Assembly: GCA_030704615.1 (NCBI GenBank) | Contig: CM060734.1 | Location: 4,836,001 to 4,900,000 of the forward strand | Source: Takakia lepidozioides | Lineage: Eukaryota; Plantae; Bryophyta | Length of the DNA: 64,000 nucleotides | Direction of reading: 5' to 3' | Part shown: positions 1 through 64,000 of the stretch, piece after piece | How the letters are laid out: each line of letters opens with the position of its first letter | Position numbering within the stretch: position 1 is the stretch's first letter | Made by a program: the position numbers and the translations under genes | Notes under the pieces: generated by a model | What the model was told of the DNA's origin: nothing | The model's input: only the letters and a program-made list of their open reading frames with translations | Databases searched by the model: none

Positions 1-2
1 AG

Positions 3-1520
3 GTGAAGCTCAGGGAAGGGCAGAGGACCTCAGATGCAGGGGTCTCTCCCTTCATTTGCTGGCCAACAACGGGCGATGTGGTGTGCTGGACATGTGGAGG
101 ACCCCATGTCAAGAAGGATTGCCCAGAGGGAGGCAAAGGGTCGGCACATGCACAGCCTGCACAGTTGCAGTGTGGGCATTGTGGCAAGCACGGGCATGGA
201 GAGGCCCAGTGTTATGGTTTGCATCCTGAGTTGCGCCCAGGCCAGTTCCAAGGGAACAATGGTGGCGGGGGGAGGTGGAGCAGCCCAGAGAGGACGAGGT
301 GGCCAGCCACGAGGTGCAGGCCAAGGGCAAGCTCAACATGGCCAAGGACGCGGAGGTCAGGGTGTTGACCAAGGCATGGCCAACCGGCTTCAGCAGCTAG
401 AGCAGAGGCTCGCTGCCATGGCTACAGCTCAGGTGGTACCGGCTCTAAGGCCGGATGGTCCACCTCCTGCTCCTGAGGGAGGAGATATGGGAGGCATGGG
501 ATTCATGTGTGGAGCAGCACTACCACTAGTGCAGGTGGAGTCTGCTGCAGCCGTGACTCGAGGAGCAGCACGAGTTCCTGAGCCACGAGGTGCAGAGGTG
601 GAGTTGGATCCACAGCGTGGGGAGGCAAGCCGTCAGGCTAGGCTTCCTCAGTCATTCACATTGGCGGAGACAGTGTCGACGCCATCCATGGCACCTAGTT
701 CTCGCCCGACTGTTACCGAGGCGGAGGTTACTATGCCATTGGGGAGAGCTACACGGGTAGCACCACTACCTAGTGTTGCCAAGGCTACGGCAGCTAGTGT
801 GCTGCTAGGAGCGGCCACATCTGTGTGCCAGGCTCCATTGTTCTCGGCTACCATGATTGCGACGCCGGGGGTAAGACCAGCTGAGGTGTTCAGGCTGGCA
901 GCTACACTCTGTGAGAGTGGGGAGGTTACTTCATCTTCTGCGGAGATAGTGGGAGGTGTAGTGCCGGAGGGATCCTCGGATTTGAGGGTCAAGACTGCCA
1001 CGGCGGCGCCATGGCAAGCTGCAGCTGCCAGGTTGATGGAGCTGCCAGCTAGGCCAGCCATTGAGCGCGCCATGGTGACACCTGGAGTTGTCATGTTAGA
1101 CAACCAGGATGGCATTTTCTGTTTGAGTGGACCGGCAGGCAAGAGGTACCGGCCACTGCGGGTCTTGTTGGACTCGGGAGCTCAGCCATTGATGCTGGGC
1201 AGAGCTGCTATTGCAGGCTTGGGCCTCACGGAGGCGGATATGGAGCCTTGTCCTTTCCAGATACAGACGTCTCTGGGAGGATCGGAGCAGGCTCGGGGCA
1301 TGACACGGCGTGAGTTGGCTATCAGACTACGGCCGGATCACCCTACAGATGGCTCAGTGATGCGAGCCAAGGCCATTGTGACAGACGGTCTCATACGATG
1401 TCCTGGTTGGTGGGGCCAGTGTTGTACCCCATGGGCTTCACCCTGGATTTTTGGGAGGAGTCAGCTTCCTATAGGCCTGCATGGCAGTCAGGGGAGGGCC
1501 GGCGTGTGCAGCTCCCTGTG
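3..1520 (+). pseudogene. Gag C-terminus (two zinc knuckles) and aspartic protease of A1, frameshifted
   Basis: ORFs 3..368, 34..1521, 1398..2138. CX2CX3HX4C and CX2CX4HX4C motifs; RVLLDSGAQPL protease active site near 1160-1190. Confidence 0.88.
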
Positions 1521-1875
1521 ACGTTCATAGGAGGAGTTGCGGTTGCCCAGCGAGGCAAGATGCCGACACTAGCAGCATTCACAGCGGCAGTGAGTTGGCC
1601 TAGAGAGTTGCTTGAGGGCAATGCTCATTCAGAGGATGTACCACCTCCGGGAGAGCAGGATGACATGTATGGTATGGCGGAGTTGCCTACCATGGTTGCT
1701 CAGACTCCATTGTGGGGCACGAGCAAGGATTTGCAGCGGGATGCTGATCGACGGGTGCAACAAGCCTGGGTGGAGGCTTTTGTACCGTCAGAGAGAGGAG
1801 GAGAGTGTGGGGATTGCACCAGGACCACCTCAATTGTCCATTGGACACCACACCTATTGTGTGGCAGTCTCCGGA

Positions 1876-2845
1876 TGAAGGCATTTGTCTTCTGGACTTG
1901 TTTGGCGGGATCAGCACCGGATTGGCTGCTGTGTTACAGGCAGGTGTACGAGTTCGGCGTTACCTGTATGTGGAGAGGGATGAGACTGCACGACGCGTTT
2001 CACTTCGCCATGTTGCTCAGTTGGTGCAGCGGTACCCTGAGTTGTTGTCGGTGTCTGCAATTCGTGGATATCAGCAGGCCTTGCCAGCAGACATTTCGTT
2101 GCTGGGGGGCAGGATTTGGAGCGGGTTGGCTCCATTGATCTGGTAGTGGCAGGTTGGCCCTGCAAGGGCATTCATCAGCCGGGCATGGCAATGGATTGCG
2201 AGACTCGAGGTCGGGTCTGTTTTGGGAGATGGTGCGGGTTTTGCGCCACTTGCAGCTTCATCAAGCTGTATCTCCAGCATACATCTTGGAGAATGTGCCA
2301 CTGATGGGCGATTCTCGGGCCAGGGTGATGGCCAGTGTGCATCAAGTCCGGTCGTGGCTTGGGTCAGCAGTGTTGCTAGATGCAGCTACAGTGGGGTCAC
2401 GGGCTCATCGTCCACGGCTATGGTGGACTAACATGATGCCACCCGCACTGCTCAAGCGTGCATTTGATGGGGTGCAGCGGCCAGCACATCTCACAGTGGA
2501 TAACATTCTGGACACAGGGAGGCAGTCTCAACGTGTGAGACACGATGACCGTTCGCCTTTGGCAGTGGTCAACAAGGTGGGTCAACCACGAGCAGCATTA
2601 CCTACACTGCTCAGCTTCCCAGGATCGCATGCTTTCCGGGATAGTGGACCTGGCCTCCTGTGGGATGCTCAGTTGCAGCAGTTAGTGGAGCCTAATGCTG
2701 ACGAGCGTGAGCGGGCAATGGGTTTTACCACTGGTACCACGGCGGTGTCGTCTCTTTCTGAGGCATCACGTCGTCAAGTGTTGGGGCAAGCAATGGATCT
2801 CAATTGCTTGACCTGGATTATCAGCTTGGCTCTAGCTGAGCAACG
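1876..2845 (+). pseudogene. DNMT3-like DNA (cytosine-5) methyltransferase domain inside the retrotransposon polyprotein (A1)
   Basis: Motifs in canonical order across ORFs 1805..2146, 2116..2304, 2154..2906: I LLDLFGGI, II YVERDE, III ADI, IV DLVVAGWPC, VI YILENV, VIII LDAATVGSRAHRPRLWWTN, IX ERERAMGF, X RRQVLGQAMD. Two 1-nt frameshifts near motif IV. Confidence 0.9.
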
Positions 2846-3109
2846 CAGAGTGCGGATACACTTCCCTCAATGGTCTCTCTGCCTACCGAGACGGTACAGG
2901 CAGTGAGTGGGGGCGAGCATATGAGGACCACGGGGTGCATGCATCCATGGCACACGTGGAGGTGCTCGAGGTTCAGAGGGAGTTGGCAGCCAAGGCAGGT
3001 TGGGGATTCTTCTCGAGTTGAGGAGGTCCTCAAGGATGAGATGATGGGGCAGGATGATGCCTTGTCATTGACTGAGCAGGTAGGGAGTACTGCTCAAGAG
3101 GTTGCAGCA

Positions 3110-3118
3110 TAGCAACCA
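3110..3118 (+). promoter_or_regulatory. Putative stop-codon readthrough signal UAG-CAA-CCA between the DNMT and RT regions
   Basis: TAGCAACCA matches the UAG-CAR-YYA consensus. Frame stays open for 53 codons into RT. Identical in copies A3 and A5. Confidence 0.75.
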
Positions 3119-6100
3119 CGGGACGCGTCCTCTACCTCTAAGCCCACTGGACTTAAGGTTGTAGTTACGGAGGACAATTGGGAGCCTGACATTGGACCCA
3201 TTGTCACCGGAGGAGAGAGACGACGTATACGGCGGTTCCTGAGGGCTTACAGGAATTGCTTTGCCTTCAGTTTGAAGGACTTGGGAGCACTGAAGGGTCA
3301 AGAGATCCGTATTGAGTTGGCCACTGACACGCCAATCTTTCGGAGACCCTATAGATACAGTGACATGGAGAGGTCTTTGATTCAGATGAGGACTCAAGAT
3401 CTCTGGGAGGCAGGTTTGGTGGAGCTCTCTGGTGGAGAGTATGCTTCAGCCACAGTGATGCCAGCCAAGAAGGATGTCTATGGCAATTGGACGGAGAGAC
3501 GTATGTGCGGTGATTACCGGCCTGTAAATCGTCAGACCAAGTCCGATAAGTATGCCATGCCAACACCAGAGGAGATCTTTGATGCCATCGGGCATGCTAA
3601 GGCCTTTAGCACTTTGGATTTACGATCCGGATATCACCAGTTGCCAATCAAGGAGGCGGACAAGCAGAAGACGGCATTCTGGGGGATCAATGAGCACGGC
3701 AAGGATTGCCTATATCAGTGGCGGTTCTTACCATTTGGGCTTAAGAATGCTCCTGCAGAGTTTCAGAGAGTCATGGATAGGATTCTAGCAGGGGTGGACT
3801 TTGCTCGGTGCTACATAGATGACATCATCATCTTTAGTGTTACGATGGAGGAGCATGAGAGACACCTTCAGGTGGTTATTGGAGCGCTTGAGAGCGCACG
3901 GATTGAAGTTGCATCCGGGGAAGTGCAAGTTTTTCCACAACCAGATTGAGTATCTGGGTCACATGATATATCCTGGAGGATTGGGGGTACAGCAGACTAA
4001 GGTAGAGGCCATTGCACAAATTCCACGCCCCACGGATGTGAGCCGAGTTCGAGCTTTCATGGGGTTGGCAAACTATTATAGACGGTTTGTCAAGGGATTT
4101 AGTACCATTGCAAAGGCTCTAACCAAGCTGACCAAGGTGGACCAGGAGTGGCAGTGGGAAAAGAGCAGGAACGAGCTTTTCAAGAGCTCAAGGCGAGGTT
4201 GACCTCGGCGCCTATCTTGAGACGACCTATCAGGGGGCGTCCCTTTCAGCTGCATACGGATTGGAGCATGCTGGGGCTTGGAGCGGTGCTCACACAGGTG
4301 GATGATGAGGGAAGAGAGTTCGTAGTGGCTTACGCTAGCCGCTCGAACAACGCTGCAGAGGCTAAGTACAGCTCATATGAGGGAGAGTGCTTAGCTGCAG
4401 TGTGGGCCGTGGCACACTTCAGGTGCTATCTATACGGCAATCTTTTCACCCTTGTCACGGATCACCAGCCACTCAAGTGGTTGATGGAGTCAGACAAGCT
4501 TACGGGAAGCTTGCACGGTGGGCACTTATACTCCAGGAGTATGACTTTCAGGTTGTGCATCGACCGGGTTTGGTCAATCGGGATGCGGGATGGATTGAGT
4601 CGCAATCCATGCATGAGCCAGCAGGATGACACTGGAGCTCGGTGGCATGGTGAGACGGACGAGGAGATGGTGCCGGGATGGCACGCATCTGCATTTTTGT
4701 GTATCTTGGCATCGGAGGTCAGATTGGACCTACAACAGGGATGACTGTAGACGGAGTGTCTGAGGACCCTGAGGCTAGTGATGAGCTAGGTGGTGCCAGA
4801 GATATACATGAGGATTCGGCTGTGTTGGACTACCTCCGCACGGGAGACACGGCAGCCATTGTGACTGCCAGGGAGAGGGATCGGATCCTGCAACGAGCCA
4901 AGAGGTTCAAGTGGGAGGGGATACACCTACTTCGAGTGTGGGAGGATGGTCGGGTGAGGATTGTGCCTCACCCCACACAGCGTGCACGGTTAGTGCGGCA
5001 TGCCCATGAGGAGTTGGGGCATTTTGGAGTGCGACGCACTCACAGTTTACTGCAGGGGCAGTATTGGTGGCGTGGTATGCATACAGAGGTGCAACAGTTT
5101 GTGGCTAGGTGCATGGTGTGTGACAGGGTGCGTGCTTCATTCAACGCCCCTACACCACAGTTGCATCCTTTACCTATCATGGGATTGGGCTACAGGTGGA
5201 GTTGACTTCGCAGGACCGTTGCCACTGACTATGCGCCACCACAGATATGTGTTGGTGATGGTGGAGCACTTCTCCAAGTGGATTGAGTTGGTTCCATTGC
5301 CTGACAAGGCTAGTGAGGGGGCTGCGTATGCATCTTGGATCGTGTGCTTAGCCGATTTGGTGCTCCAGCTGAGGTACTCACGGACCAAGGGAGAGAGTTC
5401 TTGGGGGAGTTTCAGGCTTTGTGTGATAAAGCCTTGATAGACCACCGCACCACTTCTCGGGATCATCCTGAGGCCGATGGCTTAGCAGAGAGAGTTGTTC
5501 AGACGGTGAAGAGGGGTTTGCGCAAGTATGGCTTGCAGAAGGGACACCTAGGAGATTGGGATCTTCAGGTTCCTTGGTTAGCCATGGGCTACAGGTTCAG
5601 CAAACAAGCATCACTTGCCTCCTTCTCACCATATTTCCTTCTCTTTGGCCGAGAGCCGGATTTGCCTGCAGCCATTCGTAGGGACACTGCTCAAGTCCTT
5701 AACCTTGACGATCCGGACGTGTGGGTACGTGCATGTGATCAGCGTGCAGAGTTGTTCAAGAAAGTCATGCCCATGGCTTTTGAGAACCTTGCCATTGCAC
5801 AGCACCGTGATACGTTGAGGTATGCCACTATACGTGGTGGAGGATATCGTCCTGGGGTTCGGAGGTTTAGCCCTGGTGACTATGTTTATTTGCAGCAGAC
5901 TGCTCCTACGACTCTGGATGTTACTGCAGGGCGTGTTATTCTGAGGGTTCGAGAGGTGTTGCCCTCAGGGGTCCTGATCTTGGAGGGTCGGGATGGCATG
6001 ACTTGGAAGGACCATGTGCGTAATTGTGCGCCATGTCACCTTCCCAATGTCGATGGCAGAGTTGACCCAAACTTGGCAGTGGTACCTGCAGGTTTGAGGT

Positions 6101-6244
6101 GCATGCTCTGTGGGTCTGCCAAAGGGGCAGCCACCATGCTGGTGTGTGATCGATGCTCAAGGGGTTGGCATATGGGATGCTTGACACCACCTCTTGAGAA
6201 GGTTTCCTGACGGAGATTGGTTGTGTCCACACTGCTTGGGATAG
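3113..6244 (+). pseudogene. RT-RNase H-integrase-PHD finger of A1, several frameshifts
   Basis: ORFs 3272..3949, 3819..4202, 4148..4744, 4678..5205, 5000..5437, 5335..6210. PHD CMLCG..VCDRC..WHMGC at about 6100-6240. Confidence 0.92.
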
Positions 6245-6504
6245 TGGCAGTGGACATGACTGGAGGCAGCTAACAAGACATGGGAGGCCAAGCTCATAGG
6301 AGTCAATACATGAGATCCCAAGCTCAAGTTCACAGGTTGCAAGACGGCGACTAACGATGGGGCAACTCTTGCACCCGGCCTCTTGATCTATCGAGTTTGA
6401 GTGTAGTAGGGATAGTGGTGGAGGACTTAGTGAGGCTATGGTCACTATCACATCTTGTGGCTACCTGGACTTAGAGGGACCTAAGCACCAGCTAGGGGGG
6501 CGAT

Positions 6505-7207
6505 TGTGTGGACTAGTGACTGCCATAGTGGGCAGCGTAGTGGCAGCCTAGTGACTGACTAGTTGTAGCCTAGTGGTTGGACTAGTGGCTGGACTAGTGG
6601 ACTAGTGGTATACTAGTGTGTGGTGTGCATGTGTTGTGTGGTTTTGGACAGCGATGTAGTTGTGTGTAGCGATATGTATGCGCACGACAGCTGTCAAGTT
6701 ATTTTACCACTAGTGTGAAACTAGCTAGGAAATAGCTAGCTTTTACATATTGACATTTGGGATTGGCCCAAGTGTCAATCCAGGGGTCAAGGCAGATTTA
6801 GGCCCTGGAGTGGTTATCTTCACGGCAAGCGTGGGAGGCTCATCTTTCTCGAGTTGAGCCTCACCGCGCCTAGCTATGGCGCCGTAGTGTGGATTCCCCA
6901 TGGCGTGGGGTGCACTTGGCTTGACTTGTATTTGAGTGATGAGGTTATATATGCATGAGTTTATGCTTCAGCTTTGTGAGCTCGCATGAGCTTGTGCTTG
7001 TATTCTTCTTCTTTATCATTGTGTGGACTAGTGACTGCCATAGTGGGCAGCGTAGTGGCAGCCTAGTGACTGACTAGTTGTAGCCTAGTGGTTGGACTAG
7101 TGGCTGGACTAGTGGTATACTAGTGGTATACTAGTGTGTGGTGTGCACATGTGTTGTGTGGTTTTGGACAGCGATGTAGTTGTGTAGCGATATGTATGCG
7201 CACGACA
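6505..7207 (+). repeat. 3' terminal B-A-B structure of A1 (B 6505-6689, GC, A 6692-7018, T, B 7020-7207)
   Basis: Direct repeat TGTGTGGACTAG...GCACGACA on both sides of TGTCAAG...TTATCA. B contains tandem GGACTAGT-type units. Confidence 0.9.
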
Positions 7208-10200
7208 GTGGCACCCGGTGCTTCGAAAGGAAAAGCGGGTGGAGCGGCTTATGGCGGACAGAAGGCGACCTTTGATGGAGTGTGTTTCAATTGCGGGGCC
7301 CGGGCACATGGCCAAGAAGTGCACGAAGCCCCGACAATTGAACATGACTCGTGCGACCACGGAGCTATCGGAAGATACCATCAGTCGCTTGGTGGAAGCG
7401 GTGGTCGCCAGGACTTGCAAGGTAGGCAAATTTTCTTGTGAGTTGTATCAGGAAACTGGCACCTTACGAAAAGGGAGTCAGTTATTGTTCGTGGATCGGA
7501 TAATATCCGGAACTAATGTGTCGTTGTTGGTGGACACAGGAGCGTCGCACTCCTTCATGACACCGGCAACGGCACAAAAGCTGGGACTCCTGACAAGTGA
7601 CGTTGGGGCCTGTATTGAGGTGCGTTCTGCCAAAGGAGAACCACAGTTGGCAACAAGGTTGGCGATTGATGTTCCTCTTCAACTGGGGAGTTGGGAGGGA
7701 CGTGAGAACTTCACCATCTGCGAGATCGATGGAGTGGATCTCATTTTGGGGATGACCTTTTTGAGCAAATCCGGAGCGGTCATAGATGGCCGCAAGAGAG
7801 TAGTCACGCTGCCATGTGGGAATGGTGGCCAGGTTTTACGAGTGTCTGAAACGCCCAAATCCGTGGGAGGGCGAAATAAACCTTCTATCAGCAAAGGAGT
7901 GGGCCGTGGAGGAGGCACACGAGCCCCAGTTTTTGCTTTACATTAGAGAAGTGAAAGGAGAAGGCGATGGGGAACCGAGCCCAGATTGGATCAAGGGGAT
8001 TTTGGAGAAATACCAGGATGTGATGCCGGAGGATTTACCAAGCGGCTTGCCACCGCGAAGAGGAGTTGACCACAAGATTGAGGTGATACCGGGATCGGAA
8101 CCGCCTGCCAAGGCCCCCTACCGGTTGAGCCACAGAGAGTTGGTCGAGCTGAAGACTCAGCTCAAGAATCTAATGTCAAAGAGGTACATCCGGCCGAGTA
8201 AGTCACCTTACGGAGCCCCGGTGCTATTTGCAGACAAGAAGGATGGGACGCTGCGGATGTGTGTCGATTACAGGGCTGAATAAGGTGACTATCAAAAACC
8301 GGTACCCTTTGCCGAGGATCGACGACCTCTTCGATCGGTTGGCAGGAGCGAAGTATTTCAGCCGGATCGGCTTGCGCTCCGGCTATCATCAAATTCGGGT
8401 GGCGGAAGGAGATGAGGAGAAGACCGCGTGCAGGACAAGGTATGGTTCATGAGTTCTTGGTGATGCCTTTGGGCTCACCAATGCACCAGCGACATTTAGC
8501 ACGCTGATGAACAGCCTTTTCCAGGAGTGGTTGGACTTTGTGATCGTGTACATCGACGACATCTTGGTGTACTCAAAAATAAAGGAGGAGCACCTGGAGC
8601 ACCTGGAGCACCTAAAAAGGGTGTTCCAAAAATTGCGAGAAGGGAAGCTGTATGCCAAAGCTTCAAAGTGCGAATTCGGGGTCACAAAAGTGGAGTTCTT
8701 GGGGCATGTGATTACACAGGATGGGATCAAAATGGATGACAGAAAGGTGATGGCGATCTTGGACTGGGAGCCTCCGACTTCGGTCCCGGGAGTGCGATCC
8801 TTCCTAGGACTCGCCTCCTATTACCGGAAGTATGTGAGAAATTTCGCCAAGACTGCGGGGCCGCTGTCAGACCTTCTGTGTAAATCTAAAGTCTGGGCAT
8901 GGAACACCTTTTGTGGCCAAGCTTTTGCTGAATTGAAGCAGCGGATGGCGGAAGCTCCAGTCTTGAAAATCCCGGAGTTCGATCGTCCATTTGAGATTCA
9001 TACAGATGCGTCGGACTTCACGATTGGGGGTGTACTTATGCAAGATGGACGTCCAGTGGCTTACGAAAGTAAGAAACTGAATGAAGTGGAGCGACGGTGG
9101 CTGACGCACGAAAAAGAGATGAAGGCGGTGGTGCATTGCCTTGAGCTCTGGCGCCACTATGTTGGTTCCAACCCAGTGAAGGTGTTCACGGTGAAGTATT
9201 TTGCCACGCAGCCCAAGTTGTCCCCAAAACAACTTAGGTGGCAAGATACTTTGGCAGTGTTTGACGTGGATATCCAGTACAAACCGGGACGGGTCAATGT
9301 GGTGGCCGATGCTTTAAGTATAAAACAGTAGCTCTTGTTGGTGTACAAGGGCGAGACGGCACTCCAAAGGAAGATCCGGAAGGCTTGCCGGACGGATGAG
9401 CTGGCGAAGTCCGTGATGCAGGACTTGAGGATGGGGGTTAAATCGCAGTTCCACTTGCAAAATGGACTGCTCCGGTACAAGCAAAAGCGTCTCTACGTGC
9501 CGAAGGGAGGGATCAGGGATAGTCTCTTGAGAGAATGCCATGATAGCCCGCTTGCGGGCCACGGTGGAGCCAAGCGCACTGCGGCACTCTTGAAGAAAGA
9601 ATATTGCTGGCCCAAACTGAGGGGGAGGCAGAGGAGTATGTCAAGACATGCACCACATGCCAACAAAACCGGAGAGGTACAAAAAGCAAGCGGGCTGTTA
9701 CAACCCTTGCCGATTCCAGAGGGGACTTGGGAAAGCGTCTCGATGGATTTCATGACTGCTATGCCGTTGTCAAAAGGATTCGATGCAATCATGGTGGTGG
9801 TGGATAGGTTCAGTAAAATGGGCCATTTCATCCCTACCAAGGAGACGGCAACGGTGCAGGAGACAGGGCGACTTTACTTCGCCCACGTCTTAAAGCATCA
9901 TGGAGTCCCGAAGGATATTGTCTCGGACCGCGATCCAAAGTTTACGAGTAAATTCTGGAGAGCACTTTGGAAGAAGATGGGGACGAGGCTGAAGATGAGC
10001 ACCGCCTTCCGACCTACGGACGGACGGCCAAACGGAAAGAGTGAATTCTGTAGTGAAGCAATTCTTGCGGAATTACGTGTCGGCAGACCAATCAGACTGG
10101 ATGGAACACTTAGACGCGGTAGAGTTCTGTTATAATAACACAGAACACTCCGCAACGGGAGTTTCCCCTTTCGTGTTGGTCTATGGAAAAGCACCTCTAG

Positions 10201-10574
10201 TGCCGACAAGTTGGGCCGCCCAGGACGTTGAGGAACCGGCAGTAGCGGCGGTACTGGAAAAACGCGAGCGTTTGTTGAAGCTCACAAAGTACAACATTGC
10301 CAAAGCTAGGAAACGGTATGAAAGGCAGGCGAATCGGAAGCGGAGGGAAGTGAAGTTTGAGGCAGGCACAGAGGTCTGGTTGAACATCAAGAATTTCCGA
10401 CTACCTCCGGAAGTGAGTCCAAAGTTCGTGCCTCCGTATGCGGGACCCTTTCGCATTCGGAAGGTTATGAATGAGGATGTGTATGAATTGGAGCTGCCGG
10501 CAAACAGCAAGGTGCACCCAGTATTCCAGGTCTCCCTTTTGAAGCCTTACTTCAAAGATGAAGCGCGTCCGAAT
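7208..10574 (+). mobile_element. Chromovirus copy C1, body (end of gag, PR, RT, RNase H, integrase), degenerate
   Basis: [49 protein letters not shown]. Colinear with C2 at 23552-26924. Breaks at 10574. Confidence 0.92.
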
Positions 10575-11119
10575 ACCTATCCACCAGCTAGGGGGGCGAT
10601 TGTGGCAGACTACTTTATTGTGTGGTGTGGTTTGGACAGCGATGTAGTTATGTAGCGATACGTATGCGCACGACAGCTGTCAAGTTAAATAAGCACAGTG
10701 TGAAAACAACTAGAATAAAGCTAGTTATTTGTATTTAACACTTGGATTTAGGTCAAGTGTTAAATCAGGTGTCAAGTTTAGTTTGACACCTGAACCGCCT
10801 TATCTTCACGAGAGCGGCAGTCGCGCAGCTCATCTCTCTCGAGTTGAGCGTGCGCAACCGAGCTCCTGCATTGTTTAGGACTGAGTGTGCTTATGATGGG
10901 AGTATAGGTTGTTGTGGGGTGGAGTCCCCATAGCTTGGGGTGCCCTTGGCTCGACTTCTGTTTTAACGAGTGATAGCGATGGATTTCATGTTGTTTCTGG
11001 TGTGAATAGTGTGTCTCTTAGCTTGTTCTATCATTGTGGCAGACTACTTTATTGTGCATATATGTGTGGTGTGGTTTGGACAACGATGTAGTTATGTAGC
11101 GATACGTATGCGCACGACA
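10575..11119 (+). repeat. Displaced 3' end of Family A copy A4: PPT plus B (10601-10675), GC, A (10678-11033), T, B (11035-11119)
   Basis: Near-identical to the A5 3' terminus (reverse complement of 49648-50200). Continues the A4 3'UTR that stops at 17314. Confidence 0.88.
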
Positions 11120-11374
11120 CCGAGAATGGCTAAGTCCCAGATCTGACTGGGCCTCTTAGGCCAACTGTGAATTTATATGGTCCCGTGAACAAAACCCGCT
11201 CACACTTGACGTGGCATAAGGTTAAGGTGGCTCTTTTGACGGATTATATGACGGCAGTTTTGACTGGCCATTACAACTAGTAGTTTGACCAAGTAATACG
11301 GAACTTAATACACCACTTTACCACCGTGTCTGCCATATGTATGTCAAAGGGAATGCCACGAGGGATGAGCAGTG

Positions 11375-14300
11375 TGTCGTGCACCTAAGCATCGTGCCAC
11401 AACATACATCCCTGTCTACCATACATTCTAAGCACACAATCCTAGAAAACTATGCCACAATCACCTCCCTAGCTGATGATTAGGTCCCTCTAACACCGAA
11501 TAGCTGACAAGTATCCATCTCAATAAGATCATCGCTTGGTCTTCAATCGCACATGACCCAATTTTCTAAAGTATATGGATCAAGAGGCCGGGTGCAATGA
11601 GAGCCCCATTGTTAGTCGCCTACTTGCAATCCATGATCTTCAATTGAGTATCCATGGCGTTGAGCTCCCACCAGCTAGACCTTGGATCACTTGTCAACTA
11701 CACCATTGTCATGCCCACTACCTATGGCCAAGGCATCGTGGACACAACCATTCTCTACTAGGAACCTCCTCAAGTGGCGGTGTCAAGCATCCCATGTGCC
11801 ACCCCCTTGAGCATTTGTCACACACCAACATAGTTGCGGCACCACCAGCATGCCCACATAGCATGCAACGCAACCCTGCAGGTACCACTGCAAAGTTGGG
11901 ATCTATCCTCCCATCCACATGTGGAAGGTGACATGGCGCACAATTGCGCACATGGTCCTTCCATACCATGCCATCTCGACCCTCCAGAATCAACACTCCT
12001 GAAAGCAACACCTCCCGGACCCTTAGAATCACACGTCCTGCTGTGACATCCAAAGTCGTAGGCGCTGTCTACTGCAGATACACATAGTCCCTAGGGTGGA
12101 AACGCCGAACACCTGGCCGATATCCCCCTCCACGTATAGTGGCGTACCTCAATGTGTCTCGGTGTTGGGCAATAGCAAAGTTCTCAAAAGCCATAGGCAT
12201 GACTCTCTTGAACAACTCTGCCTGCTGGGCACATGCTTGTGTCCACACATCCGGATCATCAAGGTTGAGGACTACTGCAGTCTCCCTACGAATAGATGCA
12301 GGCAAATCTGGCTCTCGGCAAAAAAGAAGAAAATAAGACGAGAACGAGCAAGTGATGCTTGTTTGCTAAACCTGAGCCCATGGCCAAAAGGTAGCAGGTT
12401 CCAATCTCCTAAGTGTCCCTCTTGGTAAGCGTGGAAGGCTTGACTATTTGTCACACACCTCTCTGCTAGGCCATCAGCCTCGGATGATCCCGAGAAGTAG
12501 TGCAGTGATCTATCAAGGCTTGCTCACACAAAGCCTGAAACTCCCCCAAGAACTCTCTCCCCTGGTCCGTGAGTACCTCTGGCTGGAGCACCAAATTGGC
12601 TAAGCACTCGATCTAAGAATGCATATGCAGCCCCCTCACTTGCCTTGTCAGGCAATGCCACCAGTTCAATCCACTTGGATAAATGTTCTACCATCACCAG
12701 CACATACTTGTTATGGCGAATCGTTAGTGGCAATATTGGGCCTGCGAAGTCAAGACTCCAACGATAGCCCAAACCCATAATGGGTAAAGGATGCAATTGT
12801 GGAGTAGGTGCATTGAACGAAACCCGCACTTTATTACACATCATGCACCTTGCCACTAACTGTTGCACATCCATGTGCATGCCCCGCCACCAGTACTGTC
12901 ATTGCAGCAAATTATGAGTGCGCCGCACCCCAAAATGTCCCAACTCCTCATGGGCATGGCATACCGATCGCGCTCGTTGTGTTGGATGAGGCACAATCCT
13001 CACTCGTCCATCCTCCCATACTCGGAGTAGGTGAGTCCCCTCCCACTTGAACCTCTTGGCTCGTTGTAGGATCCGATCTCTCTCCTTAGCAGTCACACTG
13101 GCTGTTGTCTCTCCTGTACGAAGGTAGGCCAGCACTGCTGCATCATCATATACATCATTAGCACCATCAAGCTCCTCACTGATCTCCGGATCGTCATGCA
13201 CACCATCTATATGACCAATCCTATGGGATGGACTAGCTTGAGCTCCCATTGCTAGGATGCACAAAAAGGCAGATGCATGCCATCCTGGCACCATCTCCTC
13301 ATCCGTCTCACCATGTCACCGTGCTCAAGTATCATCATGCTCGTTCGTGCATGGATTACGACTCAACCCATCTGCATCCCGATTGACTATACCGGCTCGA
13401 TGCACCACCTGGAAGTCGTACTCTTGAAGCATAAGTGCCCACCATGCAAGCTTCCCTCTAAGCTTGTCTGACTCCATCAACCACTTCAATGGTTGGCGAT
13501 CCGTGACAAGGGTGAAGAGGTTGCCATAGAGGTAGCATCTGAAATGTGCCACTGCCCATACCGCAGCTAGACACTCCCCTTCATATGAGCTATACTTCAC
13601 CTTGGCATCATTGTTCGAGCGGCTGACATATGCCACTACGAACTCTCTTCCCTCGTCATCCATCTGTGTGATCACTGCTCCAATTCCCAGCATACTCCAA
13701 TCCGAATATAGCTAGAAAGGCCGCCCCCGAATAGGCCGCCTCAGAATAGGTGCAAAAGTCAATCGAGCCTTGAGTTCCTCAAAGGCTTCCTCTTGTTCCT
13801 CCTCCCACTGCCACTCCTGACCCACCTTGGTCAACTTGGTAACAGCCTTTGCAATGCTGCTAAATCCCTTGACAAACCGTCAATAGTAGTTTGCCAACCC
13901 CATGAAAGCACGAACTCTGCTAACATCTATGGGGTGTGGAATGCGTGCAATGGCCTCCACCTTCGTCTTTTGAACACCCTATCCTCCAGGGTATATCATG
14001 TGGCCCAGATACTCAATCTGGTTGTGGAAGAACTTGCACTTCCCAGGGTGCAATTTCAACCCATGCGTTCTCAAGCGCTCAAATACACCTGAAGGTGTCT
14101 CTCATGTTCCTCAACCGTAGCACTAAAGACGATGATGTCATCAATGTAACACCGGGCAAAGTCTAGCCCCACGAGAATCCTATCCATAACCCTCTGAAAC
14201 TCTGCAGGAGCATTCTTCAACCCAAACGGTAGGAATCGCCATTGGTACAAGCAATCCTTCCCATGTTGGTCAATCCCCCAGAATGTCGTCTTTTGCTTGT

Positions 14301-15461
14301 CAGCCTCTTTGATTGGCAACTGGTGGTAACCGGATCGCAAGTCCAATGTGCTAAATACCTTTGCATGCCCAATGGCATCAAAGATCTCCTCTGGAGTTGG
14401 CATGGCATATCTATCGGACTTAGTATGACGATTCACAGGACGATAGTCCCCACACATCCTTCTTTCTGTCCAATTGCCATAGATATCCTTCTTAGCTGGC
14501 ATCACCGTTGCCGAGGCATACTCCCCGCCTGACAACTCCACCAATCCAGCTTCAAACAACTCTATAGTCCGTGATTGGATCAAAGACCTCTCCATATCAC
14601 TATACCTGTAGGGCCTTCGAAAAATTGGCGTGTCACTTGCCAAATCAATATGAATCTCCTGGCCCTTCAAACTCCCCAAATCCTTCAAACTGAAGGCAAA
14701 GCAATTTCTATAAGCCCTTAGAAATCGCTGGATCCTTCGTCTCTCTCCTCCGGTGACTGTAGGTCCAACATCTGGTTCCCAGTTGTCCTCAGTGACTGCA
14801 ACCTTGGGTACACCAGGCTTGGAGGTAGGAGACGCATCCTTTGGTTGCTAGATAGCAACCTCTTGGGCCTTATCCGCCCACCCTGACCGTGGCGTAGCCT
14901 CCACTTGCTCCGCCATAACCACCTTGAGAACATCCTCTGGGGAAGGAACATTCTCAACCTCTTCAAAAACATTGGCCACCTTGGCCTCCAACTGATCCTC
15001 AGTGTATGGCTCTCCCCACTCCTCATATTGCTGCTTGAGAGATCCAAGGACTCTCTCTTTCTGCATCTCATCCCACATCTGCCATGGATGTTTGCACCCC
15101 ATGATCCTGTGCTCGCCCCCACTCACTGCCTCAACCGTCCCGGTTGGCAGAGGGGATACAATCCAAATGGGAGTGCAGAAGTAGCCACCACTGTCTGCAA
15201 CCTCTGTTGCTCAGCCATGCACAAGCCAATGACCCATGTCAAGCAATTTAGATCCATTGCTTGACCCAACACATGTCGACGTGATGCCTCTGACAGAGCT
15301 GGCATAGCTGTAGTGCCCGTGGCAAATCCCATTGCCCGCTTTCGCTCATCAGCATTGGGCTCCACCAATTGCTGTAGCACACTGTCCCAAATCAACCAAG
15401 GACCATTGTCTCAAAAAGCATGAGACAAGGGAAAGTTCATGAGCGTAGGCAAGGCCGCACG
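11375..15461 (-). mobile_element. Family A copy A3 (divergent subfamily), 3' part: DNMT C-terminus, readthrough stop, RT-RH-INT-PHD, PPT, single B repeat (11375-11459)
   Basis: ORFs 15123..15395 (ERKRAMGF, RRHVLGQAMD), 14071..14688 RT, 13325..13693 RH, 12524..12880 INT, 11718..12053 PHD. TAGCAACCA at 14850-14842. Interrupted at 15461 by the C1 LTR. Confidence 0.9.
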
Positions 15462-17313
15462 TGTCGCGCACCTCACTTCGGTAAGTTCCCCCCTCAAGTC
15501 ATAGTTACTCGCTTGATGCGCGCGCCTAACTCCCAACCTGGCCACCGGGCCAACTTGGAGCTCCGGCTGCTCACCGGGGCATAACGGTCCTCCTTTGATC
15601 TCCCAAAGAACCCTCCAACGATTTGTAACCAGCGGAATTCCTTTTGGTAGTTGGCAGTCCGGAAGAACTCCCCACTCTTTGGTCGCTTTCCGGCTCGCTC
15701 CCTTACTCACTACTTTTTGGTCACCAACGGGCTTGCACCATTCTCGGGGTTACTACTCCCTATATATACTTCTATAGCTGTCCGCGGGGGTTTCACAAAC
15801 AACCATGCCATTTTATGGCAAACCACCACGAACACCCTCGACTCCCGGTGATGAGTCGCGGTGATTCTTGGCCCACCCACCACGGCCCCTATGGACCGTG
15901 TTGAGTCCCAAGACTCCCCACGACTCCCACCACGAGGTCTCCGCCCCAGGGTGAGTCCTATGCCACCCCCACTAAGTCCCGCTAAGCTACCACCACCCTT
16001 TGTGGAGCCACCCCCACCGCAACCCGGTGTGCGGGGCTCCACCTAGTGAGCGCCTCCGCCTCCTTGAGTGCCTTGGGCACTCAAGGGTGCTTCAGCCCCC
16101 CATACCTATCGCTGCCACTGCCCCCACCACAGGGGCAGCCCCTCTTGTGTCCCGACCCCCTGCCCTCAAGGCAAAGGGCCGCGACACACACCCCTACCAA
16201 CAGGGAGTCGATGTCCTCATCGGCTTGTCCATTTTGTGGAAACAAACATCCAAGTTGTGGCGTCCCACATCAAAGAGTTTGTTTCCGTACCATGGCGTCC
16301 CATGGCAAAGAACCAAACCCCACACTTGACTCTACTCTCCACTAGCTAGTTCGGCCGACTTCCTCCAAGTCCCGGCCAAGGGTGGAGCCTCTCAAGCTCC
16401 TCCCAGTGCACTCTTCTTGGCCTACTTCAAGGCCAATGAACTATCCTCCCCGAGGATCGAATCGCCTTACTGCAACAACATTGCTTGCGACCGCTCATGA
16501 TGCCGCTTTTGGCATCACCTTGAGCAAAGGTTCACCTTGAACCCTCTTTGACTAGGAAGATAACCTTGAACCAACCGCGCGCCCCAATCACTACAATTGG
16601 GTCCGCCTTGGAATGCTGGCCTTAGGTACGGGAACACGCCGAAGCCGCACTACGACTTCGTCCCGAGGCTACACGATTATAGTACGTGAACGGAAGCACA
16701 TAGCTTCCGCGTTAGCCCGCACTACAAAGCAACCCCCTCGGTAGCGCAGTTATAGTATGCGCACGCGCCAGGTGCGCACTAGCACGTGAACTCCTAAAGA
16801 AGGCGCAAGTTTCCTTGCCCCTTGGATGGGAGTCACCCGATTTCGGCACTGCGCAAACACACGATTAACCCAATTTACCTCTCCCACTTTTGTAAGCTAG
16901 CATGCATTCTACACACTAGCCAACCACACCATGCATCACCATTCCAAACAAAATAGGACGCACAACATTTGGAACCCATTTCCTTTATAACAAATTTTTG
17001 TACAAAACAAGTTTTTGCAATCGGATTCCTAAGCTAGCTAAGCCGGGCTAAGCATGCATTTCCTCCCCCACGCTCCAAGGTTGATGTCCCCATCAACGCT
17101 TCTTCCGATTTTGAGGTCGCCCTTCGAAAACTGCAACCGCCTCGGATGCGTTTCCCATTTCTGAGGCACGCACCCAAGATGCCTCCACATGATGATAGCC
17201 CTTCCATTTGACGAGATACTCCGTTTCTCGGTTCCTGAACCTCCTCGACTTAAGTATTGCCTCCACCTCGTACTCAGGTTCATTTTCATGATCCAACAGC
17301 ATAGGTGGCGGAC
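15462..17313 (-). mobile_element. Chromovirus C1 tail: chromodomain (17093-17302), 3'UTR and 3' LTR (15462-16186)
   Basis: EYEVEAILKSR..EYLVKWKGY..EASW chromodomain. LTR TGTCGCGG...GCGCGACA matches the C2 LTRs. Confidence 0.92.
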
Positions 17314-19910
17314 CTCTATCTCCAGATAGCTACAAGATGTAATAGCCACAGCCGTACTAAGTCCCCTATCACTGTCCCTGTTGTACTCAAACTCTATAGA
17401 CCAAGAGACCGGGTACAAGAGTAGCCCCATCGTTAGTCGCCGTCTTGCAATCTATGAACTTGAGTCAAGACCTCGTGTGTTCAAGGTCCCCTAGTAGCTT
17501 GGCCTTGCGTTTCTTGTTAGCCCTCCATGGTTGTATCCACTCCCACTATCCAATGCAATGTGGACATAACCAATCCCCATCCGGAACCATCTCAAGAGGT
17601 GGAGTCAAGCAGCCCATATGCCAACCTCTAGAGCATCGATCACACACCAGCATGGTGGCTGCCCCTCTAGCAGACCCACACAACATGCACCTCAAACCTG
17701 CAGATACCACTGCCAGGTTTGGGTCAATCCTGCCATCGACATTCGGAAGGTGACATGGCGCACAATTACGCACATGGTCCTTCCAAGTTATGCCATCCCG
17801 ACCCTCCAAGACCAAGACGCCTGAGGGCAAGACCTCTCGAACCCTCAAAATAACACGTCCTGCAGTCACGTCCAAGGTCGTAGGAGCAGTCTGCTGCAGG
17901 TAAACATAGTCACCAGGGTTGAATCTCCGAACCCCAGGACGATAGCCCCCACCACGTATGGTAGCATACCTCAACGTATCACGGTGTTGTGCGATGGCAA
18001 GGTTTTCGAAAGCCATGGGCATGACTTTCTTGAACAACTCTGCACACTGCTCACATGCACTTGCCCACATGTCCGGATCGTCAAGGTTAAGAACTGCAGC
18101 ATCTTCTCTGCGAATGGATGCAGGCAAATCCGGCTCTCGGCCAAAGAGAAGAAAGTATGGTGAGAAGGAGGCAAGTGATGCTTGCTTGCTGAACCTGTAG
18201 CCCATGGCTAACCAGGGTAACTGAAGGTCCCAATCTCCTAGGTGTCCCTTTTGCAAGCCATACTTGCGCAAACCCCTCTTTACTGTCTAAACAACTCTCT
18301 CTGCCAAGCCATCGGCCTCAGGATGATCCCGAGAAGTGGTGCGGTGGTCTATCAAGGCCTTGTCACACAAAGCCTGAAACTCCCCCAAGAACTCTCTCCC
18401 TTGGTCCGTGAGTACCTCAGCTGGAGCACCGAATCGGCTAAGCACACAATCCAAGAATGCATACGCAGCTCCCTCACTAGCCTTATCAGGCAATGGAACC
18501 AACTCAATCCACTTGGAGAAGTGCTCCACCATCACCAACACGTACTTGTTGTGACGCATGGTCAGTGGCAATGGCCCTGCGAAGTCAAGACTCCACCTGT
18601 AGCCCAATCCCATGATCGGAAGAGGGTGCAATTGTGGAGTAGGGGTGTTGAATGAAGCACGCACCCTGTCACACACCATGCACCTAGCCACAAATTGTTG
18701 CACCTCTGTGTGCATACCACGCCACCAATACTGCCCCTGCAGTAGACTGTGAGTGCGTCGCATCCCAAAATGCCCCAACTCCTCATGGGCATGCCGCACT
18801 AACCGTGCCCGCTGTGTTGGGTGAGGCACAATCCTCACTCGACCATCCTCCCACACTCGGAGCAGGTGTGTCCCCACCCACTTGAACCTCTTGGCTTGTT
18901 GTAGGATCCGATCCCTCTCCTTGGCAGTCACAGTGGCTGCAGTGTCTCCAGTGCGGAGGTAGTCCAACACAACTGAATCCTCATGTATATCTTTGGCGCC
19001 ACCTTGCTCATTGCTGGCCTCAGGGGTCCTCAGACACTTGATCTACAGTCATCCCTGTTGCAGGTCCAACCTGGCCTTCCGCTGCCAAGATACACAGAAA
19101 TGCAGATGCATGCCATCTGGGCACCATCTCCTCGTCCGTCTCACCATGCCACCGAGCTCCAGTGTCATCCTGCTGGCTCGTGCATGGATTGCGACTCAAC
19201 CCATCTGCATTGCGATTGACCAAACCCGGTCGATGCACCACTTGAAAGTCATACTCTTGAAGGATGAGTGCCCACCGTGCAAGCTTCCCCGTAAGCTTGT
19301 CTGACTCCATCAACCACTTGAGTGGTTGGTGATCCGTGATAAGGGTGAAGAGATTGTTGTATAGATAGCACCTGAAGTGTGCCACGGCCCACACTGCAGC
19401 TAAGCATTCTCCCTCATATGAGCTATAATTAGACTCTGCAGCATTGTTCGAGCGGCTAGCATAAGCCACTACGAATTCTCTTCCCTCATCATCCACCTGT
19501 GTGAGCACCGCTCCAAGCCCCAGCATGCTCCAATCTGTATGCAGCTGAAAAGGATGCCCCTGATAGGTCGTCTCAAGATGGGCGCCGAGGACAACCTCGC
19601 CTTGAGCTCTTGAAAAGTTTGTTCTTGCTCATCTTCCCACTGCCACTCCTGGTCCACCTTGGTCAGCTTGGTTAGAGCCTTTGCAATGGCACTAAATCCC
19701 TTAACAAACCGTCTGTAATAGTTTGCTAACCCCATGAAAGCTCAAACTCGGCTCACATCCGTGGGGCGTGGAACCTGTGCAATGGACTCTACCTTAGTCT
19801 GCTGTACCCCCAATCCTCCAGGATATATCATGTGACCCAGATACTCAATCTGGTTGTGGAAAAACTTGCACTTGCCCGGATATAACTTCAATCCGTGCGT
19901 CCTCAATCGC
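17314..19910 (-). mobile_element. Family A copy A4 body (RT C-terminus, RNase H, integrase, PHD, 3'UTR), 5' half deleted
   Basis: ORFs 19469..19735, 19020..19526, 18287..18970, 17546..18271 (ends CDRC..HMGC..WLCPHC). Very similar to A5. Confidence 0.92.
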
Positions 19911-20409
19911 TTTCCGGCTCGCTCGCTTACTCACTAGCTTTTGGTCACCAACGGGCTTGCACCGTTCTCGGGGTTACTACTCCCTATATATACTTCTGTA
20001 GCTATCCGCGGGGGTTTCACAACCAGCCATGCCATTTTATGGCGAACCACCACGCAGACCCTCGATTCCCGGTGGTGAGTCGCGGTGAGTCTTGGCCCAC
20101 TCACTACGGCCCCTATGGACCGTGATGAGTCCCAAGACTCCCCACGACTCCCACCACGAGGTCTCCGCCCCCATGGTGAGTCCTATGCCACCCCCACTAA
20201 GTCCCACTAAGCTACCACACCCCTTGTGGAGCCACCCCACCGCAACCTGGTGTGCGGGGCTCCACCTAGTGAGCGCCTTCGCTTCCCTGAGTGCCTTGGG
20301 CACTCAAGGGTGCCTCAGCCCCCCATACCTATTGCTGCCGCTGCCCCCACCACAGGGGCAGCCCCTCATGTGTCCCGACCCCCTACCCTCAAGGCAAAGG
20401 GCCGCGACA
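19907..20409 (-). repeat. Truncated chromovirus LTR (copy C3), inserted in A6 between gag and protease
   Basis: Matches the first ~500 bp of the C LTR, starting TGTCGCGG at 20409. Joined to A4 RT through TCGCT microhomology. Confidence 0.88.
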
Positions 20410-21826
20410 TTGCAGCTGCCGCTTGCCATGACGCAGCTGTGGCTGTCTTCACCCTTGAATCCAAGGCATCCATGCACTGCACCTGATCCGCTATCCCCGC
20501 AGATAGTGCCGATGCATCACCACTCTCCCAGAGTGCAACTCCAGTCTAAACACTGCAGCTGGCCGCATCCCCGACATTGCAATTATCGTCGCAGAAAACA
20601 ATGGAGCTTGGCAAATTGCCGTAGCCGCCCCCAAAAATGTACTGGCTGCACCTTGCTTTGCAGTACCACCCACTGGCATTTCCCGAGCCATACCAACTCT
20701 CCCCAATGGCATTCGTGGCTCTACCTGTGACACACTTGGGCAAGCGGGTGCCATCGATGGCATAGTTGGCACTACCTCAGCCAATATGAAAGACTGTGGA
20801 AGCCTTGTCTGCCGACTTGCTTCCCCTCTTTGTGGATCAAAATCCACATCCGCTTCTCTTGGCTTAGGAGCACACGTTGCTGCTTGAGTGACAATAGCTG
20901 CAGAGTCCACATGCAATGGTCCTGCAAGTGCGGCTCCATACATGAAGCCCATACCAATCTGGTCTTCCCTAGGCATAGGAGGTTGTGCAGGTGGGGCTTG
21001 AACCTCAGGCCTTGGAGCTGGCGCAACATGAGTAGTGGCCATGGTAGCAAGACGTTGCTCCAGCTGGGCAAGCCTATCCACTATGCCTTGGTTATGACCT
21101 TGACCCTGACCCTGACCATGTGCTCCTTGGTTTTGGTTACGACCTCCACCACGACCTCTGCCTCCTCTATCTCTCTGGAATACATTGCCTCGTCCTCGGC
21201 CACCATTGTTCCCTTGGAATTGGCCTGGCCGTAGCTCAGGATGCAAGTCATAACAATGGGTCTCTTCATGCCCATACTTGCCACAATGCCTACACTGTGG
21301 TTGTGTAGGCTGTGCCTGTGCCGGCCCTTTGCCTCTCTCCGGGCAATCTCTCTTAACATGGGGTCCTCCACAATCCCAACATGTCACTCCCGACTATTGT
21401 TGGCCTGAGAATGAAGGAAGTGACCTCTGCAATTGAAATCCTCTCTGTCCTTCCCTGGGCTTCGCCTGAGCCCCTTTGTTGCCTTGAGCACGTTGGGGTA
21501 GTGGTTGTTGTTGGCCAGGAGCCCCACTTCATTGTGTCTCCTTACCAAACCCCACCATGACCACTCGCTCCTCCACCATATTGAGCTCTATCCGCTCTGC
21601 CAGCAAAATCACGTTTGCTAAGGTGGGTTGGGCCACTTGTAGGAGAGTTGCATCCCGCACCCTTCTCCTCAGCTCCTTGTCTAATATCATATATCAAAAT
21701 TGGACTGCTTGAGCCTCCTTTGGGTTACATTTATCAATCGCATCATGCGCATGTAAGCCTCCCTTAAATTCTCGGCAGGCTTTCGTTGGAACTCTTGCAA
21801 GCTCCGCAATTTCTCCGTCCTTATCC
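20410..21826 (-). mobile_element. Family A copy A6, gag C-terminal part with zinc knuckles
   Basis: ORF 20491..21387 with CWDCGGPHVKRDC and CRHCGKYGHEETHC. RTEKLRSLQEFQRKP segment is homologous to A5 gag. Confidence 0.88.
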
Positions 21827-22552
21827 TGTCGCGGCCCTTTGCCTTGAGGGCAAGGGGGTCGGGACACATGAGGGGTTGCCCCTGTGGTGGGGGCAGCGGC
21901 AGCGATAGGTATGGGGGGCTGAAGCACCCTTGAGTGCCCAAGGCACCCAAGGAGGCGGAGGCGCTCACTAGGTGGAGCCCCGCACACCGGGTGGCGGTGG
22001 GGTGGCTCCACAAGGGGTGTGGTAGCTTAGCGGGACTTAGTGGGGGTGGCATAGGACTCACCATGGGGCGGAGACCTCGTGGTGGGAGTCGTGGGGAGTC
22101 TTGGGACTCATCACGGTCCATAGGGGCCGTAGTGAGTGGGCCAAGACTCACCGCGACTCATCACCGGGAGTCGAGGGTTTTTGTGGTGGTTCGCCATAAA
22201 ATGGCATGGCTGGTTGTAAAACCCCCGCGGACAGCTACAGAAGTATATATAAGGGGAGTAGTGACCCCGAGAACGGTGCAAGCCCGTTGGTGACCAAAAA
22301 CTTGTGAGTAAGCGAGCGAGCCGGAAAGCGACCAAAGAGTAGGGAGCTGTTCCGGACTGCCATCTACCAAAGGGAATTCTCCTAGTCCCAAATAGGTGGA
22401 GGGTTTAGTGGGAAGCGAAGGGGGACCGTTATGTCCCGGTGAGCAGCCGAAGCTCCAAGTTGGCCCGGGCGGCCAGGTTGGGAGTCAGGCGCGCGCATCA
22501 AAGCGAGTAACTATGACTTGAAGGGGAGCTTATCGAAGTGAGGTGCGCGACA
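21827..22552 (+). repeat. 5' LTR of C2
   Basis: TGTCGCGG...GCGCGACA, near-identical to 28067-28796. TATATATAA box near 22244. Confidence 0.95.
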
Positions 22553-22554
22553 CT

Positions 22555-22566
22555 TGGTATCAGAGC
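22555..22566 (+). promoter_or_regulatory. Primer binding site complementary to initiator tRNA-Met
   Basis: TGGTATCAGAGC, 2 nt after the LTR. Confidence 0.92.
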
Positions 22567-22607
22567 TTAGAGTTCAGTACGCGATCGTCCTTGGGATTGG
22601 CCTCATC

Positions 22608-25600
22608 ATGGGGTCGGGCAAGCCAAAGCGAAAGCGGAACGGCCCAAAAGATGATGATCCTGGTGAGCCCGATGGGGGCGACGTGTCACTGAAGCGGCCG
22701 TTTGAGGAAGCGACGCAGGTTTTTGAAAGCGAGGCCGCTCAAGAGCGGGAGGAAATCGAGGAGTCGGAGCCCGAGGAATCCGTGAGAGCTCCGACCGACC
22801 AACAGATGCCTCCCATGCTGGCAGCCTTTTGGGAAGGGTTGTTGGCGCAATTTGGCGGGACGTTGAAAGACGTGTTGAAGGCGGCTAATGCCACTTTCAC
22901 TAAGGCAAAGTTTAAGGTGAAGCCTAAGGAACCCAGCACCTTCGAGGGCGTCCAAAATCGGAAGGCACTCAACACCTGGCTCCTGGAGCTAGAGCAGTAC
23001 TTCCGGGCGGCCAAGTTGAGTGACGAGGATCGGGTGGAAGTGGCTCCCACCTATTTGAGGGGCTATGCTCAACAATGGTGGCAAAAACGCCTTCACGACC
23101 GAGGTCCAAGCCCGGAAACCTTGGACTGGAGTGGGTTCAAGGAATTGATGAAGAGACAGTTTGTGCCCCTCAACGCGTCTTGGCTTGCCCGGGACAAGAT
23201 GAGGAATTTGAAGCAAACAGATGACATTCGGGGGTATGTCCAGGCTTTCAATGTGTTGTTGCTCGAAGTCGCGGACATGGCAGAACCAGAAATGGTCTTC
23301 AACTTTGTGGCGGGACTGGCCCCATGGGCCAGGCGGAAGTTGGAGGAGAAGCCACCCAAGACTTTGAACGAGGCAATTGAGAGGGCTGAATGTTTCTCGG
23401 ATGTCCCTAGGGGTGAGAGACAAGGCCGTACGGAGCTGAACCACAAGAAGACCCGGCGGGAAGGTGACTCCTCCGACCGGAAAAGAAGTGGGATAGGCCA
23501 CGCGGCGACAATGGCACATGGAAATCGAAGGGAGGGCCTTCACACATCAAGGCGGCACCCGGTGCTTCGAAAGGAAAAGCGGTGGAGCGGCTTATGGCGG
23601 ACAGAAGGCGACCTTTGATGGAGTGTGTTTCAATTGCGGGGAGCCCGGGCACATGGCCAAGAAGTGCACAAACCTCGACAATTGAACATGACTCGGGCAA
23701 CCACGGAGCTGTCGGAAGATACCATCAGTCACTTGGTGGAAGCGGTGGTCGCCAGGACTTGCAAGGTAGGCAACTATTCTTGTGAGTTGTATCAGGAAAC
23801 TGGCGCCCTGCGTAAAGGGAGTCAGTTATTGTTCGTGGATCGGATAATATCCGGAACTAACGTGTCGTTGTTGGTGGACACAGGAGCGTCGCACTCCTTC
23901 ATGACGCCGGCGGTGGCGCGAAAGTTAGGACTCCCGACAAGTGACGTGGGGGCCTCTATTGAGGTGCGTTCTGCCAAAGGAGAACCACAGTTGATGACAA
24001 GGTTGGCGTTTGATGTTCCTCTTCAACTGGGGAGTTGGGAGGGACGTGAGAACTTCACATCTGTGAGATCGATGGAGTGGATCTCATTTTGGGGATGACC
24101 TTTTTGAGCAAATCCGGAGCGGTCATAGATGGCCGCAAGAGAGTAGTCACGCTGCCATGTGGGAATGGTGGCGAGGTTTTACGAGTGTTGGAAACGCCCA
24201 AATCCGTGGGAGGGCGAATAAACCTTCTGTCAGCAAAGGAGTGGGCCGTGGAGGAGGCACACGAGCCCCAATTTTTGCTTTACATTAGAGAAGTGAAAGG
24301 AGAAGGCGATGGGGAGCTGAGCCCAGATTGGATCAAGGAGATTTTGGAGAAATACCAGGATGTGATGCCGGAGGATTTACCAAGCGGCTTGCCACCGCGA
24401 AGAGGAGTTGACCACAAGATTGAGGTGATACCGGGATCGGAACCACCTGCCAAGGCGCCCTACCGGTTGAGCCACAGAGAGTTGGTCAAGCTGAAGACTC
24501 AGCTCAAGGATCTAATGTCAAAGGGGTATATCCGGCCGAGTAAGTCACCTTACGGAGCCCCGGTGTTATTTGCAGACAAGAAGGATGGGACGCTGCGGAT
24601 GTGTGTCGATTACAGGGCTCTGAATAAGGTGACTATCAAAAACCGGTACCCTTTTCCAAGGATCGACGACCTCTTCGATCGGTTGGCAGGAGCGAAGTAT
24701 TTCTGCCGGATCGACTTGCGCTCCGGCTATCATCAAATTCGGGTGGCGGAAGGAGATGAGGAAAGACCGCGTGCAGGACAAGGTATGGTTCATATGAGTT
24801 CTTGGTGATGCCTTTTGGGCTCACCAATGCACCAGCGACATTTAGCACGCTGATGAACAGCCTTTTCCAGGAGTGGTTGGATGACTTTGTGATCGTGTAC
24901 ATCGACGACATCTTGGTGTACTCCAAAACAAAGGAAGAACACCTGGAGCACCTAAAAAGGGTGTTCCAAAAATTGCGAGAATGGAAGCTGTATGCCAAAG
25001 CTTCAAAGTGCGAATTCGGGGTCACAAAATTGGAGTTCCTGGGGCATGTGATTACACAGGATGGGATCAAAATGGATGACAGAAAGGTGAGGGCGATCTT
25101 GGACTGGGAGCCTCCGACTTCAGTCCCGGGAGTGCGATCCTTCCTAGGACTCGCCTCCTATTACCGGAAGTATGTGAGAAATTTCGCCAAGATCGCGGGG
25201 CCGTTGTCGGACCTTCTGTGTAAATCCAAAGTCTGGGAATGGAATACATTTTGTGGCCAAGCTTTTGCTGAATTGAAGCAGCGGATGGCGGAAGCTCCAG
25301 TCTTGAAAATCCCGGAGTTCGATCGTCCATTTGAGATTCATACAGATGCGTCGGACTTCACGATTGGGGGTGTACTTATGCAAGATGGACGTCCAGTGGC
25401 TTGCAAAAGTAAGAAACTGAATGAAGTGGAGCGACGGTGGCCGACGCACGAAAAAGAGATGAAGGCGGTGGTGCATTGCCTCGAGCTTTGGCACCACTAT
25501 GTTGGTTCCAACCCAGTGAAGGTGTTCACGGACAATGTCACGGTGAAGTATTTTGCCACGCAGCCCAAGTTGTCCCCAAAACAACTTAGGTGGCAAGATA

Positions 25601-27161
25601 CTTTGGCGGTGTTCGACGTGGATATCCAGTACAAACCGGGACGAGACAACGTGGTGGCCGATGCTTTAAGTAGAAAGCAGCAGCTCTTGTTGGTGTACAA
25701 GGGCGAGACGGCGCTCCAAAGGAAGATCCGAAAGGCTTGCCGGAAGGATGAGCTGGCGAAGTCCGTGATGCAGGACTTGAGGATGGGGGTTAAATCGCAG
25801 TTCCACTTGCAAATGGACTGCTCCGGTATAAGCAAAAACGTCTCTACGTGCCGAAGGGAGGGATCAGAGATAGTCTCTTGAGAGAATGCCATGATAGCCC
25901 GCTTGCGGGCCACGGCGGAGCCAAGCGCACTGCGGCACTCTTGAAGAAAGAGTATTTCTGGCCCAAACTCAGGGAGGAGGCAGAGGAGTATGTCAAGACA
26001 TGCACCACATGCCAACAAAACCGGAGCGAGTACAAAAAGCAAGCGGGGCTGTTACAGCCCTTGCCGATTCCAGAGGGGACTTGGGAAAGCGTCTCGATGG
26101 ATTTCATGACTGCTATGCCGCTGTCAAAAGGATTCGATGCAATCATGGTGGTGGTGGATAGGTTCAGTAAAATGGGCCATTTCATTCCCACCAAGGAGAC
26201 GGCAACGGCGCAGGAAACAGGGCGACTTTACTTCGCCCACGTCTTAAAGCATCATGGAGTCCCGAAGGATATTGTCTCGGACCGCGATCCAAAGTTTACG
26301 AGTAAATTTTGGAGGGCACTTTGGAAGAAGATGGGGACGAGGCTGAAGATGAGCACCGCCTTCCGACCTACGACCGACGGCCAAACAGAAAGGGTGAATT
26401 CCGTAGTGAAGCAGATCTTGCGGAATTACGTGTCGGCAGACCAAACAGACTGGGTGGAACACTTAGACTCGGCAGAGTTCTGTTATAATAACACAGAACA
26501 CTCCGCAACGGGAGTTTCCCCTTTCGTATTGGTCTATGGAAAAGCACCTCTAGTGCCGACAAGTTGGGCCGCCCAGGACGTTGAGGAATCGGCAGTAGCG
26601 GCGGTACTGGAAGAACGCGAGCGTTTGTTGAAGCTCGCAAAGTACAATATTGAAGCTAGGAAACGGTATGAAAGGTAGGCGAATCGGAAGCGGAGGGAAG
26701 TGAAGTTTGAGGCAGGCACAGAGGTCTGGTTGAACATCAAGAATTTCCGACTACCTCCGGAAGTGAGTCCAAAGTTCGTACCTCCGTATGCGGGACCCTT
26801 TCGCATTCGGAAGGTTATGAATGAGGATGTGTAGGAATTGGAGCTGCCGGCAAACAGTAAGGTGCACCCAGTATTCCCTGTATCCCTTTTGAAGCCTTAC
26901 TTCAAAGATGAAGCGCGTCCGAATCGGCATCAAGTGTTGCGTCCACCACCTATGCTGTTGGATCATGAAAATGAACCTGAGTACGAGGTGGAGGCAATAC
27001 TTAAGTCGAGGAGGTTCAGGAACCGAGAAACGGAGTATCTCGTCAAATGGAAGGGCTATCATCATGTGGAGGCATCTTGGGTGCGTGCCTCAGAAATGGG
27101 AAACGCATCCGAGACGGTTGCAGCTTTCGAAGGGCGACCTCAAAAGCGGAAGAAGCGTTGA
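22608..27161 (+). pseudogene. Gag-Pol-chromodomain polyprotein of C2, with frameshifts and stops
   Basis: ORFs 22554..23618 (retrotransposon gag), 23625..24098 (PR), 24077..24808 and 24802..25881 (RT/RH), 25848..26678 (INT), 26838..27161 (chromodomain). Confidence 0.92.
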
Positions 27162-28066
27162 TGGGGACATCAACCTTGGAGCGTGGGGGAGGAAATGCAT
27201 GCTTAGCCCGGCTTAGCTAGCTCAGGAATCCAATTACAAAAACTTGTATTGTACAAAATTTGCTTTAAATGAAATGTTTCAAAATGTTGTGTTTCCTATT
27301 TTTGTTTGGAATGGCGATGCATGGTATGGTTGGCTAGTGTGTAGAAGGCATGCTAGCTTACAAAAGCGGGAGAGGTAAATTGGGTTAATCGTGTGTTTGC
27401 GCAGTGCCGAAATCGGGTGACTCCCATCCAAGGGGCAAGGAAACTTGCGCCTTCTTTGGGAGTTCACGTGCTAGTGCGCACCTGGCGCGTGCGCGTACTA
27501 TAACTGCGCTACCAAGGGGGTTGCCTTGTAGTGCAGGCTAACGCGGAAGCTACGTGCTTCCGTTCACGTACAATAATCGTGTAGCCTCGGGACGAAGTCG
27601 TAGTGCGGCTTCGGCGTGTTCCCGTACCTCAGGCCAGCATTCCAAGGCGGACCCAATTGTAGAGATTGGGGCGCACGGTTGGTTCAAGGTTATCTTCCTA
27701 GTCAAAGAGGGTTCCAGGTGAACCCTTGCTCAAGGTGATGCCAAAAGCGGCATCATGAGCGATCGCAAGCAATGTTGTTGCAGTAAGGCGATTCGATCCT
27801 CGGGGAGGATCGTTCCTTGGCCTTGAAGTAGGCCAAGAAGAGTGCACTGGGAGGAGCTGGAGAGGCTCCACCCTTGGCCGGGACTTGGAGGAAGTCGGCC
27901 GAACTAGCTAGTGGAGAGTAGAGTCAAGTGTGGGGTTTGGTTCTTTGCCATGGGACGCCATGGTACGGAAACAAACTCCTTGATGTGGGACGCCACAACT
28001 TGGATGTTTGTTTCTACAAAATGAACAAGTCGATGAGGACATCGACTCCCTGTTGGTAGGGGTGTG

Positions 28067-28796
28067 TGTCGCGGCCCTTTGCCTTGAGGGCAAGGGGGTT
28101 GGGACACATGAGGGGTTGCCCCTGTGGTGGGGGCAGCGGCAGCGATAGGTATGGGGGGCTGAAGCACCCTTGAGTGCCCAAGGCACCCAAGGAGGCGGAG
28201 ACGCTCACTAGGTGGAGCCCCGCACACCGGGTGGCGGTGGGGGTGGCTCCACAAGGGGTGGTGGTAGCTTAGCGGGACTTAGTGGGGGTGGCATAGGACT
28301 CACCATGGGGGCGGAGACCTCGTGGTGGGAGTCGTGGGGAGTCTTGGGACTCATCACGGTCCATATGGGCCGTAGTGAGTGGGCCAAGACTCACCGCGAC
28401 TCATCACCGGGAGTCGAGGGTTTTCGTGGTGGTTCGCCATAAAATGGCATGGCTGGTTGTGAAACCCCCGCGGACAACTACAGAAGTATATATAAGGGGA
28501 GTAGTGACCCCGAGAACGGTGCAAGCCCGTTGGTGACCAAAAACTAGTGAGTAAGCGAGCGAGCCGGAAAGCGACCAAAGAGTGGGGAGCTGTTCCGGAC
28601 TGCCATCTACCAAAGGGAATTCTCCTAGTCCCAAATAGGTGGAGGGTTTAGTGGGAAGCGAGAGGGGAACCGTTATGTCCCGGTGAGCAGCCGAAGCTCC
28701 AAGTTGGCTCGGGCGGCCAGGTTGGGAGTTAGGCGCGCACATCAAAGCGAGTAACTATGACTTGAAGGGGAGCTTATCGAAGTGAGGTGCGCAACA
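28067..28796 (+). repeat. 3' LTR of C2
   Basis: Direct repeat of 21827-22552, followed by TSD TATCC. Confidence 0.95.
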
Positions 28797-28801
28797 TATC
28801 C

Positions 28802-31800
28802 CCTGATAGTTTTTCCTTAACTCCTCGAAGAACTCCACAACTGGGTTAAAGGCAGGCACGGGTGTTGGTGCTGCAGCAAGAGCTTGGGTGGACTTCCCAG
28901 CTCCTATTCCACTTGATATCCCACTGCTGCTTGCAGAAGCTACCGGTGTAGCTGCCGATGTCACCACTGCCCTTGTGCCTCTAGTGATAGAGACATAGTC
29001 AGGTGACCAATACACCCGCCATTCCTCAATCTCCACCTCATGTCCCCGCCTAAACTCATGGTAGTCATTCATGGGCGGCCCCTCAAGGTGTTGAAACAGC
29101 CCCTTCCACGCCATAAAAGGCGTAAACAGTTGTGGATTGCGCATCTGCTGCAAATCACACCAACTATCAAACTCATGTATGAAATCATCAAGCTCGATGG
29201 TGCCCACAGCTCCAGAGTACCGACGTGGCCCCTTGGTAGCTCCATACATTTCCTCCATCGTATCCCACAACAATGGTATGGAAATGGCTTGCACCCTCGG
29301 CGAGAATCCTCCTAACTCTGAGTCTGAACCTTCCTCAAAAGACACTGAAAGTGAAGGTGGTCTAAACCGCACACCTCGTCTTGTAATCCCACTAGTATCG
29401 CTGGTGCTCGTACCGGCACTCTCCTCAGTAACTGTTGGCACCTCCGTGATGAAAACTCACAACCACACCTGTTGTAAACCTGTCTCTAATCCCCCTTTCC
29501 ACAAGGTAACCGGGTAGAGAACTTGTTGCGGCTTATGGCTTAGACTACTAGGTTCGTAACGTAAACTTGCACTTGCATCCACCGCAAGCACTCCTATGGT
29601 CTGCTGGTCATCAACCCAGCCTCACCATAAGAGAAACAATGATGGTCTGACTGGTCATCACCCCAGCCTCACCACCGACAGCACGCTCTAGGATTGACCA
29701 GTGATCAAATCCGGACCAACCTCCTATGAAAACAAGCGCCCACACAAAACTAACATGGCGCACAGTCAAGCATGCAGGTGTGGAGGGGATCCAAACACAA
29801 GAAAATCAAGACAGCAACTCCCCCACACCAAAAACACTCCACAGTGTCGCTCCTGCAATGACACCCCAGCCCAAACCCGGACTGACTCTTGCCTCCACCT
29901 ACGAAAAGCTTTTGGCCTACAGAGAGGGTGAAAGACTACAAGGAAGAGAGACTAAAGCAATTTCTAATCCCAGCATGCCCTCATCCCACTATCCTATCTC
30001 CACACTCTCTTGCTTGAACAATAGACAATACTACCTTTCAAGGGTCTCTCAAATAACTCTCCAGGAGCCCTCAAGAATATGTCTCTCAAACAATCTCACT
30101 AAGGCTCCCAATCCTTGCACAATGGGACTCCAAAACAGTACACCAAGGCCCCAAGAGCCTGCCAAAACTTAGCCCTCGAGGACCCCAAATAGTCCCTCAC
30201 ACAAGTCGCCAAAGACTCCTCAAGCTCGCCAAATATTGGCTTCCAAGGACCCCAAATAGTCCTCCAAATAACTCCAAATGGTCCTCCCAATGGTCCTCCA
30301 AGGACCCCAAACAGTCCTCCAATGACTCCCAATGGTCTTCCAAATAGTCCTCCAAGGACTCCCAATGGTCCTCCAAACAGTCCTCCAAGGACTCCCAATG
30401 GTCCTCCGAATGGTCCTCCAAGGACCCCAAACAATCCTCCAAGGACTCTTCCTATGTCACCATGTTCCCAATGTGTTCCCAAGTTCCCAATGGGTTCCTA
30501 ATTAAGTTCCCTAAGAATATACCATAGTATTCCCCCAGTATTTCCCTAGGCCTATACGTATTCTCCTTGTATTCCTCTTGTATTCTCCTTAGGAATAGCC
30601 ATTTCCCCCTCATAGAGTAGTTCACTTCCCCCCAGGGTTTAGCCATTCCCTCCTAGGCTTTAGCCACTTCCCCCTCTATTTCCTTGAGGTTTAGCCTTAC
30701 CAAGCTAGGGTTTGTGCTCCTTGGGGCTCTATGCTTAATCCCCTCAAGCATCCATGAATTCTCTGGGGTACCATGGCAAATTCCCTTGATCTTCTTCACC
30801 TTAAGCTACTCAAGCTTGTCTCAACTAGCAATGCATTGGCCACACAACAAGCTCAATTTCTCATTGGAACTCAAAATCAAGCTTGTACCTCCTTTGGCAA
30901 GCCACCAAGCCTTGTCTCCTCTCAAGCCTTGGTCATTCAAGCTCCATTCACTTGCTAGCTCAAGAGCCATTCCTCTCAAGCTTGAAACTGCAAAGCTCAA
31001 GCCAAAAGCATGCTCCACACATGCATCACCTCATACACAAGGGAATCAACTTGCTCCTTTTACCTTCTAGCTCTCCTCAAGCTTGAAATTGGAAGCCACA
31101 CTTGGGAAGCATGCTCCACATAAGCATCACTTGCTTGATCAACCATCCACCACAAAACTTAAGCCAAAAGGGAATGAATACATGAGCTTCACCTTTCCTT
31201 TCTTTGTCTTGTCACATGCTAATGTATGGTTGAAGTTGCTATGCATGCCTTGAGCCACAATCTCTTTTCTTCATGAAGACCACCTCCAATGATCTCCCAC
31301 ATGTGCTCCAAGCTCTTCAATGCTCTAGGCTTGGTTTCACATCATCATGGATAGAATTTTCACCCATTATAACCTTTGCAAGCCTTGTAATACAAGAGCT
31401 AAATTCTCCTTGCTCTCAATTCCTTGGTGTATGCAACTTCACCAAACACCTTTCCTTGCAAGCCTTGTGATCTACAAGAGCTCCATCTTTGAGCTCTCTA
31501 CCTCCTTAGGGCAAAGCAATATCTCTCAAAGCCCTAATACCACAAGGATTTTCCTTTGCAATATATGCAACACTTTGCAACACAAGAGCTATCTTCCCAA
31601 GCTCTTCAACACACAAGTGCTAAACTAACCCTTACACTCCACACTCACAAGCATAAGGTCATCTTCTTGTAGTGATAATGAAAGTGAACACAATGGAAAC
31701 ACTCCACTCATGAATCCACTCAATCATATAAACTAAGTCAAGCCAAGGGCACCTTTGCTAAAGGAATCCACCCTACAAAGCCCTCACCACACTCCTTCTC

Positions 31801-32039
31801 AATACCTAGAGCTATGGAGGTGGGAGAGGCTCATGGAGGCTCAACTACAAGAAGATGAGCCCTTCTCAACACTCATAAGGGGAAAACCCATCCCTATGTC
31901 CCAAGTGAGGTTTGACACCTCACTTTGGCATGTGAGACCAAATGAAGTCCCAACACACAAAATACAAATATAAATATCCAAAATGTCCTAGTTAACTAGA
32001 AGTAGGTAATTCCAGTTAACCAAGACTAAAACCATGACA
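28802..32039 (-). mobile_element. Family A copy A6, 5' part: terminal repeat A (31673-32039), self-complementary PBS, long leader, gag N-terminus
   Basis: ORF 28755..29441 (GAVGTIELDDFIHEFDSWCDLQQMRNP) is homologous to A5 gag. Starts TGTCA at 32039; repeat ends TATCA at 31673. Leader block 29465-29890 is conserved with A5. Confidence 0.85.
30175..30450. repeat. Degenerate ~12-bp-period tandem repeat in the A6 leader
   Basis: Reiterated GGTCCTCCAAAT / AGTCCTCCAAGG / ACTCCCAAT units. Confidence 0.85.
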
Positions 32040-32289
32040 GGTGAGCCTATGCTCACGTGAGCGGTGCTGCCCTAGGATTTTACAAAAATGTATTGTATGC
32101 AATTCCGCGGATGGCACCCATAACCGCGGGCAGGATGTCCTTGTAGGCATGCCAGTGACAAGGTTATATGAAGAGCACAATTACCAAGAATCCAACCGAT
32201 TGCTGCGATATTGACATGGGCACAATGAAGATTAGTAATTAAGGGGAAGGTAGCATAGTGGATGGGTAATTAGGGTTTTTTAAGGGTTT

Positions 32290-32900
32290 TTTTTTCCCCG
32301 CAGATGCCACTGATTTTTTCTTGTTTTTTCGGGTTTTTCGGGTTTTAAGGCTTTTCTTAGGGGGTTCTTAGGGGGTTTATTTTCCCCGCAGATGTCACTG
32401 AAAGTGGTGTGCGGTGCCGCACACCACTTTCAGATGATTTTTTTTTGGGGGTTTTAAGGGTTTTAAGGGTTTTCTTAGGGTTTTTTTTAGTGGCGGTGCC
32501 ACTGAAAGAGGTGTGTGGTGCCGCACACCTTTTTTCAGGATTTCTTTTTTCTTTTTTTTGGGGTTTTTTTTGGGTTTTTAGGGTTATTTTTAGGGTTTTG
32601 TTTCAGTGTGCGGTGCCACTGAAAGAGGTGTGCGGTACCGCATACCCCTTTTCATGGTTTTTTTTTGTTTTTTGGGGTTTCTTTAGGTTTTTATAGAGTT
32701 TTTTTATAGGGTTTTTTTTTCCCTCATATGCCACTGAAAGTGGTGTGCGGCACCGCACATCACTTTTAGGGGTTTTCTTTAGGGTTTTTTTGAGGGGTTT
32801 TTGGCCTGCAGATGCCACTGAAAGTGGTGTGCGGTGCCACACACCTCTGCACCGCACACCACTTTCAGGGGATATTTTTTTTTTTTTTTTTTTTTGGCAA
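32290..32900. repeat. Array of ~100-bp units, each with a GC-rich palindrome and a T-rich spacer
   Basis: About 6 copies of GCCACTGAAAGTGGTGTGCGGTGCCGCACACCACTTTCAG variants, separated by TTTAGGGTTTTT-like tracts. Confidence 0.8.
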
Positions 32901-34094
32901 TTGCCGCTGAAAATGGTGTCGTCTTGTTTGCAATATGCAGCATAGGTTAGCAATTGACAGTCCTACCTATTCATTGAAGCCATGTGCTTTACTTTCATAA
33001 TGGGGTCTAATTTCATCATACTTTACATGTCTATTCCCACGGTTATAGGTCCAGCGGGAAAAGTTACTCTTTCTTCGACCGCCTGTCCTGTGACATTTGC
33101 TGACATGGCCTTCGCTCGTATTGACGTGGCATCCGCTCGTGCTGACGTGGCCTGAGCGTGGGTGTATGCGACGTCTGCCCCGCGTGAGCGTGCGCTCATC
33201 GCTCACACCTCACCACTTACGCCGTAACGTCGCTCGAATGCCACATAGGTGTGAACAATTTGATAACCGCTGTCATCCTCCCATTGGACGAAAACTAATG
33301 TAATAACCTATTATTAATGATAGGTCGTAATAATAATAATAATTATTATTATATTAATATATTTTCTATAATAAATGAAACAACACTCCCAAGAGCCAAT
33401 GGCTATTTTATTAAATATTTAATATCATTAATAATACTATTATTATTATTATATACCTATAATTAATTTTTAGATATAACAAACAAATAACAATAATATC
33501 ATATTCAGTCACATTTATATATACAAAATAGGAAACATGCGCTTGATGTAGGAATATAAAATTTTGCTTCAACAAGTTTATTTTGTCATGATATATGACA
33601 GTTGAGATAACCTAATTTGAAGGAAAATGGTTCGGACATGTTGAAGTCAGAATTGAAGTGACAACTGTATAGTTGCTTCTAGTGAATTGCTCAAAAAATA
33701 ATTTCAAGAAGCTTGGATCCTAGCTGGCGCATACAACATAGCCATACAGTCAAATGTACTCATTTTGCATCATCGATGCTCCAGCATTTGGTATGGCATA
33801 CATGTCCACGAGGGTATTCAATTAAAGACATATTAATTATTTAGTGGTTATTTTAATTTTGATTTTAATTATTTATATCCGGGTGGATAACCGGCTGGTA
33901 TTAGATTGGAATACCGATCCTATTGATACCCGTCCGCAAATCAAAAATCATACTATTATTGAGAACCGGCGGATATTAAAATTAAGTGAATATTTCAATA
34001 CTATGGAACGGGCTGGTATTGAAAAAATAAAAATAAAAATCAATACCCGCAGCTGGCTGGTATTAGAAAAAGTAATACCTACCCAACACTGGTC

Positions 34095-35800
34095 TGTACC
34101 CTTTATCCCCCCTGTCATTGCTAAGCTCAAGGCAAATCAACTACTGGAGCTCGGCCAGGCTTTCTGTTACGGGAAGAGCTCTCATGAATAGCCAACCAGG
34201 TCCTGTTGACCTCCACCTGGTTTATTGCCTCGGTCTGGGATCCAGGTGCTGATCTTCTCTGCAAACAAAACAGACAGCTTGTAAGGAACTTTATTTGGGG
34301 AGCCCCCTCGGTGGGTCTAAATCATAGGGCCTTTGTATCCTGGGACCAGATCTGTATGAGCAAAAACCATGGTGGTCTGGGCATTCTCGATTTCAAATCA
34401 CAAGTCAATGCTCTAGTTCTTGCCAAATGGCTTCCATGTGCTCTTCTGAACCCGATTGGTTTCTCCGAGACTGCATGTCTTGTGCCTTCCTCCTCCCCTC
34501 TATGGACCCCCTCACTTCGTTGGTTGATGCAAGGTGGTAGGTCTAGTTCCAAACCTCGATGTGGCTCGCCACCTTGGGCTGCAATATGGAAAGCCTGGTA
34601 TAATATTTTCTCACTCAGACCTCTCCTTCAAACAAAGATGGTCGAGACAACCCCTCTTTGGAAACTTTAATGCTGACAGTGAGTCTTTGGTTACGTGCTC
34701 TGCCCACTAGGCACATTGGGAAAGCGCTGGGATCTCCACATTTGCTAATCCCTGGTCTCAGAATACGCATGATCTCCTCCCCATACAACACTTCACTTCG
34801 ATGGTGGGCAATAGAAGAGCTTGTTTATCTGGCCCAAGTATCCTGGCTGAGATGCCACCTGACTACTCAGCCTTGATGAGGGAGGAAGCGCTTCCTGGCA
34901 AGGATATAAGCTACCCACTATATGTCAAGTCATGTTTATTTTCTCGAAATCCCAAGGCTCTTGCAGAGGTATTGGTTTTGTCATGGTTCATGATAGACTT
35001 TTCTTTTTGCCAACCTCCCCCTCTGGCTGGATGGTGGAATTGGCTTTCTAAGGTCGACCTTCTTTGGTTCGGGGGCAAACCTTTGGCTGATCTTCCTTTT
35101 GACCCGGGTGAATGGAAATGGATCCCTAAGAAGAAAGACCCGTTCCTTGCTTACTTTGCCAAGCTCGGATACTCTCTGCTGCATCCTTCTCGGCCTTTGA
35201 CCCGTAAATGGGACAAAAAGTGGAGGGGTATCTTAGCTCCTGGCACAGATTGGTAAGCAGTCTGGAAGGATATATGGTTAAAACATCGTTCAACAAAAGC
35301 TTCAGGCTTTCTCTGGAGATTGGCCCACATGATCATTCCTTTTGGGGCATACATCTCTGACCCCCCTCTTTTCTGCAATATGTGTTCTGCTCAGGAGATT
35401 GACCCTAGAACACAACCTCTTTCACTGCTGCTTTGCTGCGACTGTTTGATCCAGAATTCGTGCCTTCTATGCTCCTTGGAAAGTTGTTCACTCCAATTTG
35501 GTTTCCATTCACTTGTTGAATTTGCAGGGAAGGAACATCTGGCACAAATGTCATGTCTGGTCCTCCATTCGTACTCTAACTCTCTAGCACATTTGAAAAT
35601 CCCGGTGTGCTAAGTGGTATGGTGGTGAATACCCATGTTTGAAAGCGGTGCTTAGGAAGATATTTTTTGATCTTTGGGTTGAGGGGAAAAAAGCTTGGGG
35701 GGGGGGGGTTGGTTGTAGCTCTTTGCAGATGAAGTTCTCAAGAGAAACTGTCCAAGTTACTTCAAGAATTTGATTCTTCGTGGGGTTGGCGAGACATCAT
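34095..35800 (+). pseudogene. Degenerate LINE (L1/Tx1-like) ORF2 C-terminal region including zinc-binding domain
   Basis: RNFIWG..VSWDQICMSKNHGGLGI, WAAIWKAW, WKDIW..KASGFLWRLAH..FCNMC. Many stops and frameshifts. Confidence 0.75.
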
Positions 35801-38800
35801 CTGTACCAGAAGCGGACTATCCCACCATCCCACCCATACCTTTGAAATTTTCAAAACAAAATCTTACACTTAGCTTTGTTGCAACCTTGGATTTTTAAGG
35901 AATCATTATGTAAGTACCCTTTGGTTATCTGAATCCTGCTTATGTTCTCTCTTTCTGGCTTTGTCAAGGGTAGACCTGATAATACCCTTGTTATTAATCA
36001 ATGCTGATTCTGGTTTTTTCCTTAGGGGCTGATGGATGGTGCCACTGAAAAGTGGCTGATATGTCTTTTTTCTGAGAGACCCTAGTGGTCTTGTCCTTGT
36101 CTTGACATGACACAAGTATCTTCCCTCTGTTCCATCAGAATGTGAAGAGAGAGAGAGCAGCTGCTCAGTCACCCCCCCCCCAACCTTATTTTTTATTTTT
36201 TTCCCTCATCTCTCCCTCACTCTCAATGTCCTTTGTCTCTGTAGAATCACCCTATGTTTTTTGCTATCGGAAGATTGCTACAGTGAGAGACATATGTACA
36301 GAAGGTACCCTGCTACAACACGTTGTACTTGCAAGCTTGATGTTAAGCAACAACTATCTATCATTGATGCACGTAGGAATCGCGCTTTGCATTGTAGATG
36401 CAAGAAGCCATGTATATTTCCAGCATAACCAAAGGTGGCCCCTCTAGTCCTTGGCCATCACCTCTTGACTTTGAAGGCGACACCAACTGGAAGCACAGAA
36501 AAAACAGGAACTCAAAAATTAAGGCTTACTTGAACTTTGAGGCCCTTAGATCAAATGTTAGGCTCCTGTTTTTTGCTGTTCTTCTCCTGGTTTCTAGTCT
36601 CCTCTTCCTTTGTAGCTTCGCCTTAGGCCTGAAGGCATAGATGGTGGATTTTGGTTCTTAGATTTATGCCCTAGCGGATTTTTCTGTGGTCTGGTTTTTA
36701 ACAGCTGATACTTTCAGTAAACCATGACTGGTTTTTATGCTACCCATTGTGGTGCTCTAGGAGGTTCCCTCCGATTGTATTGCCTCATCCCCCCCCCCCC
36801 CAGGTTATTTTTTCCTCGTGTCTTAATTTGATGAAAGGGCTCCGCTCCCTTTCTGTAGAAAAAAAAATAAAAAATGGCGACCACTCAGGCTGCTGCAATA
36901 CTGAAGTATTTTGCTATTGTTAGAAAGGAATGGAGAGGAAGTAGGGATGCACTAAAGCCCATGTTACTGATGACTAAATGGAGGAATGCCTTCCAATGGA
37001 CAACGAACTTTGTTGCATTGCTTTAGGAATTTGGTCTTTCCTTGTGTTTTGATTGACAAATAAATGTTTCTATATTTTCATAGTTTCTCTTACCATCAGT
37101 GTTGTTTTTTGACAAGTAGCCCTACTTTTTTTTTGTGACAGGTTAATTCTTTCCAACACTCTTGGGGCAAAGGCGACTTGCTCGGAACCTACATTCCCAA
37201 CATGCATTTTACTTGGCAAAAGTCCATCCCCTCTCAATGGGAGGTCCCCTGGTGAAGGGGAGGAAGCTGAGTTCAACTGGCGCCACAAGAAAGCAAGGGA
37301 CCCGAAATTTAGAACGCAGCTAAAGTTCTGATGCCTTGGGACTCCTCTGAAGGTGGCTTCATAGATTTCTTGGCCACTCCACTTGCACATTCTAGGGACA
37401 GAGAATAGCTTTAACGATATAATCGGCTCCCCATCGCTTGAATTTCCTCCGAATCCAGCTTACGAATCTCATACTACTTTTTCCAGACCTTCTTCGCTCG
37501 GATTCATGATCTATTAAGCTAAGAATGCAGTCTCACACTAGTCTCACCATACCTCTTCTTCTTTGAAACTGATCTTACACCTCTCTCTCACCCCTTATCC
37601 TCGTCTTTCGTAGCTAGTTTGCTTAGGACTCGGGGAAGTTCCCCCGCAGTAGGCCTTCACGGCCCCTATAGTGGTTACTTTTTCCACTGATGTAACTCCC
37701 TTTTTATTAATTTGATTAAAAGGGCTTCCATCCCCTTTCTCTAAAAATAAAAAAAATAAAAAATAAAAACTTTTTTTGACTTTCACTGTGACAGACAACT
37801 TTGAGAAAATGCCTTTCACATGACAGGTTGACAGATTTTTGACCTTTCACACAACCATGTCATATGAAATAAAAAATAAAAAATGAAAAGAAGTGTGAAC
37901 TTCTTACAACTACAATTAGTGAAGCTCCAGTTTGTGAGTACATCTGATATTATATTCATGGGTTCCAACGTTCCAACCCAAACGTACCACTTATTCTCTA
38001 ACTATAAGACTCTAGCATTTTTAACCTCTTCATATGTAGCCCCAAGCCTATCTTCTTTGAGAAATCTTTTCTTGACTTATCAATGAGCTAGGAGATACAA
38101 TATGCTAGTTGATTGTAAGTTTGTAAGTAAAGATTTTGAGTCATGCAAGATGGCCAGGTCGAATCAGGCCTGGTAAGTTACCATGACCTGAGGATGAGGT
38201 CCTTCCTCATGATACTAACGATGCAGCCCTGCTGCATTACAATGCACTAGATCCAATAATAAAAGAGACAATACGAAAGTGGGCTGATAGTGGGTACTGA
38301 TAGTGGGTACTTGATGTACAAATTTGGGAAGCCCCATAAATCCACAACCCTAAGCAAACTACTACCCTTTATTTAGTGCTAATAAGTGATTTACGGCCCT
38401 GAACGCAATCCCAATGGGATTGTAAGTTGCCGTTGTATGGGGCCCAACAGGGTGCATGTGCTGAAAGTGCTTTGCTGCAGGGCCAGTGGACGAGGTCAGG
38501 CTCACTTTTGAATTTTGAAATTACTGCTAAACTGGTGACCATTTGCTGGCTACTCATGCAAGAGCGCCCAGGTACTACAGTATCACTGGCTAAATCTTTG
38601 GTAAACTGCCTGCTAATTACTAGTTTGAACAGGAATCATAAGAAACCCACCTGGCACCCCAAAGATGCTCTGGCTTAGAGGGACTGCCGATAGTGTGAAT
38701 AATAAGGCACTATATTACATAAACGAATGACTCCGCATTGCACTATCATACATCAGTTGGTAGAAGTGCCCACCTGAGTCATAGGAAGGAGCAGCCCACC

Positions 38801-39114
38801 CATCCCCAAAAAAGGAGTGTGGGAACTCATGTCCAAAATTGAATACTCTAGAGCCGAGAAATGTAAAAACTAAAAACCTGTCCATGAGCTCATAACAGAC
38901 TCTGAACTCTCCCCAGTCACTGCATTGCACCTGGAAAATGTAAAATGGCAAGCACGAGGGTCCTTTCTTGCCTTCCCATCAATGCGTCTGGAACTAATGT
39001 CCAGTGCGGCGTGCGGATAAGGAACTTCTGGATGTTCGAGCATTGATTTGTAAGTTGTCGCCTCCAAAACCGAAGAAAACTGGTGCGTCCTACCAATAAC
39101 ATGGGATGGAACTA

Positions 39115-39737
39115 CCGTCCCTTATCAACTGTTTAGGCCATAATTAATTGAAATTGAAAGTGCCTAACCCGTTTTGGGAATTTTTCAAATTTTGGCCTAA
39201 TTGCACGGAAATTGTGGGACCAAAGTGCCTAATGCCTAAAAATTCCAGCAAAAAACTTTCAGGCCTCTTCTCATGTTGTTTGTAACAAGATGAAAATTTC
39301 ATTGAACACAAAAATCAATACAAATATATGTGTACGGAAATAACTTCCTACAAATCCCAATCTATTTGCGAGAGCTCCATGTAACTTCGAAAGGCTCATG
39401 CATGGACTCCACAATGTCATCATATTCATCCTCCTCCCTAATCATCATTAGGGTGCACTTTTAGGGTTTGCACGGAAATGCTGGAGCCTGTAAGCTTGGA
39501 GGAGATTTGAGCTGGGCCTGTTGGCATGGGACAAGGGGCCCATGGGCATTGGGTTTCTATTTTGTATTTTAATTCCTAAGAAAATAGATGTTTTCTCTTC
39601 TCATGTGCCTAATTCTAAAAACTTATAGCATGAAGATGCCTAATGTGAGAAATGGTTTGAGAAACGTGCCTAAGGAGTCTGTCTGGTTTTTAATAATTAT
39701 TAGGCACAAAAATGCCTAATCGGTTGATAAGGGACGG
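39115..39737. mobile_element. MITE (Tc1/mariner-type, TA target duplication)
   Basis: Inverted termini CCGTCCCTTATCAAC.. / ..GTTGATAAGGGACGG flanked by TA on both sides. Subterminal TGCCTAA repeats. No ORF. Confidence 0.8.
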
Positions 39738-40772
39738 TAGTCCTGGGATGCCAGTCTGCGTGTAAGTAGCTGTTCGAATATGTCCACCTCATAACATACG
39801 ACAGTGTCCTTCGCAGACCAACTTCCCACTTTCTTTTTTAGAGGGATACCCATAGAAAACTAGGAAAAGCAAAGCGTGGTTCCCTCAAGGAACGAACTGA
39901 AGCAAGGAGTGATGATTTATTGTACATAGCTTGGCCTGAGAAATCGGCGCAGCCCATACTGCAACAACAACAATATTCTTCTCTTCTTCTGCTGCAGCTG
40001 CAGACTGCTAAGAAAGTTGAGGATAACGGAGTCCGTTGGGGTCGCGAGGCCCGAGGAGGACTGCCGGAACGCCGTAAGCCTGCCAGGCCACGCCTGCTGT
40101 CAGCTTCTTGATACTCCACACTTGCACCATTGAAAGAATGACAGGGAGGCAAGTGTCCAGTGTGATCTAGAGCCCTTGCCATACTTCCATGTATTGTAGG
40201 TTTAGCAGGATGCAATGCTTCTTCATGATGCTTGCTATTTTAGTGGCGACTGTAGCTAAATTGGTTGGCGGCTCGGTCTAGTGTTTGCCCTCCTGGGTGC
40301 TTTGAGTGGGTCCAGTTCTGCCAAAAGAGCTCTCCTGGAGAAATACAGAGGGATACACTGGCTGCCACTCTGACACAGATCTAGCGACCGATGGCCATGA
40401 CTCAACGGTCCCTATGCCGGACATGGCCTCTTCCCTGCGGCTACATCTTCCTGCCCACCTGCTCTTTCTCCCTCGACTGGCTTTCCACGTTTGGGTGCTA
40501 GCAAGCTGGGTGGGAATCTCGACTATCTCTTCCCACTTGTTGGCACTTGCATTCCCATCTACACACACGAGCGATTCCACAGTACATCGGTAGGTTGTGG
40601 ACTGTTGACGTCTTCCGTTTGTAGCCAGCTGGTCCTTCAGCTCGCTAGCCAATGGATTGCGAGCTCAATCTTGCCACGGACTAGTGTTAGGGAGCTCGTC
40701 AGGTTTTTGGAGCGCTTGCTCAGCGTGGGATAGCGGAAAGGAGAGTTCGAAGAAGCTAGGTCGCGACTATCC

Positions 40773-43521
40773 ATGGTGGTGCCACATAGACTAGCGCAGG
40801 GCCGTGTCCTGTGGCGTGCTCTGTCCTTGTTCTTCCTCTTCTCCACTGCAGGTAATGTCGTCTCAACGGATTTGTTCCATCCCCATTTCTTCTCAATAAA
40901 TCGACCGTCATGAAGGCAGCTGGGCTCAAGCATAGCGTTAAACGTCATTGGATCACGAACATTAGTAGTGCTACTGCTGTGGAGGTTGATGTAGCATGTA
41001 GTAATGATCTCACAGTTCTGAGTGTGGAATCAGACTCCTAGCGGGGCCTGCAGAGAGCTATAGACTTCACATAATCTTCTCTTGACAGCTGACTCCCATC
41101 CCAGAATCGTGTTCTGACAAAAGCCACCGAGGTATTGACTAGCAAAAAATTCAAACTTTAAACCCAATTCTGGGTCTCTCGCGTTGATCAGAAGTCTTCG
41201 ATTGCCCTTGATGAGTGGTCGGATAGAACAGGCATTCCGTTTCCCATAACGCCAGTCAGAGAAAGATTTATCGTTAAGGCTGCAAGCATTTGTGGTCAGC
41301 TCGGCATCTGCAGCTTCATTCAGATCTCAGAGAACTCCTTGGTTTCCAAGTTTGCCACCACAGATTCTGTAGCATTTGACTGACTGCAAGGTGCTGGCAC
41401 GCAGGAGCCTTCGTCGGACTAAACTATGGAACCAACGGCGATAATCTGCCAACACCGCAGCAGGCGGTTCAGCTGCTGAAGAAACAGAGTATATCGTATG
41501 TGCGCATCTACGACACAAATGCCACAGTGCTACAGGCCTTTCAAGGTTCAAACATCCAGCTCGTAGTGGGGGTGCTCAACGACGAGGTGTTGAGCCTGGG
41601 AGAGAGCAATGCATCCGCCTCAACATGGGTAAAGAACAACATTGTGCCCTTTGCATCGACTTGCAACATCACCGCCATTGCCGTTGGCAATGAGGTCCTC
41701 ACTGGTGACTCATCGCTTGCACTGCTGCTACTCCCTGCCATGAACTTCATTCACTCAGGGCTGGTGGCCAATGGCTTGGATGGGCAGATCAAAGTGTCCA
41801 CCCCCTGCGCAGTGGAGCTTCTCAGCAACACCTACCCTCCCTCCAGTGGAGCCTTCAACAGCACATATGCTATGACTGTAATTCGACCAATGCTGGACTT
41901 CTTGTCAGAAACAGGGTCTTTCTTCATGCTCAATTCATACCCCTTCAAAGCCTATGAGCAGAACTCACAGGTCATATCCCTTCAGTATGCACTATTCGAG
42001 CCCAATGCAGGTGTTGTGGATTCAGCCACTGGGTTCCTCTACACCAACGTGTTTGATGCTATTTTGGATGCTGTCTACACTGCCATTGCTGCACTCAATC
42101 ACTCAGATGTCACAGTTGTTGTCAGTGAGACTGGGTGGCCGACACAGGGGGATACTAATGAGGTTGGAGTGTCAGCTTCAAATGCCCAAACCTACAATTC
42201 CAATCTCATCAAGCATGTGCTTAACAAGACTGGGACTCCTGCCAGACCTGGCATTGTGATTGACACATTTCTTTATGAACTTTTCAATGAGGATAAGGAC
42301 GTAGGCCCCACCTCGCAGCGGAACTATGGTGTCTTCAATGCCGATCTGTCTGCAGTTTATGCACTTGACCTAACTGGAACTGGCATTTCAGATGTAGGCA
42401 TCAATTCAACAACCAGCAGAACTTGGTGTGTTGCAATACAGGTCAGCTTTTCACTTTCTGGGAGAATTTAAGAAATCTGCAAAAACACATGTTGAGTCGC
42501 TGCTCAAGCAATTTTGATGAGCAGTTTGTGAACAAAATTGTATTCAAGCAGGAATGTGACGTAAATATTAGTCTTCCCTCACGAGCTATGTGTTTCAATA
42601 TTGATACTCACATGGTGCGTTTGCTTGATAAGAGTTGGAACAGGGGGCCAGTGATAGTATGTTGCAAGCTGCTTTGGATTATGCCTGTGGTCGGGCCAAC
42701 TGTTCAGCCATACAATCAAATGGAACATGTTACTTACCCAACACGAGGACTTCCCATGCATCATATGCAATGAACAGCTATTACCAAAGTAACGGTGCTG
42801 CCCAGGGGACCTGTGATTTCCAAAACACCGCCACACTTGCAACAACTGATCCAAGTAAGTACTCCTACCCTATGAAGCTGGTAGTCCACATGAATCCCAG
42901 GAGAGCCCCAACATAAGAAAATAGCTCAGCCCACATTTTGATGAAACCAGAAGCACTTGGGGGTGCAAAGAATTATCCTCAGTGGCGAATTGGTCTGTGT
43001 GACAGAATCCTAGAGGTGCATTGGAAGTAGGGAAGATGAAATTCTGCTACTGTGCAACTCTGGAAGCTTCTTTGGGAAAAGTTTTCTGGATCTTTGGTCC
43101 TAAAGGCAAAAAGAAGGTCGCATTTTTTTCTAACCAAATATGTTGTGCACGATGAATGGCATGTGCAGGCTATGGGACGTGTATTTATCCAGGGAGGTAC
43201 AGATCCTTCCCTCACTTGGAGCTATGTTTGCATTTCTTCTTGCCACTTCCATGCTTGGGACTGTACATTGAAAACTTGCATCAGTTGCATCTGCACCATC
43301 ATCAATAGGATTTGGTTCTGTTCAGGAGCACACCTGACAAGTCTGCAATTTCTCTTGACAGTTTTGTGGTGGTGTTGGATGTGCAGCACACCCCTAGCAA
43401 CTCAATATAGTTTTGGAGAAATGTTGATTCCTCTTCATCCTCTGACAAATCTTGCCTTCTCAGCACTGGGGACACTGCTTGTGCTGAACCTGCGGCACTA
43501 GGCCAAGGCTTCTGTGTATAG
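40773..43521 (+). CDS. Glucan endo-1,3-beta-glucosidase (GH17) with signal peptide and X8/CBM43 domain. Exons about 40773-40851, 41405-42441, 42644-42854, 43169-43196; last exon uncertain (43464-43521 or 43326-43410)
   Basis: VGLNYGTNGDNLP, VRIYD, IAVGNE, VVSETGWP, YELFNED; X8 WCVA..LQAALDYACG..HASYAMNSYYQ..CDF..DPSYGTCIYP. GT-AG junctions keep the frame. Confidence 0.9.
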
Positions 43522-44374
43522 AACATTATCGGCCTTTCAACTCATCAACGGCTCCACAGAGGCAATAGCGCTTGACCATCCAGCTGCTGAATTATTCCAC
43601 ATCCAACAGTCTAATTAAAATACAAAAACCAATTTTGTAATCAATGTTCACCATCCTTCCCCCCCTCCTACCCCCCCTCCTACCCTAGGATTTGTGTCTG
43701 TTGCATGTGGCAGATACAGATATTCATGGAGATTGGAATTTTGTTAGCTTGAACATTGTGTGACAATCAAGGTGCCCAAGCCACTCTTACAGAAAAATCT
43801 TAGATTTGTATAACAACTGTTGATGTCCATGTCTTCAGAACTTCAATGGTTTTGTGCAGAGCATCCATATTATCAGCAACATAATAGTACTCATAATGAC
43901 CTTTTATGCTACATGTTGATGGTATTGCAAGTGTTCAAGTGCAACATAGTGTGAGTAAGTTGCTTTTGTCAACGAATAGTCACAAGTTCACAGAAGTCAC
44001 AAAGCAAAATTCATAGCTGATGACAAGCAAGCTGCCAATCTGAGCTACTCTGTGCATGGAGCTTACCATGCAACCTTTCCAAATCCACGAACCAAACATC
44101 TGATCCAATCTATGTGGTCTTGAGATCTTCAATCTTCAGGGGATCGCTTCCCCAAAGAAAGCTCCTCAATCTCCAAGGAAACCTGTCACCCCCTCTCACC
44201 CCATTTAGATAATGTGACTATTGTCCTTCTCTCAAAGATGCCTGCAATTGGAACTCGAATAGCGAGACACCTACAGATTTCAAAAAACGAAGAATCATCA
44301 CTCATCAGAGGTTCCTCTGCACTAGTCCTGGTCGCCTTCACCCTCTGACTCTGCATTCTCCTGGCCCTGAAATA

Positions 44375-47300
44375 CTACCGGTTCGTGGGAACATATGGGG
44401 AGCCTGGCACGTCAGGTAAAGGACAGCCATCATTCTCCTGTTCAGGGACAGTAACAGGTTTGAAGATGGACTGCTGAGGTGTCATTCCAGAGCTGGGCTC
44501 TAGATCAGCATCCATGGCTGTCACATGGTAGTCATGACTGCCATCATTAGCATGCTCTGTCTCCAGTGCTGCCTCTCCCTTGTCCTCCAGCAGGACACCA
44601 TCATCCCCCTTCGGGCTTATCAACCTCTCCCGGTAGTCACGCATCTCTATCTTGTACCTCTCCTTGTCTTTCACGCCTCGATCTTGATAAGGCTGCATAA
44701 ACCCCATTACTTTCTCATAACACATACTGAAAAAGACCAGAGTATTCCTTCCTCATACCACTACGTGGGTGGCAGGAGAGATTTTCAGGCAAGCTGAAAA
44801 ATCAAGATCAGTACCAAACTGGGCTGACAACTCACTAAGACCAAAGGCAGATCTTGGAAAAACTGAAGGCACATGGTACTCACAGATTTCTCTTCCTCAG
44901 AAAGACCGTTCCAGGCATTGCCTATCATACGACTTAGCTCTTTGTCTTTCTCAGGGTGCAGTGCTTTCAGCTTGGTGCGTTGCTCAGCGAAGAAGAAGTT
45001 GTAGCCTGTTCGGTTAGGCCGTGGTGCGTTGGGGTCCTTCTTTGGCATGTCTTCTTTTCGTCGTCGCTTCCGTCGAGCCCGTGCCTCTATTCCCGGGAGT
45101 TGCAGCTCTGCACCAATAGTTCCTGCATAATTTGGCACACTGGCGTGCTGCAAAGCTCGTTGACCTGGTGGAACATGATATAACACCCCCCTCAACTTCT
45201 CGGTGCCCACCATGACCGCAACAAGGTAGCCATGCTCAAACTTGCCTTCAATTGCGCCCGTTACCACATGCCCAATTGATGCAGCTGGATCTACTGCACA
45301 TACCGTCGACAGTATGCACCAATGAATCTACTGAAAGATTGAACAATATCATGACTAGGGCCAAGATGTGACACCTCCTTCATTTCATTGCCCTAGGAAA
45401 AATGCAATGTTGGTAGCTAAACCTCTGAACATAAGAAAGCCTGCATCATTGCATCCTCTACAGGCTCATTTACTGTGGAAGGAGAGAAACCAAAACATCA
45501 AAGTGGAAAGGCCTTTAAAAACCTGGCAGTATTTGAATCGGGGTATTCTTCCTCTTCCTTGTCTTGTCACCAGAGACTGCTTCCAAGATTGGGTATGGTG
45601 GAAGTGCCTGATCACTTGTCTTGATAATGACAGGACTTGGTGCAGGCAATGGAACTGCCAACCAAAAAAAAATGTGAGGGTTCTTTTGGAGACCCTGCTT
45701 AAGAGAACTTTTGAAGTGCCCACCCATCATTTAGGCAATGGGGGTTCCAGGATCCTTGAAAAACTTTAGATTGCATGCTGAAAGAACCTATAAGCAGACA
45801 GAGTCTGATACTTCTCGATACATGCTGCACTTGAGATCTGACATTCCCACCATTTGGTACAGGCTTAAGGACACCTACCAGTGCGATTCTTGGCAAGTGT
45901 AAAATACAATGAAGAGTGTGTCCATTGTAAAAGGAGTGGAACAGCCAGAGTTTGTCAAGCACAGCCACATACTTGGAGGTGGTATCAGAGTGCCTGTTGC
46001 TCCAAAGAAGTAGGCTTGCTCGTAGTGATGGAGAAGGGCAATGTAGTATTTGCGCAATACATACGAGGCACTGGTTGTAGTACGTGGGAAGTTGAACACC
46101 CCCGTGATCTCCTTCCATTTTCTGTCCTTTATAACCTGCTTTCCCTTGCACTCGGAGATTGTGTTAGAATGACACTATTGGTTGACAAGTCAATGTACTC
46201 ATCCAACCCATCTGTAATGTTCTTCTGACTCTCAGCTCAGACCCCAAAGATGTAAGAAAAGTAAAAACTTCGACAGGTTCATGCAAAGACATTGATCAGA
46301 ATATGCAGGGCCTCCATAGACAACCTTCACAGATGAGCCAAGTAGGAGTTCAGAGCCAAAACAGAAGATTGAGAACCAGAGCCTCTGCCACTCCACTGCT
46401 TGAGGGAACATGTCAAAGATAATAACACAAATGAGAACAACCGATGAAGAAGCAGATTTGCATTGTACACCCTTTTTGAGATCTTTTAGCAGTTCGTCTA
46501 CCTTTCGAAAACCACGCAATTCCCCAAGTAGCAATAGCATGCAGCATCGAGTGAGCTAGTTATGCCAGATAATTAAATTCGTGGCTTTTTTAAACATTCG
46601 AGCACGAGTCATGCAGTAGCCTTCTGAAGGAGAGGAGAAAAAGAGAGAACACCTGCTGAAGACCACCACGTGCAGTGACTTCAACATAGAGCACATGTAA
46701 GTCAAGGTCTTTGCCCCCCATCTTTGGAATTCTGCACACCATGCAACCCATTAAAACAGGTGAGGGAAATTGTCACAGCCTGCTGCACATGACAGCCAGA
46801 AAAAATAGTCAGATAAGTTGACGAGATGCCCAAGTGGGGCAGCTGGCTTGCACGGTTCACTCTGTGAAAACGCTTCGTGGCTGATCTAGCAAAAATCTTA
46901 CATGAATCCGAAATAAGTTGCAAGATTGTCAACAATAACTTCAATATCTTCACATCATTCAACATGAAAGTTTTGTGAACTGGATGTTACCTCAAAGATG
47001 GCCAGATTAACTAAAGACAAGAATTTCCTGGATTATCATGAAGATTACCAAGATAAATGCAACCAAGCTACTTGTGATATCTGCCTTTCACACCACAAGT
47101 GTAACAACAGATTGCTAAGATTGTTGTGATGAAACATCACCTTTGTTCAGATTTACAAGTTGTAGTTGAAATGTAGTTTTCATGAAGAATCTACTTCATT
47201 ATCTTTTCTTCTATTAGAAACAGCACCCACTGGATACTGAAGGGGATTTACATTGAAGAATGATGATCAGTTACTGTTGGCTGAATAACTGTAAGAAAGG

Positions 47301-48666
47301 CCACCTACAAGGACCATGGAGGCAACACAACTAGGTGGTGACCTCCCCCATGGCAAATTTGCTGGGGTCTGAGAATGATTATGTTACGATCAGATGGAGG
47401 AACTGAACAAATGGTCACGTGGAGCAGGGAGCAGGTACAGACCCGCTACCTCGTGGATTAGCACCAGTGCAGAGGCCCTCATTTGCATGAGCTTTCCATT
47501 GTGGTTGGTCCCCTTTGCCACAGCAGTCACTGTAACTATGACTACAGCGACGAATGCTGAATAGTTGATGTCAATGAACCTAGTACCAATATAACAATTT
47601 TACAAGTACCTTAACTCGTCTGAAAGACTCCTGAACAAGCACTCTTACCCCTCTAGGCTCTCTTGGAAGGTCTGAACCTCAGCAGCCCTCCCCTTCCTGC
47701 CCTTCTTTCTGCATCATCCAAAATCGGTTGCAGAATAAATGGCAACCATTAAAAGCAAGCACGGTTTATTCAGTACATTACCACCTAGAATGTGCTCACA
47801 TACCTTAGGAGATTATTCTATTTCCTGAACATTGAGGCTGTTTTCTAGCACCTTCTTCCATTTGAAGGTATATACTCGGGTCAACGTACTGGCCAGCTAG
47901 CTAATACCGTTCCTGCACTTCTGAGACCGGAAGCTTACCAAACTGGCTTCCCGACCGCTTTACACTGCTGAGCAGTACTTTACGGATTTTGAACAGCAAT
48001 GGTACAGCCTCTGGAACCTTCTATCCCTCCAAAAAGCCAGGTTCATACTTTCTACTCCTCATCGAACAGAGTGATGTGAGTTTCGAACTACTGCACCCCT
48101 CGAAAATGACCGCTCATGCTTGACTGATGTCACTTAGCAACCACCAAAAAAAAAAAAAAAATGGAGAAAAAAGAGAGCCGAATACTAAGTCAACAGCTGA
48201 TTTTTCGTGAAGGAAATTTTCAGAGAAATGCTGCCATTTTCTTCCAGTTCAGCAGTGACTGTTATAAGTAAAATTCATATGAAGTGAGTAACTACATATC
48301 TGTCCAATACGCAGTTAGCATACGTTAGCATACAATAGAGAAAGGATAACTACAAGCCTGGACTACTTGAAGAGTTTCTTACGCGAGACGAGTTCCAAGA
48401 GAAGTATGGAACTTGTTGAGAGTATCCAAGAACAGCTCCCGACTGGCCACCACTTCCAAGTGCTTGGCAAGAGCCGTCGGGTAAACCTGTCCCGGGATCA
48501 TTGCTGGTGTTACGATACCCGGTGTAGACATAGATGTCCCCATTACAGAAGTTGGGGTTCCTGGAGCTTGCTCCGGAGGCAAAGGCGACGAAGATACTCC
48601 ATTCTGCTCCACCTTCATATGTCCCTCGCCTCTAGAAAAGGGTGATGAAGGCGCCAGAATGGACAT
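44375..48666 (-). CDS. ARID-HMG box DNA-binding protein (HMGB9/10/15-like). Exons about 48666-48383, 46731-46653, 46135-45973, 45654-45523, 45293-44884, 44692-44375
   Basis: ARID IPKMGGKDLDLHVLYVEVTARGG / VIKDRKWKEI..FPRTTTSASYVLRKYY; VTGAIEGKFEHGYLVAV; HMG DPNAPRPNRTGYNFFFAEQR..PYQDRGVKDKERY. Confidence 0.9.
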
Positions 48667-49647
48667 TCGGCCTGCCTATCAAACCCTCAGAGCGTCAACC
48701 ACAATCAAAATCGAAATAATCAAGTGAGACTCACACCAGGACTCAGGAACTCAGAAAGCCTCCACTCTCCAAGAACACCGCGCTTGAGAACTCCTGGAAA
48801 CTGAACCTCCGCAGCAGAGAAGACAAAAGTTCGGTGAACGAAGAATCAGCAGGAGTACCGTGAGAGAAAAATATGAAGAACGGGATACACATCTAGTGCG
48901 AGACTGTATAAGGGCCGCTTTACACTAGGGCCCCAGTGTAAAGCGGCCCTAACAAAGCTCAAAACTTGGGAACGCGAAAACGAGAGAGAAAACCAAGCTC
49001 CTACCACGTGGCGCTCCGTGACAGGGTTATCCCCTGTACATAACTTCACTTTTCGTACTCTAGCCTGGAGATCTGGGTCTTGGCCAATGAGAGGCCTGAG
49101 TAACGGGAGGGCCAAGGGAACCAACGGTGTCTCGTGAATCGTGCGGCCTCGTGCGGCTTGCTCACCGGTTACACCCAGTCACTGACTCCCGGTCACCCAG
49201 GGAAACGGTCCAGTCTACGGCAGCAGCCAGTACACATTGTCGGACCCTCCCAACCCTTGAGCCCCAAAGACCTTTGAGCCCGAAAGACTCCCTGTATATA
49301 GTACTACGCACATGAGGGGGCGGGCAGGGCTGGAGCTGCCCTGTGGACCCAGCGGATGTTGGGGCGGATATCCGCCGTGACCACGCACATATGGGCGGAT
49401 GAAATCCCACAAATGATCCGTTGGGTGAACTTGGGCAAGAATTCACCGTAGCCAACTCGGTCCTCTCTCTCCTCTCGACGGCACACGCGCCAGTACTCCT
49501 AGTAGTGAAAATACCACATGAGGGTAGCATAAACTTGGTTCCTTGCAAAAAAATAGAGATTGGCAAGGTCATTTTGATATGGATGCTTATGTCTATGAGC
49601 TTAGGGAATTGTATGATAGTCAAATCAAAGGCGAGACTTATTTTGGG

Positions 49648-50177
49648 TGTCGTGCGCATACATATCGCTACACAACTACATCGCTGTCCAAACCACACCA
49701 CACATATATGCACAATAAAGTAGTCTGCCACAATAGATAGAACAAGCTAAGAGACACACTGCTCACACCAGAAACAACATGAATCCATCGTTATCACTCT
49801 TTAAAACAGAAGTCGAGCCAGGGGCACCCCAAGCTGTGGGGACTCCACCCCACAACAACCTACACTCCCATCATAAGCACACTCAAATCTAAACGCATGA
49901 AGGAGCTCGATCGTGCAGGCTCAACTCGAGAGAGATGAGCTACGCGACTGCCGCTCTCGTGAAGATAAGTCGGTTCAGGTGTCAAACTAAACTTGACACC
50001 TGATTTAATACTTGACCTAAATCCAAGTGTTAAATACAAATAACTAGCTTTATTCTAGTTGTTTTCACACTGTGCTTATTTAACTTGACAGCTGTCGTGC
50101 GCATACATATCGCTACACAACTACATCGCTATCCAAACCACACCACACATATATGCACAATAAAGTAGTCTGCCACA
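49648..50177 (-). repeat. 3' terminal B-A-B structure of A5
   Basis: 85-bp B copies flank the 357-bp A. PPT TAGGGGGGCGAT at 50189-50178. Confidence 0.93.
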
Positions 50178-50437
50178 ATCGCCCCCCTAACTGGTGGATA
50201 GGTCCCTCTAACTCCAGATAGCTATAAGATGTAATAGCCACAGCCGTACTAAGTCCTCTATCACTGTCCCTATCGTGCTCAAACTCTATCAACCAAGAGG
50301 CCGGGTATAAGAGTAGCCCCATCGTTAGTCACCGTCTTGCAATCTGTGAACTTGAGCCAATATCTCGTGTGTTCAAGGTCTCTTAGTAGCTTGGCCTTGC
50401 ATTTCTTGTTAGCTTTCCATGGTTGTATCCACTCCCA

Positions 50438-53400
50438 TTATCCAATGCAATGTGGACATAACCAATCCCCATCCGGAACCATCTCAAGAGGTGGAGTCAA
50501 GCATCCCATATGCCAACCTCTAGAGCATCGATCACACACCAGCATGGTGGCTGCCCCTTTAGCAGACCCACACAACATGCACCTCAAACCTGCAGATACC
50601 ACTGCCAGGTTTGGGTCAATCCTGCCATCGACATTCGGAAGATGACATGGCGCACAATTACGCACATGGTCCTTCCAAGTTATGCCATCCCGACCCTCCA
50701 AGACCAAGACGCCTGAGGGCAAGACCTCTCGAACCCTCAAAATAACACGTCCTGCAGTCACATCCAGGGTCGTAGGAGCAGTCTGCTGCAAATAGACATA
50801 GTCACCAGGGTTGAATCTCCGAACCCCAGGACGATAGCCCCCACCACGTATGGTAGCATACCTCAACGTATCACGGTGTTGTGCAATGGCAAGGTTCTCG
50901 AAAGCCATGGGCATGACTCTCTTGAACAACTCCAGATCGTCAAGGTTAAGAACTGTAGCAGCTTCTCTGCAAATGGATATAGGCAAATCCGGCTCTCGGC
51001 CAAAGAGAAGAAAGTATGGTGAGAAGGAGGCAAGTGATGCTTGCTTGCTGAACCTGTAGCCCATGGCTAACCACGGTAACTGAAGGTCCCAATCTCCTAG
51101 GTGTCCCTTCTGCAAGCCATACTTGCGCAAACCCCTCTTTACTGTCTGAACAACTCTCTCTGCCAAGCCATCAGCCTCAGGATGATCCCGAGAAGTGGTG
51201 CGGTGGTCTATCAAGGCCTTGTCACACAAAGCCTGAAACTCCCCCAAGAACTCTCTCCCTTGGTCCGTGAGTACCTCAGCTGGAGCACCGAATTGGCTAA
51301 GCACACAATCCAAGAATGCATACGCAGCTCCCTCACTAGCCTTATCAGGCAATGGAACCAATTCAATCCACTTGGAGAAGTGCTCCACCATCACCAACAC
51401 GTACTTGTTGTGGCGCATGGTTAGTGGCAACGGCCCTGCGAAGTCAAGACTCCACCTGTAGCCCAATCCCATGATTGGAAGAGGGTGCAATTGTGGAGTA
51501 GGGGCGTTGAATGAAGCACGCACCCTGTCACACACCATGCACCTAGCCACAAATTGTTGCACCTCTGTGTGCATACCATGCCACCAATACTGTCCCTGCA
51601 GTAGGCTATGGGTGCGTCGCACCCCAAAATGCCCCAACTCCTCGTGGGCATGCCGCACTAACCGTGCCCGCTGTGTTGGGTGAGGCACAATCCTCACTCG
51701 ACCATCCTCCCACACTCGGAGCAGGTGTGTCCCCTCCCACTTGAACCTCTTGGCTCGTTGTAGGATCCGATCCCTCTCCTTGGCAGTCATAGTGGCTGCA
51801 GTGTCTCCAGTGCGGAGGTAGTCCAACACAACTGAATCCTCATGTATATCTTTGGCGCCACCTTGTTCATTGCTGGCCTCAGGGTCCTCAGACACTTGAT
51901 CTACAGTCATCCCTATTGCAGGTCCAACCTGGCCTTCCGCTGCCACAATACACAGAAATGCAGATGCATGCCATCCGGGCACCATCTCCTCGTCCGTCTC
52001 ACCATGCCACCGAGCTCCAGTGTCATCCTGCTGGCTCGTGCATGGATTGCGACTCAACCCATCTGCATTGCGATTGATCAAACCCGGTCGATGCACCACC
52101 TGAAAGTCATACTCTTGAAGGATGAGTGCCACCGTGCAAGCTTCCCCGTAAGCTTGTCTGACTCCATCAACCACTTGAGTGGTTGGTGATCCGTGACAAG
52201 GGTGAAGAGATTGCCGTATAGATAACACCTGAAGTGTGCCACGGCCCACACTGCAGCTAAGCATTCACCCTCATATGAGCTATACTTAGACTCTGCAGCA
52301 TTGTTCGAGCGGCTAGCATAAGCCACTACGAACTCTCTCCCTCATCATCCACCTGTGTGAGCACCGCTCCAAGCCCCAGCATGCTCCAATCTGTATGTAG
52401 CTGAAAAGGACGCCCCCTGATAGGTCGTCTCAAGATGGGCGCCGAGGTCAACCTCGCCTTGAGCTCTTGAAAAGCTTGTTCTTGCTCATCTTCCTACTGC
52501 CACTCCTGGTCCACCTTGGTCAGCTTGGTTAGAGCCTTTGCAATGGCACTGAATCCCTTAACAAACCGTCTGTAATAGTTTACTAACCCCATGAAAGCTC
52601 GAACTCGGCTTACATCCGTGGGGCGTGGAACCTGTGCAATGGACTCTACCTTAGTCTGCTGTACCCCCAATCCTCCAGGATATATCATGTGACCCAGATA
52701 CTCAATCTGGTTGTGGAAAAACTTGCACTTTCCCGGATGTAACTTCAATCCGTGCGCCCTCAAGCCCTCAAATACCCCCTGAAGGTGTCTCTCATGCTCC
52801 TCCACCGTAGCACTAAAGATGATGATGTCATCTATGTAGCACCGAGCAAACTCCACCCCTGCTAGAATCCTGTCCATGACTCTTTGAAACTCAGCGGGAG
52901 CGTTTTTAAGCCCAAATGGTAAGAACCGCCACTGGTATAGGCAATCCTTCCCGTGCTCATTGATCCCCCAGAATGTCGTCTTTTGCTTATCCGCCTCCTT
53001 GATCGGCAACTGGTGATATCCGGATCGTAAATCCAACGTGCTAAAGACCTTGGAATGCCCAATGGCATCAAAGATCTCCTCTGGTGTCGGCATGGCATAC
53101 CTATCGGACTTGGTCTGACGATTTACAGGCCGGTAATCACCGCACATACGTCTCTCCGTCCAATTGCCATAGACATCCTTCTTAGCTGGCATCACTGTGG
53201 CTGAAGCATACTCTCCACCAGAGAGCTCCACCAAACCTACCTCCCAGAGATCTTGAGTCCTCATCTGAATCAAAGACCTCTCCATGTCACTGTATCTATA
53301 GGGTCTCCGAAAGATTGGCGTGTCAGTGGCCAACTCAATACGGATCTCTTGACCCTTCAGTGCTCCCAAGTCCTTCAAACTGAAGGCAAAGCAATTCCTG

Positions 53401-53537
53401 TAAGCCCTCAGGAACCGCCGTATACGTCGTCTCTCTCCTCCGGTGACAATGGGTCCAATGTCAGGCTCCCAATTGTCCTCCGTAACTGCAACCTTAAGTC
53501 CAGTGGGCTTAGAGGTAGAAAACGCGTCCCGTGGTTG
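50438..53537 (-). pseudogene. RT-RNase H-integrase-PHD of A5
   Basis: ORFs 52494..53378 (RT, CYIDD), 52078..52326 (RH), 50438..52264 (INT plus C4HC3 PHD). A few stops and frameshifts. Confidence 0.93.
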
Positions 53538-53829
53538 CTATGCTGCAACCTCTTGAGCAGTACTCCCTTCGTGCTCAGTCAATGACAAGGCCTCATCCTG
53601 CCCCATCATCTCATCATTGAGAACCTCCTCAACCTGAGAAGAATCCCACACCTCATCTATCACAGCTGTCTTGGCTGCCAACTCCCTCTGGACCTCGAGC
53701 ACCTCCCACGTGTGCCATGGATGTCTACACCCCGTGGTCCTCACCGTCTCGCCCCCACTCGCTGCCTGTACCGTCTCGGTAGGCAGAGAGACCGTCAAGG
53801 TAAGTGCACTCCGCACTCTACGTTGCTCA

Positions 53830-54790
53830 GCCATAGCCAAGCTGATAATCCAGGTCAAACAATTGAGATCCATTGCTTGCCCCAACACTTGACGCCGTGA
53901 TGCCTCAGAAAGAGAAGGCACCGCCGTGGTCCCAGTGGAAAACCCCATAGCCCGCTCTCGCTCGTCGGCATTAGGCTCCACTAACTGCTGCAACTGAGCA
54001 TCCCACAGGAGGCCAGGTCCACCATCCCGAAAAGCATGGGATCCTGAGAAGCTGAGCAGTGTAGGTAATGCTGCTCGTGGTTGACCCACCCTGTTGACCA
54101 CTGCCAAAGGCGAACGGTCATCGTGTCTCACACGTTGAGACTGCCTCCCTGTGTCCAAAATGACATCCATGGTGAGGTGTGCTGGCCGCTGCACCCCATC
54201 AAATGCACGCTTGAGCAGTGCGGGTGGCATCAAGTTAGTCCACCAAAGCCGTGGACGATGAGCCCGTGACCCCACTGCAGCTGCATCCAGCAACACTGCT
54301 GACCCAAGCCACGACCGGATTTGATGCACACTGGCCATCACCTTGGCCCGAGAATCACCCATCAGTGGCACATTCTCCAAGATGTATGCTGGCGATACAG
54401 CTTGGTGAAGCTGCAAGTGGCGCAAAATCCGCACCATCTCCCAAAACAGACCCGTCCTCGAGTCTCGCAATCCATTGCCATGCCCGGCTGATGAATGTCA
54501 TTGGCAGGGCCAACCTGCCACTACCAGATCAATGGAGCCAACCTGCTCCAAATCCGGCGCCCCCAGCAACGAAATGTCTGCTGGCAAGGCTTGTTGGTAT
54601 CCACGAACTGCAGACACTGGCAACAAAGCAGGGTACTGTTGTACCAACTGAGCAACATGGCACAGTGAGACGCGTCATGCAGTCTCATCCCTCTCCACAT
54701 ACAGGTAACGTCGAACTTGTACACTTGCCTGTAGCACAACACCCAATCCGGTGCTGATCCCGCCAAACAAGTCCAGAAGGCAAATGCCTT
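53830..54790 (-). pseudogene. DNMT3-like C5 methyltransferase domain of A5
   Basis: In one frame with the protease: LLDLFGGI..YVERDETA*..DLVVAGWPCQ*HS..GLFWEMVRIL..YILENV..RAHRPRLWWTN..ERERAMGF..LGQAMD. Two copy-specific stops. Confidence 0.92.
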
Positions 54791-57740
54791 CATCCGGATA
54801 CTGCCACACAATAGGTGTGGTATCCAATGGTGACAACTGAGGTGGTCCTGGTGCAGTACCCGCACTCTCCTCCTCTCCTGATGGTACAAAAGCCTCTACC
54901 CAGGCTTGTTGCACCCGTCGATCAGCAACCTGCTGCAAATCCTTGCTCGTACCCCACAATGGAGTGTGAGCAACCATGGCAGGCAACTCCGCCATACCAT
55001 GCATGTCATCCTGCTCTGCTGGAGGTGGCACATCCTTTGCATGGGCATTGCCCTCCAGCAACTCTCCAGGCCAACTAACTGCAGCTGTAAAGGCGGCTAG
55101 TGTTGGCATCTTGCCTCGCTGGGCAGCCGCTATACCCCCAATGAATGTTACAGGGAGCTGTGCACGGCGACCATCGCCTGACTGCCATCCAGGCCTGTAG
55201 GATGCTGACTCCTCCCAAAAGTCCAGGGTGAAGCCCATGGGGTATAACACTGCCCCACCAACGAGGACATCGTAAGAGACTGCGTCTGTCACAATGGCCT
55301 TGGCTCGCATTACTGAGCCATCGATAGGATGATCCGGCTGCAGTCTAATGGCCAACTGATGTCATGTCATGCCCCGAGCCTGCTCTGATCCTCCCAGAGA
55401 TGTCTGTATCTGGAAAGGACAAGGCTCCATATCCGCCTCCATGAGGCCCAAACCTGCAATAGCAGCTCTGCCCAACATCAGTGGCTGAGCTCCCGAGTCC
55501 AACAAGACCCGCAGTGGCCGGTACTTCTTGCCTGCCGGTCCACTCAAAGTGAAAATGCCTCCCTGGTTGTCTAGCAAGACAACTCCAGGTGTCACCATGG
55601 CGCGCTCAAAGGCTGGCCTAGCTGGCAGCTCCGTCAACGTGGCAGCTGCAGCTTGCCAGGGCGCAGCCGTGGCAGTCTTGACCCTCAAGTCCGAGGATCC
55701 ATCTGCCACTACACCTTCCACTAACTCCGTAGAAGATGAAGTGACCTCCCCACTCTCACAGAGTGTTGCTGCTAGTCTGAACACTGCAGCTGGCCTTACC
55801 CCCGACATCGCAATCATGGTTGCCGAGAACAGTGGGGCTTGACACACAGAGGTGGCTGCCCCCAATAACACACCGGCTGCACTAGCCTTGGTAGCAGGTG
55901 TCAGTGCTGCACGTGTAGCTCTCCCCAATGGCATAGTAACCTCCGCCTCGGTAACAGTCGGGCGAGAACTAGGTGCCATGGATGGCGTCGACACAGTCTC
56001 CGCCAACGTGAATGACTGAGGAAGCCTCGCCTGACGGCTTGCCTCCCCACGCTGTGGATCCAATTCCACCTCTGCACCTCGTGGCTCAGGAACTCGTGCT
56101 GCTCCTCGAGTCACGGCTGCAGCAGACTCCACCTGCTCTAGTGGTAGTGCTGCTCCGCACATGAATCCCATGCCTCCCATATCTCCTCCCTCAGGAGCAG
56201 GAGGTGGACCATCCCGCCTGGGAGCCGGTACCGCCTGAGCTATAGCCATGGCAGTGAGCCTCTGCTCTAGCTGCTGAAGCCGATTGGCCATGTCTTGGTC
56301 AACACCCTGACCTCCGCGTCCTTGGCCATGTGGAGCTTGCCCTTGGCCTGCACCTCGTGCCCGACCACCTCGTCCTCTTTGGGCTGGTCCACCTCGCCCC
56401 CGGCCACCATTGTTCCCTTGGAACTGGCCTGGGCGCAACTCAAGATGCAAGTCATAACACTGGGCATCTCCATGCCCATACTTGTCACAATGCCCACACT
56501 GCAACTGTGCAGGCTGTGCTTGTGCCGGCCTTTTGCCACTCTCTGGGCAATCTCTCTTGACATGGGGTCATCCACATGTCCAATATATCACCCCTGGTTG
56601 CTGTTGGCCTGCAAAAGATGCCACGGGCCTCTGCACCTGAGGTCCCCTGTAAGCTCCATGGAACTTGGGCTGGGCAACCTTGCCCCCCTGACCACGCTGT
56701 TGGGCAGTCCCTTGTGCTTGTGGGCTGACAGCTGTGCCCCGTGCAGGCATGTCCTTACCAAATCCAATTGTAACAACTCGCTCCTCCACCATGTTGAGCT
56801 CAATCCACTCAGCCAGCAGAAACACATCTACTAATGTGGGTTGGGCTGCTTGTAACAGGGTTGCATCTCGCACCCTTCTCTTGAGCTCCTTGTCCAGAAT
56901 TCCATACCAAAACTGGATTGCCTGAGCTTCAGTAACCCCTTGGGTCACACTTATCAAGCGCCTCATACGAGTGTACGCCTCTCGTAGGCTCTCACTGGGT
57001 TTGCGCTGGAAGTCTTGCAAACTTCGCAGCTTCTCTGTCCGTACACCTTGGTAGTTCCTCCGCAACTCCTGGAAGAACTCCACCACCGGGTTGAATCTAG
57101 GCACATGTGTTGTAGTCGTGGCAGGAGGAGTAGTAGCACCTTTTGAACTGGTACCACTTGCAGAAGTACCAGCACTACTTGCTCCACTACTAGTGCTGGC
57201 AGTGGGAGCTATTGGTACTGATGCAGCTATTGGTCGCGTCGTGCCTCGAGTAATGGAGACGTAGTCAGGTGACCAATACATCCTCCACTCATCAATCTCT
57301 ACTTCATGTCCTCGCCTGAACTCGTGGTAATCGTCCATAGGCGGGCCTTCCAAATGCTGGAACAGTCCCTTCCACGCCATGAATGGGGTGAATAGCTGTG
57401 GATTGCGCATCTACTGCAAATCACACCAGCTGTCAAACTCCTGGATAAAGTCATCCAACTCGATTGTGCCCACAGCTCCATAGTACCTACGAGGCCCCTT
57501 GATAGCTCCATACATCTCCTCCATGTCGTCCCACAACAATGGCGAATGAAAGTGCACACCTGTTGATGAAGCCTCCGAGTCTGTGTCTGACTCTACAGTA
57601 ATTGAGGGTGGCGGTGAAGGTGGTCTGAACCGAATACCTCGTCTTGTGAACCCACTCTCACTGTTACTGCCTGTAGCCGTACTCCCCTCAAAACCCTTGG
57701 GTAACTCCGTAATGACACTCACAATGTGCACCTCCTCCAC
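54791..57740 (-). pseudogene. Gag and protease of A5
   Basis: ORFs 57411..57740, 56568..57410, 55362..56504, 54675..55355. Zinc knuckles and LLDSGAQPL. Confidence 0.9.
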
Positions 57741-58259
57741 GTGACACTATAAGGCTCTAGTACTAATCTAATAGTGACACGGGTGGGCACCTGTTGCAGT
57801 TTAAGGGTCATATCCCAATGGCTCAGGGCACCTGCACCTGCATCCACCGCAAGAACTCCTATGGTTGGTTGGTCATCAACCCAGCCTCATCATAGAAGAA
57901 ACACTGGTGGTCTTGCTGGTCATCACTCCAGCCTCACCACCGACAGCATACTCTAGGATTGACCGGGGATCAAATCCGGCCTAATCCCTATGAAAGCAAG
58001 CGCCCACACAAAACCAACATGGCGCACAGTCAAGCATGTAGGTGTTGGGGGGGATCCAAACACAAGAAATCAAAACATCAACACCCCCACACCAAAATCC
58101 AGCTGCAATGCTGATCCTGCAGAATAGCCCAGCCCAAAACCCCGGACTGACTGGCCTCCATCAAGAGAGGCTTTGGCAACTACAAGTACAAGGTAATGAA
58201 AATAGTACAGAGATGGAGGGGAAGAATAGAAGCCCGACCAAGCAAGATCTAATCCTGAT

Positions 58260-59009
58260 CTATGCTATCAACTGCCAGACTTCTCTCAAAGTGCCTCGCT
58301 CTGCATGATGGTAAGGTATAGGAGGTATATCTATGTCCAGAAACCTGCCACTAACCTTGTCCCAAGCTACAGTAGCTCGCTCTAACCAACCCTCCTCCTC
58401 TGTCTGCCAGGTAGAGACAAAGCAATACTCCCCTATCTCCCGCTCACTAAACACTAAAGAAAACAAAGGTAGGGTCTGATAGTCTCTCAACTCAAAAGCT
58501 TTGAGACGGTTGCGGGTGTCCTCATTGCGAATGATTGCATCTCCTTCAAACAGAACAAACTTGTCCTCGCTAATGAACCCCCACTCGTGGTTGCCTTGTG
58601 CAGAGCGTGTCCGGCTGCAACGTTGTCTGATTGCACAAACTTGTGTAGCTCCTGCTCCTCTACTCCAGTACACCACGGCCTTGTGGCTGAACACCTTGGT
58701 CCCCGGGGCTGTCTTTGGCTGTGTTCCAAGCCTAGCTTTCACCCACTTTGGTATTTCACCTACAGCTGCAGAACTGCTGGCTCCAATAGAGTTCTGACTG
58801 TCCAAAGCGATATTGAGGCCCTCAATGCCAACTATAGCAGTCTGTTGTCCACTGCTAATGCCTGACTCCCAGTATGCAATCAACTCGTCCAACTGTTCTC
58901 CACTCAAATCAGTCTGAGTTCCTTGGGAAACATAAATCTTGCCCCCTTGTGTGCACAGGCTAAGAGACGAGACCTGCCCTTCAATTACGTCCTCATTTCC
59001 CCCAGCCAT
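58260..59009 (-). CDS. Intact 249-aa extra ORF of unknown function in the A5 leader, sense to gag
   Basis: ATG-initiated, uninterrupted, globular-looking composition. No family recognised. Confidence 0.5.
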   Translation of the reverse strand: MAGGNEDVIEGQVSSLSLCTQGGKIYVSQGTQTDLSGEQLDELIAYWESGISSGQQTAIVGIEGLNIALDSQNSIGASSSAAVGEIPKWVKARLGTQPKTAPGTKVFSHKAVVYWSRGAGATQVCAIRQRCSRTRSAQGNHEWGFISEDKFVLFEGDAIIRNEDTRNRLKAFELRDYQTLPLFSLVFSEREIGEYCFVSTWQTEEEGWLERATVAWDKVSGRFLDIDIPPIPYHHAERGTLREVWQLIA

Positions 59010-61092
59010 ACAAGGAGGACATCCACAGATTTGTCTATCATATAGACCAGAACAGGTTCTAGAAACAGAATTGTGGATCGTTCATGGCACACTCACACTC
59101 TAAAAATTCCATAGATTTTTAGCAGAGTCCCAAAAACAAAAACCTAGATTGGTAGATTTCCCCTTTCTGCAGCTATCCCCTCAAAAACTGAGTCAAACGG
59201 AGTCCATTTGACAAAGATATGACCAATTAGGCTCTAAATCATTTGAATTAGATCAAAAAGGCCTTTTTTTTTTTTTTTAACACCAAAACGTTCTCGCCAT
59301 TAAAAACTGCTCCCAAGTCACCTACGAGTTCCCAACACGTCCAGGTAGTTCGTCCAAGTAGGGGCGATTTCAAGAGCAAGTCAAGAGATGCACTGCGCAA
59401 CACCTTCATGGCTTATGGACAGGCGGCCTGCAATCGAAAGATTCGTGGATGGTTGCTGGACTTGCACAACACATCTGCCACATCGGAACCACAGCTTCAC
59501 TTCACCAACATTCAGCACAACAGGAGCAGAGCAGAGCATACAAGAGCTTGGCCGTTGATTGCGACACCTGCTGTGTGAGAAGTTTGAGAATTGAGCTGCT
59601 TTTTTGATGTCTGTGGTTCTACTGTGGTGTTGTACGTGTGCTCCTTGGACCTGTTGGACCTCCCGCAGACGTGATAACTTTCTTTTCTTCTTATCCCTGA
59701 ACCCTCCTGAGGTCCTATACATTCTTGATTTTGGCCATTTTGGAAGGAGGCCATTGGCCTTTCTTCCTTAACTTGCGCTTGCGCACCAGCCTCTTCCTTC
59801 GAAGCTCCAATCGTTTAGCCTTCTTCTTTAACAATTATGCTTCTGACTTGAGGGAAACTATGGCTGGGATGGTGACCTCAGGAACAATCTCGACCTCTGA
59901 CTCTGGGGCATCTCCAGCAGCCCTGGCTACCACATTCCTCTCCGTTGTGGCCTTCCACGTCAAGGACGCACCGGCTGCGACCTGCCCACTGTAATCTCCA
60001 AGTTCTTTTCTATACTTCAAACCCACTCTAAATCCAGAAAACAGCCCGCAAGCAGGTCTCCACTGCGAGCTTGCCGAGGCAGCAGATGGTGAGAGAGACA
60101 AGGACACATTGGAGAAGGTCGGCACAAGGGCCTGGGAAAGAAGGAACGCCAAAGGTTGTAGAGTTCTCTGGTACGCCAAAGCCAAGTTCTGAAGGCGGGA
60201 TTCCCCCTGTTGCCCAGGCTGGGCACAAGCTGGGCATTTACGGAAACCCCTCCGAGAAGCAGATGAGGCTCTCGGCAGATTGCCCTGCAGGTTTGCTTGT
60301 AAATCAGTCTTGTTAGCCAGCGATTGTAGGGCCTGCACGTGAAGCTCCGGGAACATCAATTAATCAACGATCTCCTCCAGCAAAATGGGAGTGTCACAGG
60401 TTGTCTTCCATCAACATTCACTACTTCATGTGCTTGGCTATTTGGGCCTGTTTTTTTTCCCGCCCTAACTTGCTTAAACGCTCCAGTGTGTGCTCTTGTA
60501 CCCGAGCCCTTCTTAGCTCGCAGTGTCCTTCACAGAGCCGTCCTCATCGACAACTGTCCATATTGCTTTAACAAGGTATGGATGTGTCACCATTGGACTG
60601 ACCAGGTACAGCAAGGCTGCAGAACAATCTGCCTCTCGCAGTGCTCCTGTACAGTTGCAGTTATAGCGACGCACCGAGTGCCCAACTTGCAATAGTAATG
60701 CAACCGTAAGCGCTTGTTCCCCTGTCACAACCACACTCTTGCATGCACGCTGCACACAGGCTTCCACCTCCGGAGAAGAAGTCCAGGGACAGAGTTGCGG
60801 TTGTCAGCAGCTACCAACAGACACAGTCTTCCTTACATTTGCGCATCATCATGCTGCTCCACCATGATATCTCCTCACTGACCAAAACAAAGGCTGCTTC
60901 CATGCAGTGTAGCTCCGTCCTGCCCGGCGGCCTTATGCCAGAACCAACACTGATCGAAACCTGCATATTTTGTTTTTTTTTTTTTTTTTAAAAGCTTCTT
61001 AAACTAAGCACTACTCTCACACAGGTAATCATACAAGTGCTAACCCTCAACTCCTACCTTGCACTCACAGGTAAGAGATCATCTCTCTCGAG

Positions 61093-61448
61093 TGATAGAA
61101 CAAGCTAAGAGACACACTGCTCACACCAGAAACAACATGAATCCATCGCTATCACTCTTTAAAACAGAAGTCAAGCCAGGGGCACCCCAAGCTATGGGGA
61201 CTCCACCCCACAACAACCTACACTCCCATCATAAGCACACTCAAATCTAAACGCATGAAGGAGCTCGGTCGCGCAGGCTCAACTCGATAGAGATGAGCTA
61301 CGCGACTGCCGCTCTCGTGAAGATAAGGCGGTTCAGGTGTCAAACTAAACTTGACACCTGATTTAACACTTGACCTAAATCCAAGTGTTAAATACAAATA
61401 ACTAGCTTTATTCTAGTTGTTTTCACACTGTGCTTATTTAACTTGACA
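61093..61448 (-). repeat. 5' terminal repeat A of A5 (no B)
   Basis: TGTCAAG...CTATCA directly abutting the TSD. Copy at 49734-50090. Confidence 0.93.
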
Positions 61449-61544
61449 TGGGAGAGAAGGAGTAGTCACTATCGGTACTTGCCAATTTTGGCATAACTTC
61501 TTGTGGTCTTATTCGATTGCTGTGAAAAACATCCCAGACATGGA

Positions 61545-61955
61545 AAATCAAGCCAGCTTTCCAACAAGATATCGCACACACTTACCCCATAAATGCTCAA
61601 CATTCTACAACCCCAAATGTCAGTGCAGGTCAAATTGTGAAGAAAAACAAAGTAGTTGAAGCTCCCCCTCTGTTTTTTGGGCATAGCAAATTGTGTACCC
61701 ACTCAATTAGCATGAAACAACATCCGACAACTGGGGAATCAAGGTAGCTTTCCAACAAGCCATCACACATCCTTGTAGCCCAAATTCTCTACATGCTACA
61801 ACCCCAAATGGCAAAGTAGGTCAAATTGTGAAGAAAAACAAAGTAGTCGAAGCTCCACCTCTGTTTTTTGGGCATAATAAATTGAGTACTTACTCAATGG
61901 ACATGAAATAACATCCCACAGCTAGCGAATCAAGGTACCTTTCCAACAAGCTATC
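61545..61955. repeat. ~190-bp tandem duplication (about 2 units)
   Basis: TTTCCAACAAG..CTACAACCCCAAATG..GGTCAAATTGTGAAGAAAAACAAAGTAG repeated near 61558 and 61749, with a partial third start near 61940. Confidence 0.8.
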
Positions 61956-63029
61956 ATGGCGGATCAGCTTTGTGGCTAAGCGATCGTTGACTTAGATTCA
62001 GAGGCATATTCGGGGCCATGAATATGACGCTCAGGTTCAAGGCACGGAACGATATTCAGTGCCCGCTTTTCATGGGATATATGGTTCAGTGCAAGGGTGT
62101 GGACGTTTTCCCGCCCACCTTGAAACTGTATACCCTGATATTGCATTGGCGAGCTGGGTTCAGTGTAGGGTGGGGATGCTCTCAACGTCGTTATGTACTA
62201 GGCTATTTGCTGATTTTTATTTTTATTTTTTAAAGAAAAGGGGACAGAGGCCTTTTAATCAAATTGATAAAGAAAAAATTACAAAAAGGTGGAAAAAATA
62301 ACCACCAAAATATTCGATACATTGGAAGTATCTAGACAAAGAAAAATGAGGAAAGACCCACCAAATAGTATTTTGAAGTGTCTGATAAAACAAAAGAAAG
62401 ATGAGAATCTTTCAAAAGAAGAAACTAATATATATTAGCCTTTAGAAAAGAGAATAAGATCTCCAAAATACAGTGTTGGATGAAATACCATTGAAATGGC
62501 GCCAACACCTGAAAAATGGCCCGGGACGACTCAACCGTTGCTGAATCAACCAAAACAGACCTCAATGCTTTCGGATAGGAGCTTCACCGTCCCTTTTGGT
62601 GTGGATGGCTTCCTTGAAAGACTAAAAATGCAGACTTATCGCAACTGAGTTGCCCTGCGCCCAAGGCTTAACCTCCGGACTCTGATAAACTGTATTTAGG
62701 AAATGGAGAGACAAAAAACATGAAAAAAGAAATAAATGGGGTTGAATTATCGCAACCTGCTTGCCCTGCATCCCAAAGCTCATCCTTGGAACTCCAATAA
62801 AACAACGAAAAAATACTGGGGTAATACCACTGAGATCCGCAACTTTATTGCCCCACACTCCAAAGTTGGTCTTTGGAGCTCCGATAAAACAGGGTGAATT
62901 TGGTGTGGGAGAAGACCCCCCCTACAGGGAACTTCTCCGGGTTGGAGAATTGCATGAGCCACGCCTCACACATGGTAATGCTTACACCTGATACCATCTA
63001 CCCGATTGGGGAAAAATCTCCCCGATTTG

Positions 63030-63530
63030 GCGGTAAGGACCGAGGATGCATTTTACGACCACAAACGGATGGTTCGCACGGACTTGCATTATGCGGGGGC
63101 CTTGCTGAATCCATTCTTGCTAGACAATACGGATTTGAGAGACGATGTGGATGCCAAAGCCGGGCTTGTATGGATCATCATGCAACTCGTGCCCTTGAAC
63201 ATGGCAGAGCGAGCTTTGTCCGAGTACCAGTGCTTCTCGGATCGCCAGAATCCTTTCCATGACATGCTGGATCCAAAAGCAATGAACATGTTGTCACATG
63301 AATGGTGGGATCTGATTGGAGCTGGAGCAAGAACGTTAGTTCCCATTGCAAAGCGTATTCTTGCTCAAGTGTGCTCTGCTTCGTCCTGTAGACGGAACTG
63401 AAGCAGTTACTCGTTTGTTCACAACAAGATTCGCAACAGGTTGAATCCTGCCAAGGCTGACAAATTGGTTTATGTCTACACGAATTGTAGGCTACTGCGA
63501 GAGATACAGCAAGTGACGCATCTGCATGGT
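63030..63530 (+). pseudogene. hAT transposase C-terminal (dimerisation) domain relic
   Basis: LHYAGALLNPF..EWW..LVPIAKRILAQVCSASSCRRN*SSYSFVHNKIRNRLNPAKADKLVYVYTN. Confidence 0.85.
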
Positions 63531-64000
63531 ACGAGAAGAATCTGTTGTCTGAAAAATCTGCCTCAGAGGTCCAATCTAGCAGCAATGATGACACCGACGC
63601 CGCGAGGGACTCCGACTCCGACGGTTGGGATGGGTCCGATGATGTGGACAATCCTCCATATGACCCATATGAATTTAATGACGATGATGCTGCAATGCAT
63701 CCATCCTTCGATGACCTTGTTGTTGATGAACTGTGACATGGTATCATCCCAATTGCGGACCCCCTTCCCCCAGTGGAAATTGGTGAAATACTATGCATCG
63801 AAGTCACACTCTCAACAATGAAGTTGAGGTGAACTCTCCCCCACCACGAGTTCCACGAATTGCGGGAGATGTGCAGGTCAAATCGTCGGATGATGACAAC
63901 CGGCCGTTGTCATTCCTTCACCGACATCGTGCCCCTGTGAACCGTGCTTCATCTCATGCCGCTCCAACTCATGTTTCTCTTTCTCAAGTCGGTCCATCCC

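Follow-up and report, generated by a model that had tools for sequence, protein, structure and literature searches.

A predicted DNMT3-like cytosine methyltransferase on the Gag side of a conserved stop codon in Ty3/Gypsy retrotransposons of a land-plant-like host

Why a transposon should keep its host's own silencing enzyme has been an open question since 2018, when Dnmt3 was described in the Pol ORF of Gypsy elements of Klebsormidium nitens, with DIRS-like repeats and Ka/Ks <0.2 (de Mendoza 2018, PMC5890265). The same question is raised by the window, i.e., the whole 64,000 nt stretch of DNA analyzed here. The core phenomenon is already published for the alga (KnitGypsy-Dnmt3, PMC5890265), and later papers cite the 2018 finding as one in 'streptophytes', without detail in the portions available. 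What is added here is the presence of close relatives in liverworts and Sphagnum, a Gag-side location of the enzyme ahead of a conserved stop, the wide range of the phenomenon in green plants and the anatomy of the element ends.

The window contains two copies, A1 and A5, with a methyltransferase (DNMT) domain and a third, A3, with part of it (Table 1). A1 and A5 share 91% identity over 6.5 kb, and A3 has ~80% identity to each of them. Six-frame translation of the plus strand of A1 gives the motifs LLDLFGG (1889), VERDE (1970), PADI (2084), AGWPC (2149), LENVP (2286), HRPRLWW (2406), EPNADER (2688) and LGQAMD (2781). The eight counterparts on the minus strand of A5 have the same order, at 54779, 54698, 54584, 54518, 54380, 54260, 53978 and 53885. 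The domain is flanked by the protease (PR; LLDSGAQ at 1165 in A1 and 55505 in A5) and by the reverse transcriptase (RT; YIDD at 3812 and 52838). On the minus strand of A3 only the C-terminal third is present, from position 15461, the rest being severed by the LTR of a nested chromovirus. The element has the Ty3/Gypsy order PR, RT, RNase H (RH) and integrase (INT) with a DDE integrase; no chromodomain is seen in A1 or A5. The original prediction placed non-permuted methyltransferase motifs between protease and RT in A1, A5 and partly A3. All motifs that it named are located in that order, and the position between protease and RT is borne out.

In A5, Gag, PR and DNMT share one frame, which extends over 1328 codons from 57524 to 53540; it is broken by five premature stops but by no frameshift. 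A5 alone therefore demonstrates the fusion without recourse to a consensus. The domain is disrupted in A1 by two frameshifts, near 2106 and 2165, and in A5 by two stops, at 54677 and 54500. The prediction that lesions differ from copy to copy over an underlying Gag-PR-DNMT frame thus holds, though one A1 lesion lies within two codons of one A5 lesion, both just past the catalytic PC.

Table 1. Positions of the retrotransposon features in the window
Feature	Position	Strand	Remarks
DNMT3-like methyltransferase domain, copy A1	1850..2860	+	three frames; frameshifts near 2106 and 2165
DNMT3-like domain, copy A5	53802..54827	-	catalytic PC, ENV, RxR; stops at 54677, 54500
A1 Gag C-terminal part and aspartic protease	7..1521	+	LLDSGAQ at 1165; A1 5' end precedes window
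Conserved stop TAG CAA CCA between DNMT and RT, A1	3110..3118	+	predicted readthrough site
A1 RT, RNase H, integrase, PHD finger	3113..6210	+	frameshifted
A1 3' end	6489..7207	+	polypurine tract (PPT), B1 ~6503-6689, GC, A 6692-7017, B2 7018-7207; palindrome GACAGCTGTC at 6686
Isolated PPT-B-GC-A-B end of a further A5-like copy	10575..11119	+	
Copy A3, 3' part	11375..15461	-	DNMT C-terminal third, TAG CAA CCA at 14850, RT-RH-INT-PHD, ends PPT-B only
DNMT-less body, probably belonging to the 10575..11119 end	19906-17313	-	
gag of the A3-subfamily copy at 28797..32039 resumes	21823-20412	-	beyond nested chromovirus
5' part of A3-subfamily copy	28797..32039	-	repeat A, self-priming site (15/15), gag start
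Complete copy A5	49648..61448	-	TGTC...GACA ends, 4-bp target duplication CCCA, layout A-internal-PPT-B-GC-A-B
A5 internal palindrome GACA-GC-TGTC	50087..50096	-	links B1 to second A; each half matches one end of the element
A5 RT, RNase H, integrase, PHD finger	50441..53537	-	
A5 ORF1 Gag-protease-DNMT	53540..57524	-	one frame, five premature stops, ends at conserved TAG (codon starts 53540)
A5 primer-binding site	61079..61093	-	not tRNA-like; pairs with 15-nt stretch in repeat A; predicted self-priming

An HMM search of Pfam, which had been proposed as a check, gives a DNA_methylase match with E=6e-13 for the A5 domain with X at its two stops. The best PDB sequence match of this domain is DNMT3A (1.2e-10), followed by DNMT3B and then M.HhaI (2e-4) and DRM2 (0.03), the DRM2 match being confined to residues 13–138. 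With a 54-sequence profile the values are 1.7e-22 for DNMT3A vs 1.5e-7 for DRM2. The circular permutation of plant DRM is not found; the motifs run in order from I to X. The predicted structure of the A5 domain has a pLDDT of 88.6 and a pTM of 0.90. Every Foldseek row shown for this model is a DNMT3. A wide structural search has DNMT3B (Z 27.1, rmsd 2.8, 277 residues) and DNMT3A (26.4) on top, with M.MpeI (23.4), M.HhaI (21.7) and DNMT1 (17.6) lower down, and the ESM Atlas matches are DNA_methylase clusters only. PDB sequence matches, profile and predicted fold all bear out the earlier assignment as DNMT3-like and not DRM-like, and they support the domain being a DNMT3-like cytosine methyltransferase, a predicted enzyme. 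The target-recognition region has no HMMER alignment to DNMT3A, and the sequence specificity is therefore not readable from it.

Residue conservation was counted in 173 matches among 186 related proteins. The catalytic Cys is present in 84 of the 92 homologues that cover the column and the Glu of ENV in 122 of 131, and the two Arg of motif VIII are conserved in 130/158 and 139/158. Two algal-type relatives (proteins P0250 and P0233) display GWEC in place of GWPC in motif IV. Host DNMT3 proteins (DNMT3A/B; PpDNMT3b, PMC6453930) have motif order and fold in common with the window domain, but identity is 20–25% and the target-recognition region has diverged. Unlike them, the window domain is intronless, is fused to Gag-protease and has no PWWP or ADD domain. 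DUF3444 is absent in the 48 relatives scanned.

Each of the three window copies has the sequence TAG CAA CCA between DNMT and RT (3110 in A1, 14850 in A3 and 53540 in A5). A census of this stop comprised 62 copies with both anchors, i.e., the three window copies and 59 of 80 related loci; these loci are mostly of one family, and some represent the same insertion, hence they are not independent. When the frame is read back from RT, the first stop encountered is TAR-CAA in 49 of the 62 copies, and in 37 of those 49 it is in frame with DNMT. The other 13, which include a subfamily with another stop context, do not have TAR-CAA. In most related loci the stop is followed by CAA CCC and then ATG, which is short of the full CAR-YYA and makes reinitiation possible there. 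Two full-length Marchantia Gag-PR-DNMT proteins stop 98 residues past motif X, which fits the same stop, and natural uninterrupted PR-DNMT-RT-RH-INT-PHD polyproteins exist among the relatives (P0157, P0159). A divergent subfamily (L053, L054, L055, L057, L064 and L070) has the stop context GTA TAR RTG upstream of RT, and Pol expression may therefore differ in it.

CAR-YYA after a stop is a known plant readthrough signal (PMC2754532, PMC2194720). The conserved stop assigns the enzyme to the Gag-side ORF, and its CAR-YYA context indicates that Pol of the window element is likely made by stop readthrough. The predicted embedding of the enzyme in a Gypsy polyprotein thus stands as far as its position between protease and RT is concerned; a continuous Pol ORF does not, since the stop puts the domain in the Gag-side ORF. 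The readthrough systems described in those two papers have the context UAG-CAA-YYA, as here, but here the leaky stop comes after protease and DNMT and not after gag alone. In KnitGypsy-Dnmt3 the DNMT is reported in the ORF of RT (PMC5890265), whereas in the window element it is in the same frame but separated by the conserved stop (A1, A3, A5 and most related loci).

Selection on the domain was assessed by dN/dS (Nei-Gojobori). For A1 vs A5 (324 codons) the DNMT value is 0.29, with 32 synonymous and 28 non-synonymous changes (Fisher p 5e-6); for A5 vs A3 (88 codons) it is 0.09 (p 2e-15). The former compares close, decayed copies, the latter is the between-subfamily comparison that had been proposed, and both values are well below 1. 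The corresponding RT values are 0.14 and 0.035, and DNMT may be less constrained than RT/RH/INT (p 0.06 and 0.08). Both DNMT values agree with the original view that the domain is probably under selection, and purifying selection on it is supported. Close, old related copies show dN/dS of 0.4–0.64 for DNMT and 0.4–0.53 for RT; the increase is alike in both and is attributable to decay after insertion. Related loci have 12.5 stops per 1000 codons in DNMT and 10.5–15.4 in RT, RH and INT, a similarity that fits a domain intact at insertion. Of 50 related loci in which 300 codons or more are mapped (nearly the full domain), only three have a stop-free domain, and all six key residues checked are kept in 19/50. 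Summed contig depth in one DNA run, which is not a copy number, is near one million over DNMT and RT alike, and this match argues that the domain is not a rare chimera.

A homology search produced 189 proteins of similar length and 35 longer ones. Named matches, among 120 listed of the 189 and the longer ones, are from Calypogeia, Marchantia, Riccia and Sphagnum, with up to ~70% identity. Marchantia polymorpha has uninterrupted Gag-PR-DNMT ORFs that are annotated as genes (Mp_4g09160 and Mp_8g17980; proteins P0122 and P0123). A profile search gave 613 clusters at E<1e-30. Among the best 150 of these, DNMT is located after RT/RNase H and before integrase in 72, immediately ahead of integrase but in a protein lacking RT in 18, before RT in 14, and alone in 46. 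Names for distant relatives come from 30 proteins that were looked up, few of them named. The named members of the RT-RNase H-DNMT-integrase-PHD form (e.g., P0225, P0181, P0148, P0185) are the chlorophytes Scenedesmus and Hariotina, and those of the pre-RT form are Klebsormidium nitens and Closterium. The two architectures are split in an unrooted DNMT tree (SH-aLRT 99; 40 chosen rows, retrotransposon domains only) and likewise in an RT tree (92; 27 rows). The A5 DNMT clusters with liverwort proteins in the unrooted DNMT tree with a support of 100. A search seeded on a distant domain produced four proteins. One Closterium protein (P0303) has a DNMT of the clade joined to a Copia-type gag (Retrotran_gag_2), which may represent a third architecture or result from chimerism or faulty annotation. 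It is likely that the element type is spread across the green lineage. In the literature covered, which excludes most subscription papers, no published account was found of such elements in land plants or chlorophytes, of the stop or end mechanism, or of the RT-RNase H-DNMT-integrase architecture.

KnitGypsy-Dnmt3 resembles the window element in being a Ty3/Gypsy element with an intronless, non-permuted Dnmt3-like domain, purifying selection and DIRS-like split repeats (PMC5890265); its host is an alga, whereas that of the window element is land-plant-like. Over 322 residues, the A5 domain shares 37% identity with GAQ93235.1, a zinc knuckle-protease-DNMT protein of K. nitens (P0312). This protein is on the A5 side of the unrooted DNMT split (SH-aLRT 99) and has the same polyprotein position, but it forms a long branch. 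Pairwise identity is higher with a Scenedesmus domain (42%) than with K. nitens (37%). The available text on KnitGypsy-Dnmt3 does not mention the self-priming, internal palindrome, 4-bp duplication or PHD finger of the window element. PHD fingers do occur in Chlamydomonas Gypsy polyproteins (PMC11244446, PMC10952607, PMC6673714, bioRxiv 2022.06.16.496473). SymbioDIRS-Dnmt3 (PMC5890265) shares a retrotransposon-borne cytosine methyltransferase and the A-coding-B-A-B layout, and CG methylation by these Symbiodinium domains has been demonstrated; it has a tyrosine recombinase, whereas the window element has a DDE integrase and 4-bp duplications. EpiLTRs (bioRxiv 10.64898/2026.05.21.726589) also carry a cytosine methyltransferase, but theirs is sister to DNMT4 and, unlike that of the window element, is accompanied by DAM and a chromodomain.

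The element ends show DIRS-like split repeats in the layout A-coding-B-A-B, complete in A5. The B-A-B 3' layout is present in A5, A1 and a third end (10575..11119); A3 ends in B only. Exact 4-bp target duplications flank A5 and five distinct full-length loci (L051, L056/L059 as one insertion, L016, L071 and L034). B precedes the 5' A in none of 18 loci with 15 distinct flanks, and an A-B-A-I-B copy is likewise seen in none of the 18. B1 and B2 of one copy are 91–100% alike, and five loci show no fixed difference between the two. The junction of A with B2 has a one-base overlap in most copies and one extra base in A5. At the same junction L051 has an insert of ~18 bases (10838–10857) that resembles an end-joining scar.

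The complement of the A5 primer site is found at 15/15 positions in the 3' A (49938) and 14/15 in the 5' A. Primer-site complements of 15/15, 15/15 and 12/12 occur in three subfamilies whose sequences differ, and none of 500 shuffles is as good. The same test on 13 related loci is weak in four (12–27 of 500 shuffles as good) and shows no self-priming in three. Tf1/sushi-type elements self-prime from a primer site that is complementary to the LTR (PMC6317226), as is that of the window element. Reverse transcription would very likely be self-primed in the window element also.

If the LTR is taken as B+A, exactly A-I-B-A-B results when the cDNA is first joined at its ends and then cut at the internal palindrome. 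Foamy virus integrase cleaves the palindromes of 2-LTR circles (PMC1180852). There, as here, the palindrome consists of two processed ends, but here it lies inside the LTR and not at the LTR-LTR junction. A circle would have two palindromes, yet A-B-A-I-B copies are not seen in the 18 loci, and the circle model thus needs an unexplained bias. The chances are about even that the ends of a cDNA with B+A LTRs are joined and that integrase then opens the circle at the internal GACA-GC-TGTC, with A-I-B-A-B as the result. PPT-B alone is found at nine related 3' ends and in A3; recombination or short-read collapse could give the same. The interpretation of A3 as a 1-LTR circle product was not adopted. 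L034 and L048 have one 3' flank yet end in B vs B-A-B, so that deletion between B1 and B2, or a collapsed assembly, is enough of an explanation. It may also be that the A3 halves derive from separate copies.

The window has other features as well. A DNMT-less chromovirus (21827–28796, plus strand) is nested in A3-type gag and has ~730-bp LTRs, a TATCC duplication and a tRNA-type primer site (TGGTATCAGAGC). A second chromovirus copy is represented by 7210–10574 together with 17313–15462. Reciprocal chromovirus/A5-like junctions at 10575 and 17313 suggest an inversion of 10575–17313 between nested elements. In the A5 leader, positions 59264–60907 have a contig depth of about one thousand in one DNA run, roughly a thousandfold below the rest of A5. 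Pieces of this segment match parts of longer contigs in two sequencing runs guessed to be RNA, and it has no Pfam match; it is likely a captured host-gene fragment. Host genes are a plant-type GH17 beta-1,3-glucanase (41380–42471, plus strand) and an HMG-box coding stretch (44785–45327, minus strand). The glucanase and the clustering of A5 with liverwort proteins suggest a land plant as host. There are degenerate tandem repeats at 32300–32920, rich in AAACCCT-like motifs, and at 61525–61956, with a 191-bp period, just outside the A5 5' end.

The CpG observed/expected ratio is 0.46–0.54 in the DNMT elements, 0.85–0.93 in the nested DNMT-less chromovirus and 0.46 in flanking host DNA. The chromovirus ratio is far above that of host DNA and may reflect a recent arrival. 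As the depletion is just as strong in host DNA, that of the elements can be explained without self-methylation, and CpG depletion was ruled out as a footprint of it. C-to-T changes between A1 and A5 amount to 7.1% in CG, 6.4% in CHG and 4.1% in CHH, a mild CG bias that is also present in the chromovirus pair. Comparison of the DNMT elements with chromovirus and host DNA reveals no self-methylation footprint in CpG ratio or C-to-T context.

The window thus displays decayed Ty3/Gypsy copies whose Gag-protease frame ends in a selected DNMT3-like domain, and the reading that is somewhat favored is that intact copies package the enzyme and methylate their own new cDNA. ORF1 extends through Gag-PR-DNMT to the conserved stop, and RT-RH-INT-PHD follows in the same frame. 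Occasional readthrough of the stop would probably produce the full polyprotein, with DNMT and protease, being on the Gag side of a leaky stop, made at Gag-like levels far above those of RT. With similar probability, the protease would then free an active SAM-dependent C5 methyltransferase. It is a little better than an even prospect that the enzyme acts in cis on cDNA, as has been proposed by de Mendoza 2018 (PMC5890265), so that the new copy would enter the genome already methylated. Such a premethylated copy would either resemble host heterochromatin or limit itself.

The enzyme may instead be active in trans or after insertion, made from Gag-side transcripts and directed at genomic copies or at other host DNA, whose methylation would curb copy number or alter the host methylome. 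The Gag-side position leads one to expect high enzyme levels, several uninterrupted Marchantia Gag-PR-DNMT ORFs are annotated as genes (P0122, P0123), the PHD finger on the integrase ties the element to chromatin, and both host benefit and trans effects are discussed by de Mendoza 2018 (PMC5890265). Fusion to Gag and protease, however, favors packaging, and host DNMT3b of Physcomitrium already yields 95% of CHH methylation (PMC6453930); action in trans is considered unlikely. An equally improbable alternative is that the domain serves mainly to bind DNA or RNA, e.g., in holding cDNA ends for joining or shielding the internal palindrome, with catalysis secondary or on RNA. It would account for the GWEC variants in two relatives, the lack of a clear methylation footprint above host background and the occurrence of the domain in two different polyprotein positions. 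The Klebsormidium domain was also inactive in yeast, with no de novo methylation by KnitGypsy-Dnmt3, an assay that its authors called inconclusive (PMC5890265). SAM-binding and catalytic residues are, however, kept across very divergent clusters, and Symbiodinium retrotransposon Dnmt3 domains methylate CG (PMC5890265).

The proposal of an assembly chimera, or of a neutral passenger that was recently taken over from host DNMT3, is contradicted by the selection and distribution results and is highly improbable. It would be consistent with the broken state of all three window copies, the scarcity of stop-free domains (3/50) and the dN/dS of 0.4–0.64 in close, old copies. RT is equally raised (0.41–0.53) in those old pairs, however, and dN/dS between subfamilies is 0.09–0.29. 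Proteins of Klebsormidium, Closterium, liverworts and mosses have the domain at this position too, and the DNMT and RT trees separate the two architectures alike. Packaging of the enzyme and methylation of new cDNA remains the preferred reading. A wider form of it is doubtful as a whole. According to this, an ancient green-lineage clade of PHD-finger Ty3/Gypsy elements, with hundreds of families in chlorophytes, charophytes, liverworts and mosses, would carry a DNMT3-derived enzyme that is active and occupies either of two slots in the polyprotein. Land-plant members would make it at Gag level, ahead of a leaky stop, and load it into particles, and it would methylate self-primed cDNA, which would integrate via a 2-LTR circle opened at the palindrome inside the LTR, a route unlike that of standard LTR elements.

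The previous sole Gypsy example was from an alga and had a negative yeast assay. Uninterrupted relatives in Marchantia polymorpha, a genetic model, make the activity of the enzyme, its sequence context and its effect on the host methylome testable. Such elements may inflate counts of DNMT genes in seed-free plants, and LTR finders that demand two matching terminal repeats would miss them. If the circle route is true, it would be a natural case of an integrase using an internal palindrome. A wide spread of these elements would recast what was supposed to be a lineage-specific capture as an old trait of green plants.

Follow-up and report, generated by a model that had tools for sequence, protein, structure and literature searches.

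The A5 element and its neighbours

The window, i.e. the whole stretch of 64,000 nucleotides of the Takakia lepidozioides genome analysed here (contig CM060734.1, positions 4,836,001 to 4,900,000), contains several retroelements with host genes between the repeats. The latter were recognised by Pfam as a glycosyl hydrolase family 17 frame (41380-42471, plus strand) and an HMG-box frame (44785-45327, minus strand). A chromodomain Gypsy element (21827-27200) was used as internal control. Further to the left, in the region 7210-11127, the internal region of a chromovirus ends before its chromodomain at 10574 and runs directly into the polypurine tract and the B-A-B end of the A family; the region is either chimeric or the result of a deletion that brought two unrelated elements together. 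The element under study, A5, spans 61448-49648 on the minus strand and is flanked on both ends by CCCA. Its main features are listed below, all on the minus strand.

61449..61452, minus: target-site duplication CCCA, left copy
61093..61448, minus: repeat A1, 356 nt, left end of the element, TGTCA...TCA, with 9 differences from A2
50438..57500, minus: gag-pol (approximate start), interrupted by stops and frameshifts
50179..50188, minus: polypurine tract AGGGGGGCGA
50093..50178, minus: repeat B1 (start of U3)
50086..50099, minus: internal att-like junction CACGACA-GC-TGTCA between B1 and A2, with the palindromic core GACAGCTGTC
49735..50090, minus: repeat A2
49648..49733, minus: repeat B2, right end of the element
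49644..49647, minus: target-site duplication CCCA, right copy

The end layout of A5 is A...polypurine tract-B-A-B. Since the polypurine tract abuts B and A borders on the primer-binding site (PBS), the working LTR is B+A. The order of domains in gag-pol is Gag, a protease-like motif (identified by eye), DNMT, reverse transcriptase (RT), RNase H, integrase and PHD finger. Pfam analysis recovered Gag, a C5-methyltransferase (PF00145, E 5e-5, matched on a broken piece), RT and integrase; at the C-terminus it recognised a PHD finger (PF00628, E 3e-10), whereas no chromodomain was detected in A5. The RNase H motifs are present and split by one stop and one frameshift, and the methyltransferase region has a homologue in all 15 relative loci compared. 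With its broken pol, A5 would depend on proteins provided in trans for any movement. An open frame of 273 codons (58263-59081, minus strand) in the element's long 5' region gave neither a Pfam match nor a tblastn match in 15 relative loci.

From its C5-methyltransferase domain, repeat layout and RT grouping, A5 is a Gypsy-DNMT3/PHD retrotransposon like the streptophyte element KnitGypsy-Dnmt3, which is described with a DIRS-type repeat arrangement and Gypsy domains (Fig. 4 legend, PMC5890265). Both have a C5-methyltransferase in a Gypsy Pol and DIRS-like repeats, in A5 of the form A...B-A-B, and A5 has a DDE integrase. The accessible part of that paper (PMC5890265) does not treat PBS, priming, att site or target-site duplication. 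In the RT tree, which is unrooted, contains no Tf1 or Tcn1 reference and leaves out one short row (P0174), A5 belongs to a 26-row clade (100/99) that is separate from every chromodomain element sampled. The K. nitens proteins P0153 and P0183 fall into the same 100/99 clade and are possibly the published KnitGypsy-Dnmt3 copies. Among the named relatives of A5 are elements of liverworts, a moss, Klebsormidium, Closterium and chlorophytes; from this spread alone, a bryophyte would be the probable host.

The primer-binding site and its complement in repeat A

On the minus strand, repeat A terminates with ...TTCTATCA at 61093 and is followed without gap by CTCGAGAGAGATGA (61092-61079); no TGG adjoins the repeat at 61092. 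The reverse complement of this sequence, TCATCTCTCTCGAG, lies inside repeat A, perfect at 49938-49925 and with one mismatch (61288) at 61296-61283. Both observations had been made in the earlier note, which had claimed a non-TGG site right after the 5' repeat A and a complement within the repeat, and both were borne out. A third A copy, on the plus strand, carries a perfect complement at 10830. The corresponding features are the following:

61081..61092, minus: 12-nt core of the PBS, CTCGAGAGAGAT; complementarity continues to 61079
61283..61294, minus: predicted self-primer, RNA nt 1-12 with a putative +1 at A61294; private mismatch at 61288
49925..49938, minus: perfect PBS complement in A2, with its 12-nt core at 49936-49925
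10830..10843, plus: third copy of the motif, in a further B-A-B end of this family (10575-11127)
6842..6853, plus: primer motif of the sister subfamily, ATCTTTCTCGAG; its repeat A' ends at 7018

Public contigs showed the mismatch to be private to the 5' copy in the window, perfect complementarity being the state of the family. The plus-strand letter at 61288 is the pairing letter G in 12999 of 13080 depth units in run X1, in 601993 of 601997 in run X2 and in all 598 in run X5, i.e. in more than 99% of the depth in three runs. Three diverged contigs of X5 align to exactly 61079. Two diverged contigs of run X8 were also seen to span the PBS. Counted from the PBS start, the perfect complement is 14 nt long; for the 10,662 other starts in the internal region of the element, the longest was 10. 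The same maximum of 10 nt was reached in 20,000 dinucleotide shuffles of A. In the control chromovirus, a TGG-type PBS (TGGTATCAGAGC) is found at 22555, which we take to be of the tRNA-iMet type, and its own LTR offers a complement of only 5 nt.

A sister subfamily, of which the window holds the 3' end only (6503-7208), allowed a prediction that was stated before the result was obtained. From its motif ATCTTTCTCGAG, the PBS was predicted to read CTCGAGAAAGAT. The loose ends behind 7018 start with exactly these 12 letters in four of four public runs (15, 10, 2 and 9 contigs per run; three of the runs represent one sample, hence two studies). Compared with the window, a C-to-T change in the motif is thereby matched by a G-to-A change in the PBS. 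Letter 13 behind 7018 is G in some contigs and C in others, so that pairing is conserved only as far as the A of the motif and the primer is likely 12 nt long. In the motif, the block common to all families comprises 11-13 nt and starts in the window with the A at 61294, and for the two letters upstream (TC) pairing is lost in some sister-subfamily contigs. The primer length of about 14 nt given in the earlier note was accordingly amended: judging from these alignments, a primer of about 12 nt from 61294 is likely.

The relatives of A5 comprise one locus from genome contigs and, from the metagenome contigs scanned, the 80 best out of 561 confirmed hits. In 27 loci a PBS was found behind repeat A, and from these the duplicates L010, L013 and L067 (same genomic copy) were dropped. 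The remaining 24 loci together with the window gave five families: F1 (window), F2 (L001), F3 (L004), F4 (8 copies) and F5 (14 copies), whereby F2 and F3 are known from one contig each with collapsed repeats. No additional family emerged when the DNA upstream of pol was searched for stems de novo in 31 loci, nor were relatives found in the viral contigs searched. The alignment of primer and PBS was set by hand with the 3' G of the primer as anchor; MAFFT was in register for F1-F3 only. The representative pairs are given below.

F1, window (motif from the 3' copy): primer ATCTCTCTCGAG, PBS CTCGAGAGAGAT
F2, L001: primer ATCTTTGTCAAG, PBS CTTGACAAAGAT
F3, L004: primer ATTCTTGTCAAG, PBS CTTGACAAGAAT
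F4, L007: primer ATAGTTCTTTGAG, PBS CTCAAAGAACTAT
F5, L063: primer AGTTTTTCTAG, PBS CTAGAAAAACT

Each of the five families has its own version of the PBS, which complements the repeat of that family; the letters change and the pairing persists. With one well-preserved representative per family, all 55 primer/PBS cells are Watson-Crick pairs. Two or three types of pairs occur in 8 of the 11 columns with changes on both sides, which in related families do not amount to 8 independent events. Primer and PBS of the same element pair at 10-11 of 11 positions, while cross-family combinations pair at 4-9. The PBS starts with CTC, CTT or (T)CTA across the five families and never with TGG. The 253 cells of 22 old F4 and F5 copies comprise 207 pairs, 14 wobbles and 32 mismatches. 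The five double changes among them are all compensatory, with about three expected under independent decay (computed by hand); compensation at the level of single copies in F4 and F5 is thus not above chance.

Some loci deserve mention on their own. L001 is a complete Gypsy-DNMT3 element with open frames on a circular contig inside a cyanobacterial genome bin; most likely, eukaryotic DNA has contaminated this assembly. A 5' A was absent from several loci that extend far upstream.

Boundaries of the copied DNA and predicted start of the RNA

The A/B junction consists of the last base of A followed by the first base after the polypurine tract. It reads TCA/TTGTGG in the two plus-strand ends of the window, TTTCA/GTTGTGG in F4 and mostly CAAT/ATAC in F5; in A5 itself, the A2/B2 junction joins the two predicted cDNA ends with one extra T. 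This shows that minus-strand synthesis set out from the base adjoining the PBS. One end of the copied DNA coincides exactly with the PBS start, and the other lies just after the polypurine tract. From the junction CAAT/ATAC, the predicted primer of F5 has 12 nt, one base beyond the anchoring by hand. In L064 (12863-13796; identical to L060), repeat B is extended and takes in the polypurine tract, a layout which suggests plus-strand priming at an upstream site.

The internal B/A junction CACGACA-GC-TGTCA recurs in relatives from all families (50099-50086 in the window; L001:7048, L004:8653, L007:10344, L052:13144), and the integrated ends correspond to its two halves. Thirteen elements were found with both ends, of which ten show an exact 4-bp duplication and one a duplication with one mismatch, while two were unassignable. 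The forms A...B-A-B and A...B were both found, and B precedes none of the 21 5' ends with visible flank. A two-LTR circle opened at either internal junction would also yield A-B-A...B, to be compared with these 0/21. Solo A/B units, the product that recombination of A1 with A2 should leave behind, were observed in L070 (16846-17340) and L006 (5352-5819).

Transcription by RNA polymerase II usually starts about 30 nt after the TATA box. The first A of the primer block is located at position 30 from TATAGC in F2, from TATAAT in F3 and from TATAAA in F4 (a manual count in L007's 3' copy, the 5' copy having TATGAA at the TATA position), at position 33 from TATAAA in F5, and at position 32 from TATCTT in F1. 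The preceding letter is C in F1-F4 and T in F5. The window family is devoid of a canonical TATA box; at the TATA position it has the following non-canonical element:

61320..61326, minus: TTATCTT, common to the window and the sister subfamily

From the placement of TATA in the relatives, TTATCTT may act as the TATA-position element, and the transcription start is predicted at A61294.

When the RNA was folded from 61294, the primer:PBS helix was part of the minimum-energy structure (z -2.79). The mean probability of the primer:PBS pairs was 0.49 in the mismatched window copy and 0.82-0.99 in six relatives. In most elements, the minimum-energy folds contained no helix of the LTR with sequence 3' of the PBS, and the 'pretzel' of Tf1 was not evident. 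The predicted folds display a central primer helix with a short U5 pairing beside it: the U5 segment GAGTGATAG (61157-61149) can pair with 61098-61090, which covers the LTR end and the first three bases of the PBS. Similar GAGTG segments were seen by eye in the sister subfamily, F2 and F4. By its position, the U5 pairing of GAGTGATAG may be the equivalent of the flanking duplex of Tf1.

An inverted repeat was also noticed that encloses the predicted start with its upstream arm in U3 (61310-61277; L001:7226-7256; L004:8826-8853; L007:1833-1864), with perfect arms of 11-12 bp in L001 and L004. Addition of 40 nt of U3 reduced the pair probability of primer and PBS to 0 in F1-F3 in silico, while it stayed at 0.98 or more in F4 and F5. 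Masking of the 3' copy of the primer by a U3 hairpin was therefore rejected as a general rule.

Proposed priming by the element's own RNA and comparison with known systems

The features described above very probably reflect self-priming of A5 and its relatives. RNA polymerase II would start at A61294, and nt 1-12 of the RNA would fold back and pair with 61092-61081, presumably in cis, thereby enclosing a loop of about 190 nt. In Tf1, RNase H cleavage frees the 3' end of the primer; by analogy, the RNase H of the element would cut after nt 12 and leave a free 3'-OH. Primer cleavage is mentioned for Tj1 in a figure legend (PMC4600332). RT would then copy A back to +13, giving the strong-stop product, and jump to A2. 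Plus-strand priming would follow at the polypurine tract (50188-50179). The plus strand would finally copy the primer, so that the PBS would be reset to the LTR motif in every cycle, which would explain the covariation. The proposal of the earlier note that the element primes with its own RNA 5' end thus gains support from the covariation, the sister-subfamily prediction, the spacing from TATA and the A/B junction.

A primer of the element's own sequence does not have to be the 5' end of the same RNA molecule. The 5' end of another copy, a small RNA derived from the LTR or a 3' end cut in A2 could be used instead; any primer bearing the LTR motif predicts identical covariation, and cis and trans action are not separable by sequence alone. 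However, the block begins some 30 nt behind the TATA position in each of the five families, an indication of a 5' end, and an RNA both starting and ending at the motif would leave no R region for strand transfer. In F1-F3, the loss of primer:PBS pairing in silico in the presence of upstream U3 further disfavours the 3' copy, an argument that does not extend to F4 and F5. Taken together, a primer of this kind is considered improbable.

The remaining explanations give the LTR match another role. It would be a by-product if priming were achieved by a host tRNA half or another host small RNA, and priming by half-tRNAs is known in plant Copia lineages (PMC6317226). For comparison with the PBS, ARAGORN yielded 0 tRNA genes, both in the window and in 51 of 81 loci scanned. 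Against this explanation, six versions of the PBS each match their own LTR, two of them within one host. In addition, no PBS starts with TGG, and since the A/B junction fixes the cDNA end at which the primer was paired with CT or TC, an intact tRNA 3'-CCA cannot pair there. Host-derived priming is thus very unlikely. It is equally hard to believe that the helix is a conserved RNA structure involved in packaging, dimerisation or control of translation, with priming taking place elsewhere. Helices are common in 5' UTRs, and palindromes as in dimer signals are present at the PBS start in F1 (CTCGAG) and F5 (TCTAGA), but they are missing in F2-F4. Moreover, in the three families whose junction is visible, the 3' arm of the helix lies precisely at the end of the cDNA, and no TGG site adjoins A. 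Self-priming by the 5' end of the RNA is therefore retained as the preferred explanation.

Self-primed reverse transcription has been described for Tf1 and Tf2 of S. pombe, Tj1, Tosmo and the Tf1/sushi group (bioRxiv 10.1101/2022.12.06.519325; PMC4600332). In Tf1, the self-primer, located at the mRNA's 5' end, pairs with the PBS within a structure of three duplexes (bioRxiv 10.1101/2022.12.06.519325). Similarly to this group, the PBS of A5 abuts the LTR end and is complementary to a block at the predicted 5' end of the RNA, downstream of the TATA position, and in none of the five families does the PBS match a tRNA 3'-CCA end. Unlike Tf1, A5 carries a PHD finger in place of the chromodomain and a DNMT domain in Pol, and its ends are of the A...B-A-B or A...B type with a 4-bp duplication and without two ordinary full LTRs. 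The likeness to Tf1 put forward in the earlier note holds for the way of working. A5 is not filed in the Tf1/sushi group, given the missing chromodomain, the missing ordinary LTRs and, in the unrooted tree without Tf1 and Tcn1, the separate RT clade.

In plants, self-priming has been predicted from complementarity between PBS and LTR for Tcn1 (Gypsy) and TAR (Copia), Tcn1 being present in mosses and club-mosses (PMC6317226). Unlike A5, Tcn1 is a chromovirus with ordinary LTRs. The main text of that study contains no occurrence of 'PHD' or 'methyltransferase' (PMC6317226). Two further candidates were rejected: Troyka has ordinary LTRs, CG ends and 3-bp duplications and is restricted to animals (PMC12440569), and Phygy has an NCGN target preference, to be set against the duplications in the A5 family. 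The literature searched, which did not extend to Repbase and supplements, holds no report of priming in the Gypsy-DNMT3 clade; among its reports on self-priming, none deals with Klebsormidium or Marchantia, and Tcn1 is the only case in a bryophyte. Gypsy-DNMT3 is mentioned by name in just two of the publications searched.

The mechanism as such is already known, and the surprise is limited, Tf1 being an established case of self-priming and Tcn1 and TAR predicted ones; the lineage is without a report of self-priming in the literature searched. For a widespread clade of the green lineage, known only for its methyltransferase and DIRS-like repeats, the proposed priming would represent the first step of the replication cycle. 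The position of the RT apart from the sampled chromoviruses would indicate a further, or much older, origin of tRNA-free priming in Ty3/Gypsy elements. More tentatively, it is possible, and nearly as probable as its opposite, that self-priming of Gypsy-DNMT3/PHD elements arose independently of the Tf1/sushi chromoviruses, that raw cDNA ends are joined and the integrase uses the internal palindrome, that the A...B-A-B copies are fossils of the primer and polypurine-tract boundaries, and that in some families the 3' primer copy is masked by a hairpin of U3. Annotation tools requiring a tRNA-type PBS and two equal LTRs would miss such elements. The A/B junction constitutes a genomic record of both cDNA ends, from which the length (12-13 nt) and the start of the primer are predicted to the base.
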